From an uncultured Gammaproteobacteria bacterium (GTDB taxonomy: Bacteria > Pseudomonadota > Gammaproteobacteria > DATFLG01), in the NCBI GenBank assembly GCA_963830105.1, contig CAWHLH010000005.1, positions 154,226 through 218,225 of the forward strand: a stretch of 64,000 nt of DNA. Reading direction: 5' to 3'. Made by a program: the position numbers and the translations under genes. The first letter of the stretch is position 1; the number at the start of each line of letters is the position of its first letter. The notes beneath the pieces were generated by a model. The model did not search any database. It was given only the letters and a program-made list of their open reading frames with translations, and was not told the origin of the DNA. Shown in pieces: positions 1 through 64,000 of this stretch.

Positions 1-350
1 CGGATGTAATAGGGTTGTCTGCCCCGCCCTGTACCTTTCCATTCGTAGAACCCGTCGGCCGGCACCAGACAGCGCCGCTGCCGGAACGCGGCCCGGTAGG
101 CCGGCCGCTCGGCCAGGCTTTCGGCGCGGGCGTTGATCATCCTGTAGCCGATCTTAGGGTCCTTGGCCCAGGCAGGCACGAGCCCCCAGCGCAGCCACGT
201 CAGTTCCCGTCCGTCCCCGGCGGCGCATACGGCCGCGACGGCCTGGCCGGGTGCAATGTTGTAGCGGGGCGGCAGCACGGGCACCGAAGCCAGCTGGAAG
301 TGCTCGGCGATGCGTTCGGCGGGAGTGGCGAGGGTGAAGCGGCCGCACAT
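1..350 (-). CDS. SOS response-associated peptidase (SRAP/YedK/HMCES family), 5' end complete and 3' end truncated by the window edge
   Basis: Translating the minus strand from the ATG at 350 gives MCGRFTLATPAERIAEHF...RYNIAPGQ...LRWGLVPAWAKDP...NARAESL...AFRQRRCLVPADGFYEW. The N-terminal Met-Cys nucleophile and the conserved SRAP blocks are present. It is absent from the ORF track because there is no in-window stop. Confidence 0.6.
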   Translation of the reverse strand, partial: MCGRFTLATPAERIAEHFQLASVPVLPPRYNIAPGQAVAAVCAAGDGRELTWLRWGLVPAWAKDPKIGYRMINARAESLAERPAYRAAFRQRRCLVPADGFYEWKGTGRGRQPYYI

Positions 351-814
351 GGGAAAGAAGCCTAAATGATGGGTGCAGAATTACAAGCGCCTAGACGCTG
401 CTGAGTTCCCTGTGTACTGACGCTCTTTCACTGTGAATTCTGCACTCTGTGCTCTGCACTGGTGGGACTACTAGAGGTAGGGTGCAATAACCGAAGGGCA
501 TCGCGCCGTATACACGTCTCATGCCCAGGCTGTACCACAGCCCGAAAGAAAAAATGCGCCACGGAATCCACGGAAAACACGGAAAGAAACATTCGTCTGC
601 AGGTGCGGCAGCACCGGCTGGTGCTGTTGTTGAACAGGGCCACGGTGCTGTGACGCCAGTTTTTCCGTCCGTGGGTTCCGAGGCTCTTCAGAATACAAGG
701 GCGCAATGCCCTTCGGTCAATGCGCCGCGCCGGTAAAAACTTCACCGAACACAAGAACGCACGGGAGACGGAAAATGGTGAACGGCGCTGTCTGTCGATA
801 CTATTCAATGTCCA

Positions 815-1444
815 TTATCGTTCGTTGTACGAGCGCATCAGGCCCACCAGAACGCCCTGGATGATGACCTGCTCGGGGCGGTAGCGTTGTGATTCCAGGG
901 CGGCGTTGGCCGGATGGAGGATCACTGCGCCGGGCCGTTGTTCGATGCGCTTGAGGGTGGCTTCCTCGCCGTCGATCAGGGCCACCACGATTTCGCCGTT
1001 GCGGGCGCTGTCCCGTTGCTCGATGATCACCCGGTCGCCGTCCAGGATGCCTTCCTCGATCATGGAATCGCCGCGTACTTCCAGCACATAGCAGGGGCGG
1101 GCGGTGCGCAGGGCCGGGGGGATTGGAACCGGTTCCGGGTTGGGGACGGCTTCAATGGGCCGGCCGGCGGCGATGTAGCCCAGCCAGGGCAGAGTGTCCT
1201 CGCTTTGCCCGCGGTCACGGGACAGCCGGATGCCGCGCTGCTTGCCGTCCATGGGCTCCACCAGGCCGGCGGCGACCAGGGCCCGGATCTGTTTATGCAG
1301 GGAGCCGCGCGAGCGCAGGCCCAGCTCCCGGCACAGCATATCCAGGGTGGGCGGTGAGGCGCCCGCGGCTGCCCGCTCCAGCAGGTGCTCATGGATTTCC
1401 CGCTGTCGGCGGGTCAGATCAGCAATGGCTTGTCTGTTCTCCAT
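815..1444 (-). CDS. lexA: LexA transcriptional repressor (S24 peptidase)
   Basis: 209 aa. It has an N-terminal winged HTH, a Pro-rich linker, and a C-terminal S24 autopeptidase with the ...VRGDSMIEEGILDGD... Ser-Lys dyad region. Confidence 0.9.
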   Translation of the reverse strand: MENRQAIADLTRRQREIHEHLLERAAAGASPPTLDMLCRELGLRSRGSLHKQIRALVAAGLVEPMDGKQRGIRLSRDRGQSEDTLPWLGYIAAGRPIEAVPNPEPVPIPPALRTARPCYVLEVRGDSMIEEGILDGDRVIIEQRDSARNGEIVVALIDGEEATLKRIEQRPGAVILHPANAALESQRYRPEQVIIQGVLVGLMRSYNER

Positions 1445-1490
1445 CGGTTCTATAGTATCACGATAGAGAACGAATGGAGAACAGACAAGC
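1431..1490. promoter_or_regulatory. Extended imperfect palindrome spanning the divergent start codons; it contains GTTC-N7-GTTC (1435-1449) and GAAC-N7-GAAC (1467-1481) motifs and is a putative LexA operator
   Basis: The sequence is gtctgttctccatcggttctatag tatcac gatagagaacgaatggagaacagac. The outer 13 nt are perfectly inverted, and both divergent proteins start MENRQA as a consequence. Confidence 0.45.
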
Positions 1491-3915
1491 CATGTCCCTG
1501 CCCGCCGCCCAAGTCCCGGATGAGGCCGCTGCCGCCCAGTCGGATCGCGTTGCTGCTCTGGTAGGGCGCCTGAAGCGCAAGTACCGGGGCCGAATCACCG
1601 GCGAACTGGTGGTCCCGGCAAAGCCGGGCCGCTATGACCCTTTCCCTCCAGACCTGGAGCCACGGCTTGCGCAGGCCTTGCGCACCCGCGGTGTGGAGCG
1701 CCTGTACAGTCATCAGCGGGCGGCGTGGGACGCGGTCCGCGCCGCCCGCCACACCGTGGTGGTCACGCCCACCGCCTCCGGCAAGACCCTGTGCTACAAC
1801 CTGCCCGTGCTGCAAGCCGCCTTGCAGGACAAGGCGAAGGCCCTGTACCTGTTTCCCACCAAGGCCCTGTCCCAGGATCAGGTGGCCGAGATCCTGGAAC
1901 TGAACCGCGGCGGGGAACTGGGGGTGCGTGCCTACACCTTCGACGGCGACACCCCGGGCGATGCGCGCAAGGCGGTGCGCACCCGCGGGGACATCGTGGT
2001 GTCCAACCCGGACATGCTGCACCAGGGCATCCTGCCGCATCACACCAAGTGGGCCCAGTTCTTCGAGAACCTGCGTTATGTGGTGATCGACGAAATGCAC
2101 ACCTACCGCGGCGTGTTCGGCTCCCATGTGGCCAATGTGCTGCGCCGTCTGCGGCGCATCTGCCGCTTCTACGGCAGCGAGCCGGTGTTCATCCTGTGCT
2201 CGGCCACCATCGCCAACCCCGGGGAACTGGCCGAGCAGCTGATCGAAGCGCCGGTGCGGACCATCGACGAGAGCGGCGCGCCCCAGGGGGCGAAACAACT
2301 GCTGCTGTGGAACCCGCCGGTGATCAACCCGGACCTGGGCATCCGAGCCTCGGCCCGTTCCCAGACCACCCGCATCGCGCGCTATGCGGTGAAAAGCGGG
2401 CTGAAGACCATTCTGTTCACCCAGACCCGTCTGATGGTGGAGGTGCTCACCAAGTACCTCAAGGACGTGTTCGACCGGGACCCGCGCCGTCCGCCGCGGG
2501 TGCGGGCCTACCGGGGCGGCTATCTGCCCACGGAACGCCGCGATACCGAGCGCAAGCTGCGGGCGGGCTCGGTGGACTGCGTGATCTCCACCTCGGCCCT
2601 GGAGCTGGGCGTGGACATCGGCGCTTTGGATGTGTGCGTGCTGAACGGCTATCCGGGCACCATTGCCGGGACCTGGCAGCGACTGGGCCGGGCAGGGCGC
2701 CGCAACCGGCCGGCCCTGGGGGTGCTGGTGGCTACCAGCGAGCCGCTGGATCAGTACATCGTGCGCAATCCGGATTTCTTCCTGGGAGCGTCGCCGGAGC
2801 ATGCGCGCATCGATCCCGACCAGTTGCTGATCCTCATGGACCATATCCGCTGTGCGGCCTTCGAGCTGGTCTTTCGTGAGGGCGAACGCTTCGGCAAGGA
2901 AGACCTTCCGGAATGTCTCGCCTACCTGGAGGAAGAGGGCGTGCTGCATCGCGAAGGCGAACGCTGGCACTGGATGGATGACAGCTATCCGGCCAACAGC
3001 GTGAGCCTGCGCTCGGTGGCCGAGGGCAATTTCGTGGTCATCGACATTACCGACGGCGGTAAGCAGGTGATCGCCGAAGTGGACTACACCAGCGCGCCGG
3101 TGACCCTTTACGAAGGAGCGATCTACATGGTGCAGGCCAGGCCCTGGCAGGTGGAGCGCCTGGACTGGGAAGGACGCAAGGCGTTCGTGCGCCAGACCGA
3201 GGCCGACTACTACACCGACGCCATCGACTACACGAGACTGAAGATTCTGGAGGACTTCGAGCGGGCCTCGGGCCGCGGCGCCCATTGCGCCCGGGGCGAG
3301 GTGCACGTGGTGCGGCGGGTGGCCGGCTACAAGAAGATCCGCTATTACACCCACGACAACGTGGGCTACGGCAACGTGGACCTGCCCGACCAGGAAATGC
3401 ACACCACGGCTGTGTGGTGGCAGGTGGACAGCAGCGCCCTGGAGGCCGCCTTCGAAAGCCGCTGGCAGGCCCTGGACGGCTTTCTCGGCGCCGCCTATGC
3501 CATGCATTCGGTGGCCGCCCTGCTCACCATGTCCGAGCTGCGCGACCTGGGCCGCGCGGTGGGCGACGGGCAGGGTACCTGGTTCGCCACTGTGGACACC
3601 GACGGACGCGGGCGCATGCGCGGCGCGGACGGCGAACCCGTGGAAGCCGACACGCATGGCTTCGTGCCCACCGTGTTCCTGTACGACAACTATCCCGGCG
3701 GCGTCGGGCTGTCGGCGCCGCTGTTCGATCTGCGCGGGAAGGTGCTCGCAGGCGCCCATGCCCTGGTCACGAGCTGCGGCTGCCGCAACGGGTGCCCGGC
3801 CTGCGTGGGCCCGATCCTGGCCAGTGAAGAAACGCGTGGCGGATCGCCCAAGGCCGCCGCTCTGCGGGTGATCGATCTGTTGGCCGCGGGGCGTTCCAGC
3901 CGTGAGCACGCTTAG
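1474..3915 (+). CDS. DEAD/DEAH-box helicase with a C-terminal DUF1998/MZB zinc-binding domain (MrfA/YprA-like)
   Basis: 813 aa. It has a Walker A motif (TPTASGKT), a DEMH box (VIDEMHTYRG), a helicase C-terminal domain, and a C-terminal 4-Cys cluster (SCGCRNGCPAC). It overlaps the downstream gene by 14 nt. Confidence 0.8.
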   Translation: MENRQAMSLPAAQVPDEAAAAQSDRVAALVGRLKRKYRGRITGELVVPAKPGRYDPFPPDLEPRLAQALRTRGVERLYSHQRAAWDAVRAARHTVVVTPTASGKTLCYNLPVLQAALQDKAKALYLFPTKALSQDQVAEILELNRGGELGVRAYTFDGDTPGDARKAVRTRGDIVVSNPDMLHQGILPHHTKWAQFFENLRYVVIDEMHTYRGVFGSHVANVLRRLRRICRFYGSEPVFILCSATIANPGELAEQLIEAPVRTIDESGAPQGAKQLLLWNPPVINPDLGIRASARSQTTRIARYAVKSGLKTILFTQTRLMVEVLTKYLKDVFDRDPRRPPRVRAYRGGYLPTERRDTERKLRAGSVDCVISTSALELGVDIGALDVCVLNGYPGTIAGTWQRLGRAGRRNRPALGVLVATSEPLDQYIVRNPDFFLGASPEHARIDPDQLLILMDHIRCAAFELVFREGERFGKEDLPECLAYLEEEGVLHREGERWHWMDDSYPANSVSLRSVAEGNFVVIDITDGGKQVIAEVDYTSAPVTLYEGAIYMVQARPWQVERLDWEGRKAFVRQTEADYYTDAIDYTRLKILEDFERASGRGAHCARGEVHVVRRVAGYKKIRYYTHDNVGYGNVDLPDQEMHTTAVWWQVDSSALEAAFESRWQALDGFLGAAYAMHSVAALLTMSELRDLGRAVGDGQGTWFATVDTDGRGRMRGADGEPVEADTHGFVPTVFLYDNYPGGVGLSAPLFDLRGKVLAGAHALVTSCGCRNGCPACVGPILASEETRGGSPKAAALRVIDLLAAGRSSREHA

Positions 3916-5125
3916 GGACAGACTGGGCAAGCTCCAGTCGACCGACCCGGCTCTCACCCAGGCGGCCCAGGTTCGCTCTGGCCTGGGCGAGCGCATGCAG
4001 CGCCTGCGTGGCGCCGATCCCGAGCGGAGCGAGAAGGACAACGCGGTGCTGGCCGAGCGGCTCGGCGGTGACTGCATCGCCGAAGGCGTCATTGCGGTAC
4101 GGGAGACGTTGGCCCTGGAGCATGGTCATGGGCGCGTGCGTCTGCGCGAGGCGTTCGCGACGTCGTTGGACGCGCTTGCTCCCGGTCGGTCCGTAGGCAT
4201 CGAGGACCTGGTATTCATGGATACCGAGACCACCGGCCTGGCCGGCGGAACCGGTACGGTCGTGTTTCTGCTGGGGTTGGCGCGACTGGGGCCTGCAGGT
4301 CTGGAACTCATGCAGTTGGTGCTGACCCGCTTCTCCGGGGAAGCCGCGCTGCTGGAGGCGGGCCGTGAGTGGATGGCCCGCGGGCAGGCCGTGGTCACTT
4401 TCAACGGCCGCAGCTTCGATGTACCCCTGCTGACCGCCCGGTATCGCCTCAAGGGTCGGACGGATCCGTTTTCAGCGTTGCCCCAAATCGATCTGCTGCA
4501 TCCCACCCGGCGTGCTTTTGCGCGGCACTGGCCGGATTGCCGCCTGCAGAGCGCCGAACAGCGGCTGCTGGATTTTCACCGTCGCGATGATCTGCCTGGT
4601 GCCATGGCGCCCCAGGCGTGGTTCGACTGGGTACGGCGCGGCTCCATGGCGCTGCTGCCCGCGGTGGCGAAACACAACCGCTGGGACTTGCTTTCCCTGG
4701 CGGCGCTGGTGCCGGTTCTGGAAGACGTGTACCGCGACCCGGGAGCCTGGGGCGGAGATCCGCTGGCGGTGGCCCGTTTTCAACGGGGGCGGGGGGACGG
4801 CGCCAGTGCCCTGGCCATGCTGGAGGCCTACGGGCATAACCTCTGTCCCGCCGGCTCCAACGAACTGGCGCGGCTGCATCGCGACCAGGGCGACTGGGCG
4901 GCAGCGGTCGCCATCTGGCGGCGGTTGGCCGCTGACGACAACGTCGAAGCCCTGGAACGCCTGAGCAAGTTCTACGAGCATGTGTGCGGGGATTTTGCAC
5001 AGGCCTTGCACTATGCTGAACGATTGGCGCTGGTGGAGCGCGCCAATCCGGCTCACGCGCACCGCTTGCAGCGTCTTCATTCCCGTCTTGGACGACGGGT
5101 TTCCTTGGCGGCGGGCGGTTCCTGA
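3902..5125 (+). CDS. RNase H-like DEDD 3'-5' exonuclease (YprB/MrfB-like, RNase_H_2 fold) with a C-terminal TPR-like region
   Basis: 407 aa. It carries LVFMDTETTGL (exonuclease motif I), VTFNGRSFDVPLL, a DLLHPTRR...CRLQSAEQRLL block, and an HNRWDLLSL block, all typical of the YprB family. The C-terminus has helical repeats. Confidence 0.7.
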   Translation: MSTLRDRLGKLQSTDPALTQAAQVRSGLGERMQRLRGADPERSEKDNAVLAERLGGDCIAEGVIAVRETLALEHGHGRVRLREAFATSLDALAPGRSVGIEDLVFMDTETTGLAGGTGTVVFLLGLARLGPAGLELMQLVLTRFSGEAALLEAGREWMARGQAVVTFNGRSFDVPLLTARYRLKGRTDPFSALPQIDLLHPTRRAFARHWPDCRLQSAEQRLLDFHRRDDLPGAMAPQAWFDWVRRGSMALLPAVAKHNRWDLLSLAALVPVLEDVYRDPGAWGGDPLAVARFQRGRGDGASALAMLEAYGHNLCPAGSNELARLHRDQGDWAAAVAIWRRLAADDNVEALERLSKFYEHVCGDFAQALHYAERLALVERANPAHAHRLQRLHSRLGRRVSLAAGGS

Positions 5126-5265
5126 TACCATCCCATCCGTTGCCTCGTTCCGGGCACTCCCCGGGCTGCAGTAAGACGCCGCCCGCGCCATTGGCCGGCA
5201 GTCCGACGGGGATTCCGGACACGGTGCGTCACCCCAGCGCCTTTCAACACAACAGAGGATGCCCT

Positions 5266-5550
5266 ATGCCCAATGACAACTCTGCCTACCCTCAGACCTG
5301 GAACGGATCAGTCCCCAGCCATCGGGAAAGACGACTGCACGAAACCTACGAGTGGATACACATCCTTAACGATTCACTCTCCAGTTTGTTCTTCGTGATC
5401 GGCAGTGTCTTCTTCTTCTATCCCAGCATGCAGGACTACGGCACCTGGCTTTTTCTGATCGGCAGTATCCAGATGCTGATCGGCCCCATGATCCGGATAG
5501 CCAACAAGCTGCACGTGCGCAACATCCGCAAGGAGCTCATTCACTGGTGA
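5266..5550 (+). CDS. Small two-helix membrane protein (YrhK-like)
   Basis: There is an RBS (agagga) before the ATG at 5266. The hydrophobic stretches are ILNDSLSSLFFVIGSVFFFY and WLFLIGSIQMLIGPMI. Confidence 0.45.
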   Translation: MPNDNSAYPQTWNGSVPSHRERRLHETYEWIHILNDSLSSLFFVIGSVFFFYPSMQDYGTWLFLIGSIQMLIGPMIRIANKLHVRNIRKELIHW

Positions 5551-5582
5551 GCGTTGTTTCGGTGCGTCGACAGGAGACCACC

Positions 5583-6086
5583 ATGGACCAGATTCGAATC
5601 GCACCGGCCGGCATAGAGGACGTGCCTGTCATTCACGAGATGATCGGCGCTTTGGCCGACCATCTGGGCTTCGCCCACGAGTTGGTGGCCACCGAAGGCG
5701 ATTTGCATGATGCGCTGTTCGGCGCACGCCCCAGGGCGGAAGTCGTACTTGCCTACGTGGGCGATGCACCGGCCGGCTTTGTGCTCTTTTACAACAACTA
5801 TTCCACGTTCCGCGGGCGCTGCGGCATTCATGTGGAGGACCTGTACGTGCTGCCGGCCTGGCGGGGCAAGCGGATCGGACGCCGGTTGTTGGCGCATATC
5901 GCCCGTTTGACTCTTGAGCGCGGGTGCAGTCGCCTGGAGTGGTGGGTGCTGGCCAGGGACGAACGCGCATCGCGTTTCTACGAGCAATTGGGCGCCACGG
6001 CGAAGGACGAATGGACGGTGTACCGGCTGAAGGGCGAGCCGCTGGTGCAGCTCGCCAGGGAAGTGCAGGGGCGGGAACCGGGGTGA
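5583..6086 (+). CDS. GNAT family N-acetyltransferase
   Basis: It has an acetyl-CoA binding block (LYVLPAWRGKRIGRRLLAHI) and a typical GNAT length of about 167 aa. Confidence 0.8.
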   Translation: MDQIRIAPAGIEDVPVIHEMIGALADHLGFAHELVATEGDLHDALFGARPRAEVVLAYVGDAPAGFVLFYNNYSTFRGRCGIHVEDLYVLPAWRGKRIGRRLLAHIARLTLERGCSRLEWWVLARDERASRFYEQLGATAKDEWTVYRLKGEPLVQLAREVQGREPG

Positions 6087-6566
6087 CGGCGGGTATCGTT
6101 CCTCGGACGGACCGCAAGGCCGTGAAACGGACATTGGCGGGACAGTCCCGCGGGTTTGGCCAGGCGGTGGAGCCGCCCCATGTGCCACTGTGGTCGTAGG
6201 TTGGGCTGAGGAGCGCGAAGCCCAACAGACTCCGTAGGAATGCGTCGTACCCGTCTGGTGTGAGAGGGTTCCGCCGTCCGACTGGAACATTTCCGCGGCT
6301 GGACAATAAGTAGTGATACCCACCGCTGTGCGGCGGCAGGTATTCACAGCGACGCGCACCCCGGCTGCGCAGAAGGACCAGGAGTGGCCCGGGGGCGTGC
6401 CATGCGTTCCCTTTTTCTTGCAGGGCTTATGTGCCTGCTGTTCACGGAGCCCGGGCTCGCCCTGGACATCACCATCGATTTTGCGCAGAAGGGTACGGGT
6501 GTCAATCTGCCCAGCGGCCCCAACTGTAACGGTGCGGGTGCCGCTCTGAAAATGAGGGAGACTCGA

Positions 6567-7181
6567 ATGGCGAGCTGGAACATCCAAGGGCAGTATATGG
6601 AGACCTGCAACTGCGATTTCATATGCCCCTGCATTGGATCGAACCTGACGGCACGTCCCACCGAAGGCGATTGCAAGGCGGCGATCGCCCTGCGTATCGA
6701 CGAGGGGCGGAAGGATGGTGTCGCGTTGGACGGTTTGGCCTTCATCGTTCTCGCACACTCGCCGGGGCCCAGGGCCGACGGGAACATCAAGGTCGGTCTC
6801 ATCGTCGACGAAAATGCGGATGACGCGCAGACCGAGGCCATCAGTCAGATTGCTACGGGCGCCGCTGGTGGGCCGATGACGATACTGGCCCCGCTGGTGA
6901 GCGAAATTGTCGGCGTGGAGAAGCGGCCGATCCGGTTTGAGGTGGATGGTCTGAACCGTGCGGTCATGGCCGGTGAGCTGATCGACCAGGCCCTGACGGG
7001 GGTACCGAGCCTTTCCAAGGAGGGCGAGCCGATCTGTCTGGACAACACGGCCCATCCGGTGTCCGACAGACTCGCCCTGGCCAAGGCGACCCACAGCCGG
7101 TTCCACGCCTTCGGCATCGATTGGGACGACGCAAGCGGTCTGCGCAACGGCCATTTCGCTCCGTTCTCCTGGGCCGCCTGA
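6567..7181 (+). CDS. DUF1326 family protein (the in-frame upstream ATG at 6384/6402 would add a signal-peptide-like extension)
   Basis: The N-terminal W-x-G-x-Y-x-E-x-C-N-C-D-x-x-C-P-C motif (MASWNIQGQYMETCNCDFICPC) is diagnostic of DUF1326. A gagggag RBS precedes the ATG at 6567. Confidence 0.6.
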   Translation: MASWNIQGQYMETCNCDFICPCIGSNLTARPTEGDCKAAIALRIDEGRKDGVALDGLAFIVLAHSPGPRADGNIKVGLIVDENADDAQTEAISQIATGAAGGPMTILAPLVSEIVGVEKRPIRFEVDGLNRAVMAGELIDQALTGVPSLSKEGEPICLDNTAHPVSDRLALAKATHSRFHAFGIDWDDASGLRNGHFAPFSWAA

Positions 7182-7404
7182 ACGCAGCGCCGTCCTTTCC
7201 TCGCACGGCGTTGGGCTGCAGCTCTTGCGTTCAGAGTTCCGGGGGCTCTGGGTCTGCACGTGAGTGCTGGCAGCATCGAAGGTCCGCGGGCTGTCAGCAG
7301 GTGCCCTGCACCCGGTGTCCGTTTCAAGGCGATGGGTAAGGCGTCTGCCAATCTGACCCCGGAGCTGCGGCTGCAGCCGCCTGACGTGGGGGTGTTGGCC
7401 ACCG

Positions 7405-7525
7405 GTGAGCACAAGGCGCGGTTCTACGAGCAATTGGGTGCGGCCGCCACGGACGAATGGACGCTCTATCGCGTGCGGGGTGAATCTCTGGCGCTGCTCG
7501 CTGGCGAGCCGCAGGTGGCGGGGCT
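7405..7525 (+). pseudogene. Diverged remnant of the 3' end of a GNAT gene (a paralogous fragment of 5975-6086)
   Basis: About 110 nt at roughly 80% identity to the 3' end of the GNAT CDS at 5583-6086. It is in frame as ...ARFYEQLGAAATDEWTLYRVRGESLALLAGEPQVA versus ...SRFYEQLGATAKDEWTVYRLKGEPLVQLAREVQG. There is no N-terminal part, no start and no RBS. Confidence 0.5.
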
Positions 7526-7635
7526 GGACGGACGGCGTGCGGGGCATAATCGATGCGGGCTGGCGCTGAAACCGACTGCCGGTAGGCGTTATAATCGGCT
7601 GCGATCTGGACAGGCAGCTGGGTGGCGGCTTAGGG

Positions 7636-8082
7636 GTGCGCAAGGAACTCTACACAGAAATCGAAATCGCTGCGGATGCCGGCCGGGTTTGGGATGTACT
7701 TACCGACTTTGCGCGGTTCCCGGAGTGGAACCCGTTTATCCGCAGCATCCAGGGCGAGCGGGAAATCGGCGCGCGGTTGTCCGTGCGGATCGAACCGCCC
7801 GGGGGACGCCCGATGGCGTTTCGGCCCATGGTGGTCACGGTGCGCCCACGGGGGGAACTGGGTTGGATCGGTCGCCTGGGCGTCCCGGGACTTTTCGATG
7901 GCGAGCACAGTTTTCGGATCGATCCGCTGACGGGCGGACGGGTCAACTTCATTCAGCGCGAAGTCTTTACCGGCGTGCTGGTGCCGCTCGTATGGCGTGC
8001 TCTCAATCGCCGGGTGCGGGCGGGCTTTGAAGCGATGAACGCGGCCTTGCGCGCGCGTGCGGAAGGCGCAGGCGAACAATAG
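7636..8082 (+). CDS. SRPBCC (Bet v1-like / polyketide cyclase-dehydrase) family protein
   Basis: 148 aa. The N-terminal E-I-x-I-x-A-x-x-x-x-V-W-x-x-L-T-D-F-x-x-x-P-x-W-N-P pattern is characteristic of this family. Confidence 0.65.
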   Translation: MRKELYTEIEIAADAGRVWDVLTDFARFPEWNPFIRSIQGEREIGARLSVRIEPPGGRPMAFRPMVVTVRPRGELGWIGRLGVPGLFDGEHSFRIDPLTGGRVNFIQREVFTGVLVPLVWRALNRRVRAGFEAMNAALRARAEGAGEQ

Positions 8083-8109
8083 ACGGGATGGCATTCACGG
8101 GAGGCGAAA

Positions 8110-8718
8110 TTGGCTGAAGCTGAGGAAATGACAGCGCGGGAGCGTTTGCGCCGCGCCCAGAAACTCTTGAGCGAGGGTAAATCGGAGTCGTTGGCGCTGG
8201 CCGCACGGGAGCTCATTCAGGGGTTTGACGAACGCCAGCGCGACTACGACGAGGCACGCAGGGAGTTGAAGCGAAAGAAGCGCCAGGGCTGGAGCGTGGC
8301 GCAGCTCGGCATCAAGGTGGAGAAGGCCTACAAGAGCGCCGACGCGATCATAGAGATTTCAGTATTCGATCGTGTGCCCGAGCGCACCGTGATCAGTCTC
8401 TATCACACGCCGGTCGGCAAGCAGATGAAGGCCAGAGCGAAGCGCCTTGCCGAGGGTCTGGCGAGTCTGGACCATGCCGTGCCCGCAGATCCGATGGCGG
8501 CCGAGTGGCGCGAACTGCTCCGTCAGAGCAGTGCGGACCTGGATGCTGCCACCCGAGGGACGTTGCTGGCGCCTCCGATGCTCAACAAGAAGGCGACCAA
8601 GATGCATTTCGCCGTGGAAGATGTGGAGGGGGATCGCGCTGACGCAATCCGTGAAGCGCTCGAGCTGATTGGTGTGCGCTACAAACTTCACGCGCGGTGC
8701 CTGGACCGCCTCCCCTGA
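8110..8718 (+). CDS. Hypothetical protein
   Basis: 202-aa ORF with coding-like codon usage; no family recognised. It is convergent with the PilZ gene. Confidence 0.35.
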   Translation: MAEAEEMTARERLRRAQKLLSEGKSESLALAARELIQGFDERQRDYDEARRELKRKKRQGWSVAQLGIKVEKAYKSADAIIEISVFDRVPERTVISLYHTPVGKQMKARAKRLAEGLASLDHAVPADPMAAEWRELLRQSSADLDAATRGTLLAPPMLNKKATKMHFAVEDVEGDRADAIREALELIGVRYKLHARCLDRLP

Positions 8719-8752
8719 CCGGGGGTCGGCAGGGAAGGAGGTTCAGCCCGAC

Positions 8753-9079
8753 CTAGGCGGCGGGTTTGTCCTCCGGATAGAGGACATGGTGCAGCTGACG
8801 GCACAGGTTCACGTCGATTTCACGGAACACGATGCCGGCGCCTTCGCGCGTGCGGTAGGCCACGCGCCCGTTGATGCTGTAGGTCTGTGTCCGGCCGTTG
8901 GCCTCCACCGTGAAGTGGGCGCGCACCGGAGCGTTGGTCTCAGGGGGCAGCTGTTCGCTTTCGATGAACATACCCTCCATGCTGATGTCATGGGCGCGGC
9001 AGGAGATGCTGCCGACACCCTCGCATTCTATAGATACCAGGCTGGGAAACTCTCTACGTGGGCTCCAGCGGCGTTCCAT
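8753..9079 (-). CDS. PilZ domain protein (c-di-GMP receptor)
   Basis: 108 aa with RRxxxR-like (SPRREFP) and D-x-S-x-x-G (DISMEGM) PilZ motifs. Confidence 0.6.
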   Translation of the reverse strand: MERRWSPRREFPSLVSIECEGVGSISCRAHDISMEGMFIESEQLPPETNAPVRAHFTVEANGRTQTYSINGRVAYRTREGAGIVFREIDVNLCRQLHHVLYPEDKPAA

Positions 9080-9377
9080 AGTGTCCTCCTTCTTGAGTCA
9101 ATCGCATCCGACGGATGACTAATTCTGGTCGATGCCCCCTGACCCCGGGACAGACGGTCGTCGCAAACGCACAAATACCCTTGTGCGTCGACCAGGGCCA
9201 CCAACGAGGGTCGTGCCGGATGTGCCCGGTCATGCCGATGGTAAGGCGCACTGGCGTCGCTGGTGCGGGGATCGGCCGAACTGGGTCACTTTGTCCGAAA
9301 GTATAGTGCACGGCGCAAGTGTCGCCAGTGTGACAAGGGCGTGATGCCGGGCCGAAGGGCGGCGCTGCTGCCGTGCG

Positions 9378-9842
9378 CTACCCGGGTTCAGGCGCATGAT
9401 CCGCGGCAAGTAGCCTATCGAAGGCGAGGGTGAGCTGATCGACAGCCGCCAGCACCGGCGGGGAAACCGGCTCCTCAGGTGCGCTTTGGCCAATCTCGAT
9501 GCCCCACAGCAGCGTCGGGCTCGGCAGCAGGCCCAACCGGTCGGCAAGGGCCAGCGCATCTCCCAGGCCCAGCCCGTGGCTGCTGAACGGCTGGCCCCAG
9601 CCCGGCGGGCAGGGGTCCATCGGCCAGCGCAGGTAGTGGAGGGTGCCCTCCGGGCGATCGGAGCGTACCCCGTCCACTACCAGCAGCGGTCCGTCCAGGG
9701 GCAGGTGGCCGAGCAATGCCATCGGCGAGTCGCATTGGATGCACGGGATATCCGGGTGCCGTTGCTGCAGGCGGCGGACCACCAGCCAGCCGATCTGGTC
9801 GTCGCCGGCGTGGGAGCCGATACCGATCACCTGCAGTGTCAT
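9378..9842 (-). CDS. [NiFe]-hydrogenase maturation endopeptidase (HybD/HoxW family) for the group 3b enzyme
   Basis: The N-terminus MTLQVIGIGSHAGDDQIGW is typical of HycI/HoxW-type proteases. Its ATG overlaps the large-subunit stop (ATGA). Confidence 0.75.
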   Translation of the reverse strand: MTLQVIGIGSHAGDDQIGWLVVRRLQQRHPDIPCIQCDSPMALLGHLPLDGPLLVVDGVRSDRPEGTLHYLRWPMDPCPPGWGQPFSSHGLGLGDALALADRLGLLPSPTLLWGIEIGQSAPEEPVSPPVLAAVDQLTLAFDRLLAADHAPEPG

Positions 9843-11137
9843 CCGCGGTGTACCCGCAGGTCCAGAAAATGGGTGGCGCAGGAGATGCACGGATCGTAGT
9901 TGCGGATGACCGTTTCGCACAGCAGGCGCAGCGCTTGGTCGTCGCGGTCCAGCTCGCCGGCTTCCAGGGCCCATTTGAGATCCTGTTCGATGCGGGCCTG
10001 GTTCTGGCTGGTAGGCGGCACGATGCGGCTGTCGGTCACTATGCCGCTGTCGTCGAGTTCGTAGCGGTGCCAGAGGAAGCCCCGCGGCGCTTCGGTGCAG
10101 CCGAAGCCGACGCCGGCGCGTGGCGTGGGTTCAAGGAGGGCCGCGGCCGGCGCCCGGTAGCGCTCCAGTATCCGGATCGCTTCCACGCAGCCGTAGTAGA
10201 TCTCCACCGCTCGCGCCACCACACTGTGGAACATGTTGCGGCTGGGCCAGGACAGGCCGGTGGCCTCCAGCAGGTCCTGCACCCGCGGCGGCAGCCGGTC
10301 CAGATTGAGATTCACACGCGCCAGCGGGCCCACCAGGTAGGGTTGGCCGTGCAGGTGGCTGTGCAGGGCGGTGGAATGGGGGACCTGGTGTTCCCGGAAA
10401 TGTTGGTCGAACTCGCGGATGTCGATATCCAGACCCGCGCTGGAAATCAGCCGCCCCTCGTTCATGGGGTACTCGTCCGGATGATGCAGGGCGACGCTGG
10501 TGAACTCCTGATCGCTGGCCGGCAGATCCAGCGAGGCGGTCCAGCGCACCAGTTCTTCGGCATCGGCCAATGCCTCGTGCAGCCGTTCCAGCAGGGCGCG
10601 GACTTCGGCGGGCGTGGGTGCACGGCTGAAGCCGCCCACCCGGGCGCCCACCGGGTGTACGGAGCGGGCGCCCAGGGCCGCGACGATGGCGTTGCCGAGC
10701 GCCTGCAGGCGCAGACCGCGGCGCACCTCGGCGGGATAGTCCTGCGCCAGGGCGGTAACGCTGGGGTAACCGAGAAAATCCGGCGCCGCCAGCATGTGGA
10801 TATGCAGGGCGTGGCTCTCCAGCCATTCGCCGCAGTAATACAGCCGCCGCATGTCCCGCACCCACGGGCCTGGCTCCATGCCGAAAGCCTGTTCGATGGC
10901 ATGGACGGCGCTCATCTGATAGGCCACCGGGCAGATGCCGCAGATGCGCGCCACCATGTCCGGCACCTCATGGTAGTCGCGACCCACCAGGAACTGTTCG
11001 AACAAACGCGGCGGCTCGTAGATGCGCAGCATGAGCTGCTCGATCCGCCCGTCCCGCACGACGAGCTCGAGGGCGCCTTCGCCCTCCACCCGGGCCAGAA
11101 CAGGAACATGGATGTCCACGCTGCGCCGCTCAGTCAT
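9839..11137 (-). CDS. hyhL: [NiFe]-hydrogenase group 3b large (alpha) subunit
   Basis: N-terminal RICGICPVAY and C-terminal DPCISCATH Ni-binding motifs are present. The real start is MTERRSVDIHVPV, which overlaps the small-subunit stop. Confidence 0.85.
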   Translation of the reverse strand: MTERRSVDIHVPVLARVEGEGALELVVRDGRIEQLMLRIYEPPRLFEQFLVGRDYHEVPDMVARICGICPVAYQMSAVHAIEQAFGMEPGPWVRDMRRLYYCGEWLESHALHIHMLAAPDFLGYPSVTALAQDYPAEVRRGLRLQALGNAIVAALGARSVHPVGARVGGFSRAPTPAEVRALLERLHEALADAEELVRWTASLDLPASDQEFTSVALHHPDEYPMNEGRLISSAGLDIDIREFDQHFREHQVPHSTALHSHLHGQPYLVGPLARVNLNLDRLPPRVQDLLEATGLSWPSRNMFHSVVARAVEIYYGCVEAIRILERYRAPAAALLEPTPRAGVGFGCTEAPRGFLWHRYELDDSGIVTDSRIVPPTSQNQARIEQDLKWALEAGELDRDDQALRLLCETVIRNYDPCISCATHFLDLRVHRG

Positions 11138-11915
11138 GGCTGTCTCCCAGGACCCGCTGGGAGGCCTCGGCAAACACCGTTTGGGCGCTGTGGATGAAGC
11201 GGTAACGACGGGCGATGGCCTCCGGCAGCAGGCCCAGGCCCTGGAAACAGCCTGCAAGGGCATCGGCGTTGGGGTTGTCGGACGGCCCGTAGCAGCCGTA
11301 GCAGTCCCTCCCGAAGCGCGGACACAGCGCACCGCAGCCGGTACGGGTCACCGGGCCCAGGCAGGGTTGTCCATGGGCCACCAGTACGCACACGTTCTGA
11401 TGGCGTTTGCAGTCCAGGCACACCTTGTCTGTTTCCGGGACCGGGGTGACGCCGAACAGCAAGGCCCGCACGGCGGCCAGCAGCTGGGCGCCGCTCACCG
11501 GGCAGCCCCACAGTTCGAAGTCTACCGGCACGTGGGCGGCGACAGGCGTCGCAGTGGCCAACGTCTCGATGTACTCCGGGCTGGCATAGACCCGCGCCAT
11601 CCATTCGCCGCTATCGGCGTTGTTGCGCAGGGCCTGCAGGCCTCCGGAAGTGGCGCAGGCACCGATGGTGATCAGCAGGCCACTGTTGGCGCGTACCTGC
11701 CGGATGCGGGCCTGTTCGTCCGGCGTGGAGATGCTCCCTTCCACGAAGGCAATGTCCACCGGCGCCTCGGGGTCCACCGCGCCGGCCTCGGCGAAGTGCA
11801 CGATCTCCACCCGCTCGGCCAGCTCCAGCAGATCCTCGCCCAGGTTGAGAAAGGCAAGCTGGCAGCCGTCGCAGGAACTGAACTTGTGGACCGCGATGCG
11901 GGGTTTGGTGCTCAC
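11130..11915 (-). CDS. hyhS: [NiFe]-hydrogenase group 3b small (delta) subunit
   Basis: It has the SCDGCQL and GACATSGG motifs of group 3 small subunits and no Tat signal. Confidence 0.85.
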   Translation of the reverse strand: MSTKPRIAVHKFSSCDGCQLAFLNLGEDLLELAERVEIVHFAEAGAVDPEAPVDIAFVEGSISTPDEQARIRQVRANSGLLITIGACATSGGLQALRNNADSGEWMARVYASPEYIETLATATPVAAHVPVDFELWGCPVSGAQLLAAVRALLFGVTPVPETDKVCLDCKRHQNVCVLVAHGQPCLGPVTRTGCGALCPRFGRDCYGCYGPSDNPNADALAGCFQGLGLLPEAIARRYRFIHSAQTVFAEASQRVLGDSHD

Positions 11916-12151
11916 TGTTCACCCCCGGGTGTGGGCGCGCCGGCTCCCGGTTCGATCAACGCCCCGCTATAGGCGCAGCTGCCCGCGGTTCGTGTCTTGC
12001 CTGCGTTGTTCGCGGTGGCGGTCCGCGGTTCGCACGCCAGCGCGGCTGTTGCCGCCGGGAAGCGTCGGTTGGCGTTCGGGAGCCCGGTCCGGTCCGTCAT
12101 TGGCGTTCTCAGCCTTGCGTGGCGCGTGGTTTGCCGGTCGTTGCGATTCAT

Positions 12152-12984
12152 TCAAAACCCCCGGCGGCCCATCAGCGCAGCCAACTCGCTGTAGGCGAAC
12201 ACGGGTCCGTTGCGGCACACGAAGCTGCCGCCGATCTGGCAGTGGCCGCAGTGGCCCACGGCGCACTGCATGTTGCGCTCCATGCTGACGTAGATGTCTG
12301 CGTCTGCGAGTCCCAGGGCGCGCAGCTCGCGCACCGCCGCGACCATCATGGGCTCGGGTCCGCACATCATGCACAGCGTGCGGGCGGGGTGAATGGCGAT
12401 CTTGTCGAACAGATCGGTGATCAGTCCGACATGCCAGGGCCAGGCGGGTCCGCCCTTGTCGGCAGCCAGCAGCACCTGCGTGTCCGGATGCCGGGCCCAG
12501 GCCTCGTACTGTTCGCGCCACAGCAGATCCTTGGAGTGCTTCACGCCTTGCAGGATGGTCAGCTTTCCATACCGGTCACGCCGGCGCAGGATGTAATGGA
12601 TCGCGGCCACCACGGGCGCGCAGCCCAGTCCCCCGGTGACCACCAGCACGTCCTTGCCTTCCGCGGCCTTCAGCGGCCAGCCACGCCCGTAGGGTCCCCG
12701 GATGCCGATAGAGTCCCCTGCCTGCAGGGCCGCGAGACCGCGGGTCACCCGGCCCAGGGCGCGCACGGTGTGATCCAGCAGGGAATCGTCCCGCGGGTCG
12801 GAGACGATGGATATGGGCACTTCCCCGACTCCGTAAAGGTAAAGCATGTTGAATTGGCCGGGTGCGAAACGGTAGCTTCGCCGTGCCTCGCTGTCGCTCA
12901 ACCCCAGGCGCAGGGTGAACACGTCCGACGCTTCCTCAATGCGCTCCACGATGCGGGCGGGGTGGGGCAGATAGGGGCTGGTCA

Positions 12985-12985
<1 letters not shown>
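12152..12985 (-). CDS. hyhG: Group 3b hydrogenase gamma subunit (FAD/NAD(P)-binding oxidoreductase with a [2Fe-2S] cluster, anaerobic sulfite reductase B-like)
   Basis: The real start is MTSPYLPHP (277 aa). It has an RxYS FAD motif, VLVVTGGLGCAP, and a C-terminal CAVGHCGHC cluster. Its ATGA overlaps the beta subunit. Confidence 0.8.
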
Positions 12986-14079
<1,094 letters not shown>

Positions 14080-14335
14080 GGGGTCATGCTACCGGGGAAG
14101 TGGAAGTGCCTGCTTTGAGCCCTATCAATAAACCGGCGGAATTCCCACCTGCGTATGACATGGTCCTTGTCCGGATGCGTGGGGGACAGTCAGCATGGCA
14201 GAGGCGGGCGGCGGGAACAACCCGCACCGCTGGGGTGGGCGGCCAGCGGGTCTTGGCGGGCATCGGCAGGCGTGTCCACCGAGCCCACAGTCGGCGTCTG
14301 GGCGGTTCCTGCAATGCCTGGTGGGCGATCCGCCA

Positions 14336-14677
14336 TCAATCCGTGCGCTCTATGTTCACCACATCCACCAGGGTGCCCCACATGTGGAAGCTCACCAGGC
14401 CGGGTTTGGTGCGCAGCGTAGCCCGTACTTTCAGGTCCTGATGCTGAAAATCCTTGGGCAGGTTCACCGGATCGTAGTGGGCGCCGTCGCTGGCGACGAT
14501 ACCCCAGAAGCCGCCTTCGATCTCCAGGTGTACGATTTTGCCGGTGATGGTCACGGTTCTGGCCTCCTGGCTGGTGGCGGGCGCGCTAGCGCCGGCCGTG
14601 TTCTCGGCGGCGCAGCCGGCGGCAGCGAGGCCCACGGTGAGGGCGGTAGCGAGCAGCAGATGACTGAGGCAGTTCAT
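14336..14677 (-). CDS. Small lipoprotein of unknown function
   Basis: There is a signal peptide with a lipobox (LAAAGC). At 113 aa, it lies between hypE and hyhB. Confidence 0.5.
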   Translation of the reverse strand: MNCLSHLLLATALTVGLAAAGCAAENTAGASAPATSQEARTVTITGKIVHLEIEGGFWGIVASDGAHYDPVNLPKDFQHQDLKVRATLRTKPGLVSFHMWGTLVDVVNIERTD

Positions 14678-14694
14678 GGCGGCATCCGGATGAT

Positions 14695-15705
14695 TCAGCA
14701 GATTCTCGGCAGCGGGTCGTCTTCCAGTTCTTCCAGGAAACGCTCGCCTCCCAGTTCGGTTTCCAGCACCACATGGCTGCGACCTTGCTCGATGCAGCCG
14801 ATGATGGCGGCTTGCGGGCACGGGCCGCGCAGGGCCTGCAGGGCGGCCTCGGCATGGTCGGTGTCGACCACCGCCACCACCCGGCCCTCGCAGGCCAGGT
14901 ACAGCGGGTCGTAGCCCAGTATGTCGCATACCGAGCGGACCGGATCGCGCACCGGGATGGCCGCCTCGCGCAGGCGCACGGCCAGTTTGGCGGTGCGGGC
15001 GATCTCGTTGGCGACCGTGGCAAGTCCTCCGCGGGTCGGGTCGCGCATGAAACGCAGGCCCGGAATCCGTAGCAGCGCCTGGCAGGCGGGCAGTACGCTG
15101 GCCGCATCGGACTGCAGATCGCCCCGCAGTCCGAACTGCTCCCGGGCAAGCATGACCGCGGTCCCATGATCGCCTACCGGCCCGCTGACCAGCACGGCGT
15201 CGCCCGCCCGCACCTGGCGCAGGCCCAGTTTTACGCCCGGCTCCCGCACGCCCAGGCCGGTGGTGGCGAAGTAGATGCCGCCGCCTTCGCCGCGGGGCAG
15301 CACCTTGGTATCGCCGGCCACGATCTGCACGCCGGCCTCGCGGGCGGCGCCGGCCATGCTGGCCAGGATCCGTTCCAGCACGCTCACCGGCAGACCTTCT
15401 TCGATGAACGCGTTCAACGTCAGGTAGCGGGGTGTGGCGCCGGACACGGCCAGGTCGTTGACGGTGCCGTGTACCGCCAGGCTGCCGATGGTGCCGCCGG
15501 GGAACTCCAGGGGTTGTACCGTGAACCCGTCGGTGGTGATCACAACCTCGCCGTTGTGCTCCAGGGGTACGGCGGCGGCGTCGGCGTCGGTGTCCAGCAG
15601 GGGGTTGGCCAGATGGCGGGCGAACAGTTCCTCGATGAGCTCGCGCATGAAGCGCCCGCCGTTGCCGTGGGCCAGAGCGATGTGGGTGTCGAGCTGTGCC
15701 GCCAT
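14695..15705 (-). CDS. hypE: Hydrogenase maturation protein HypE
   Basis: It has the AIR-synthase-like fold and the conserved C-terminal ...PRIC. Confidence 0.9.
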   Translation of the reverse strand: MAAQLDTHIALAHGNGGRFMRELIEELFARHLANPLLDTDADAAAVPLEHNGEVVITTDGFTVQPLEFPGGTIGSLAVHGTVNDLAVSGATPRYLTLNAFIEEGLPVSVLERILASMAGAAREAGVQIVAGDTKVLPRGEGGGIYFATTGLGVREPGVKLGLRQVRAGDAVLVSGPVGDHGTAVMLAREQFGLRGDLQSDAASVLPACQALLRIPGLRFMRDPTRGGLATVANEIARTAKLAVRLREAAIPVRDPVRSVCDILGYDPLYLACEGRVVAVVDTDHAEAALQALRGPCPQAAIIGCIEQGRSHVVLETELGGERFLEELEDDPLPRIC

Positions 15706-15737
15706 GGGCGAATCCTTTGTACGTGTCCCGGATTGGA

Positions 15738-18029
15738 TCAGATTACGGTGGGTCGTGCTGTGACGCCGGCCTCGATTGCCTGTCCGAAGCTGATGCCGCC
15801 GTCGTTGGCCGGCAGCCGCTCGGGCAACCACACCCGGAAGCGGTCGGCGGCCAGCAATGCCAGCGCCTGCTCGGTGAGCCGACGGTTCTGGAACACCCCG
15901 CCCGTGAGCCCGACCTGCGTCACGCCGGTGTCGGCCCGTATCTGCCGGGCCTGGGCCAGCAAGGCGTGGGCGAGGGAAGAGTGGAGGCATGCCGCCCGTT
16001 CCGCGACGGTCCGCCGGCCATCCTGCAGCATCGGCAGCAGCGCCGCCCAGTCGGTACGGTACAACCCGCTGCCGTCCGGCGCCAGCGGCAGGGTTACGGG
16101 CTGGGCGTCGCCGGTGCAGGCCGCCTCCAGCCACATGGGCCCCTGGCCCTCGAAGCTGGCCTCGCTGACCAGCCCGGTCAGGGCGGCGGCGGCGTCGAAC
16201 ACGCGCCCGGCTGCGCTGGACAATGGCGCGTTGAGGCCCCGCTCCCAAGCGCTGCGAAGCAGTCCGGTGTCGGGCGCCTGATGCCAGGCTATGCCCGCCT
16301 CCCAGCACAGGGCGGCCGCGCTGCGCCAGGGTTCGCGCCCCGCCTTTTCGCCGCCGGGCAGCCGGAAAGGACGCAAGGAGGCGACGCGTCTCCAGGCTCC
16401 GGGCCGCCCCAGCAGAGCCTCGCCCCCCCACAGGGTGCCGTCTTCCCCAAGGCCGGTGCCGTCCCAGGCGAACGCCAGCAGGTCGCCGGCGAGGGCATGC
16501 TCGGCGTACAGCGCACCGGCGTGTGCCCGATGGTGATAGACGCGGGTGACGGGAAGGGACTGCCGTGCCGCCCAGCGGCTGCTCTGGTAGCCGGGGTGGG
16601 CATCGCAGGCGATACGTTCGGCGCGCACGCCGTACAAGGTCTGCAGCTCGCCGATCAATTGCTCGAACACCGCCAGGCTGCGGGGCGTGCCCAGATCGCC
16701 GATATGGGGGGAGACCACCGCACGCCGTCCCCACGCGAGTGCTACGGTGCACTTCATGTGGCCGCCCACGGCAAGCAGGGGACGGTCCAGCGCGAAGGGC
16801 AGCTCCAGCTCCAGAGGCGCGCCGCCCCGACCCAGACGCAAGGGCCGGGGCATACCGGCGATGGGCCGGAACACGGAATCGTCGGCGGGACGCTGGATGG
16901 GCCGGTTGTGGTGCAGGAAGGCATCGGCCACCTGCGCCAGACGGCGTTCCACCCGGTCCTCATCGGTGAGCACCGGTTCGCCGCTGATATTGGCGGAGGT
17001 GGCCACCAGCGGGCCCCCGAGGCTGTCCAGCAGCAGGTGGTGCAAGGGACTGTAGGGGAGCATCAATCCCACTTCGCCCAGGCCCGGGGCGATGGACGGT
17101 GCCAGCGGCGCGTCCCCGCGCAGGGGCAGCAGTACGATGGGTCGCATCGGTGAGGCGAGCAGCCGCGCGGCTGCAGCGTCCGGTCTGGTCAGCGCCCGAA
17201 CGGCTGCCAGCCCATCTCGGCCCCGCGCGGCTACCATCACCGCCAGGGGCTTGTGAGGCCGGGGCTTGCGGCTGCGCAGCCGGGCCACCGCCGACTCGTT
17301 GGCGGCATCGCACAGCAGGTGGTAGCCGCCGATGCCCTTGACGGCGACCACTGCGCCGCTGCGCAGTGCGTGCGCGCAGGCGTCCAGGGCTTCAGAAGTG
17401 TCAGCGACGGGTTCGGTCCCGGGACGGACGAAGGTCAACTGCGGGCCGCAGCTCGGGCAGGCGATCGGCTGGGCGTGAAAGCGCCGGTCGAGGGGGTCGC
17501 GGTATTCGCGCGCGCAGTCCGGGCACAGATCGAACCCGGCCATGGTGGTGTTGGGCCGGTCGTAGGGCAGTGAGCGGATCAGGGTGTAGCGCGGTCCGCA
17601 CTGGGTGCAGTTGATGAACGGATACCGGTAGCGCCGGTCGGCGGGATTGTTCAATTCCTGCAGGCATTCAGGGCAGGTGAAGTAGTCCGGCGGCACGTGG
17701 ATGTCGGCATCGGGTCCCGTCGCGCTGGGCACGATGCGAAAGTCCGCCCGGGGGCCGCGCGGCGCCGCGTGGGCGGCCAGCAGCTGCGGCTGGGCGATGG
17801 CCGGTGCATCGCTCAGCAGGCCGGCTTCGAACGCCTCCACGGCCGTCGGCGGGCCCTGCACGTGAATGCGCACTCGACCGACTTCGTTGCGCACCCAGCC
17901 GCTGAGCCGCAGGCTGTGGGCGAGCCGGAAGATAAAGGGCCGGAAGCCCACTCCCTGCACCTGGCCGCCCACCAGCAGTTCACGGGCGATTTCATCGGCA
18001 GCGGGCGCAGACCGGCCATTCAGGGGCAT
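15738..18029 (-). CDS. hypF: Carbamoyltransferase HypF
   Basis: It has an acylphosphatase domain (VQGVGFRPF), two Zn fingers (CPECLQE...CTQCGPRYT and CPDCAREY...CPSCGPQ), a YrdC domain, and a Kae1-like domain. Confidence 0.9.
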   Translation of the reverse strand: MPLNGRSAPAADEIARELLVGGQVQGVGFRPFIFRLAHSLRLSGWVRNEVGRVRIHVQGPPTAVEAFEAGLLSDAPAIAQPQLLAAHAAPRGPRADFRIVPSATGPDADIHVPPDYFTCPECLQELNNPADRRYRYPFINCTQCGPRYTLIRSLPYDRPNTTMAGFDLCPDCAREYRDPLDRRFHAQPIACPSCGPQLTFVRPGTEPVADTSEALDACAHALRSGAVVAVKGIGGYHLLCDAANESAVARLRSRKPRPHKPLAVMVAARGRDGLAAVRALTRPDAAAARLLASPMRPIVLLPLRGDAPLAPSIAPGLGEVGLMLPYSPLHHLLLDSLGGPLVATSANISGEPVLTDEDRVERRLAQVADAFLHHNRPIQRPADDSVFRPIAGMPRPLRLGRGGAPLELELPFALDRPLLAVGGHMKCTVALAWGRRAVVSPHIGDLGTPRSLAVFEQLIGELQTLYGVRAERIACDAHPGYQSSRWAARQSLPVTRVYHHRAHAGALYAEHALAGDLLAFAWDGTGLGEDGTLWGGEALLGRPGAWRRVASLRPFRLPGGEKAGREPWRSAAALCWEAGIAWHQAPDTGLLRSAWERGLNAPLSSAAGRVFDAAAALTGLVSEASFEGQGPMWLEAACTGDAQPVTLPLAPDGSGLYRTDWAALLPMLQDGRRTVAERAACLHSSLAHALLAQARQIRADTGVTQVGLTGGVFQNRRLTEQALALLAADRFRVWLPERLPANDGGISFGQAIEAGVTARPTVI

Positions 18030-18037
18030 GGCGGTAT

Positions 18038-19156
18038 TCAGGCCGGGTCGGCCGTTGCGCTCGCGTCGGGTTCACGCACGCCGGAGGCCCACCAGATGCG
18101 GCAGGCGCCCTCGTCGGAGACCATGCACGGCCCGATGGGTTTGCGCGGCGTGCAGGCGCGCCCGTAGAGCTGGCACTGGTTGGGGTAGATCTTACCGAGC
18201 ACGACGCGCGCACAGTCGCAGCCGGGTGGCATCTGGCCGGCGCGTTTGCGGTCGGGAGTGGTGTGGGTGGGCAGCTGCAGGCGGGCGTTGTGGGCCGCCA
18301 GCCCGGGTTTGAGCTCAAAGCCGGAGCGGGCAATGGTGCCGACTCCGCGCCAGTTGGCATCCACCACGTCCATGACTTCATCGAGCATGCGCCGGGCACC
18401 GGGGTTGCCGTCGGGTCGGACCAGCTCGGGATAGCAGTTGTCCAGGAAGCGGCGCCCTTCCAGATGCTGGCGCAAGGTGGAATACATGGCCGCCAGCAGG
18501 GACTCCGGGCTGAACCCGGCCACCGCCGCGGGAATGCGGTGCTCGTCCACCACGAACTGCCATTCCTGCGGCCCCATGACCGTGGCCACATGGCCAGGGG
18601 CGATCAGGCAGTCGAAGCCCGGCGCTTCGGATTCCAGCAGCATGGCCACCGCCGGCCAGGTCAGGCGGCCCGAAAGCAGCAGTAGCAGGTTGGCGGGCAT
18701 GCCCTGGGCGGCCATGGCGGCCACCGGTGCCGTCGTGGTCTCGAAGCCGGCGGCAAAGAACACCACCGTGCGCTGGGGGTGGCTTTCTGCGATCCGCACC
18801 GCCTCCAGCGGCGAGGCGATGGGGTGCACATCGGCGCCCGCCGCCTTGGCCTGTTCCAGGGAACGTGCCTGGGCGCGGGGCACGTTCACCGGCACCCGCA
18901 GCATGTCGCCGAACGCCACCAGGAGCGCGTCCTCGTGAAGGGCCAGCTGGATGGCGGCGTAGACATCCTCTTCCGGGCACACGCAGACCGGACAGCCCGG
19001 GCCGGGGATGAGTTCGACGTTGGCGGGCAGCGCACCGCGCAGACCGGCCATGCTGATGGAACGCTCGTGACCGCCGCACACGTTCATGATGCGCACCCTG
19101 CCCTCCAGGGGAAGGGCGTGTATGCGGGCCAGCCACTCCTTCGCCGTCGCGGTCAT
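18038..19156 (-). CDS. hypD: Hydrogenase maturation protein HypD
   Basis: The CGGH, GPGCPVCV and FETT motifs are present. Confidence 0.9.
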   Translation of the reverse strand: MTATAKEWLARIHALPLEGRVRIMNVCGGHERSISMAGLRGALPANVELIPGPGCPVCVCPEEDVYAAIQLALHEDALLVAFGDMLRVPVNVPRAQARSLEQAKAAGADVHPIASPLEAVRIAESHPQRTVVFFAAGFETTTAPVAAMAAQGMPANLLLLLSGRLTWPAVAMLLESEAPGFDCLIAPGHVATVMGPQEWQFVVDEHRIPAAVAGFSPESLLAAMYSTLRQHLEGRRFLDNCYPELVRPDGNPGARRMLDEVMDVVDANWRGVGTIARSGFELKPGLAAHNARLQLPTHTTPDRKRAGQMPPGCDCARVVLGKIYPNQCQLYGRACTPRKPIGPCMVSDEGACRIWWASGVREPDASATADPA

Positions 19157-19213
19157 GGGCGCTTTCCCTGCAGGACATGGCTCGGGGGTGAGGGGCGGCG
19201 CCCGGGTCGGCGT

Positions 19214-20065
19214 TCAGCCATGGTCATGTCCGTGGTGGTGATCGGGGCCTTGATGGAGGTGGAAGCGGGCCCCATCGGTCTGTATCGCCGGACGCAGCGT
19301 CTCGCTGGCGGCGATTCGTTGGCGATGGAGGGACAGCTCATGGCGCAGCCATCCCATCCAGGCGTCCAGGCCGCGCCCCTTGCGGGCCGAGAGCTCCAGC
19401 ATGGGTGCGTTGCTGGCCAGCTGGCGCAGGAAATGTTCGGCGCGGCGGGGTTCGAAGTCGTCGAGCACCTCCAGCAGATCGATCTTGGTCAGCAGCATGA
19501 GATCGGCCGCCCGGAACATGACGGGATACTTCGCCGGCTTGTCGTCGCCTTCGGTCACCGACAGCAGGGTGACATTGCGATGGTGGCCCAGATCGAAGCT
19601 CGCCGGACAGACCAGGTTGCCCACGTTCTCGATGAACACCAGATCCAGCTCGTCCAGGTCCAGTTGATGCAGGGCGGTGTGCACCATATGGGCATCCAGG
19701 TGGCAGGCGCTGCCGGTGGCGATCTGGACCGCGGGCACGCCTTTGGCACGGATGCGTTCGGCGTCGTTTTCGGTTTCCAGATCGCCCTCGATGACCCCGA
19801 TCCGCAAACGTCCCGCCAGGGCATCCAGGGTGGCTTCCAGCAGGGCGGTCTTGCCGGAGCCGGGGGAGGACATCAGGTTGATGGCCAACACGCCATGACG
19901 GTCGAAGTGCGCACGGTTGTGGGTTGCCTGATGGTCGTTTTCCGACAGCAGTCCCTGCAATACCTCCACGGCCGCCCGGCCGTCGCCGGTGGTGGCAAGC
20001 TTGCCGTCCGCTCGTACCAGGTGTTCGTTGCCGGGCGTCACGTTGCAGCCGCAGGTGTCGCACAT
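19214..20065 (-). CDS. hypB: Hydrogenase nickel-incorporation GTPase HypB with a C-terminal His-rich tail
   Basis: The real start is MCDTCGCN (the CxxCGC motif). It has a GSGKT P-loop. There is an unusual C-terminal extension ...HLHQGPDHHHGHDHG. Confidence 0.85.
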   Translation of the reverse strand: MCDTCGCNVTPGNEHLVRADGKLATTGDGRAAVEVLQGLLSENDHQATHNRAHFDRHGVLAINLMSSPGSGKTALLEATLDALAGRLRIGVIEGDLETENDAERIRAKGVPAVQIATGSACHLDAHMVHTALHQLDLDELDLVFIENVGNLVCPASFDLGHHRNVTLLSVTEGDDKPAKYPVMFRAADLMLLTKIDLLEVLDDFEPRRAEHFLRQLASNAPMLELSARKGRGLDAWMGWLRHELSLHRQRIAASETLRPAIQTDGARFHLHQGPDHHHGHDHG

Positions 20066-20118
20066 GGTTGTTGTCCCCCGTGTCGGTCCGCCGGGCGGCA
20101 TGCGCCCGGCGGCAGTAG

Positions 20119-20481
20119 TCAGTTGATGGTCGGCTCGGACTGCAGCAGTTCGACGCTGGCGAGCACCAGTTCGTCTCCGCTGATCAGGCGGGTGTGAAAG
20201 TCGCCGCACGCGGCGCACACCAGCCGGTTGGGCGCGGCGTCGGTTTCAGCCGCACAGCTGTCGCAGCGTACCCGCACCGGCAGTTGCTCGATGACCAGTT
20301 CCGCGTCGTTGGCGACGGTGCCGGCGCACGCCAGCGGAAAAGCCTGTTGCAGCAGACGGGGTTCGATGCCGGAGAGCGGACCGACCCGCACGATGACCCG
20401 CTCGACCGACTGGGCCTGGTGCTCGGCGGCGATTGCCGTTACCTGTCGGAGCATGCTCTGACAGACCGACAGCTCATGCAT
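20119..20481 (-). CDS. hypA: Hydrogenase nickel insertion protein HypA
   Basis: It has an MHE start and a CxxC...CxxC zinc site. Confidence 0.85.
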   Translation of the reverse strand: MHELSVCQSMLRQVTAIAAEHQAQSVERVIVRVGPLSGIEPRLLQQAFPLACAGTVANDAELVIEQLPVRVRCDSCAAETDAAPNRLVCAACGDFHTRLISGDELVLASVELLQSEPTIN

Positions 20482-20716
20482 TGCCGGCTTCGCCTACGGT
20501 TGCCAGCATTTGGTCGTAGAGCTCCCAGGCCGAACGCGCTTCCTGAGCGGTGAGCTTCTGAATGGCGTAGCCCACGTGAACCATCACGAAATCGCCCTGC
20601 GCGACGGTCTGGTCCTGGAGCAGGAACAGACTGACGTCGCGTTGCACACCCTTGGCTTCGCAATGGGCTATGAATCCATCGACTGCGTTCACCTGCATGG
20701 GTATGGCGAGACACAT
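20474..20716 (-). CDS. hypC: Hydrogenase assembly chaperone HypC
   Basis: The real start is the MCLAIP motif. Confidence 0.8.
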   Translation of the reverse strand: MCLAIPMQVNAVDGFIAHCEAKGVQRDVSLFLLQDQTVAQGDFVMVHVGYAIQKLTAQEARSAWELYDQMLATVGEAGNA

Positions 20717-21234
20717 TCGCGGGGGATCTCCTGTCAATGGGTAGGCGCAATACGCCCAAGTTCAGTATAGGGCCATTTCAGCGCCTGACCACCGGTTTGT
20801 CCATACCGGGTCATCCAGAATCGGGGGGGAAATTGACATGGATCAGTGTCGGTGCGGGGTGAGCGTGTATGGTGATTTCACAAATGAACCACTATTGGCA
20901 TCGCCGTGAAGAGCAACAAAAAAGCACAACACGCGTGCGGCAGTTCCAGCCCCATCTTCTGCGTGCGTCGGTACTCCCCGCTGCCGCGCGCTTCAGCCGT
21001 TGTGTCCTGCACAGAGCGCCGCCCGACGGCGCCCCATGGGGTCGGGCGTGGGTCAGCACCCTTGCGCCAGCACCGTGGGGAACCAACGATCGTGCGGTGC
21101 GGTCGGGCGCGCGTGAGTACATCAGCAGATAAGCATGTATGGATGAACTCGCCGGGTTTGAGGTTCGGCCATTGAACGGTATCGATACAGTGACAGACGA
21201 GGCGACATCCCAAGAGCCCGCGACCAGCGATCGG

Positions 21235-21693
21235 ATGGTGGTGCTGGGTTTGGGCAATACCCTGCTGAGCGATGAAGGCGTCGGGGTGCATATCATCGAT
21301 TATCTTCGCCGTCAGGCGCCACTGCATGGCGTCGACTACATTGATGGCGGGACCCTGAGCTTTACGCTCGCCGGACCCATCGAGTCCACGGACACGCTGA
21401 TCGTCGTCGACGCCAGCGAGCTGCAGGCGGCGCCTGGCACGGTACGCTGCTTCCAAGGCGAGGAGATGGACGGATTTCTGGGCAGCAATCGCAAACGCAG
21501 TGTCCACGAGGTCAGTCTGCTCGACCTGCTGGCCATCGCGCACCTGGCGGGCCACCTGCCCGCGCGCCGGGCATTGGTTGGAATCCAGCCGGCCAGTACG
21601 GACTGGGGCGACGCGCCCACCGAGGCGGTCGCCGAGGCGATACCGCGTGCCGCGGAACTGGTGCGGGAGCTGATCGAGGAGTGGCGGCAATGA
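21235..21693 (+). CDS. [NiFe]-hydrogenase maturation endopeptidase (HyaD/HupD family) for the hyn enzyme
   Basis: It starts MVVLGLGNTLLSDEGVGVH, typical of HupD/HyaD. An alternative upstream ATG at 21139 is possible. Confidence 0.7.
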   Translation: MVVLGLGNTLLSDEGVGVHIIDYLRRQAPLHGVDYIDGGTLSFTLAGPIESTDTLIVVDASELQAAPGTVRCFQGEEMDGFLGSNRKRSVHEVSLLDLLAIAHLAGHLPARRALVGIQPASTDWGDAPTEAVAEAIPRAAELVRELIEEWRQ

Positions 21694-22115
21694 ACGGTTT
21701 GGACGGTATCGGTGTGCAGGTGGTAACCCGCGACGCGGATGACGCCAGTGAGGCCAACGCCTGGGCGCTGCTGCACGAGCTGGACGGCATGCTGGATGCA
21801 TTGCTGCAGGACGGCGAGGAGAGCAGCATCGACCTGCGCAGCATTCCCATGACGACGGCCGATCGGGAGGTACTGGCAAGAGTGCTGGGCGAAGGGGAGC
21901 TGAACGCCAGCATCGATGCCCTCGGTCCCAGTCGGGTGCGGGAGACCGGCATCCATGGCGTCTGGTGGGTGACGCACCACAACACCGATGACGCCGTCAT
22001 CGCTGAATTCCTGGAAGTCTCTTTCTGCCCCGACATTCTGCGCAGCCACATCGACGACGTGCGGGACACGCTCGAAAGTCTGCGCACGCAACTGGTACAA
22101 CACAGGGAATCCTGA
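21681..22115 (+). CDS. Putative hydrogenase expression/formation accessory protein (HupH/HyaF-like domain?)
   Basis: 144 aa, overlapping the protease stop. It carries a GVWWV block reminiscent of the HupH C-domain. The family call is tentative. Confidence 0.4.
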   Translation: MAAMNGLDGIGVQVVTRDADDASEANAWALLHELDGMLDALLQDGEESSIDLRSIPMTTADREVLARVLGEGELNASIDALGPSRVRETGIHGVWWVTHHNTDDAVIAEFLEVSFCPDILRSHIDDVRDTLESLRTQLVQHRES

Positions 22116-22140
22116 TAACGGCACTTTGGGAGGTGATCGC

Positions 22141-23205
22141 ATGGCAAAATCAGAAACGGTAGGCGAGCATCTGCGTCGCCATGGCGTCAGTCGACGGGCG
22201 TTCCTCAAGTTCTGTGCCGCGACGGCTTCCATGATGGCTCTGCCGCCCGGAGCGGCCACCGCCATTGCCGAGACCCTTGCCAAGCAGCGCCGGCCGAACG
22301 TCATATGGTTGTCGTTCCAGGAGTGCACCGGCTGCACCGAATCGCTGACCCGCTCCTATGCGCCCACCATCGAGAAGCTGATCTTCGACGTCATCTCGCT
22401 GGACTACCACGAGACCTTGATGGCGGCTTCCGGCGAGGCTGCGGAGGCTGCGCGGCAAGCCATCATCAAGGACAATCCCGGCAAGTACGTGGTCATGATC
22501 GACGGTTCAGTACCGGTGGAGGGAGGCTTTGGCACCATAGGCGGCAAGAGCATGCTCGATATCTGCAAGCATACGGTGGAGAACGCCGCGGCGGTCGTGT
22601 GTGTCGGGACCTGCTCGTCCTTCGGCGGCATCCCGTACGCCAACCCCAATCCCACCGGCGCCAAGAGCATTTCCATGCTGATGGACGAAGGTCTGGTCCC
22701 GCGCAAGCCGCTGATCAACGTCTCGGGCTGCCCACCCATTCCGGTGGTCATCACCGGCGTGGTGGTCCACTACCTGTCCTATGGCGTGCCGGAGTTGGAC
22801 CATGTGGGACGCCCCAAGGCGTTCTTCGGGCAGACCATCCACGACCGCTGCTACCGGCGCCCGTTCTACGACCAGGGCAAGTTCGCCAAGACTTTCGACG
22901 ACGAAGGGGCCCGCAACGGGTGGTGCCTGTTCGAACTGGGCTGCAAGGGGCCCACCACCTACAATTCGTGCGCCACCACCAAATGGAACGACGGTACCAG
23001 CTTCCCGATCGAGTCCGGGCACGGCTGCCTGGGCTGCTCGGAACCGAACTTCTGGGACAAGGGCAGCTTCTACGCGCCGCTGGCCAGCAGTGAGTCGGGG
23101 GGAGTGGTCGGGCTGGGCGCGGCTGCGGTCGCCGGGGTGGCGGTGGGCGTCGGCGCTGCCATCGTGTCCCGCAACCATCAGAAGAAGCTCACGGAGGGCA
23201 AATAA
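22141..23205 (+). CDS. hynS: [NiFe]-hydrogenase small subunit with a Tat signal (Isp-type, group 1e)
   Basis: It has the RRAFLKF twin-arginine motif and the IWLSFQECTGCTES and GTCSSFGG cluster motifs. Confidence 0.9.
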   Translation: MAKSETVGEHLRRHGVSRRAFLKFCAATASMMALPPGAATAIAETLAKQRRPNVIWLSFQECTGCTESLTRSYAPTIEKLIFDVISLDYHETLMAASGEAAEAARQAIIKDNPGKYVVMIDGSVPVEGGFGTIGGKSMLDICKHTVENAAAVVCVGTCSSFGGIPYANPNPTGAKSISMLMDEGLVPRKPLINVSGCPPIPVVITGVVVHYLSYGVPELDHVGRPKAFFGQTIHDRCYRRPFYDQGKFAKTFDDEGARNGWCLFELGCKGPTTYNSCATTKWNDGTSFPIESGHGCLGCSEPNFWDKGSFYAPLASSESGGVVGLGAAAVAGVAVGVGAAIVSRNHQKKLTEGK

Positions 23206-23207
23206 CC

Positions 23208-23867
23208 ATGACTGTGCTCGACTTCGCGCGTGGCCCGGGACTGCAGTGGTCCCTGGTGATCTTCGTCGTTGGGGTGCTGTGGCGCCTCACGGGAATCTTC
23301 TTTCTGAAGCACAAGCGCGACCTGAACGAACCGCGCCACGGCGGGCTGGCGCCCTGGCTGGGCGGTCTGAAGGTGGTGTTCACCCGGATGTGGCCGCGCA
23401 GGGAATTCCGCGCCCGCACGGCGTACAGCGAGACGCTGGGCTACGTGTTCCACTTCGGGTTGGCCATCGTGGTGTTCGGCGGGGCATTCCACATCACGTT
23501 CATCAAGAGCCTGTTCGGGGTGAGCTGGGGAAACCTGCCAAACTCCGTGATCTACTTCACCGCGGTGATCACGCTGGCCACCATGGTGGCGTTGCTGATA
23601 CGGCGCATGACCCATCCGGTGTTGAGGGTGCTGTCGAACTTCGATGACTATTTGAGCTGGGCCGTGGCGGCCGCGCCGCTGGTGACCGGGATGATGGCGA
23701 CCGCCCACCTGGGTGGGCCTTACGAGACCCTGCTTGGGGTGCATATTCTGAGCTTCGAGGTGCTGCTGGTCTGGTTCCCGTTCGGCAAGCTGATGCATGC
23801 GTTCCTGTTCGCGCCGTCGCGGGCGGCGACCGGTTATGTGTTCACGCGCAAGGGGGCTTCCACATGA
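23208..23867 (+). CDS. isp1: Isp1: membrane-bound b-type cytochrome (NarI/DsrM-like) of the Hyn hydrogenase
   Basis: 219 aa with about 5 TM helices and conserved His residues. It sits between hynS and isp2, as in Thiocapsa/Allochromatium hyn. Confidence 0.7.
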   Translation: MTVLDFARGPGLQWSLVIFVVGVLWRLTGIFFLKHKRDLNEPRHGGLAPWLGGLKVVFTRMWPRREFRARTAYSETLGYVFHFGLAIVVFGGAFHITFIKSLFGVSWGNLPNSVIYFTAVITLATMVALLIRRMTHPVLRVLSNFDDYLSWAVAAAPLVTGMMATAHLGGPYETLLGVHILSFEVLLVWFPFGKLMHAFLFAPSRAATGYVFTRKGAST

Positions 23868-25219
23868 GCGCCGACAATCAGTCCACCATCGATCTCAAAC
23901 TGCCGGGGTTCAGCGTCGACAAGCCCGAGGTGCGCTACGATCAGCAGGGCGACATGAGCGATGAGCAGCGTGTGTCCCAGGCGATGCGCAATTTCGCCAA
24001 GGACTTCGGTTACGTCGCCTCCGTTCACATGGATTCCTGCGTGCACTGCGGCATGTGTGCCGAGGCCTGTCATTTCTATGTGACGACCGGGGATCCCAAA
24101 TACACCCCGATCTGGAAGATCGAACCGTTCAAGCAGGTGTACAAACGCGAGGCCGGTCCGTTCGCCTTCTTCTACCGGTTGTTGAACCTCAAACCGGCGC
24201 TGACGGTGGATCGGCTGCGGCAGTGGCAGGAACTGATCTACGACTCCTGCACGGTGTGCGGTCGCTGCAGCATGATATGCCCCATGGGCATCGATATCGC
24301 GGGGCTGGTAAGTCAGGCTCGGCACGCGATGTTCAAGGCCGGTCTGGTTCCCCACGAACTGCACGCGGTGGCCGAGCGCGCCGAAACGGAAGGCAGCCCC
24401 CTGGGGGCGACGCCGAAGGTGTTCGCCGAGCGGGTCGAGTGGATGGGTGACGAGCACGATATCGAGATTCCCATGGACAAGGAGCAGGCCGACGTGCTGC
24501 TCACCATGTCGTCTATCGAAATCATGAAGTATCCGGAGGCGATTGCGGCCAGTGCCAAGGTGATGGCCCATCTGGGGATGTCGTACACGTTCAGCACCGA
24601 GGGCTACGAGGCGACCAACTTCGGGCTGCTGTCGGGGAATACGGACTGGCAGCGGGACATGAGCCTGAAACTGATCAATGCCGCCATTAAATGCAAGGCC
24701 AGGTATCTGATACTGCCCGAGTGCGGACATGCCTATACGGCTCTGCGCTGGGCGGGCGCCACCATGTACGGCAAGCCGCTGCCTTTCAAGGTCCGGCACA
24801 TCTCGGAGTTCCTCGCCGAGCAGGTCAGCAACGGCAAGCTCAAGCTCAGGGGCGACCTCAACAAATCGGTGACCTTTCACGACCCCTGCCAGGTGGTACG
24901 GCGCGGAGGGGCGATAGAAGGTCCGCGGACGGTGTTGAAGGCGCTTGGCGTCGATCTGCACGAGATGAAGGAAAACCGCGGCGCCAACTGGTGCTGCGGA
25001 GGCGGGGGCGGAGTGGTGACCATTCACCGCGCCGATGCAATCCGCTACAAGACATTCGAGATCAAGATGCGCCAAGTGGAGGATACCGGCGCGGAAATGC
25101 TGGTCACCAGTTGTTCGAACTGTCGCCAGACATTCGACGACGGACAAGCCCATTTCAACTGGGACAAGACCGCGCAGAGCATGCTCGAACTGGTCGCGGA
25201 AAACCTGGTGGAGGCATAG
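23864..25219 (+). CDS. isp2: Isp2: HdrD/DsrK-like Fe-S protein with CCG domains
   Basis: It has two 4Fe-4S motifs (CVHCGMCAEACHF and CTVCGRCSMICPMG) and the CCG signature NWCCGGGGG. Confidence 0.8.
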   Translation: MSADNQSTIDLKLPGFSVDKPEVRYDQQGDMSDEQRVSQAMRNFAKDFGYVASVHMDSCVHCGMCAEACHFYVTTGDPKYTPIWKIEPFKQVYKREAGPFAFFYRLLNLKPALTVDRLRQWQELIYDSCTVCGRCSMICPMGIDIAGLVSQARHAMFKAGLVPHELHAVAERAETEGSPLGATPKVFAERVEWMGDEHDIEIPMDKEQADVLLTMSSIEIMKYPEAIAASAKVMAHLGMSYTFSTEGYEATNFGLLSGNTDWQRDMSLKLINAAIKCKARYLILPECGHAYTALRWAGATMYGKPLPFKVRHISEFLAEQVSNGKLKLRGDLNKSVTFHDPCQVVRRGGAIEGPRTVLKALGVDLHEMKENRGANWCCGGGGGVVTIHRADAIRYKTFEIKMRQVEDTGAEMLVTSCSNCRQTFDDGQAHFNWDKTAQSMLELVAENLVEA

Positions 25220-25291
25220 CGATCCGATCGGCACGGTTCCCGCTGCCTGAATCGTCATCCGAAACACGTGAACAGCCTTAAGGAATAGCCG

Positions 25292-27049
25292 ATGAGCGCA
25301 AACAGAGTCGTGGTGGATCCCATTACCCGAATCGAGGGTCATCTTCGGATCGAAGCGGAGACCGACAGCTCGGGCAATATCACCCAGGCATCGAGTGCCG
25401 GGACCATGGTGCGGGGGATAGAAATCATCCTGCGCGGACGCGACCCCCGGGATGCATGGGCATTTGCCCAGCGCATCTGCGGCGTGTGCACCCTGGTCCA
25501 CGGCATGGCGTCGATACGCGCCGTGGAGAACGCTCTCGACTATCCCATCCCGCAGGATGCGCAGCTGATCCGCAATCTGATGATCGCCGCGCAATACGTA
25601 CACGACCACGTGATGCATTTCTATCACCTGCACGCCCTGGATTGGGTGAACGTACCCAATGCGCTGAAGGCGGATCCGAAGGCGACGTCCGAGCTGGCCC
25701 AGTCCATCAGCACCTACAGCCGCTCTTCGCCCGGCTATTTCTCCGACGTGAAGACCAAGCTGAAGACGTTCGTGGAGTCGGGGCAGCTGGGTATTTTCAC
25801 CAATGGGTATTGGGACAATCCGGCCTACAAGCTGCCCCCGGAGGCCAACCTGATGGCGGTTGCCCACTATCTTGACGCGCTCGAGTGGCAGCGCAGAGTG
25901 GTCAAGCTGCATACCATCTTTGGCGGCAAGAATCCCCATCCGAACTTCGTCGTCGGCGGGACCCCGGCAGCGATCAGCGTCCAGTCCCAGAGCGGCGGCG
26001 GGAGTTTCGGGGGCGGACGGGCGACCGCTATCGACACGGTGGGCCTGGAGGAGGTGAAGAATGTCATCGACGAGATGGTGAGCTTCGTCGATCAGGTCTA
26101 TGTGCCGGACACACTGGCGATCGCGAGCTTCTACAAGGATTGGTTCACCAAGGGCGAAGGAATCGGGAATTTCATGACCTACGGTGAGTTTCCGTCCAAG
26201 AGCATGGACGATCCGTCGAGCTTCCTGATACCCCCCGGGGTCATCCTGGACCGGGATCTGTCGAAGATCCACGAACTGGATCTCAATGCTCAGGACGAGA
26301 TCCAGGAATATGTGTCCCATTCCTGGTACGACTATTCGGTGGGCAAGGACAAGGGCCTGCATCCCTACGACGGCGAAACGAAGCTCGACTACACCGGCCC
26401 CAAACCACCCTACGATTATCTGGATGTGGAAAAGGACTATTCCTGGATGAAGTCGCCCCGCTGGAAGGGCAAGGTCGTGGAGGTCGGACCGCTCGCCCGG
26501 GTGCTGATGCTCTATGCGACCGGCCACAAGCAGACCCGCGAGTTGGCTCAGATGGCGCTCACCAAGCTCGACCTGCCGGTGCAGGCGCTGTATTCGACAC
26601 TGGGGCGCACGGCGGCGCGTACCCTCGAGACCAAGGTGATCGTCGATCAGATGAAAGGCTGGTACGATCAGCTGATGGCCAACATCAAGGCCGGCGACCT
26701 GCAGACGTTCAACGACAAGAAATGGGACCCCTCCACATGGCCCAAGACCGCAAAAGGGGTGGGTTTCATGGAAGCCCCGCGTGGCGCCCTGGCGCACTGG
26801 GTGGTCATCAAGGACGGCAAGATAGACAACTACCAGGCGGTGGTGCCCAGCACGTGGAATGCGGGGCCGCGCGATGCCCAGGGGCAGGATGGACCGTACG
26901 AGGCCAGCCTCAAGGGTACCAACCTGTACAATCCCAAGGAACCGGTGGAAATCCTGCGTACCATCCACAGTTTTGATCCGTGCATTGCCTGTGCCGTTCA
27001 CGTGACCGATCCGGACGGCGAGGAGTTGGTGCAGGTGAAGGTGCGGTGA
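25292..27049 (+). CDS. hynL: [NiFe]-hydrogenase large subunit (Isp-type, group 1e)
   Basis: It has the RICGVCTLVH and C-terminal DPCIACAVH Ni-Fe ligand motifs. Confidence 0.9.
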   Translation: MSANRVVVDPITRIEGHLRIEAETDSSGNITQASSAGTMVRGIEIILRGRDPRDAWAFAQRICGVCTLVHGMASIRAVENALDYPIPQDAQLIRNLMIAAQYVHDHVMHFYHLHALDWVNVPNALKADPKATSELAQSISTYSRSSPGYFSDVKTKLKTFVESGQLGIFTNGYWDNPAYKLPPEANLMAVAHYLDALEWQRRVVKLHTIFGGKNPHPNFVVGGTPAAISVQSQSGGGSFGGGRATAIDTVGLEEVKNVIDEMVSFVDQVYVPDTLAIASFYKDWFTKGEGIGNFMTYGEFPSKSMDDPSSFLIPPGVILDRDLSKIHELDLNAQDEIQEYVSHSWYDYSVGKDKGLHPYDGETKLDYTGPKPPYDYLDVEKDYSWMKSPRWKGKVVEVGPLARVLMLYATGHKQTRELAQMALTKLDLPVQALYSTLGRTAARTLETKVIVDQMKGWYDQLMANIKAGDLQTFNDKKWDPSTWPKTAKGVGFMEAPRGALAHWVVIKDGKIDNYQAVVPSTWNAGPRDAQGQDGPYEASLKGTNLYNPKEPVEILRTIHSFDPCIACAVHVTDPDGEELVQVKVR

Positions 27050-27145
27050 CCGGAACCGGGGGCCCCGTCGGGGGTGCCCGGGGCCTGCGGGGCCGGGCTG
27101 ACGGCGGTGGCCCCGGCTCCCTGACGGCTTTTGGTGGCTGTTTTC

Positions 27146-27169
27146 CACGCGCGCTCCGGCGCGCGTTTT
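27146..27169 (+). terminator. Putative rho-independent terminator downstream of hynL
   Basis: The stem cacgcgcgc / tccg loop / gcgcgcg is followed by TTTT. Confidence 0.45.
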
Positions 27170-27338
27170 CGTGCGCTGCCGCGCAATCGGCAGTGCACGC
27201 CCCGTGGTAGTGCAGTGGCTGACAATCTCCCACGCGTGCCTGCTATTCTACTGAAATCCCCGGCCGACCCTGGTCTGATTGCCGAGGCGATCCGGATCGC
27301 AAGTCGACGCGGGGACTGACAAAGAAGCGATGTAGCCA

Positions 27339-29783
27339 ATGACCCAGAAGTGCCGACTCAATATCGATCAACTGTTCCGGCCCTGTGATCCCCGGCAGTT
27401 CCACTTCGAGACCACCGCCGAGCTCGAGCCTTATGTCGGGATGATCGGCCAGGATCGCGCCCTGGAAGCCTTGCGCTTCGGCGTCGGCATCCGTCGGGAG
27501 GGCTACAATCTGTACGTCCTGGGTCCCCCGGGCGCCGGCAAACACACCGCGGTGCTGGATTTTCTCACCCCGCACGCGCATAGCGAACCGGTGGGCAGCG
27601 ACTGGTGCTATGTGAACAATTTCCAGGACGGGCAGCGTCCCAAGCTGCTGCGCCTGCCGGCCGGTCGCGGCGAGGCGCTGCGCCGAGGCCTCACGCAGTG
27701 GGCCGAGGACCTGGGAAGCGCTCTTCCTGCGGCCTTCGAGAGCGAGGAATACCAGACCCGTTTGCAGGAGTTGCAGGAGGACATGAAAGAGCGTCAGGCT
27801 CAGGCCCTGCAGGTAGTTCGGGAACGGGCCGAGCAGCTCAACGTCGTGCTCCTGCATACTCCCGGAGGGTTCGCGTTCGCACCCGCCCGCAAAGGCGAGG
27901 TGTTGGGTCCCGACGAGTTCGAAAAGCTGCCCGAGGAGGAACGCAAGGCCGTTGAGCGGGACGTGCAGGCGCTGCAGGAACAGCTCAAGAAAGTGCTGCA
28001 GCAGTTTCCCCAGTGGCAGCGCGAAACCCGACGCGGCATCAAAGCGCTGAATCGGGATGTGACGCTATTTGCAGTCGGACATCTGATCGATGAATTGCGC
28101 CATGAGTTCGACGATCTGCCCGCCGTGCGCGAGTACCTGGACGCCGTGCAGCAGGACATCGTGGACAATGCCGACAATCTGCGCCGGGCAGCCGACAGCC
28201 TGGCGGAAAACCCCAATATCGCCGAGTTCGACGGTCAGTTCGCGCGCCGTTATCAGGTCAACCTGCTGGTCGGGCAAGGCGATGTCGGGGGTGCGCCGGT
28301 GGTGTATCAGGACCATCCCACCTATGACAATCTGGTGGGGCGGGTGGAACACATGGCCCAGATGGGCACCCTGCTCACCGATTTTACGCTCATAAAGGCG
28401 GGTGCCCTGCACCGGGCGAACGGCGGATACCTGATTCTGGATGCTGACAAGGTACTCACGCAGCCCTACGCGTGGGAGGGCCTGAAGCGGGCGATAAAGT
28501 CCGGTGAAGTGTGCATAGAATCGCTCGGGCAGGCCCTCGGCCTGATCAGCACCATCTCGCTGGAACCGGAACCCGTGCCGCTGAACCTGAAGGTGGTTCT
28601 GATCGGCGATCGGATGCTCTATTACCTGCTCTCCGAACTCGATCCCGAGTTCAAGCAGCTGTTCAAGGTCGAGGCGGATTTCAACGACCACATGGTTCGC
28701 GACGAGCCCGGGCACGCACTGTACGCACAGCTCATCGCAACTGTCGCGCAACGGGAAGGTCTGGCCCCTCTGGGGCGTGGCGCCGTTGCGCGGGTGGTGG
28801 AGCACAGCGCCCGGCTGGCCGAGGATGCGCAGCACCTGTCCACGGATTTGCGCAGTATGGCCAATCTGCTGTGTGAGGCCGACTACTGGGCGCGGGAAAG
28901 GGGCGCCGAGGTGGTGGAGGGGCCCGACGTCGAGCAGGCGATAGAAGCCCAGATCCGACGTCGGGACCGCATCCGCGAGCACCTTCAGGACGAGGTCCTG
29001 CGCGGTACGGTGCTCATCGACAGCGAGGGCGAAGCGGTCGCCCAGGTCAATGCCCTGTCGGTCATCGAGCTGGGCGGGTTCATGTTCGGTGTCCCGAGCC
29101 GGGTAACCGCCACCGCGCGCCTGGGCGAAGGTGAAGTGGTGGACATCGAGCGGGAGGTGGAGCTGGGCGGCGCTTTGCATTCGAAGGGCGTGCTGATTCT
29201 GTCGCATTTCCTGGCCGCCCGCTATTCGGCGGACCGTCCCTTGTCGTTATCCGCCAGCGTGGTTTTCGAACAGAACTACGGTCAGATCGAGGGAGACAGC
29301 GCGTCGCTGGCCGAACTCTGCGCGTTGCTCTCGGCGTTGGCGCGACTGCCCATCCGCCAGTCTGTTGCGGTGACGGGGTCGGTGAACCAGCTCGGTCAGG
29401 TGCAGGCCATCGGCGGGGTTAACGCAAAGATCGAGGGTTTCTTCGATATCTGTCGGGCGCGTGGGCTGACGGGTGACCAGGGGGTGGTGATTCCCGCTTC
29501 GAACGTGATTCATCTGATGCTGCGCCAGGACGTCCTGGAGGCGGTTCAGGCGCGCCGGTTCCATGTCTATGGGGTGGACACTGTGGATCTGGCACTGGAG
29601 TTGCTTACCCGAGTGGAAGCCGGTGAGCGGCGCGAGGACGGGAGTTTTCCGGAGGGGACGGTGAATCGGCGCATCGAGGCGCGTCTCAATGAACTCGCCG
29701 GGCTGCGCCAGGTGCACAGCGACAGATCCCAGGAAAGTCATGACTGCGAAGGGGACGCCGAGGAAGGTGTGCATGGCGACTGA
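27339..29783 (+). CDS. Lon-like ATP-dependent protease with an N-terminal AAA+ domain (AsrA-like, S16 family)
   Basis: 814 aa. It has a Walker A motif (GPPGAGKHT) and a C-terminal Lon proteolytic domain (EGDSASLAELCALLSAL) with a catalytic Ser and a downstream Lys (GGVNAKIEGF). Confidence 0.75.
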   Translation: MTQKCRLNIDQLFRPCDPRQFHFETTAELEPYVGMIGQDRALEALRFGVGIRREGYNLYVLGPPGAGKHTAVLDFLTPHAHSEPVGSDWCYVNNFQDGQRPKLLRLPAGRGEALRRGLTQWAEDLGSALPAAFESEEYQTRLQELQEDMKERQAQALQVVRERAEQLNVVLLHTPGGFAFAPARKGEVLGPDEFEKLPEEERKAVERDVQALQEQLKKVLQQFPQWQRETRRGIKALNRDVTLFAVGHLIDELRHEFDDLPAVREYLDAVQQDIVDNADNLRRAADSLAENPNIAEFDGQFARRYQVNLLVGQGDVGGAPVVYQDHPTYDNLVGRVEHMAQMGTLLTDFTLIKAGALHRANGGYLILDADKVLTQPYAWEGLKRAIKSGEVCIESLGQALGLISTISLEPEPVPLNLKVVLIGDRMLYYLLSELDPEFKQLFKVEADFNDHMVRDEPGHALYAQLIATVAQREGLAPLGRGAVARVVEHSARLAEDAQHLSTDLRSMANLLCEADYWARERGAEVVEGPDVEQAIEAQIRRRDRIREHLQDEVLRGTVLIDSEGEAVAQVNALSVIELGGFMFGVPSRVTATARLGEGEVVDIEREVELGGALHSKGVLILSHFLAARYSADRPLSLSASVVFEQNYGQIEGDSASLAELCALLSALARLPIRQSVAVTGSVNQLGQVQAIGGVNAKIEGFFDICRARGLTGDQGVVIPASNVIHLMLRQDVLEAVQARRFHVYGVDTVDLALELLTRVEAGERREDGSFPEGTVNRRIEARLNELAGLRQVHSDRSQESHDCEGDAEEGVHGD

Positions 29784-30546
29784 GGCGACCGGCGGACGGC
29801 ATTTTGAACGGCTGGTGCTTGCCCTGGACAGCTCCGGCGAAGACGGGCAGCGGCTGCATGCGGCCGCCCGGCTTGCGGCGCGCCTCGACCTGGAACTGAG
29901 TGGCCTGTTCGTGGAGGACATCGCGCTGCATCGGCTTGCCGGCCTGCCGATTGCGAGCGAAGTGAGCCTGCTGGCGGCGCAGACTCGGGCGTTCGCGGCT
30001 GCGCAGCTGGAACGGGGGTTACGCCGTCAGGCCGCCCGGCTGGAGGCGGCTCTCAGGGCGGCAGCGCAGGCGGTCGGCGTTCCGTGCTCCTTCCAGGCGC
30101 TGTGTGGACAGCCCATACGCGGTGTGCTGACAGCGGCGACCGCAGGTGACCTGGTGTTGGTCGCTGCCAGTGCCCGGTACCGGTCAGGCGGTCCCCCACG
30201 GGTGCCCGGCCCGGTGATGGTGGTGTTCGATGGTGCGAGTGTCGGCACGCAGGTGCTGACGCTCGCCGGACGTCTGGCGCGGCTTGACGGTCGCCGCCTG
30301 CAGGTGCTGCTCGTCGGCACGGAGTCGCAGACGGTGCGGCTGCGCGAGCAGGCCCAGGGCGAGCTTGCGTCAACGATGGGGACGCAGGTCAACTATGCCG
30401 GCATTGGCAGCGGGGCGTGGCCGGACGTGCTGGACGCGGCGTCACGGCTGGGGGCGGAATTGCTGGTGACCGACTTGCAACGAATGGCGGCGGCCGACCC
30501 ACGAACGCTGCAGCACTCGGCCTGTACCATCGTTGTGGTGCGGTGA
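29773..30546 (+). CDS. Universal stress protein (UspA)-like tandem-domain protein, translationally coupled to the Lon-like protease
   Basis: The ATG overlaps the protease stop (ATGGCGACTGA). It shows an alpha/beta USP-like pattern (LVLALDSSGED..., VMVVFDGASVG..., ...CTIVVVR). The family call is tentative. Confidence 0.4.
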   Translation: MATEATGGRHFERLVLALDSSGEDGQRLHAAARLAARLDLELSGLFVEDIALHRLAGLPIASEVSLLAAQTRAFAAAQLERGLRRQAARLEAALRAAAQAVGVPCSFQALCGQPIRGVLTAATAGDLVLVAASARYRSGGPPRVPGPVMVVFDGASVGTQVLTLAGRLARLDGRRLQVLLVGTESQTVRLREQAQGELASTMGTQVNYAGIGSGAWPDVLDAASRLGAELLVTDLQRMAAADPRTLQHSACTIVVVR

Positions 30547-30934
30547 CGGACAGATCGCAGCATCGGCGCCGCTTGCGCCAGAACGACAGCCCCAGCAGGA
30601 GGGTGCCCAGCGCCAGCAGGGCGGCGATGCCCGGTCCGTGTACTTCGGTGGGGGCCTTGGGAACCCGCGTGCCGGCAACAGCCAGGGGCGGTTTCATGGC
30701 TGGCAGCGCTGCGGACACTCGGGGTTCGGGCGCGGTTGGCGCAGGCGGGCGCTCCACGGTCTGAGGGTCCTTTTCGCCGGGTTCGGCCGCCAACGGCATG
30801 CTGTACGCCGGGCCCCCGGCGGTGCCTGCCGGCGTGGCGGTGCCGGGGCCGCGGCTGCCAGCCAGCTGCGCGGTCGCAACCACCAGGAGGAGCGGGAGGA
30901 GCCACTCCCCACGGATATCCGGCATACGGTCCAT
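30389..30934 (-). CDS. Hypothetical secreted Pro/Ala-rich protein with a C-terminal TM segment and an Arg cluster (PEP-CTERM-like?)
   Basis: It has a Sec signal peptide (LLPLLLVVATAQLAGS), a Pro-rich region, and ...GIAALLALGTLLLGLSFWRKRRR. Its 3' 150 nt overlap the USP-like gene on the other strand, so the gene model is uncertain. Confidence 0.3.
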   Translation of the reverse strand: MDRMPDIRGEWLLPLLLVVATAQLAGSRGPGTATPAGTAGGPAYSMPLAAEPGEKDPQTVERPPAPTAPEPRVSAALPAMKPPLAVAGTRVPKAPTEVHGPGIAALLALGTLLLGLSFWRKRRRCCDLSVTAPQRWYRPSAAAFVGRPPPFVASRSPAIPPPAVTPRPARPATPRCQCRHS

Positions 30935-31061
30935 ACAGTCCCCCCGCCGCTCTCTACAGTCAGAGGATATGCCAGCTTTGGGTCACCGATGGGGGATGTT
31001 TCTTCCGTTGCGGTCGTTCCGATCCGTTTCTGTTCAAGGGTGGCGCCCGGCGTGCGTGGGT

Positions 31062-31778
31062 CTACTTGTGCTTGCTCTGACCGGCCGTAATCTCGCTCAT
31101 AAGCTCCAGCTGAACCTGCTGGATCTCAACCAGCCGCTGCCACTGGGTGGACAACATGTGGTCGATCTTCTCGTGGAGCTGCCGGATTTCCAGTTCCGCT
31201 TTCATGTTGACCTGGTAGTCGTGTTGTGCGCGCAGGCGATCGCGGTCTTCCTGGCGGTTCTGGCTCATCATGATGATGGGCGCCTGAATCGCCGCCAGGC
31301 AGGACAGAACCAGGTTGAGCAGGATGAAAGGGTAGGGATCGAACGGGTGGCGCATCAAGATCACGGTGTTGACCATGACCCACAGCCCCAGCACCGCGGC
31401 AAAGGAGATCAGAAATGTCCATGAGCCCCCGAACTCCGCCAGCCGATCGGACAGGCGTTCACCGAGCGTCAGCTGCTGCTCAAATTCTGCGTCCACATTC
31501 CGGGATAGAATCTCGTGCTGGCGCAGGCTTTCGAGCACCTCGTTCTCGAGCGAGCTCAACTCGCCTGTTTCGGCCGCCACCAGGGACTGGATGTAGCGAT
31601 CCCGAAAGTGGTTCAGGTCGTTGCGGCAGATGACGCCGTCCGGGGACCAGTCGGGATGTTGCTTGCGGATCTCTTCGACGACCGCGCTGCGCAGCAGTGA
31701 GCCGGGGATCAACTCGCTGCGTGGCAGGGTGCGCCCGCAGATCGGGCAGACGGCGCTGGCGGATTGATGCTTGTTCAT
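31062..31778 (-). CDS. DUF1003 family membrane protein
   Basis: It has an N-terminal CPICGR zinc-ribbon-like motif, the PFDPYPFILLNLVLSCLAAIQAPIIMMSQNRQ DUF1003 core, and a C-terminal coiled coil. Confidence 0.65.
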   Translation of the reverse strand: MNKHQSASAVCPICGRTLPRSELIPGSLLRSAVVEEIRKQHPDWSPDGVICRNDLNHFRDRYIQSLVAAETGELSSLENEVLESLRQHEILSRNVDAEFEQQLTLGERLSDRLAEFGGSWTFLISFAAVLGLWVMVNTVILMRHPFDPYPFILLNLVLSCLAAIQAPIIMMSQNRQEDRDRLRAQHDYQVNMKAELEIRQLHEKIDHMLSTQWQRLVEIQQVQLELMSEITAGQSKHK

Positions 31779-31999
31779 CGCACACCCCCGTGCGCATCGG
31801 GCATCCGTGACATCTCGGCACTTCCTTGCGATAGTAAATCCGTTTGGCCATCGATTCGCAAGCACGCGGGAGCATGGCGGCCTGTTTCGGCCGATGAATT
31901 TATGGCCGACCGTGCTGTCTCAAGCGAGGCGGTTGTGGGAGGGGAATACACGGCTTGCCTGTCCGAGCACATCCCGGAAACCAAACCAAGGAGAACATT

Positions 32000-32500
32000 G
32001 TGGTGACCAACAGATACCATTTCGTTTTGGCCCTGCTGTGTGTTGCCTGGCTATTGGGCGGGGTTGCCCATGCCGCGGACTTGAAGGACACCGATGCCCT
32101 GCGGGGGCTCACCAGCGCCAAAGGCGTCTTCATGATCGATATCAACGACCCGCGCCGGGTGGCCCATGTGCTGGATGTGGTGGAAAAGACCGACACCGGC
32201 ATGCGCAAGCAGGGCGTGACGCCCCATATCATTGTGGTGGTGATCGGGCCGGCAGTGGCGTTTCTGACCAAGGATCGGCGCGGCATACCGTACATGGATG
32301 AGCGGGCCGTATCCCAGGTGCAAGGGGAAATCCATAAGCTCAAGACCATGGGTGTGCGTACCGAAGCCTGCGGGGTTGCCCTCAAAGGCATGGACGTCGA
32401 TCCCAAGGACGTGATTGACGACGTGCATCCGGTGGGCAACGGATTCATCTCCGCCATCGGCTATCAGGCGCAGGGCTATGAGTTGGTGCCGGTCTATTAG
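32000..32500 (+). CDS. DsrE/DsrF-like family protein with an N-terminal signal peptide (periplasmic)
   Basis: A GTG start follows an aaggag RBS. It has a signal peptide (LALLCVAWLLGGVAHA) and a DsrE-like fold pattern (GVFMIDIND...HIIVVVIGPAV...CGVAL). Confidence 0.55.
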   Translation: MVTNRYHFVLALLCVAWLLGGVAHAADLKDTDALRGLTSAKGVFMIDINDPRRVAHVLDVVEKTDTGMRKQGVTPHIIVVVIGPAVAFLTKDRRGIPYMDERAVSQVQGEIHKLKTMGVRTEACGVALKGMDVDPKDVIDDVHPVGNGFISAIGYQAQGYELVPVY

Positions 32501-32816
32501 GCAATGCAGAGTGCACAACGATGAACGATGAACTGAAGAGGGTAGGCGGTTGATGCCGTGCCGCGCGTTCCGTGGTGCAGTGGGCGTGTTTTTTGGCAGA
32601 AATGATGAAGCCCAAAGTGTTGGCGGCTGCTTACGCTGCCAGGCAGCGAGGACGCCGCGGAATAATCGATGACAACGAAGGATCAGATTCGGCGGCGGGG
32701 AGGCCGCGTTTTTTCCTTGAGGTACGTGTCCGCTGCGCAACGCTTTGTCTCTTGAAGGACATTTTCCGTGTATTCCGTGGCGTAGTCGATCTTTTCCCGG
32801 TTTATCCGGAAACCTG

Positions 32817-33644
32817 TCAGGACGGGGGCGGTGCGTTGCAGGCGGGACGGCGGCCCTGTGCCCGGGCCTGATCGTAGAGCCGCAAAGCGGCGGGCATATG
32901 CTGTTCGAGCTGGCGGATGCGGTTTTGGTCAGAGGGGTGGGTGGAGAGGAACTCGGGCGGCTTTGTACCCCCGGCGCGGGCCATGTTTTGCCACAGGGCA
33001 ATGGCCTGGCGGGGGTCGAACCCGGCCCGGGCCATGTACTGCAGGCCCAGCAGATCCGCCTCGCTTTCCTGGCCGCGGGTGAACGGCAGGATGATCCCGA
33101 CCTGGGCGCCCAGACCCAGCAGTGACAGCATCTGCTGGCTGCCGGCGCTGCCGGAGGCACCGGCCAGGGAGCCCAGCAGCTGCAGGCCGGTCTGGGTGGC
33201 GTACTCGGCGGACATGCGTGCGTTGGGGTGGCGGGCTTCCACATGGCCGATCTCATGGCCGACGACCGCAGCGAGCTGGGCCGGCGTGCGCGTGACCTTC
33301 AGCAGGCCGGTGTAGACACCGATTTTCCCGCCCGGCAGTGCGAACGCGTTGATGGTCTTGTCCTCCTTGAACACCGTGACCTGCCATCGGCCACCGCCTG
33401 GGGGTGGCGGCACGACCGCGGTGATGGCGCGGACCACACAGTCAACGTCCCGGTTCATCGCCGGATCGTGAGATACCGGCGTCTGCTGGCGGACCTGCTG
33501 GTAGGCGCTGTCGCCCAGCCTGGTCATTTCCTGGGGCGAGAAGAATTCGAGCTGACGGCGCCCGGTGGGTGAGCTGGCGCAGCCGGTGAGTGCGCTCAGA
33601 ATGACGGCCGCCAGCAGCACGGTGTTCAGACCACGTGCGAACAT
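32817..33644 (-). CDS. M48 family zinc metallopeptidase lipoprotein
   Basis: It has a lipobox (LTGC), an HEIGH zinc motif and a downstream Glu (SEADLLG). Confidence 0.8.
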   Translation of the reverse strand: MFARGLNTVLLAAVILSALTGCASSPTGRRQLEFFSPQEMTRLGDSAYQQVRQQTPVSHDPAMNRDVDCVVRAITAVVPPPPGGGRWQVTVFKEDKTINAFALPGGKIGVYTGLLKVTRTPAQLAAVVGHEIGHVEARHPNARMSAEYATQTGLQLLGSLAGASGSAGSQQMLSLLGLGAQVGIILPFTRGQESEADLLGLQYMARAGFDPRQAIALWQNMARAGGTKPPEFLSTHPSDQNRIRQLEQHMPAALRLYDQARAQGRRPACNAPPPS

Positions 33645-33712
33645 GAATCCTCCAGGTCGCCGAGGCGTTCGCCTTGCAGACAATCGCCGGCCGTCCATGG
33701 CCGACGGTTGTT

Positions 33713-34399
33713 TCAGGGGCTTTCGCTCTGTCGCGGTCCGCCGGTCAGGGGCACGAATGCAACGGCCAGCAGTCGCGTCTGTTCGAACGAGCCGTCCGCC
33801 GTCTTCTCGATCAACACCAGATCTTCATTGTAGCCGTTGGCCCGCAGAGGCAGGACCAGACGCCCTCCGGGCTTGAGTTGCTCGAGCAGCGGTGGCGGCA
33901 CCACGCGGGCAGTGGCGGTAACGAGTATGCCGTCGTAGGGGGCGTGTTCGGGCCAACCGTAGTAGCCGTCGGCATTCCCGACGGTCACGTTGCCACAGCC
34001 CTCGGCGGCCAGGCGCCGGCGCGCCGCGTCGGCGAGTTCAGGGATGATCTCCACCGTATAGACCGTCTGCACCAGCCGCGAGAGTACCGTCGCCTGGTAG
34101 CCCGAACCGGTGCCGATCTCCAGTACCCGGTGCTGCGGCCGGGTATTGAGCAACTCGGTCATCAGCGCCACGATGTAGGGCTGGGAGATGGTCTGGCCGT
34201 GACCGATGGCCAGCGGCTGATTGTCGTAGGCGTAGGCATCCAGTCCGTCGCCCACGAAGCGTTCGCGGGCCACCTGGGCCAGTGCCTTGCGGACCTCAGA
34301 GGCCAGTGCGCGCCGTCCTGTATAGGCGGCGGTGGCCAGCATCTCCGCGTCTATTTCCTCGAGCAGACGCTCCCGGTCCTCAGTATGGTGCGTGCCCAT
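33713..34399 (-). CDS. pcm: Protein-L-isoaspartate O-methyltransferase
   Basis: The GQTISQPYIVALMTELL and VLEIGTGSGYQ SAM-binding motifs are present. Confidence 0.85.
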   Translation of the reverse strand: MGTHHTEDRERLLEEIDAEMLATAAYTGRRALASEVRKALAQVARERFVGDGLDAYAYDNQPLAIGHGQTISQPYIVALMTELLNTRPQHRVLEIGTGSGYQATVLSRLVQTVYTVEIIPELADAARRRLAAEGCGNVTVGNADGYYGWPEHAPYDGILVTATARVVPPPLLEQLKPGGRLVLPLRANGYNEDLVLIEKTADGSFEQTRLLAVAFVPLTGGPRQSESP

Positions 34400-34462
34400 T
34401 TCGCGTCTCGATCGGTATGTCGGAGTCGTGAGCCGCAAGGGCCTTTCGATCGATGCGGGTCA

Positions 34463-35080
34463 CTATTGACTGTAGTCCAGCCGTACACGCACCGCTTCTT
34501 CCTGCTCGATGTCCTCCAGGTGGGCCTCCAACTCGTGAAGCGCCTCCCTGATTTCGGGCAGCAGCACGTCCTCCAGGGCGCGTGCCCGGCGCTCAGTGCG
34601 CCGATATTCCTCCAGCAGCCGATGCAGGTTGCCGGTGATGGCGGCCAACGTGGCACTGTGTTCCAGCAGTACGAGGAACCGCGCCCCGCAGTGCCGGGCC
34701 TCGGGGGAGGGGTTCTCGGCTGGAGCCGCCGGGCGCTCGGCCTTGAGCGTCACCTCGGGGCGGACCAGCGCCACGCCCAGAAACGAGCGTCCCTGCAGCC
34801 GCATTTCGCTGTCGTCCAGCGGCGCGGCAGGGTACACGGTGGTGCCTTCCAGTCCGTGGCGGCGCACGGACTGGCGCAGGGCCGCACTGGCCTGCCTGTG
34901 CAGCTCGTTGAAGTGTTCGCGCTGGCGCTCGTAGTCCTGGATCTGGCGAATGATCTCTGCGGCCAGCAGCAGCCGCTTTTCGTCCAGGAAGCGATAGCCC
35001 TCCTGCATGACCTGCTGTTCTTCGCGCAGCTCCAGCAGAGCCGAGTGGGTCGGGGCGTAGCTCGCGCCGGTGTCAGGCAT
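34463..35080 (-). CDS. atpD: V/A-type ATPase subunit D
   Basis: 205-aa coiled-coil protein with the typical subunit D N-terminus (LLELREEQ...GYRFLDEKR); it is the last gene of the V-type operon. Confidence 0.75.
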   Translation of the reverse strand: MPDTGASYAPTHSALLELREEQQVMQEGYRFLDEKRLLLAAEIIRQIQDYERQREHFNELHRQASAALRQSVRRHGLEGTTVYPAAPLDDSEMRLQGRSFLGVALVRPEVTLKAERPAAPAENPSPEARHCGARFLVLLEHSATLAAITGNLHRLLEEYRRTERRARALEDVLLPEIREALHELEAHLEDIEQEEAVRVRLDYSQ

Positions 35081-36464
35081 CGTCCCCGACCTGCGTGATG
35101 TATCTCTGGATCTGCGCGTCGCTCAGCCGGCTCAGCTCGGCCGCCGGCAACAGGGACAGCAGTTTCCAGCCGATGGCCATGCTGTCTTCCAGCGTGCGGG
35201 CCTGTTCCTGGCGCACCAGGGTATCTTCGAAGCGCTCCCCGAATTCGAGGTATCGCCTGTCCACGTCCGTCAGACCCTCGGCCCCCACGACGCTGGCGAG
35301 AATGCGCATCTGCACGGCTCGTGCATAAGCGGCGTACAGTTGATTGGCCAGATCGGGGTGATCCGGATGGGTGTAGTCCTTGCCGGTGCCGTCCTTCATG
35401 AGCCGCGACAAGCTGGGCAGCACCTTGATGGGCGGATAGATGTCGCGCCGGGCAAGCTCGCGGTCCAGCACGATCTGGCCCTCGGTAATGTAGCCGCTCA
35501 GGTCGGGAATCGGATGGGTGATGTCATCGGCCGGCATGGTCAGAATGGGCATCTGGGTCAATGTGCCGGGATGACCTTTGATGCGCCCGGCCCGCTCGTA
35601 GATGCTGGCCAGATCGGAGTACATGTAGCCGGGATAGCCCTTGCGGCTCGGAATTTCGCCGTGGCTGGCGGACACTTCCCGCAGGGCTTCGCAGTAGTTG
35701 GTCAGATCCGTCATGATCAGCAGCACATGACGACCTTCCACAAAAGCCAGATATTCGGCCGCCGTCAGGGCGAAACGCGGTGTCAGCAGGCGCTGCACGC
35801 TGGAGTCGCTGGCCAGGTTCAGGAACAGGGCGGTGCGCGCCAGGGCACCGCTGGTTTCCATGGCGTGGCGGAAGGACTCGGCGGCGTCGTGGGGAATGCC
35901 GATGCCTACGAATACGATGGCGAACGAGTCGCCGTGTTCGCCGCGCAGCCGCGCCTGTTGAGCGATCTGAATGGCCAGGCGGTCGTGGGGCAGGCCGCCG
36001 CCGGAGAAGATGGGTAGTTTCTGGCCGCGCACCAGGCTGTTCATCAAGTCGATGGTGGAAATGCCGGTCTCGATGAAATCGGTGGGCATGGCCCGTTCGG
36101 CCGGATTGATGGCGAGCCCTTCGATGCGCAGACGCTGCTTGGCCGCGATCGGCGGTCCACCGTCGAGTACCCGGCCCACACCGTCGAAGGTGCGCCCCAG
36201 AATGTCCGGGCCCAGGCTGAAGTGGACCGGTTCGCCCTGGAAGCGCACGCGGGTGGAGGCCAGGGCCAAACCGGTGGTCGATTCCAGCACCTCCACGATC
36301 ATGAACTCCTCGTCCAGGGTCGAGATGCGTCCGAGCCGGACACGCCCGTCCGCACCGACCACTTCCACCGATTCGTTCAAGCCCACATCGATGGTGCGGT
36401 GCAGGAACAGCAGGGGCCCCTCGATGCGTGTGGCCGCGTCACTCAGGTACAGGTCAGCCTGCAT
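35073..36464 (-). CDS. atpB: V/A-type ATPase subunit B
   Basis: It is homologous to the A/B-subunit family but has a degenerate P-loop (SGGGLPHDRL), which is typical of the regulatory B subunit. Confidence 0.9.
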   Translation of the reverse strand: MQADLYLSDAATRIEGPLLFLHRTIDVGLNESVEVVGADGRVRLGRISTLDEEFMIVEVLESTTGLALASTRVRFQGEPVHFSLGPDILGRTFDGVGRVLDGGPPIAAKQRLRIEGLAINPAERAMPTDFIETGISTIDLMNSLVRGQKLPIFSGGGLPHDRLAIQIAQQARLRGEHGDSFAIVFVGIGIPHDAAESFRHAMETSGALARTALFLNLASDSSVQRLLTPRFALTAAEYLAFVEGRHVLLIMTDLTNYCEALREVSASHGEIPSRKGYPGYMYSDLASIYERAGRIKGHPGTLTQMPILTMPADDITHPIPDLSGYITEGQIVLDRELARRDIYPPIKVLPSLSRLMKDGTGKDYTHPDHPDLANQLYAAYARAVQMRILASVVGAEGLTDVDRRYLEFGERFEDTLVRQEQARTLEDSMAIGWKLLSLLPAAELSRLSDAQIQRYITQVGDDA

Positions 36465-38208
36465 GGGCGCTTTCTCCTTCCAGCGCTCCAAACGCGCTTT
36501 CCAATGTGGTGGACAGCTGATGGAACTCCTCCAGCTGATTTTCGCCGATCTCCTCGCCCATACGCTGCAGGCGGCGCAGGACGGGCAGATCGGTAATGCG
36601 ATCGAGCGGGACGTTGTTGTCGACAGCGTTCAGCGCCAGGTCGATGAAGCGGGTGATCAGATTCATCATGGCGGTCTGGCGGGCCGGGGAGGCGTAGCGA
36701 TCCAGCTCGGAGAACGAGGATTGGCGCAGAAAGCCGTGATTGATCAGATCGCCGCACAGCAGAATGCATTGCTGACGGGGCGGCAGGGCGTCCTTGCCGA
36801 CGATGCGCGCCATGCGTTCCAGGCGGGTCTGTTCTTCCAGCACCTGCAGCAGTTGGCGGCGCTGCGCCGCCCACTGGGGGTGCCCCTCGCCCTTCCACCA
36901 CCAGGCCAGAGACTCCACGTCCTCGGTGTACGACTGCAGCGGATGCACCGCGGGGTAGAAGCGGGCCTGGGCCCGACCCCTGTCCAGGGCCCAGAAGCTG
37001 CGCACGTAGCGTTTGGTGTGGGTGGTCACCGGCTCGGAAAAGTCGCCGGCCGGGGGGCTGACGGCGCCGATCAGGGTCAACGAACCCTCCTTGCCTCCGA
37101 GGGTGCGCACCCTGGCGGCGCGTTCGTAGAACTCGGCCAGTCGGCTTCCCAGATAAGCGGGATAACCCGCCTCGCCGGGCAGCTCGCCCAGGCGTCCGGA
37201 GACTTCCCGCAGCGCTTCGGCCCAGCGGCTGGTCGAATCGGCCATCAGCGCCACGTGCATGCCCTGATCGCGGAAGTACTCGCCCACCGTGACGCCGGTG
37301 TAGATGCTGGCTTCGCGCGCCGCCACCGGCATGTTGGAGGTGTTGGCGATGATGACCGTGCGCTCCATGAGTGCACGGCCGCTGCGCGGGTCCTGCAGCT
37401 TGGGAAACTCGTGCAGCACGCCGGCCATTTCGTTGCCCCGTTCGCCGCAGCCCACGTAGACGATGATATCGGCGTCGCACCACTTGGCGAGACTCTCCTG
37501 CAGCACGGTCTTGCCGGTGCCGAAACCGCCGGGCAGGGCGGCTTTGCCGCCGCGGGCCACCGGGAACAAGGCGTCCAGGATGCGCTGGCCGGTGAGCATG
37601 GGGCGGTCGGCCGGCAGCCGTTCGGCCACCGGGCGCGGGCTGCGCACGGGCCAGCGTTGGAGCATGGAAATGGGATGGCGGGTGCCGTCGTCGGTCTCCA
37701 GCACGGCGAGGGTCGCGTCTTCACGGTAGTTGCCGGCGTCCACGATCTCCACCACCTTGCCGCGCCGGTCGGGCGGCACCAGGCAGCGCTGTTGCAGACC
37801 CCCGGCAGGCAACAGGCGGCCCAGCACCTGCCCGGGTCCGAGTTTCTCGCCCACCTGCACCCCTGGCTCGAAAGGCAGTTCCACGGGCGCCCGGGCATAC
37901 ATGCCCGGGCGTACGTAGGTCATGCCCAAGCCCGATAGCGGGCGCAGCAGGCCGTCGAAGATGCTGCCGAGCAGCCCCGGCCCGAGCTCCACCGCCAGTG
38001 GGGTCCCGGTTCCCTGTACGGGCACGCCGGGCCGCAGGCCGGTGGTGTCTTCATAGACCTGCACTACGATCTCGTCCTCGCGCAGCCGGATCACTTCGCC
38101 GAGCAGCTGCTGATCGCCGATCAGCACCGCCTCGTTCATGCTGAACGGTCCGCTCGGCCGGGCTCTGAGCACGGGGCCGCTGATCCAGCGGATGACTGCC
38201 TCAGCCAT
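36454..38208 (-). CDS. atpA: V/A-type ATPase catalytic subunit A
   Basis: It has a Walker A motif (GGFGTGKTVLQ) and an N-terminal beta-barrel; 584 aa. Confidence 0.9.
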   Translation of the reverse strand: MAEAVIRWISGPVLRARPSGPFSMNEAVLIGDQQLLGEVIRLREDEIVVQVYEDTTGLRPGVPVQGTGTPLAVELGPGLLGSIFDGLLRPLSGLGMTYVRPGMYARAPVELPFEPGVQVGEKLGPGQVLGRLLPAGGLQQRCLVPPDRRGKVVEIVDAGNYREDATLAVLETDDGTRHPISMLQRWPVRSPRPVAERLPADRPMLTGQRILDALFPVARGGKAALPGGFGTGKTVLQESLAKWCDADIIVYVGCGERGNEMAGVLHEFPKLQDPRSGRALMERTVIIANTSNMPVAAREASIYTGVTVGEYFRDQGMHVALMADSTSRWAEALREVSGRLGELPGEAGYPAYLGSRLAEFYERAARVRTLGGKEGSLTLIGAVSPPAGDFSEPVTTHTKRYVRSFWALDRGRAQARFYPAVHPLQSYTEDVESLAWWWKGEGHPQWAAQRRQLLQVLEEQTRLERMARIVGKDALPPRQQCILLCGDLINHGFLRQSSFSELDRYASPARQTAMMNLITRFIDLALNAVDNNVPLDRITDLPVLRRLQRMGEEIGENQLEEFHQLSTTLESAFGALEGESAHAG

Positions 38209-38265
38209 GGGGGTGCCTTCGCTCGGTCAGCCTGGGTCGGGACAGGGCATTGGGGCGCTTCAGAA

Positions 38266-38892
38266 TCATTGTTGGGCCTCTTCCAGGTGGGCCAGCAGCT
38301 GGGATTCGATTTCCTGCCGGTTCCCGAGCATGCCGGCAATGGTGCCGTCAAGGCAGGCCCCGCCGGCGCAGATGCGCAGTCCGGCGGTTATCTTGTCATC
38401 GGCCTGGAATACGCAGCTCGCGCCGCTGCGGGCTTCGATGCGGGTGCGCCAGTCGTTCAGTTCATCCCAGGCCCAGCCCGGCGGATGGTCGATGCGCCAG
38501 GGTGCTTTCGGCAGGCTCTGCAGGCCGCGCTCGCTGAGGGCGGCCAGCCACTGGCGGCGGCTGTCCGGCGCCTCCCAACGCATCGCCAAGGCGCGCTCCA
38601 GGCGGCGCCACGCTCGGTGCAGGGTGTGGGACACCGCACCGTGGTAGTGCTGGCGGTTGCGGGTTTCCAACTGGGCCCGGGCCGCTTCGATGCGCAGCCG
38701 TGCGTGCAGGCGTTCTTCCTCGATAGCCTTGTGGACCTGCTGACGCGCTTCCCGGTGTGCACTCTTGACGGACTGCCGGGCCTGTTCCCTCGCCTCACGC
38801 CGGATCTGCTCGCAGCGCTGGGCTGCATGCTCCTGCAGCAGTTCCAGCAGCGCATCCAACGGTTCGCGGATATCGGCTTCGTGCCCGTTCAT
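38266..38892 (-). CDS. V/A-type ATPase subunit E
   Basis: 208 aa with a long N-terminal coiled coil and a C-terminal globular part, in the operon position expected for subunit E. Confidence 0.55.
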   Translation of the reverse strand: MNGHEADIREPLDALLELLQEHAAQRCEQIRREAREQARQSVKSAHREARQQVHKAIEEERLHARLRIEAARAQLETRNRQHYHGAVSHTLHRAWRRLERALAMRWEAPDSRRQWLAALSERGLQSLPKAPWRIDHPPGWAWDELNDWRTRIEARSGASCVFQADDKITAGLRICAGGACLDGTIAGMLGNRQEIESQLLAHLEEAQQ

Positions 38893-39188
38893 GCGCCGAC
38901 GCCCAGTTGCCCGCGCAGCCAGGCGGCAAGGTCGGGAGGAGTGGCATGGCCCCCCGCGTCCGGGACCACCACCACCAGCGTCTGGCGGTGGCGCAGTGCA
39001 GCGCGCAACTCCCGCTCGGGCAGGCGCTGGGCGAAATCGGCACTCAGCAGCAGCAGGCCGGTCTGTTCCAGCGCCCAGGCGAGCAGCGCTGCCGGGTCGT
39101 CGGCAGCATCGGCGAGCCGGGTGCGTGCCCCGGCCAGGCGATATCCGGCGGCAGTGAGGGGGTCGCCGATGAACAGTGGGGCCGTCAT
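38889..39188 (-). CDS. V/A-type ATPase subunit F
   Basis: 99 aa, starting MTAPLFIGDPLTAAGYRLAGA, typical of subunit F. Confidence 0.65.
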   Translation of the reverse strand: MTAPLFIGDPLTAAGYRLAGARTRLADAADDPAALLAWALEQTGLLLLSADFAQRLPERELRAALRHRQTLVVVVPDAGGHATPPDLAAWLRGQLGVGA

Positions 39189-39535
39189 CAGCCCAACCGA
39201 TTCAGGATCAGGATGGAGACGATCAACCCGTAGATGGCGATCCCCTCGGCGAGCCCGACCAGAACGATGGTGCGACCCAGCAGTTCGGGTTTCTCCGCCA
39301 GTGCGCCCACGGCGGCGCTACCCACCGCGGCGACGGCATAGCCGGCTCCCAGGGAAGACATGCCGGTGGCCAGAGCCGCAGCGAGATAGCCCCATTGCAG
39401 GACGCCGGGCGCAATGGCCGTGCGCATGGCCTCGTCGGCGCCGAAGGCAGGGGACACGAACAGCATGGCGGTACCGGCCAGGCAGAAGATGCCAGCCATC
39501 ACGGTGAGTGCCAGCGCGACGCGCGGTCTTTTCAT
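39188..39535 (-). CDS. V/A-type ATPase proteolipid subunit K (c)
   Basis: It is a single helical hairpin with a Gly/Ala-rich helix 1 and a conserved carboxylate in helix 2 (GLAEGIAIYGLI). Confidence 0.75.
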   Translation of the reverse strand: MKRPRVALALTVMAGIFCLAGTAMLFVSPAFGADEAMRTAIAPGVLQWGYLAAALATGMSSLGAGYAVAAVGSAAVGALAEKPELLGRTIVLVGLAEGIAIYGLIVSILILNRLG

Positions 39536-41379
39536 GTTGGGCTCCTTGGTTCGCGGTCAGTTTCGTAGCAGGGCGCCGGCAAGGGCTGGAAGGGACGGCC
39601 TTCGCCGTGCAGGAAGCGGATGAAGAATTCGAACAGAATGAGGCGGGTGGTCTGGATGGAGACCACCAGGCCCTCCAGGGCGATGATGGCGATGTTCCCC
39701 AGGATGTACACCAGCACGCCGCCCACCATGCCCCCGGCCACCTGGGCGAGGCCGCCGACGGCTTCGGAAAGACCGGCGTGGGCCAATGCGAACGCGCCCA
39801 CACGGGCGAATGAAAGCGTGTTCACGGCCAGTTGGAAAAGGTGTTCCACCAGTTCCCCCAGGGCGATGCCGATACGCGCGCCGGGGTTGCCGGTGTGCAG
39901 CCGATAGGCGCCGTACAGATACCAGAGCAGCGCGGCAGCGGCCACCAGGGCGGCATAGGCGGAGAACAGGCTGGCGAGCAGCCCCAGGTACAGCGGGATC
40001 TTGGGTGCTTCCAGATACCACCATTGGCGCGCGGTGCCCCGCCAATGGGCTTGCAGTCCATTGAGCAGCATACCCGCCACCAGCAGCACCACGCCGCCTG
40101 CCAGGGGGAATGCCAGTATGGGAATCGGATGAGCCAGAGGATGCAGCCAAAGAGCAGGGACGATGTCTTCGCGGGCGAACACGCTGCCATAAAGCACCCC
40201 GAATACCATTGCGCTGGCTCCAGCGACGACCAGCAGGCGCATGACCGCAAACCTGCGCTGAAGCATGAGTCCGGCTGCCACCAGGACCAGGCCCTGGCCC
40301 ACGTCGCCGAACATGTAGCCGAACAGCAGCGGCGCCACCAGTGCCAGCAACTGGCTGGGATCCGTTTCGTAGCCGGCGGGCACCCCCAGCAGGCGGGGAA
40401 ACAGCTCGAAGGCGCGTGCCCATGGGGGGTTGCGCAACACCATGGGCGGCATCGCATCGCCAGGCGTGTCCACCAGGTGCACGAGGGCGCGTGCCCCGCT
40501 GCTGTGGATGGCCTGCTGCAGCCCCTCCCCGTCAGGGTCGCTGGTCCAGCCTCGCACCCAGGCGAGGTTCTCGCTGGCAGGAAAGTAGCGTACCTGGGCC
40601 AGGAACCACTCCAGGCGCGCCACATCCCCCAGCACTTCGTGCAGATGGTAGTCGTCCTGGGAGCGCACGATCGCCGCGCGCAATTGGGTGAGCTCGGTGT
40701 CCAATGCCTGCAGCCGGCTTTCCAGGCTGCGCAGCGCCGCCGGCCTATGGCCCGTCAGCCAGGGCGGGACCGGCAGTTGGCGGCCCTGGACAGCGCTCAT
40801 TTCCTGCTCGATCTGGGGCAGCGCCGCCGTCAGTCCCACCGCCAGCAGGAAGAGGTGGTGCGGGCCCTCGATCCACCATGGAAGCACATAGGGCGGCATT
40901 GCCGGCGGCTTTGCGTTGGGGGGTAGAAGATAAGCGGCATAGCCAATGGTCGGGCCGGCCGCGTGCAACGCGCCGATGTCCAGCTGCTCGCCCGGCATGC
41001 TGGCAAACAGGTCGCGCAGGCGTTGAAGGTCGGTGTGCTCGGCCTGGGCCTGTTCGAGACGTTCGATGGTCGGGCCCATGGCCTGCTCCCAGGTGCCGAG
41101 CTGCTTGAGAGCCCGGTCGATCGTGCGGGCAGGACGTCCGGTGACCGCCGAGGGTCTGATGGGCTCCCGTGGCCAGTAGGGGTGATAGCGCCGTTCCAGC
41201 GCGTGGTAGTGACCCAGGCGCGCTTCCAGGTCGGGGCTGGTCTCACTGGTGCCGGTCAGCGCTACGGCGCTCTCCAGTTGTACGCTGCCGGTGCGGGCGA
41301 GGGCCTCGAGGGCAACGGTGAGATCATCCCGGGCCAGCAGGGCCTCGAACCAGCGTGCCGGAAACGGTCGCAGAGCCAT
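39532..41379 (-). CDS. V/A-type ATPase subunit I (a)
   Basis: The real start is MALRPFPARWFEALL (615 aa). It has an N-terminal soluble domain and a C-terminal multi-TM domain with a conserved Arg. Confidence 0.8.
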   Translation of the reverse strand: MALRPFPARWFEALLARDDLTVALEALARTGSVQLESAVALTGTSETSPDLEARLGHYHALERRYHPYWPREPIRPSAVTGRPARTIDRALKQLGTWEQAMGPTIERLEQAQAEHTDLQRLRDLFASMPGEQLDIGALHAAGPTIGYAAYLLPPNAKPPAMPPYVLPWWIEGPHHLFLLAVGLTAALPQIEQEMSAVQGRQLPVPPWLTGHRPAALRSLESRLQALDTELTQLRAAIVRSQDDYHLHEVLGDVARLEWFLAQVRYFPASENLAWVRGWTSDPDGEGLQQAIHSSGARALVHLVDTPGDAMPPMVLRNPPWARAFELFPRLLGVPAGYETDPSQLLALVAPLLFGYMFGDVGQGLVLVAAGLMLQRRFAVMRLLVVAGASAMVFGVLYGSVFAREDIVPALWLHPLAHPIPILAFPLAGGVVLLVAGMLLNGLQAHWRGTARQWWYLEAPKIPLYLGLLASLFSAYAALVAAAALLWYLYGAYRLHTGNPGARIGIALGELVEHLFQLAVNTLSFARVGAFALAHAGLSEAVGGLAQVAGGMVGGVLVYILGNIAIIALEGLVVSIQTTRLILFEFFIRFLHGEGRPFQPLPAPCYETDREPRSPT

Positions 41380-42146
41380 CAGGCGGCCTCCATGCCCTTG
41401 AACAGCACGCGCTCTGCAATCTCGCCCCGCAGGCGTTCCAGATCCAGCGCGACCAAGCCAAGATGGGCGAACGTCGCGGCCGGCTGTTGGCGATAGCGCC
41501 TGAAGAATCGCAACAGGACAGTGCCGAGGGACTCCCGCGCCGCCCGGCCGCTGTCGCCCGGGGCGACAGCCATCACATCGATATGGGTCTGGACGCGCTG
41601 CAACAGCAGGTTGAGCACATGCCCATGGGTTCCGGCGCCAGCCGGCCACAGCGTGCGCCAGTGTGTCACCCAGCCGGCGCGTAACGTCTGCCCGCGGCTC
41701 CAGGCGCCGATCATGGGAAACCAGCGTGACCGCGCAAGGGCCTCGCGGCGCGCCGTGCGGCTGTCGTGGACGATGTCCTGCAGGCGGGGGTCGGCGCGGA
41801 TCCATACCGGCAGTTGTTCGGCGGTCAGCAGTTCACGCAGCAGCGGAAGCATGGGCAGCTCCGCCGCCCATGCCACCGCAGGACGCCATGGGGCGGGTTG
41901 CCAACGGGCGGTCTGCAGAACGTAATCGTGAAAATGACGCCGCAGCTGGGCCGCCATTTCGTGGACGGGAACCTGGTGGCCCAGGCCCAGCACCCAGGGG
42001 CGCAGTTCGGTGGTGCGGGCGGTCTGCAGGTAGTGGGATGGGTCGCGGATGGTGGCCAGGCGCCGCCAGTCCGCTTCGCTGGGCCGGCGCCCATGGCGGG
42101 CCTGCAGGCGGGCCTGCGCATATGCGAAGCGGTCCGACGGAATCAT
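41379..42146 (-). CDS. V/A-type ATPase subunit C (d)-like
   Basis: 255 aa, starting MIPSDRFAYAQARLQARHG. Its stop and start overlap subunit I. It is shorter than canonical subunit d, so the assignment is by operon position. Confidence 0.5.
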   Translation of the reverse strand: MIPSDRFAYAQARLQARHGRRPSEADWRRLATIRDPSHYLQTARTTELRPWVLGLGHQVPVHEMAAQLRRHFHDYVLQTARWQPAPWRPAVAWAAELPMLPLLRELLTAEQLPVWIRADPRLQDIVHDSRTARREALARSRWFPMIGAWSRGQTLRAGWVTHWRTLWPAGAGTHGHVLNLLLQRVQTHIDVMAVAPGDSGRAARESLGTVLLRFFRRYRQQPAATFAHLGLVALDLERLRGEIAERVLFKGMEAA

Positions 42147-42505
42147 TTGGGTGGTTCCCGGTCGATTCTGGCGCCCCCGGTCAGTTCGGCCGCCAAGCGT
42201 TCTGCGACGGCGTCCAGTTCCTCGTCCGGCAGTGCAACCCGCCGGCTGTCGCTCGCCAGGATGCCGTGTTGCTCGACCACCAACTGATCGATGGCCTTGT
42301 GTACGGCGCGGGTGCAGCGCAGATGGGTGCGGGTCATGCGGGCGTCGGCGCGCGCGTGTATGTCGGCCGCCTTGACGCGTGCGGCATCCAGCAGGAACTC
42401 CGCCTCGTGCCGGCAGGCTTCGATCGCCTGCTGAACGTCCCGTTCGGCCAGCAGCACGGCCGTGATGGCGGCATCCGGACTGCGGCTGTCCACGGGGCGG
42501 CTCAT
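42143..42505 (-). CDS. Small V-ATPase-associated protein (G/H-like), first gene of the operon
   Basis: 120-aa helical protein that overlaps the next gene by 4 nt. The assignment is by position only. Confidence 0.4.
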   Translation of the reverse strand: MSRPVDSRSPDAAITAVLLAERDVQQAIEACRHEAEFLLDAARVKAADIHARADARMTRTHLRCTRAVHKAIDQLVVEQHGILASDSRRVALPDEELDAVAERLAAELTGGARIDREPPK

Positions 42506-42606
42506 TGATCTGATGTCCTGGGTTGCGGATTCCGTGAGCGCGGCACAAGCCGGGGCGCTATGGCTGCCACGGTTCAGTTGCCATCATAGTCAGGGTGCTT
42601 CCGGCC

Positions 42607-42643
42607 AAACATGACCTGAAGCAATATTTTGTCCTTGGGGACC
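42607..42643 (-). promoter_or_regulatory. Candidate sigma70 promoter for the V-type ATPase operon
   Basis: On the minus strand: TTGACAgggtccccaaggacaaaATATTG in an AT-richer patch upstream of the first operon gene. Confidence 0.25.
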
Positions 42644-42991
42644 CTGTCAACTTCAGGATAAAGGGTATGGCGCGCGAGGTCGAGATCGTCCAAAGGGAGG
42701 GGCCGGATGGCTATCTGCGCGCGTCTCCCGGGCCCCGGCAGCCGCCGCCGGCGCGTCCGGTTGTTCTGCGCGCGGGGCGATTCAGCGGGGACCGACGAGG
42801 TGCGCGGACTGGCCGGCGAGGGGAAGGACATCCGAGCCTATGGGCCGCGGTGTGTCGGGACCTGGGGGAGGGCCCGCGGCGGCGGCATGACGGCCAGAGC
42901 CCGGTCGCTGTCCTGCAGTGGCTGGCACCGCACCGGGACTGCGTGGGTGGTCGGGCGGGGTCGTTCCACGATTCGTGCCGCGGCAGCGCGA

Positions 42992-43861
42992 TCAGTGCAC
43001 GATATCCACTTTCAACCATACGCGGTCGCGGCTCTCGCCCCGCTGCTCTGTGCGGTAGACCGTACCCGCGTCCTGCTGGTCCGTGGCGCCGGCGGCCCCG
43101 CCCAGATCCAGCCAGTGCCCGACCTTGCCGGAGACGGTGGTGGTCAACTGCTGGCTGGTTATCATGCCGCCGCCCTCGGGTGCGAGAGCTTGCCGCTGGG
43201 GGCTGATGTCAACGGTTGCCGTGTCCCCCTTGATACGCGCCCGTACGTAGAAACCCGAACCGATGTCCTTGTAGGCCAGGGTGTCCTGAACCACCGGCTG
43301 GCCGTTCACCCAGGACACCGATTGCTGCGGTACGGGGAATGAAAGGCCGAAACGAATGAGGGCGTCGCGGCCTTCGACCACCTGCAGTTGCTGAACATCG
43401 TTGTGGGTGTCCCGGGATTCGGTGCTGAGCACGCGGCTATGGACTTCACCGTCGGCGCCCCGGTGGACGACGTTCAGGCCGGGCCCTACTCCCCGGTCGG
43501 TACTGTAGACGCGGGCGCGGCCGGTCCCTGCGCCACCGCCGGCATCGAGGCCCAACGCCTTCATTTGGGAACGGCTTGCCCGCCGTACGGTGATTCGCAA
43601 TCGCTGGGGGGCCTTGTCGAGCTGGTGAACCACCGCTTCCAGTTCCTGCATCCGCGCCGGGGCGGCGCGGACGATGAGCTGATAACCGGTGCCGGTCATG
43701 GCTTCGTCCTGGGCGAGCAGCGGTCGCAGGATGGGGATGATCTCGCTCGCGCTGCGATGGTGGAGCTCGATGACGTGCAGCGTCGTGTCCGCCCGGCCCG
43801 GCATTGCCAGCACGCATGACAGCAGCATCAGAGGCAGGATCAACAGGTGTCGCATCGTCAT
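42992..43861 (-). CDS. Mini secretin-like exported protein (secretin_N-like domain plus a short secretin-like C-terminus)
   Basis: It has a signal peptide (MTMRHLLILPLMLLSCVLAMPGRA), a secretin N-domain pattern (TLHVIELHHRSASEIIPILRPLL...YQLIVRAAPARMQELEAVVHQLD), and a C-terminus ...TVSGKVGHWLDLGG...RVWLKVDIVH that resembles the secretin core end. It is only about 290 aa. Confidence 0.4.
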   Translation of the reverse strand: MTMRHLLILPLMLLSCVLAMPGRADTTLHVIELHHRSASEIIPILRPLLAQDEAMTGTGYQLIVRAAPARMQELEAVVHQLDKAPQRLRITVRRASRSQMKALGLDAGGGAGTGRARVYSTDRGVGPGLNVVHRGADGEVHSRVLSTESRDTHNDVQQLQVVEGRDALIRFGLSFPVPQQSVSWVNGQPVVQDTLAYKDIGSGFYVRARIKGDTATVDISPQRQALAPEGGGMITSQQLTTTVSGKVGHWLDLGGAAGATDQQDAGTVYRTEQRGESRDRVWLKVDIVH

Positions 43862-43872
43862 GACCGGTCCAG

Positions 43873-44430
43873 TCACAGGTGCAGCCGCCGCAGTTCGGGA
43901 TCCGGAACGCTGCGCTCCCAGACCTCGTTGAACCATTGGGTCAGCTGCCTGGCGTGCAGCCCCGCCCGGAAGCGGGCGGAGCCCTCATAGCGCGTTGCCA
44001 GTGTGCGATGCAGCGTGCCCACTGCATCGGCAATGAGAAAGGCTTCGGCAAAGTCCCGTACATCATCGTGGGCCTTGCGAATCTGAATAAAGGTGCTCAG
44101 GTTGCGTGCCAAGTCCACCAGTCGGTGGCCGTCCTTCACCGCGCGTCGCGAGTCCTTCACCAGCACGCGCACGCGGCTGTGGCGGCTGCGCAGGGCCAGT
44201 GCCCGAATGGCGTCCAGCAAAGGCGGGTGGTCGTAGACCGAGGGTTCCAGGTCGAAGGTGAAGATATCCAGTGTCCGGCGGGCCTGACCGACGAGTGAGA
44301 GGGCGGCCGCCCGGTTGTCGGCCCAGCTTTCCAATGGCAGCGTCTGGCTGGATTCCCCCAGTACACAGTGGCTGAACCCGTTGCCGCTCACGGGGTCGTT
44401 CGCTTGTTGGCCGTCGTGGTCGACCATCAT
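43873..44430 (-). CDS. Hypothetical protein
   Basis: 185 aa, starting MMVDHDGQQ. It sits between the GNAT gene and the mini-secretin gene with 4-nt and 12-nt spacing. Confidence 0.4.
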   Translation of the reverse strand: MMVDHDGQQANDPVSGNGFSHCVLGESSQTLPLESWADNRAAALSLVGQARRTLDIFTFDLEPSVYDHPPLLDAIRALALRSRHSRVRVLVKDSRRAVKDGHRLVDLARNLSTFIQIRKAHDDVRDFAEAFLIADAVGTLHRTLATRYEGSARFRAGLHARQLTQWFNEVWERSVPDPELRRLHL

Positions 44431-44975
44431 GGACGTTGTCCGTTGGCACTCACTTTCGCCTCTGGTACCACGGTCGTCAGAACCATTCGGCGGTGTGGGA
44501 TGCCTGCCTCCCGGAACGGTTCCCCCTTCGCCTGGAACCCCCGGTGGGCGTAGAACTCGACGGTCTGCAACTGGGCATCGAGCCACACGGGCGCCAGCTG
44601 GTGTTGTCTGGCGAGTGCGGTCAAGGTGCGAAGCAGCAAACCGCCGACGCCTCGGCCCCTCCAGCCGGACAGCACCGCCAGCCGGCCGATCTGGCCGTCG
44701 GGTTTGAGTCGACCGGTGCCGATGGCTTGGCCGGTCCCGTCCTGTGCCAGCACGTGCAGGCACTGGCTGTCGACCGCCTCGTTCCATTCCAGCTCTGCGG
44801 GGATGTTCTGCTCGCGCACGAAAACGGCCTCGCGTACGGCTCGTAGCAGGCCGCGGTCCTGGGGCAGGCTCCAGTCCGCCAGTCGGGCATGGAAATGGCT
44901 CGTGGTGGTCACGGCGGATGTCTCGCACGCGGCGCAAGCCCCATCGTGGTCGGCTGCGCCTGACTTGCCTGCCAT
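44427..44975 (-). CDS. GNAT family N-acetyltransferase
   Basis: It has the acetyl-CoA binding block LAVLSGWRGRGVGGLLL. Confidence 0.7.
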   Translation of the reverse strand: MAGKSGAADHDGACAACETSAVTTTSHFHARLADWSLPQDRGLLRAVREAVFVREQNIPAELEWNEAVDSQCLHVLAQDGTGQAIGTGRLKPDGQIGRLAVLSGWRGRGVGGLLLRTLTALARQHQLAPVWLDAQLQTVEFYAHRGFQAKGEPFREAGIPHRRMVLTTVVPEAKVSANGQRP

Positions 44976-45139
44976 GGTGCCGTCAATACCCCGTCATGTC
45001 CAGGCTGCGACCAACGCCGGGTATGCTTGAACTGTGATGCCGGGCCTGACGGGACAAGAGCGGGGTATGGGTGCCTCCGCGGCGGCCGGGTGGGCACCGT
45101 GTCGCCCCTGTTGCCAGGGGGTGCGCACCAGGAACCGGT

Positions 45140-49301
<4,162 letters not shown>

Positions 49302-49411
49302 GCTGACTCCTGGAAATTGCACATCAGGCAAGCCCTTAATTATGGGCGATCTGGTCCGCGCTTGATAGACCTTCGCGAAACGGGGGCCGCTCGGCGGTGA
49401 TGGTCAGACGC

Positions 49412-50044
49412 TCAAGGGGGGGTGGCTTCGCTCAGCAACTGCTCCGCGGCTGTCAGCAGGGTCGAGCGGCCGAACAGCAGGTTCCAGCGACCGCCGCCGG
49501 ACTGGCGCCAGAGCACGGCGGAGCGGATGCCGGCGAGCAGCAACGCACGGATCAGCCGGGCCCGGTCCGGGTCTTCCAGGAAGGTCGGCTCGCCGTGCAC
49601 CACGATCCTCGGGGTGAGCGTGCTGATGGTACTGCGGTACAGGTCTGCCAGGGCAGCGACAACTGTTCCGTGGGTGCGGGAAAAATACCCGACCTGGACA
49701 CTGATCCGTTCGATGCCGGTGCGCAATGCCTCCAGCAGGTCTCGGCGCCTGCGCAAGCGTCGTTCCAGATGGAGCAGGGTGACAGCGTAGCGGGTGATTT
49801 CCAGTCCGGCCGGCGAGCGTGGATTGCCCAACTGGGTCCGCAGCGTTTCCAGGCCGGTGCGCACCCCGGCGATCCCGCCGTAGATTTCCGCCGTGTCGGC
49901 AGCATCGAGGTAGAACAGGGTGCCGATGGTGGTTTCCACGGCCTGTGGGTCGGCCTGTCCCTGGCGAGCCACCTGCTGTACCAGCGCAGTAGCCTGGAAG
50001 ACACCCGCGAGGGCCAGGCAGCGGTCGCTGAGCGAGCGGCTCAT
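49412..50044 (-). CDS. hflD: High frequency lysogenization protein HflD
   Basis: Its N-terminus LALAGVFQATALVQQVARQG matches the E. coli HflD pattern LALAGICQSARLVQQLAHQG. About 210 aa. Confidence 0.75.
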   Translation of the reverse strand: MSRSLSDRCLALAGVFQATALVQQVARQGQADPQAVETTIGTLFYLDAADTAEIYGGIAGVRTGLETLRTQLGNPRSPAGLEITRYAVTLLHLERRLRRRRDLLEALRTGIERISVQVGYFSRTHGTVVAALADLYRSTISTLTPRIVVHGEPTFLEDPDRARLIRALLLAGIRSAVLWRQSGGGRWNLLFGRSTLLTAAEQLLSEATPP

Positions 50045-50072
50045 GGCCGGGGATCCCGGCGCGAATCGCCGT

Positions 50073-51164
50073 TCATTGCGCCCATGGTTCACCTTCGGCT
50101 GCCTCTATGGTCGCTCCGCCCAGGCATTCGTCGCCGTCGTAGAACACCACGGCCTGACCGGGGGTCACCGCCCGTTGGGGCTGGTCGAATTCGACCCGGC
50201 AGCGCTCGCCGGGGAGCCCGGAGACGGTGCAGGGCTGCTCCGCCTGCCGGTAGCGCACCTTTGCGCCACAGCGCAGCGGCATGCGCGGAGGCCGGCCGGC
50301 AATCCAACTCGGAGCGGCGGCGAGCAGCGTACGCCGGTACAGCGCGGCATGGTCGTGACCCTGGGCGACAAGCAGCACATTGCGCTGCAGATCCTTGCCT
50401 GCCACATACCAGGGCTCGCCTGCGTGTTGCGCCTGTCCGCCGATACCGAGACCCTGGCGCTGGCCCTGTGTGTAGAAGATCAGGCCATGGTGGGTTCCCA
50501 ACGTCTCGCCTTCCACGCTCCTTATCTCTCCGGGCTGCGCCGGCAGGTAGCGACCCAGAAAGTCGCGAAACTTGCGTTCGCCGATGAAGCAGATGCCTGT
50601 GCTGTCCTTCTTGGCGTGGTTGGGAAATCCCGCATCCGCCGCGATGCGCCGCACCTCGGGCTTGTGCAGATGGCCGATGGGAAACAGGCTGCGGGACAAC
50701 TGGTCCTGGGCCAGGGAGTGAAGGAAATAGGTCTGATCCTTGTCGGGGTCGGTTCCCTTCAGCAACCGCACGACGCCGTTCGCGTGAAGGCGAGCGTAGT
50801 GGCCGGTGGCGATGCGGTCGGCGCCCAAGTCCAACGCGTGGTCGAGAAAGGCGCGGAACTTGATCTCCTTGTTGCACATGACGTCCGGGTTTGGCGTGCG
50901 CCCGGCCTGGTATTCGTCCAGGAAGTATCTGAATACGCGGTCCCAGTATTGGGCTGAGAAACTGACCTTGTGCAGTGCGATACCCAGGCATTCGCACACG
51001 GCGCGGGCGTCGGCCAGGTCCTGCTCGGCGGGACAGTGACCCTCTTCGTCGTCTTCATCCCAGTTCTTCATGAACAGGCCGGCGACATCATGGCCCTGCT
51101 CCAGCAGAAGGAGCGCGGCAACGGCCGAATCCACGCCGCCGGAAAGGCCTACCACCACGCGCAT
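50073..51164 (-). CDS. mnmA: tRNA-specific 2-thiouridylase MnmA
   Basis: It has the PP-loop [18 protein letters not shown] and the catalytic Cys region. 363 aa. Confidence 0.9.
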
Positions 51165-51344
51165 GATCTTCCTTTCCAGGCAGGGCGCAGCCCGGGACCA
51201 TGATCGGAAGGCATCCACAAAGGGGGAAGTCCGGTCATGGTTGTACAGGCACGTGCGCTGAGCGCGGCGGGCATTCGGCCGCGCGCGGACATGGAGGCCT
51301 CGCATGACCGGAGCGGGTCCGGGCGCTGCAGTCGGAATCGTAGG

Positions 51345-51800
51345 TCACTCACCTTGCTCCATATCCACAAGCATCGCCAACGGATAGCGGCGGCCGGCAA
51401 TGTAGTCGTCGATCGAGCGCAGCACCAGCGGGCTGCGCAGGTGCGCCGTGCGGGCCTCGATCTGATCGCGACTCAGCCAGACCGTACGTATGATTTCGGT
51501 ATCCAGCGGCTGGTCGGGCTGATGGTCTTCGCAGCGCCCGGAGAACGTGATGCGCAAATAGGTCCTGCCGTTTTCCGGTACCCGCCAGCGGTAGATGCCG
51601 ACAATCGCTTCCGGTACGAAGCCCCAGGCGGTCTCCTCGCGGGCCTCGCGAATGACCGCCGCTGTCAGGCCTTCCCCTTCATCGAGGTGGCCGGCCGGTT
51701 GGTTGAGAACCCGCTTGCCGTCGATGCGTTCCTCGACGAGCAGGAAACGACCGTCGCGCTGTACAACGGCGGCGACCGTGACGTGGGGCTTCCAGGTCAT
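51345..51800 (-). CDS. nudJ: NUDIX hydrolase NudJ-like
   Basis: MTWKPHVTVAAVV...NQPAGHLDEGEGLTAAVIREAREETAW (Nudix box) ...LRSPLV aligns with E. coli NudJ. The position after mnmA matches E. coli. Confidence 0.75.
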   Translation of the reverse strand: MTWKPHVTVAAVVQRDGRFLLVEERIDGKRVLNQPAGHLDEGEGLTAAVIREAREETAWGFVPEAIVGIYRWRVPENGRTYLRITFSGRCEDHQPDQPLDTEIIRTVWLSRDQIEARTAHLRSPLVLRSIDDYIAGRRYPLAMLVDMEQGE

Positions 51801-51953
51801 CGGGCCCACGGCGGACACCGGCGTGGCGCGCCACGAGGCAGTGCCCTGCGAATTGGGCGGTGCTCGCTCAAAAGCAGCCTATCCATTTGATATTAATGAC
51901 ATAGTATTCTGTCAATGAGTAACTTTACAGGAGCCGGGGCGGCCGGTCCACGC

Positions 51954-51982
51954 TTGACAAACGTGGACCAGCCAGTGATAAC
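51954..51982 (+). promoter_or_regulatory. Candidate sigma70 promoter (TTGACA-N17-GATAAC) for the exported-protein gene
   Basis: ttgaca (51954-51959), a 17-nt spacer, then gataac. A ggaggagg RBS lies before the ATG at 52143. Confidence 0.35.
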
Positions 51983-52142
51983 TAGCCCGTGGCCTAGCAT
52001 CGCCACCGGCGGTGTGCGTGGCGTTACGTTGCGCGCGGCCAGCCCATGCAGGGCACTATAACTAAAACTACCCGTCGGGCCGCTCGTGCTCGTGGGGCCA
52101 AGAACCAGAACTAGAAACGTCAATAATGGAGGAGGAGTTGAC

Positions 52143-53042
52143 ATGGTGAAATCCCTCATACGCGCCGCCGTTGTGTCCGGTCTGACGCTGGTGGCCGCTA
52201 ACGGCGCCCAGGCAGCGAATCAGGACCTCAAGCCGTTTATCCTCGGCTACGAGACCACCGGTAACATGACCAAGGTGGCCGATCAGGTCAAAGACAAGCT
52301 CAAGTCCGCCGGCTTCGACATCGCCGGTTCCTACACGCCGTACCAGGGCGCGATGGTTATTGCAGTCACCAACCAGCAGCTGAAGGAAGGCGCCGCCAAG
52401 TCGAAATTCGGCGGTTACGGGGCTGCCCAGCGCGTGTCCCTGACCGAGGTCAACGGCCAGATCCAGGTGTCGTATACCAATCCCGTGTACATGGAGGACG
52501 CCTACCGCATGGATGCCAACTATGCGCCCGTGCTCAAGGAACTCAAGACGGCATTGGGTGACAAGGAGGCCTACGGGCCGAAGGAAGGACTGACCGCAAG
52601 CAAGCTGCGCAAGTACCACTACATGTTCGGTATGGAGTACTTCACCGATCCCAGCCACCTGGCCGAGTACGACAACTACAAGGACGCGGTGGCGGCTGTG
52701 GAGAAGGGGCTGGCCGAGGGCAAGGGCGGCGCCCATAAGGTTTACCGCATCGACATCCCGGGCAAGGACCAGACCGTATTCGGTGTTGCCTTGACCAAGG
52801 GCTGCAGCGGTGACAAGTACATCATGAACAACATCGACTTCAAGCCCATTCGTTCCACACCCCATCTGCCCTACGAGGTGCTGGTGAACGGCAAGAATGT
52901 CTATGCCCTGTACGCGCGGTTCCGGATTGCGATCAACTTCCCTGACCTGGCCATGATGGGTCACCACAGCTTCGTCAACATCATGTGCGCTCCCGGCGCC
53001 ATTGAGAAGTCCCTGACCGAAGCGGCGGGAGGCAAGATCTGA
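52143..53042 (+). CDS. Exported protein of unknown function (possibly a tandem DUF302-like fold)
   Basis: It has a signal peptide ([25 protein letters not shown]), a strong RBS, and a rho-independent terminator immediately downstream. Confidence 0.55.
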
Positions 53043-53072
53043 TATCACACGGTTCGGCACCACGATCTTACA

Positions 53073-53100
53073 GCCCCCGCTCGAAGCGGGGGTTTTTTTT
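53073..53100 (+). terminator. Rho-independent terminator
   Basis: The stem cccccgc / tcgaa loop / gcggggg is followed by T8. Confidence 0.7.
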
Positions 53101-53181
53101 GGCTCGTTGACGTTAGCCGTGGCAGCTGCCGGATGGTACAATCCGGTCCCCGCTTTTGTGCATTGTCATGGGTACGCTTCA

Positions 53182-54438
53182 ATGGCCTATCAGCATATCG
53201 TCATTCCCGAACAGGGTGAGCGCATTATCGTGAATCCGGACCAGTCCCTTGCGGTTCCGGACCGGCCCATCATTCCCTGCATCGAGGGAGACGGCATCGG
53301 GGTGGATATCACACCGGTCATGCAGGCGGTGGTCGACGCGGCTGTCGAGAAGGCCTACACAGGCGCGCGGCGCATCGCCTGGATGGAAATCTACGCGGGC
53401 GAGAAAGCCAACCGCCTCTACGGTGAGAACGCCTGGCTGCCGGCCGAGACGCTGGAGGCCATCCGCGAGTACTCGGTCGCCATCAAGGGGCCGTTGACCA
53501 CGCCGGTGGGCGGTGGGATCCGTTCGCTGAACGTGGCCCTGCGGCAGGAACTGGACCTTTACGTCTGTCTGCGGCCGGTGCGCTACTACACAGGTACTCC
53601 CAGTCCGCTGAAGGAACCGGAGAAGACCGATATGGTGATCTTCCGGGAAAATTCCGAAGATATCTACGCCGGCATCGAATGGGAGGCCGGCACACCGGAA
53701 GCGCGTAAGGTCATCGACTTTCTGCAGACCGAGATGGGGGTCAGGAAAATCCGATTCCCGCAAAGCTCCGGCATCGGCATCAAACCCGTCTCGCGGGACG
53801 GAACCCGCCGCCTGGTGCGCAAGGCGATTCAGTACGCGATCGATCAGGATCGCGAGTCTGTAACGCTGGTGCACAAGGGCAACATCATGAAGTTCACTGA
53901 AGGGGCCTTCAAGAATTGGGGCTATGAGCTTGCCAAGGAGGAGTTCGGGGCGGTGGAACTCGATGGCGGGCCCTGGTGCACCTTCAAGAATCCCAACACG
54001 GGGCGCGACATCATTGTCAAGGACGTCATCGCCGACGCCTTTCTGCAGCAGATTCTGTTGCGTCCGGCCGAGTACAGCGTGATCGCAACGCTCAACCTGA
54101 ACGGCGATTACATTTCAGATGCACTTGCGGCTCAGGTGGGCGGTATCGGCATGGCGCCTGGTGCCAATCTATCGGACACCGTCGGTCTCTTCGAGGCGAC
54201 CCACGGAACCGCGCCCAAGTACGCCGGCAAGGATCAGGTGAACCCCAGTTCCCTGGTGCTGTCGGCGGAAATGATGCTCCGCCACCTGGGTTGGCAGGAA
54301 GCGGCCGACCTGATTGTGAAGGGCGTGAGCGGGGCGGTCGCAAGCAAAACCGTCACCTACGATCTTGCTCGTCTGATGGACGGTGCCACCAAAGTAAGCT
54401 GTTCCGGATTCGGTGAGGCGGTCGTAGCCCATATGTAG
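53182..54438 (+). CDS. icd: Isocitrate dehydrogenase (NADP)
   Basis: It is nearly colinear with E. coli Icd ([78 protein letters not shown]). Confidence 0.95.
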
Positions 54439-54489
54439 CCCGTGCGCCGAGCCTGAACGGGCGGGCGCCGCCGGCGACAGAACGGCGCG

Positions 54490-54527
54490 GAACCGGGCGG
54501 CGCGGCGGGCTGCGGCGCCGCCCGGTT
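54490..54527. terminator. Bidirectional GC-rich hairpin terminator between the convergent icd and cspD
   Basis: gaaccgggcggcgc ... gcgccgcccggttc is a perfect 13-bp stem. Confidence 0.55.
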
Positions 54528-54530
54528 CGC

Positions 54531-54740
54531 TCAAACGCCGTCGTTGCGGATCTTGGCAGCTTGCAGGCCTTTCGGGCCCTGCATGACATCGAAGGATACT
54601 TTCTGACCTTCCTTCAGAGTCTTGTATCCTTCCATCTCGATTGACGAGAAATGGGCAAACACATCTTCGCCCCCCTCGTCAGGCGCTATGAAGCCGTAGC
54701 CTTTCGCGTTGCTGAACCACTTAACGGTACCGGTTGCCAT
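54531..54740 (-). CDS. cspD: Cold-shock domain protein (CspD-like)
   Basis: It has the [15 protein letters not shown] and [11 protein letters not shown] motifs. Its position divergent from clpS-clpA matches E. coli. Confidence 0.85.
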
Positions 54741-55105
54741 CCTCACATCCCCTCGTATTACCGGCGGACGTTCGAGCGTCCGTCTTGTTTATGCTGGTCG
54801 TCGTGAAGCTTAGCTTACCGGGAGGATTGAACGAGCCGTTCCGCCCGTGGCCACGTGAGCCAATTGCAGACTCCACTTGCACACTCTATCTACAGTTGAG
54901 TAAAATAGTCAAGTATTACCCGGCTTTGGACCCGCTCCGGCAGGTGTCGACGCCGGCCTTTCCCGCCGATCCGCCCGCCCCGCTTTGTACTCGTTGCGCG
55001 CCTTGGTGTTCTATGGTACGAGTAATTCATGAGTGGCGCGATCATGCGGTCGGTAACATTCCGCACGGGTAGCGAGCCGGCGGACTTCGCGACAGACTAT
55101 TTGCT

Positions 55106-55426
55106 ATGGGCAGCGAGCGGAAGCTTGGCAATACAGACGATCTTGTGGTCGAGGAGGCGAGACCGAAGGTCAAACGCCCGCCTCTGTACAAAGTGATTCT
55201 ACTGAATGACGATTACACTCCGATGGAGTTCGTGGTTCAGGTTCTGGAGACGTTCTTCGGCATGGGACGCGAGAAGGCCACGCAGATCATGCTTCATGTG
55301 CACACGCGAGGAAAAGGCGTATGCGGGGTTTTCACCAGGGAAGTTGCCGAGACAAAAGTGGCACAGGTCAATGAATATTCGCGCCGGCATCAGCACCCGC
55401 TGTTATGCACCATGGAGGAGGCGTAG
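55106..55426 (+). CDS. clpS: ATP-dependent Clp protease adaptor ClpS
   Basis: [24 protein letters not shown] is the ClpS core. Confidence 0.9.
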
Positions 55427-55450
55427 GTCAGTTCATGAGGTAATGCAGGC

Positions 55451-57706
55451 ATGCTGAGCAAGGAACTTGAGTTCACTCTTAACCTCGCCTTCAAGGAAGC
55501 GCGGGACAAACGGCATGAGTTCATGACCGTGGAACATCTGTTGCTCGCGCTGCTCGACAATCCGACCGCGTCGGAGGTCCTGCGAGCCTGCGGCTCGGAT
55601 ATCGAGCAGTTGAAGGGCGAGTTGGCGAAGTTCCTTGACGAAACCACGCCCTTGCTGCCCCCAAATGACAACCGGGAAACCCAGCCGACCCTCGGATTCC
55701 AGAGAGTCCTGCAACGGGCGGTGTTCCACGTGCAGTCCTCCGGCAAGAAGGAGGTCACCGGCGCCAATGTTCTGGTCGCCATCTTCAGCGAGCAGGAATC
55801 CCAGGCCGTCTATTTCCTGAACAAGCAGAACATCACCCGGCTGGACATAGTCAACTACATGTCCCACGGCATCTCCAAGGTGGCCGGGGAGCCGAACGAG
55901 GGACTGTCACCGTCCGGCGAGGAGGAAACGACCCCGGACGTTTCGGCGAAAAAACCGTTGGACAGCTTCGCGACCAACCTCAACGAGATGGCGCGCCAGG
56001 GCAAGATCGATCCTCTGATCGGGCGCCGCCATGAGGTGGAACGCACCATCCAGATACTCTGTCGGCGGCGCAAGAACAACCCGTTGTTCGTGGGTGAGGC
56101 CGGTGTCGGCAAGACCGCCATCGCTGAGGGTCTCGCCAAGATGATTGTGGACGGCGAAGTGCCCGAGGTGCTGGAGGACAGCACCATCCACTCGCTGGAC
56201 CTGGGTGCACTGGTCGCGGGCACCAAATACCGGGGCGATTTCGAAAAGCGTCTGAAGTCCGTACTCGCCCAGCTGCGCAAGGAGAAGGGCGCGATCCTGT
56301 TCATTGACGAAATCCATACGATCATCGGCGCCGGTGCGGCCTCCGGCGGCGTCATGGACGCGTCCAATCTCATCAAACCCATGCTGGCGTCGGGCGAGCT
56401 GAAGTGCATCGGTTCCACGACCTACCAGGAGTACCGGGGCATCTTCGAGAAGGATCGCGCCCTGGCGAGGCGGTTCCAGAAGATCGATGTCACCGAGCCT
56501 TCCGTCGACGAGACGGTGAAGATTCTGCAGGGCCTGAAGTCGCGCTTCGAAGAGCACCACCATGTGAAATATTCCCCGCGGGCCCTGCGTACGGCGGCGG
56601 AGCTGGCAGATCGCTACATCAATGATCGCCATTTGCCCGACAAGGCGATTGATGTCATCGACGAAGCCGGCGCCAACCTGCGACTGCAACCGCCTTCCAA
56701 GCGCAAGAAGACCATCGGTGTGACGGATATCGAGAATGTGGTCGCCAAAATGGCCCGCATACCGCCCAAGAGTGTGTCGTCTTCGGACAAGGATCGGTTG
56801 CGTACTCTGGAGCGCGATCTGAAGATGACCGTGTTCGGCCAGGATCAGGCCATTGAGGCGCTGGCCTCCGCGATCAAGATGGCCCGTTCGGGTCTGGGCA
56901 ACGAGGACAAACCGATCGGCTCGTTCCTGTTCGCGGGGCCGACCGGCGTCGGCAAGACCGAGGTGACCCGTCAACTGTCAATGGTGCTGGGGATCGAACT
57001 GGTGCGGTTCGACATGTCCGAGTACATGGAACGCCACACCGTGTCGCGCCTCATCGGCGCGCCCCCGGGCTATGTGGGATTCGATCAGGGGGGGTTGCTG
57101 ACCGAAGCGATCACCAAGCATCCCCATGCCGTGCTGCTGCTCGACGAAATCGAAAAAGCGCACCCGGACGTGTTCAATCTGCTGCTGCAGGTCATGGACC
57201 ACGGCACGCTGACCGACAACAACGGGCGCAAGGCGGATTTTCGCAATGTGGTGATTGTCATGACCACCAACGCGGGGGCTCAGGAAATGAGCCGTCCGTC
57301 CATTGGCTTTGCCGTGCAGGATCATTCAACGGATGCCATGGAAGCCATTAAGCGACTGTTTACACCGGAATTCCGCAATCGGTTGGACGGTATCATCCAG
57401 TTCAAGGCTCTCGACGCCACGGTGATTGTCCAGGTCGTGGAAAAGTTCCTGTTCGAACTCGAGGCGCAGTTGCAGGAGAAGCACGTGACTCTGGATGTGG
57501 ACGATTCGGCCCGGCTATGGCTCGCTGAGCATGGCTACGACCCGAAGATGGGCGCCCGACCCATGGCGCGGGTCATTCAGGAGCACATCAAGCGGCCGTT
57601 GGCGGAGGATCTTCTGTTCGGTCGCCTGGTCGGCGGCGGACATGTGTTGATCCGCGCCGAGGACGGAGAACTCGTGCTGGAGGTCGAGGAAGTCGAGAAA
57701 GTGTAG
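55451..57706 (+). CDS. clpA: ATP-dependent Clp protease ATP-binding subunit ClpA
   Basis: It has two AAA+ modules (GEAGVGKT and GPTGVGKT) and a ClpA N-domain; 751 aa. Confidence 0.95.
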   Translation: MLSKELEFTLNLAFKEARDKRHEFMTVEHLLLALLDNPTASEVLRACGSDIEQLKGELAKFLDETTPLLPPNDNRETQPTLGFQRVLQRAVFHVQSSGKKEVTGANVLVAIFSEQESQAVYFLNKQNITRLDIVNYMSHGISKVAGEPNEGLSPSGEEETTPDVSAKKPLDSFATNLNEMARQGKIDPLIGRRHEVERTIQILCRRRKNNPLFVGEAGVGKTAIAEGLAKMIVDGEVPEVLEDSTIHSLDLGALVAGTKYRGDFEKRLKSVLAQLRKEKGAILFIDEIHTIIGAGAASGGVMDASNLIKPMLASGELKCIGSTTYQEYRGIFEKDRALARRFQKIDVTEPSVDETVKILQGLKSRFEEHHHVKYSPRALRTAAELADRYINDRHLPDKAIDVIDEAGANLRLQPPSKRKKTIGVTDIENVVAKMARIPPKSVSSSDKDRLRTLERDLKMTVFGQDQAIEALASAIKMARSGLGNEDKPIGSFLFAGPTGVGKTEVTRQLSMVLGIELVRFDMSEYMERHTVSRLIGAPPGYVGFDQGGLLTEAITKHPHAVLLLDEIEKAHPDVFNLLLQVMDHGTLTDNNGRKADFRNVVIVMTTNAGAQEMSRPSIGFAVQDHSTDAMEAIKRLFTPEFRNRLDGIIQFKALDATVIVQVVEKFLFELEAQLQEKHVTLDVDDSARLWLAEHGYDPKMGARPMARVIQEHIKRPLAEDLLFGRLVGGGHVLIRAEDGELVLEVEEVEKV

Positions 57707-57743
57707 GACGGAGTCCCTCCAGACAGGCTTTCCACCAATCGAG

Positions 57744-57774
57744 GGCGCCCGGCGGCAGTCGGGTGCCTTTTTTC
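57744..57774 (+). terminator. Rho-independent terminator after clpA
   Basis: The stem ggcgcccg / 8-nt loop / cgggtgcc is followed by T6. Confidence 0.55.
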
Positions 57775-58188
57775 TGCTCGCGGAAGAGAGTTGGCCGGCG
57801 CCGGTTGCAGTGGTAAGCGGGCGTCCAATGGGGAAAGCACGCCCCGTGGGTCGGTCGCATCGGTATGCCGGATGCTGGATGCCGGAGCAGGACAAGGGTG
57901 CACAGGGGCGGTGCGCGGAAACGCCGGTCACGGCCTTGGCCGTGACGTGGGTGACTACGCTGCGGGGAACAACTTCGGACGACGCGTGAAGCGCCCGTCG
58001 CGCAATGCTGGGGAGATCAGGGGTGCTGCAACCTGAAGCCGGTCCAGGCATACCTGGACAAGCCAGGGCCAGGATAGACCATGACCAGGTCCAATCGCGC
58101 CCTCGAGGTCTGCTGATTCATTGCCGCTGTCGCTTACGCTTCTTGGCTGCCGGGGGCAGGTCGATGGCCGTCCGGTGCCTCGGGCGGG

Positions 58189-58407
58189 TCAGCGTGCCCG
58201 GTAGGTGATCCGGCCTTTGGTCAAATCGTAAGGCGTGAGCTGCACGGTGACCTTGTCGCCGGTGAGAATACGGATGTAGTGCTTGCGCATTTTCCCCGAG
58301 ATATGGGCCGTCACAACGTGCCCGTTCTCGAGTTGCACCCGGAACATGGTGTTGGGCAGAGTCTCAATGACCGTACCCTCCATTTCGATGTGATCTTCTC
58401 GTGCCAT
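58189..58407 (-). CDS. infA: Translation initiation factor IF-1
   Basis: 72 aa that is near-identical in pattern to E. coli InfA (MAKEDNIEMQGTV...). Confidence 0.95.
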
Positions 58408-58717
58408 GGAGTCCCTGTATCGTCGATTGCTAGCGAATCACCGATTATACCCGAATTGACTATCCGGGTGCCTGTGAAAACGTCCTTGTGTGTTGCGGCG
58501 TCTTCCCGCGCGGTGGCCTGGAATCGGGGCCGGCTACTGGCCGCCCCCGGCGGCGTAAAGGATATGTACATATCAGGAGTTATTCAAATGGTGATGCGGA
58601 CCGCCGCTGACGGGACATCGGCAAGGTCCGCCCGCCGGGCCCTGCGCACTGTGAGGCAGGCGACGGACGCGCGCTCGGGGGCGCCTGGGAGCAATCGGTG
58701 GGCGGTGCCCCGGGCCG

Positions 58718-59434
58718 TCAGAGATCGATCCAGTGACCGTCGCGGAATATCTGCAAGGGCCGAATGTTGCCCTTGTAGCTCATTTTCCGGCACTCCTCGA
58801 TCCAGTATCCCAGATACACCCAGGACAAGCCCTGGCGCCTGGCCTCAGCGATCTGCCAGAGGATGGCGTAGCTTCCGAGGCCGCGCGCGGTTTCCCGGGG
58901 GTCGAAAAAGGTGTAGACAGCGGACAGTGCGCCGGGTAGCCGGTCGGTGACGGCGATTGCCAGCAAGCGTTGCTGGATGCGGAACTCGTAGAACACGGTG
59001 TCGGACCACGAGCAGGTCAAAAACTCCAGGTATTGACCCGGGTCGTCGGTGTCCATGGTGCCCCCGGGATGGCGGGTCTGCAGGTATTTGCGGTACAGCA
59101 GAAAATGCTCTTCCCGATAGATGGGCGCAGCGGCTGTGACGGTCAGATCCTCGTTGCGTCGCCAGGTGCGCCGGTCGATGCGCCGGCCGACGAAATCGCC
59201 CGCGGCTATGCGCACCGGAATGCAGGCGCTGCAGTCCGGGCACGCCGGTCGATACACCAGTTGCCCGCTGCGCCGGAAACCGAACTCGGAAAGCCGGCCG
59301 TAGATCCGATTGTCGAGCCGGGCGTCGGGGTCGGCGAACAGCGTGGTCGCTTCCCGTTCCGGGAGGTAGGGACAGGGATGGGGTCGGCTGGCGAAAAAGG
59401 CGAGCTGCTGCAGGTTGGTGTGTCGATGTCCCAT
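58718..59434 (-). CDS. bpt: Aspartate/glutamate leucyltransferase Bpt (Ate1-like arginyl-tRNA-protein transferase family)
   Basis: It starts MGHRHTNLQQLAFF...CPYLP, has an ATE_N/ATE_C pattern, and ends ...RPLQIFRDGHWIDL. Confidence 0.75.
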   Translation of the reverse strand: MGHRHTNLQQLAFFASRPHPCPYLPEREATTLFADPDARLDNRIYGRLSEFGFRRSGQLVYRPACPDCSACIPVRIAAGDFVGRRIDRRTWRRNEDLTVTAAAPIYREEHFLLYRKYLQTRHPGGTMDTDDPGQYLEFLTCSWSDTVFYEFRIQQRLLAIAVTDRLPGALSAVYTFFDPRETARGLGSYAILWQIAEARRQGLSWVYLGYWIEECRKMSYKGNIRPLQIFRDGHWIDL

Positions 59435-59436
59435 GC

Positions 59437-60201
59437 TCACTGACCCTCGCCCCTGCCGGGTCGTCCGCCGTCGCTCAGCAGTCGCGCCGGCAGCTCGGTG
59501 TCGAACCGCCATGGGCTGTCGGGCGTCGGTTGATCACAGTGTGTTCGCAGCATCTTCAGAAACTGCCGGCGCGGGATGTCCACGGCACCGAAACGGGCCA
59601 GATGGGGTGTATGCATCTGGCAGTCAATGACCCCGAAACCCCAGCACTGGAGCTGGCGCACCAGGTGCACGAAGGCAACCTTGGATGCGTCCGGTACGCG
59701 GCTGAACATCGACTCCCCGAAAAATACCCGCCCGAGAGCGACGCCGTACAGCCCCCCGACCAACTGATCGTCACGCCACGCTTCCACCGAATGGGCATGT
59801 CCCTGCTGATGCAGGAGACTGTAGGCGTATTGCATGTCGGTGGTGATCCACGTCCCGTCGGCATCCTGCCGCGGTCCGGCGCAGCCGTGAATGACGGCCT
59901 CGAAAGCGTGGTCCAGGGTTATCCGGAACAGGCCCTTGCGCACCGTCTTGCGCAGGCTGCGGGACACCTTCAGCTGTTCCGGGAACAACACGGCGCGCGG
60001 GTCGGGAGCCCACCAGAGAATGGGCTGGCCTTCGGTATACCAGGGGAAGATGGCATTGCGGTACGCTTCCAGCAATCGCTGCGGGGACAGATTGCCGCCG
60101 ACCGCCAGCAGACCGTCGGGGTCGCGCAGGGCGAGTTCTACGTCAGGAAACGGGCTTTCCGTGTCGAAGGGATCGATCCAGAACGGGCCGAGGGTGTTCA
60201 T
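59437..60201 (-). CDS. aat: Leucyl/phenylalanyl-tRNA--protein transferase
   Basis: It aligns with E. coli Aat (GLLAVGGNLSPQRLLEAYRNAIFPW, PILWWAPDPRAVL, GESMFS). Confidence 0.85.
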   Translation of the reverse strand: MNTLGPFWIDPFDTESPFPDVELALRDPDGLLAVGGNLSPQRLLEAYRNAIFPWYTEGQPILWWAPDPRAVLFPEQLKVSRSLRKTVRKGLFRITLDHAFEAVIHGCAGPRQDADGTWITTDMQYAYSLLHQQGHAHSVEAWRDDQLVGGLYGVALGRVFFGESMFSRVPDASKVAFVHLVRQLQCWGFGVIDCQMHTPHLARFGAVDIPRRQFLKMLRTHCDQPTPDSPWRFDTELPARLLSDGGRPGRGEGQ

Positions 60202-60212
60202 GCTCGCCTCCG

Positions 60213-61364
60213 TCAACCGCCGGCAGGTGCCGCCTTGTAAGGCGCATGCTCTGCCAGCTCCTCCATATACTGTTCCATGGCCACCGTTTCCCGCTGCAGA
60301 AAATCGCCGATGGCCTGCCGGAAGCGGCCATCGGCGATCCAGTGTGCCGACCACGTCGGGGTCGGCAGGAAGCCCCGGCTGATCTTGTGCTCGCCCTGGG
60401 CGCCGGGTTCAAAGCGCTTCAAGCCGTTGCGTATGCAGTAGTCGATTCCCTGATAGTAGCAGGCCTCGAAGTGCAGGCTGTGGAACTCGGCATCGCATCC
60501 CCAATGGCGACCGTACAAGGCGTCCCGGCCGCGCAGGTTGATCGCCCCGGCCACAGGCCGCCCGCCGTGGTAAGCGAAGACCAGCACCACCCGGTCTCCC
60601 ATGGTCAGCCCGATTTCGCGGAAGAAACCGAGATTCAAGGTGGGATAGCCCCATTTCTTCTCGAATGTGGAGTGATAGTAATGGTGGGCGGTGCGCCAGT
60701 GCTCGTCGCTGGCTTCGTGGCCGTGGACCACCTGCAGTTCGACCCCCGCTTCGCTGACCCGCTTGCGTTCGCGCCGTACTTTCTTGCGCTTCTGGGAACT
60801 GAAGCGGTCGAGAAAGTCTTCGAAGTCGCGGTAGCCGGCATTCTCCCACTGGAACTGACAACCCAGTCGAAGGAGCAGACCCTGGTCGGCCAGATCCCGG
60901 GTCTCGGCGGCGTTGGGAAACAGCCAGTGCAGGGAAGAGACTCCGCAGTCGCGGGCGTACTCCAGGGACTGCGAGCTCAAAAAGTGGCGTATCTCGGCGG
61001 CACGTGGGTTGTTTTCGGCCACCAGCAGACGAGAGCCGGTTGCGGGCGTGTACGGGACGGCGGATACCAGCTTCGGGTAGTAGGGCAGACCCGCGCGCTC
61101 GTAGGCGTCCGCCCAGGCCCAGTCGAAAACAAACTCGCCATAGGAGTTGTACTTCGCGTACATGGGTATCGCCCCCTGCAGACGGTTGTCGGCGTCCAGG
61201 GCGACCAGATGGCGGGGCAGCCAGCCGTAGTTCTCGCCCACGCAGGCGTTGTGTTCCAGGGCGGAAAGGAACTCATGACGAAGGAATGGGTTGGTATCGC
61301 CGACGAGCTGATTCCATTGCTCGGCAGGAATGTCGTCGATGCATTCCAACTGCTGGAGTTTCAT
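60213..61364 (-). CDS. FemAB-like / BioF2-like GNAT acetyltransferase family protein (PF04339-like)
   Basis: 383 aa. It has the N-terminal pattern LVALDADNRLQGAIPMYAKYNSYGEFVFDWAWA and the C-terminal HFEACYYQGIDYCIRNGLKRFEPGAQGEHKISRGF. Confidence 0.65.
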   Translation of the reverse strand: MKLQQLECIDDIPAEQWNQLVGDTNPFLRHEFLSALEHNACVGENYGWLPRHLVALDADNRLQGAIPMYAKYNSYGEFVFDWAWADAYERAGLPYYPKLVSAVPYTPATGSRLLVAENNPRAAEIRHFLSSQSLEYARDCGVSSLHWLFPNAAETRDLADQGLLLRLGCQFQWENAGYRDFEDFLDRFSSQKRKKVRRERKRVSEAGVELQVVHGHEASDEHWRTAHHYYHSTFEKKWGYPTLNLGFFREIGLTMGDRVVLVFAYHGGRPVAGAINLRGRDALYGRHWGCDAEFHSLHFEACYYQGIDYCIRNGLKRFEPGAQGEHKISRGFLPTPTWSAHWIADGRFRQAIGDFLQRETVAMEQYMEELAEHAPYKAAPAGG

Positions 61365-61472
61365 GGGGCCATTGTAAACGAACCTTCCGCCAACCGGCAT
61401 GGGAAGTGGTCAAAATCGCGACCGATTCCGGTATATTCCCAAGGTTGGCCGTCAAGGGGAGGTTGCAAACGC

Positions 61473-62141
61473 ATGAGCCAGTCGGAAATGAAACTCCATG
61501 TTGGAGATACGCTGCAACTGCAGTTCCCGGCCGACGACGCCCGCAGCCGCTACTACGTCAAGGTGATCGGCTACCTGCCCGGCCAGAGTCTGTTGGTGAC
61601 CACCCCGCGTTCGGAAGGGCGGGTGCTGCTGGTGCGTGAGGGCCAACCGTTCGTCGTGCGGCTGCTGGCCCGAAGCCGCGTGCTGGCTTTCTCCACCTCG
61701 GTGCTGCGGACCTGCGCACGCCCCTACCCGTACCTGCATCTGATTTATCCGGCCGAGGTGGAGCAGACCGTTGTACGCAAGGCCGAACGGGTGCCGGTCA
61801 AGCTGGTGACTTCGGTGGAGAACGACGACCCGGGCAGCGGTTTTGACACGCCCCGGGCCGCCGTGATCACGGATATCAGTACCGCCGGGGCGAAATTGCG
61901 GGCCTCACGGCCGCTGGGTGGGGCCGGCGACCTGCTGACCGTGAGTTTTCGAATCACGGTGGGCGAGGTCGCCCACGCCGTGAAGTTGCCGGCGGTGATT
62001 CGCACCATCCAGCACGAACAGGAGGATGACGAGGGTCAGGACAACTGTGAGTACGGGGTCGAGTTTCAGCTCGTGGATCCCACGGACACGCTGGCCCTGC
62101 ACGGCTTTGTATACGAGCAGATCATCAAAGGCACGAGCTGA
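61473..62141 (+). CDS. YcgR-like PilZ domain protein (PilZN plus PilZ)
   Basis: It has an N-terminal YcgR-N-like beta barrel (SRYYVKVIGYLPGQSLLVTTP) and PilZ motifs RKAER...DISTAGAKL. Only the 3' third of the track ORF 60246-62141 is real. Confidence 0.65.
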   Translation: MSQSEMKLHVGDTLQLQFPADDARSRYYVKVIGYLPGQSLLVTTPRSEGRVLLVREGQPFVVRLLARSRVLAFSTSVLRTCARPYPYLHLIYPAEVEQTVVRKAERVPVKLVTSVENDDPGSGFDTPRAAVITDISTAGAKLRASRPLGGAGDLLTVSFRITVGEVAHAVKLPAVIRTIQHEQEDDEGQDNCEYGVEFQLVDPTDTLALHGFVYEQIIKGTS

Positions 62142-62165
62142 GCGGGCAGGCGCGCTGCCCGCGGC

Positions 62166-64000
<1,835 letters not shown>

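Follow-up and report, generated by a model that had tools for sequence, protein, structure and literature searches.

A short secretin homologue encoded beside GNAT and DUF7931 genes in an uncultured gammaproteobacterium

The locus, located within a 64-kb stretch of genomic DNA that was analysed as a whole (the window), is comprised of three co-directional genes on the minus strand, in agreement with the initial annotation. The string begins with a gene for a GNAT-family N-acetyltransferase of 182 aa (44427..44975, minus strand; Pfam). The start codon of the following gene (43873..44430, minus strand), coding for a protein of 185 aa, overlaps the GNAT stop as ATGA, as expected from the 4-nt overlap reported before. 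The third gene (42992..43861, minus strand) starts 11 nt past the stop of the second, instead of 12 nt, and encodes a precursor of 289 aa plus stop, counted from the first in-frame ATG past an upstream stop, where an exported protein of 290 aa had been described. Export as such is consistent with the N-terminus, MTMRHLLILPLMLLSCVLAMPGRA followed by D, which when read from the sequence resembles a signal peptide (aa 1-23; 43793..43861, minus strand) with probable cleavage after GRA, of the signal-peptidase-I type. All aligned homologues of this protein, referred to as mini-secretin in the text below, have the hydrophobic segment at the N-terminus. LLSC at residues 13-16 suggested a lipoprotein, an idea that was dismissed since this Cys lacks conservation and no more than 20 of 267 family members show a lipobox-like motif. 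The purB gene for adenylosuccinate lyase (45140..46537, minus strand; Pfam Lyase_1 and ASL_C) lies upstream of the string and is given as context only, as a synteny anchor.

The Pfam scan of about 40 ORFs across the 64 kb detected no T2SS or pilus genes and no gsp, pil or sct genes, and the previous statement that pilus and T2SS genes do not occur nearby holds at this scale. A partner machine of canonical type could sit elsewhere in the genome, outside the 64 kb. In addition, gsp genes and phage genes near mini-secretin were found neither in the window nor in related loci, and no pilotin gene was detected near it. An Rfam search of the window gave no matches, the 436-nt spacer that follows mini-secretin folds no better than its shuffles (z = -0.46), and PADLOC returned no defence-system match for the GNAT protein, the 185-aa protein or mini-secretin.

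Assignment of the first protein to GNAT acetyltransferases was confirmed by two Pfam domains above their gathering scores, Acetyltransf_10 (PF13673; 59.2 bits, cutoff 23.6, E 5e-16) and Acetyltransf_1 (PF00583; 46.5 bits, cutoff 20.7, E 5e-12). It reaches no NCBIfam equivalog, the best match being PRK10314, far under the cutoff, and it has no signal peptide. This protein is an accessory member of the gene string.

The 185-aa protein, previously considered to be without a recognisable family, turned out to be a member of DUF7931 (PF25559; 167.3 bits, cutoff 27, E 2.4e-49), with a match that is full-length (aa 38-183, profile positions 4-149 of 149). Its AF2 model is of high confidence (pLDDT 92.5), and Foldseek retrieved TrmBL2 as the best match (2e-7), followed by FAM83, NucT, PLD3 and Zucchini. 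Matches to NucT, PLD3, Zucchini, PLD2 and PssA have a probability of 1.00, which corresponds to the alpha/beta fold of the phospholipase D (PLD) superfamily. The HKD catalytic positions (HxKx4D) are not conserved in an alignment of 38 sequences: in the segment ending with EAFLIAD135, the Asp and the next Gly are conserved, while non-conserved residues or Ala stand where His (-7) and Lys (-5) would be. Residues that are conserved in this alignment are GHRL, D135, G138, R142, W171 and the C-terminal ELRRLHL. In Pfam, PLDc_2 matches the protein only at E 0.045, a profile search of the PDB gave no matches, and a literature search on DUF7931 disclosed nothing functional. The protein has no signal peptide. 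It is a predicted cytoplasmic pseudo-PLD, having the modelled PLD-superfamily fold without the HKD His and Lys.

The N-terminal part of mini-secretin had been compared with a secretin N domain, and this is substantiated by the match to Secretin_N (PF03958; 33.2 bits, cutoff 28.2, aa 29-86). The domain, which builds the ring in secretins, covers aa 27-86 (43604..43783, minus strand) and is equivalent to N3 by position; it aligns to N3 of pIV, the filamentous phage secretin, is modelled with AF2 pLDDT of 83-96, and has a family entropy of 1.73 bits. The second profile proposed for the check, Secretin (PF00263), stays just under its cutoff when the window protein is examined alone (23.6 bits, cutoff 27.5, E 4e-5). 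At the family level, all 38 aligned members match both Secretin and Secretin_N, with the best PF00263 value of 4.9e-12. Searched against the PDB, the family profile retrieves secretins at 1e-7 to 1e-10, including GspD at 6e-10 and f1 pIV at 2.4e-9, the latter with the longest PDB alignment (query 54-265). Pairwise hhalign comparison with full M13 pIV gives a probability of 95.7% and E 1e-8 (mini-secretin 29-285, pIV 133-418). The phage profile phrog_1012 (pIV) matches the window protein at 3.6e-12 and its relatives at 1e-18 to 1e-21, in a single contiguous stretch of N3 and core (profile 104-361 of 403). Combining the family profile, hhalign and phrog_1012, the C-terminal part is identified as a secretin core (aa 87-289; 42995..43603, minus strand). 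The resemblance noted initially between the C-terminus and the very end of secretin cores is therefore real, and extends beyond it over N3 and nearly the whole core.

Structural similarity to secretins, a test named beforehand, was also found for the 289-aa protein: the best 27 Foldseek matches in the PDB are all secretins. Mini-secretin is thus a true secretin homologue by sequence profile and by fold. Confidence of the AF2 model is mediocre overall (pLDDT 67) and drops under 50 in aa 106-153 and 256-276. Since the model is of this quality and comprises the monomer only, ring formation and location are what we infer.

The reduced core starts with a shortened outer strand 1 and a lip-equivalent (aa 101-150). 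The inner barrel, which carries Gate 1 and Gate 2, comes next, followed by a TTVSGxxGxWxxLGG block, a degenerate counterpart (aa 256-278) of the amphipathic helical loop (AHL) and, at the end, the last strand. The Gate-1 equivalent (aa 172-203; 43253..43348, minus strand) is bounded by conserved glycines. Two of them, G172 and G203, do not vary among the 38 aligned sequences; G172 aligns to hinge G267 of f1 pIV and G201 to hinge G297, with G203 two residues on, the hinge roles of the pIV glycines being known from PMC8563730. The Gate-2 region aligns to pIV without loss. The core of about 203 aa, compared with about 230 aa in phage pIV, retains both gate regions, which makes the earlier description of the protein as far too short for a GspD or PilQ channel misleading.

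Reduction relative to other secretins concerns defined segments. Domains N0-N2 and S are absent, no match to N0 of pIV was obtained, and the full-length GspD architecture is not present, with TIGR02517 reaching 23.8 bits against a cutoff of 351, on aa 62-91 only. Alignment to pIV by hhalign shows an 11-residue deletion in mini-secretin at GVPFLSKIPLI of pIV, in the AHL, and a 5-residue deletion in outer strand 1. A regular expression for the AHL motif (VPxLxxIPxLGxLF) matches pIV and 0 of 267 mini-secretin members. In some members, faint traces of the latter part of this AHL-like segment, GLLxS/T, persist, so that some membrane contact is conceivable. The AHL-equivalent is the least conserved segment of the family (3.01 bits), followed by the lip-equivalent (2.72 bits), which has 23% gaps and lacks 22-30 residues in some members. 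The most conserved are the TTVSG..GG block (1.15 bits) and the inner barrel (1.47 bits), and invariant residues are spread over N3, the gates and the last strand. For secretins in general, published work describes the AHL as the best conserved region and as being of key importance for membrane insertion, and the beta-lip as the main membrane-spanning part (PMC6532946, PMC8134430, PMC7545093).

The mini-secretin family is comprised of 1,286 clusters at 50% identity (E<=1e-30). Nearly all of the best 150 of these 1,286 representatives are 256-312 aa long; four of the 150 have 339-372 aa and match in the C-terminal part only. A scan of GTDB species-representative genomes disclosed at least 575 matching stretches, using patterns derived from a 16-sequence subset, as the 38-sequence alignment is too diverse for patterns; a scan of the genome collection with the single mini-secretin protein detected no relatives. 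The family occurs in Beta- and Gammaproteobacteria, and its chromosomal position is conserved across both. Methyloversatilis discipulorum (WP_020164573.1), Azospira sp. I13 and Sulfuriflexus mobilis are among the organisms that carry a member. Literature search revealed nothing on the family and nothing functional on PA2629-PA2633 or on orphan, small, truncated or stand-alone secretins. Pseudomonas aeruginosa PA2633 (Q9I0K5) is presumably an ortholog, judged by synteny and not by sequence. As no Pseudomonas protein was among the best 120 matches of a homologue search done with a gamma-biased profile, this link draws on synteny and on the UniProt name of the protein. Under that name, "Secretin_N domain-containing protein", PA2633 was detected in a surface-shaving proteome (PMC8959810).

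We have also addressed the question of whether the three genes belong together in relatives. Every gamma-type locus that was fetched by way of mini-secretin has DUF7931 as the direct neighbour of mini-secretin, and of 8 loci fetched by way of DUF7931 itself, 5 have mini-secretin following DUF7931. Stop and start codons of the two overlap in some loci (4 nt in L087, L010, L017 and L068). The full trio, besides this window, was found in only 8 of the 23 fetched loci that have both DUF7931 and mini-secretin. Loci in which it recurs are L001, L003, L018, L024, L058, L082 of Sulfuriflexus mobilis, L085, L086 of Thioalkalivibrio denitrificans, and L088, with an extra DUF3565 domain in its GNAT. Of 25 DUF7931 loci, 10 have GNAT either immediately upstream of DUF7931 or as a fusion with it, and the other 15 have no GNAT. 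Fusions of GNAT and DUF7931, whose domains follow the order of the separate genes, make up about 10 of 113 DUF7931 homologues; both fusion loci examined, as well as L089, are without mini-secretin. In 60 of 80 mini-secretin loci, of the beta type, there is no DUF7931 within 5 kb. Mini-secretin in these loci adjoins peptidoglycan hydrolase genes, and in Betaproteobacteria it is oriented divergently to a neighbouring NlpC/P60 endopeptidase gene, with MltB alongside. In gamma-type loci, purB lies upstream of DUF7931 in 18 of 20. The GNAT/DUF7931 module often follows a gene for a RoxA-like JmjC ribosomal oxygenase. A 1,290-aa ORF downstream in several gamma-type loci was considered as a partner and dismissed, as it is PurL by sequence; the corresponding gene in L087 has FGAR-AT/PurL Pfam domains. 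The three genes are not obligatory companions, and DUF7931 stands next to mini-secretin in gamma-type loci only.

Because GNAT and DUF7931 lack signal peptides and are fused in about 10 of 113 cases, these sequence features indicate that they are a separate cytoplasmic pair and not obligatory partners of mini-secretin. The proposal of an uncharacterised small outer-membrane or periplasmic module is consequently retained in part: the 289-aa protein is secretin-related, uncharacterised and located outside any T2SS or pilus cluster, while the three genes do not constitute a single envelope module. An arrangement of all three proteins into a dedicated envelope module, in which the cytoplasmic pair would, for example, make or modify something that leaves through the ring or regulates it, seems unlikely to us. 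It would account for the common orientation, the 4-nt overlap and 11-nt gap, recurrence of the trio in the loci listed above, and the constant DUF7931/mini-secretin adjacency on the gamma side. Against it stand the DUF7931 loci devoid of GNAT, the fusion loci and L089 devoid of mini-secretin, the 60 beta-type loci devoid of DUF7931, and the missing export signals. The neighbours purB, purL and acnA are housekeeping genes, and part of the linkage may therefore be inherited synteny. Nevertheless, the tight spacing of DUF7931 and mini-secretin could mean that a cytoplasmic protein and an exported one are truly linked in function, and the explanation favoured below does not account for such a link.

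Regarding mini-secretin itself, a bona fide outer-membrane pore is conceivable but rather doubtful, i.e. a small gated channel inserted via the lip region, by BAM or a partner lipoprotein, and serving as a motor-independent conduit for release or uptake. Strong conservation of the hinge glycines and inner barrel agrees with this, as do a lip-equivalent about as long as the 36-residue lip of the phage secretin (PMC8563730) and the surface-shaving detection of PA2633, a presumed ortholog by synteny; absence of the AHL motif from all 267 members, the gapped lip-equivalent as the second most variable segment, and the lack of an S domain, a lipobox and a nearby pilotin gene oppose it. Ancient domestication of a filamentous-phage pIV secretin, with N0 (the pI/pXI contact) and the AHL lost after capture by the host, appears improbable. 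In its favour, no other single model performs as well as phrog_1012 or gives one contiguous N3-plus-core match, and pIV has the longest PDB alignment; pIV also resembles mini-secretin in its short lip, in lacking an S domain and in having just one N domain beside the core (PMC8563730). The higher pIV score may, however, only reflect a full-length profile as opposed to the split domain models of Pfam; Foldseek E-values of viral and bacterial secretins are similar, with no better match among viral structures, and an inovirus gene beside mini-secretin was found in 0 of 89 loci, where neighbours are core housekeeping genes. Finally, short length, loss of N0-N2, S domain and AHL, and the sub-threshold Pfam Secretin score could be read as signs of a decaying, functionless remnant of a full-length T2SS or T4P secretin. 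This is effectively refuted by family-wide conservation, evident in the 1,286 clusters with full-length matching and uniform length, the intact signal peptide, the invariant residues across N3, gates and last strand, and the chromosomal position shared by Beta- and Gammaproteobacteria.

With homology, domain content, losses, family size and synteny statistics as observed, the explanation that we favour, and hold to be reasonably probable, is that mini-secretin is a Sec-exported minimal secretin forming a motor-less self-assembling ring, from a large vertically inherited Beta/Gammaproteobacterial family, with GNAT/DUF7931 as a separate cytoplasmic module; oligomerisation, location and the lack of a motor are what we infer here. 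Each subunit keeps a single ring-building domain of the N3 type and, in a compact core, the hinge glycines together with the loops of both gates; the family has lost N0-N2 (coupling to the inner-membrane platform), the S domain (pilotin docking) and the AHL, with constraint on the beta-lip relaxed. N3 and core would mediate self-assembly of a gated double-barrel homo-oligomer, a ring located at the outer membrane or beneath it. As in other secretins, the ring would probably have 12-15 subunits, and it would not be driven by a T2SS, T3SS, T4P or phage motor. Being without canonical insertion elements, it would have no more than a peripheral attachment to the outer membrane, or would enter the membrane by a different route. 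In Gammaproteobacteria, mini-secretin would be co-transcribed at the tail of a (roxA)-(GNAT)-DUF7931 string, a linkage that is conserved but dispensable. GNAT and DUF7931 would form a module of two proteins, an acetyl/acyl-transferase and a PLD-fold partner without catalytic activity that probably serves to bind a ligand or substrate. The peptidoglycan hydrolase genes beside mini-secretin in Betaproteobacteria are a hint of a function in the envelope or cell wall. More tentatively, the family might be a new functional class of secretins: a motor-less, AHL-less ring encoded by a core gene of Beta- and Gammaproteobacteria (probably including P. aeruginosa PA2633), forming a periplasmic or sub-outer-membrane structure for cell-wall remodelling rather than protein or pilus export, its expression being coupled in Gammaproteobacteria to GNAT/pseudo-PLD.

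To our knowledge, the secretins characterised so far are all gates in the outer membrane that belong to a larger machine, in T2SS, T3SS, type IV pili or filamentous-phage export. Here, a widespread, vertically inherited family keeps the ring domain and gates and discards the N0 coupling domain and the AHL. If the favoured explanation is true, it would show stand-alone use of the secretin fold, provide a natural experiment separating parts needed for assembly from those needed for membrane insertion, and assign a structural class to a conserved hypothetical gene of many environmental, and probably clinical, proteobacteria. Fusions of GNAT and DUF7931 offer a first functional handle on DUF7931.

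Among known systems, the closest counterparts of DUF7931 are the C-terminal domain of TrmB/TrmBL2 and the FAM83 DUF1669 domain, which are likewise single PLD-superfamily alpha/beta domains of about 150 aa without the HxK catalytic residues, and are its best Foldseek matches (2e-7 to 2e-6, TM about 0.55-0.62). Differences are that no sequence similarity of DUF7931 to them is detectable by profile search of the PDB, that DUF7931 is stand-alone or has GNAT, rather than a winged-helix DNA-binding domain, as its fusion partner, and that it has conserved motifs of its own, GHRL and the C-terminal ELRRLHL.

Mini-secretin is most comparable with pIV of f1/M13 (PDB 7OFH; phrog_1012), to which it aligns end to end, with one N3 joined straight to a compact core and the same order of outer strand, lip, inner barrel, Gate 1, Gate 2 and last strands. 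Conserved Gate-1 hinge glycines, a short lip and the absence of an S domain are also common to both. It does not have the N0 domain and linker (pIV residues 1-107), and consequently would make no contact to an inner-membrane assembly complex. Further distinctions are the AHL deletion and the one in outer strand 1, where the residue corresponding to pIV Glu185 is missing. The gene sits on the chromosome among housekeeping genes, without phage genes in its vicinity, and does not conform to pIV as N0, N3 and core beside pI in a phage genome, the N0 and C-terminal AHL parts of phrog_1012 being unmatched. With GspD/PulD/XcpQ, PilQ and InvG, which make up all of its top structural matches, mini-secretin shares the Secretin_N and Secretin domains, gate-region motifs and the GG block, but has 289 aa instead of 550-750 aa, is without N0, N1, N2, the S domain and the cap gate, and has lost the AHL. 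The mitochondrial GspD of the eukaryotic T2SS-derived system (PMC8134430) is another naturally truncated secretin, a fraction of the bacterial length and without an S domain. Its truncation is in the opposite direction; mini-secretin keeps N3 and the whole core and loses the AHL.

Three co-directional genes lie on the minus strand where the initial annotation had placed them: a GNAT acetyltransferase (44427-44975, 182 aa; Pfam Acetyltransf_10 at 5e-16), a protein of 185 aa (43873-44430), and an exported protein of 289 aa (42992-43861), termed here mini-secretin. The GNAT stop codon overlaps the ATG of the 185-aa ORF (ATGA), and the spacer between the latter and the mini-secretin ORF is 11 nt. 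The 185-aa protein, previously considered to have no recognisable family, belongs to DUF7931 (PF25559, 167 bits, E 2.4e-49). The mini-secretin N-terminus, MTMRHLLILPLMLLSCVLAMPGRA followed by D, resembles a signal peptide. Upstream of the trio, on the same strand, are purB, acnA, hflD (DUF489), mnmA and a NUDIX gene. A V/A-type ATPase operon follows about 440 nt downstream of mini-secretin (34463-42505, minus), in which subunits I, A, B and D were recognised; its context is gammaproteobacterial and rich in GC. A sigma-70-like promoter match precedes the operon at 42650-42623, and in the closest relative, locus L001, such an operon is likewise located directly downstream of mini-secretin. As noted initially for pilus and T2SS genes, no T2SS, T3SS or type IV pilus genes were detected by Pfam scan among the ~40 ORFs of the 64-kb window, and PADLOC models did not match GNAT, DUF7931 or mini-secretin.

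The 289-aa protein is a genuine secretin, though reduced to a minimum. Its suggested secretin-like nature is borne out by profile, hhalign and Foldseek comparisons alike. In Pfam, Secretin_N (PF03958) exceeds its cutoff on the window protein (33.2 against 28.2 bits) and Secretin (PF00263) stays below it (E 4e-5; 23.6 against 27.5 bits); both models match all 38 aligned relatives. When the profile of these 38 sequences was compared with solved structures, secretins were the sole matches, including P. aeruginosa GspD (6e-10), f1 pIV, the filamentous-phage secretin (2.4e-9; query 54-265 onto pIV 142-374), and further GspD, PilQ and BfpB chains. Alignment of the profile with full-length M13 pIV by hhalign (probability 95.7%, E 1e-8) spans mini-secretin 29-285 and pIV precursor 133-418, thus covering the N3 domain and the whole secretin core up to the last strand. 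Against the profile of the inovirus pIV family, phrog_1012, the window protein scores 3.6e-12 and three relatives score 1e-18 to 1e-21; every one of these matches is a single contiguous stretch covering profile positions 104-361 of 403. Overall, the AF2 model of the monomer is of mediocre quality (pLDDT 67), with a confident N domain, and secretins make up all of its best 27 PDB matches. The family may possibly have originated from phage pIV, which gives the best profile match and has the compact architecture in common with it, although the locus has no phage context and Foldseek scores are alike for viral and bacterial secretins.

The DUF7931 protein, which has no signal peptide, is modelled with high confidence (pLDDT 92.5) in a PLD-superfamily fold. 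Structurally, it comes closest to the non-catalytic PLD-like domains of TrmBL2/TrmB and FAM83; NucT, PLD3, Zucchini, PLD1/2 and PssA rank next. In the HKD region of a 38-sequence alignment, Asp and Gly are conserved (FLIAD135xxG138); conservation does not extend to the His and Lys positions, and DUF7931 is therefore a pseudo-PLD. It has conserved motifs of its own (GHRL at 101-104, R118, R142, F167 and W171), and the extreme C-terminus ELRRLHL-COOH (43873-43896) is almost invariant in proteins otherwise 35-70% identical, which hints at a motif for recognition or docking at the chain end. GNAT and DUF7931 are combined in one polypeptide of 300-324 aa in about 10 of 113 homologues, with domains in the order of the window genes; because of these fusions, the two are regarded as one cytoplasmic module. 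Mini-secretin is absent from both fusion loci examined (L081:6001-6972 and L084:1414-2370; proteins of 318-323 aa). In several genomes, a RoxA-like JmjC_2 ribosomal oxygenase gene precedes the GNAT-DUF7931 module, with overlapping stop and start codons.

Gene order was tabulated for 25 DUF7931 loci. The order purB-DUF7931-mini-secretin prevails (13 loci), followed by purB-JmjC-GNAT-DUF7931-mini-secretin (four), GNAT-DUF7931-mini-secretin and purB-JmjC-DUF7931-mini-secretin (two each), and purB-GNAT-DUF7931-mini-secretin and JmjC-GNAT-DUF7931-mini-secretin (one each); the remaining two carry the fusion without mini-secretin. In the least biased sample, eight loci fetched via DUF7931 itself, mini-secretin follows DUF7931 in five. 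Spacing between the two is operon-like, in some cases with 4-nt overlaps. Among the 80 loci fetched through mini-secretin, 60 have no DUF7931 within 5 kb according to the family HMM; these belong to Gallionella, Burkholderiales, Rhodocyclales and Nitrosomonadales (beta-type lineages). The conserved gammaproteobacterial core is thus DUF7931 followed by mini-secretin, with GNAT facultative, and in Betaproteobacteria mini-secretin functions without either partner. The initial observation is largely correct, and the proposal of one envelope module holds only in part. The trio does recur in relatives, though not in all loci; its DUF7931-mini-secretin part stands for gamma-type loci, while obligatory membership of GNAT does not.

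In 29 beta-type loci, a divergent NlpC/P60 lipoprotein endopeptidase gene lies immediately upstream of mini-secretin, less than 400 nt away. In 27, an MltB-type lytic transglycosylase gene, itself preceded by trxB, is upstream on the same strand, and in Burkholderiales-type loci an Fe3+ ABC transporter operon is found in between. This peptidoglycan-hydrolase neighbourhood was seen in loci L004-L078 (e.g. L007:5193-5696, minus strand; L026:5938-6900) and is absent from the window. It hints weakly at an envelope or cell-wall function of mini-secretin.

In an exhaustive profile search, 7,664 representatives reached E<=1e-3, of which 1,286 also reached E<=1e-30. Among the best 150, almost every protein has 256-312 aa and matches over its full length; four longer ones (339-372 aa) match by the C-terminal part only. 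Genomes of GTDB species representatives contain at least 575 confirmed matching stretches, and cultured carriers include Sulfuriflexus mobilis, Thioalkalivibrio denitrificans, Azospira sp. I13 and Methyloversatilis discipulorum. Source annotations are limited to "hypothetical protein", "secretin N-terminal domain-containing protein" or a generic GspD COG name, and a literature search found no paper on the family. The mini-secretin family, the main object of interest here, is present in public databases, yet uncharacterised.

A housekeeping block at 49412-63359 comprises mnmA, hflD, acnA and purB on one side and icd, clpA, ate, a FemAB-like gene and trxB on the other; its trxB, ate, clpA, icd, mnmA, hflD and purB presumably correspond to PAO1 PA2616-PA2629 (candidate synteny). 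P. aeruginosa PA2633 (Q9I0K5), a candidate orthologue of mini-secretin, was detected in a surface-shaving proteome under the name "Secretin_N domain-containing protein" (PMC8959810), and in PAO1 the sRNA SrbA (PA2633.1) is annotated after it (PMC5542712, PMC5870498). The equivalent spacer in the window (42560-42995) disclosed no Rfam family and no unusual fold.

Elsewhere in the window (21988-27049, plus), the genes for the small and large subunits of an [NiFe] hydrogenase have two others between them, one cytochrome-b-like (Nitrate_red_gam) and one HdrD-like (CCG/Fe-S); we take this arrangement to be hynS-isp1-isp2-hynL, a layout familiar in purple sulfur bacteria. Genes for maturation (hypF, hypD and a hypB-like gene) are at 15738-20218, and a second hydrogenase-like ORF at 9839-11332. 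A Lon-like protease of LonB/LonC type (27339-29783, plus; AAA_32, LonC_helical, Lon_C) is located between the hydrogenase cluster and the V/A-type ATPase operon. LexA (815-1444, minus) adjoins a DEAD-box helicase with an MrfA Zn-binding domain (1474-3915), next to an RNase_H_2-family protein (3902-5125); the segment 815-5125 looks like an SOS-controlled DNA-repair pair of the MrfA/MrfB type.

The multimer-building part of secretins is an N3 (Secretin_N) domain together with the secretin core; a requirement of N3 is cited in PMC8134430. Engineered PulD without N0-N2 reportedly still multimerises. Since mini-secretin has both N3 and core, it would be expected to assemble as a homo-oligomeric, gate-bearing double-barrel ring. 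With no N0 and no platform genes nearby, such a ring would be uncoupled from an inner-membrane motor. As it has neither the amphipathic helical loop (AHL) nor an S domain, and its lip is unconstrained, it may either lie peripherally beneath the outer membrane or become inserted in another way.

f1 pIV is built in the order N3, outer strand 1, beta-lip, outer strand 2, inner barrel, and outer strands 3-4, its inner barrel carrying Gate 1 (hinges G267 and G297) and Gate 2 (PMC8563730). Landmarks transferred through the hhalign alignment with M13 pIV show that mini-secretin shares a single N3-equivalent domain (aa 27-86), the pre-gate strand, inner barrel, Gate 2 and terminal strand; its Gate 1 equals that of pIV in length and has an invariant glycine at either end, G172 and G203. 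Also retained is the TTVSGxxGxWxxLGG block, which is highly conserved. Compared with pIV, N0 and the linker (pIV residues 1-107) are missing, outer strand 1 is five residues shorter, and eleven residues are gone exactly at GVPFLSKIPLI, the AHL; compared with T2SS secretins, N1/N2 domains are missing. A regular expression that does find the pIV AHL found none in 267 family members. A lipobox occurs in 20 of the 267 and is not a family feature.

Per-region entropy in 265 aligned members is lowest in the TTVSG..GG block (1.15 bits), followed by the inner barrel (1.47) and N3 (1.73). It rises to 2.72 bits in the lip-equivalent (aa 101-150; 23% gaps, 22-30 residues missing in some members) and is highest in the AHL-equivalent (aa 256-278; 3.01 bits). 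Published work on canonical secretins describes the AHL as their best-conserved region, a signature indispensable for insertion into the membrane, and the beta-lip as the principal part that spans it (PMC6532946, PMC8134430, PMC7545093); the conservation pattern of mini-secretin, variable in both, is the reverse.
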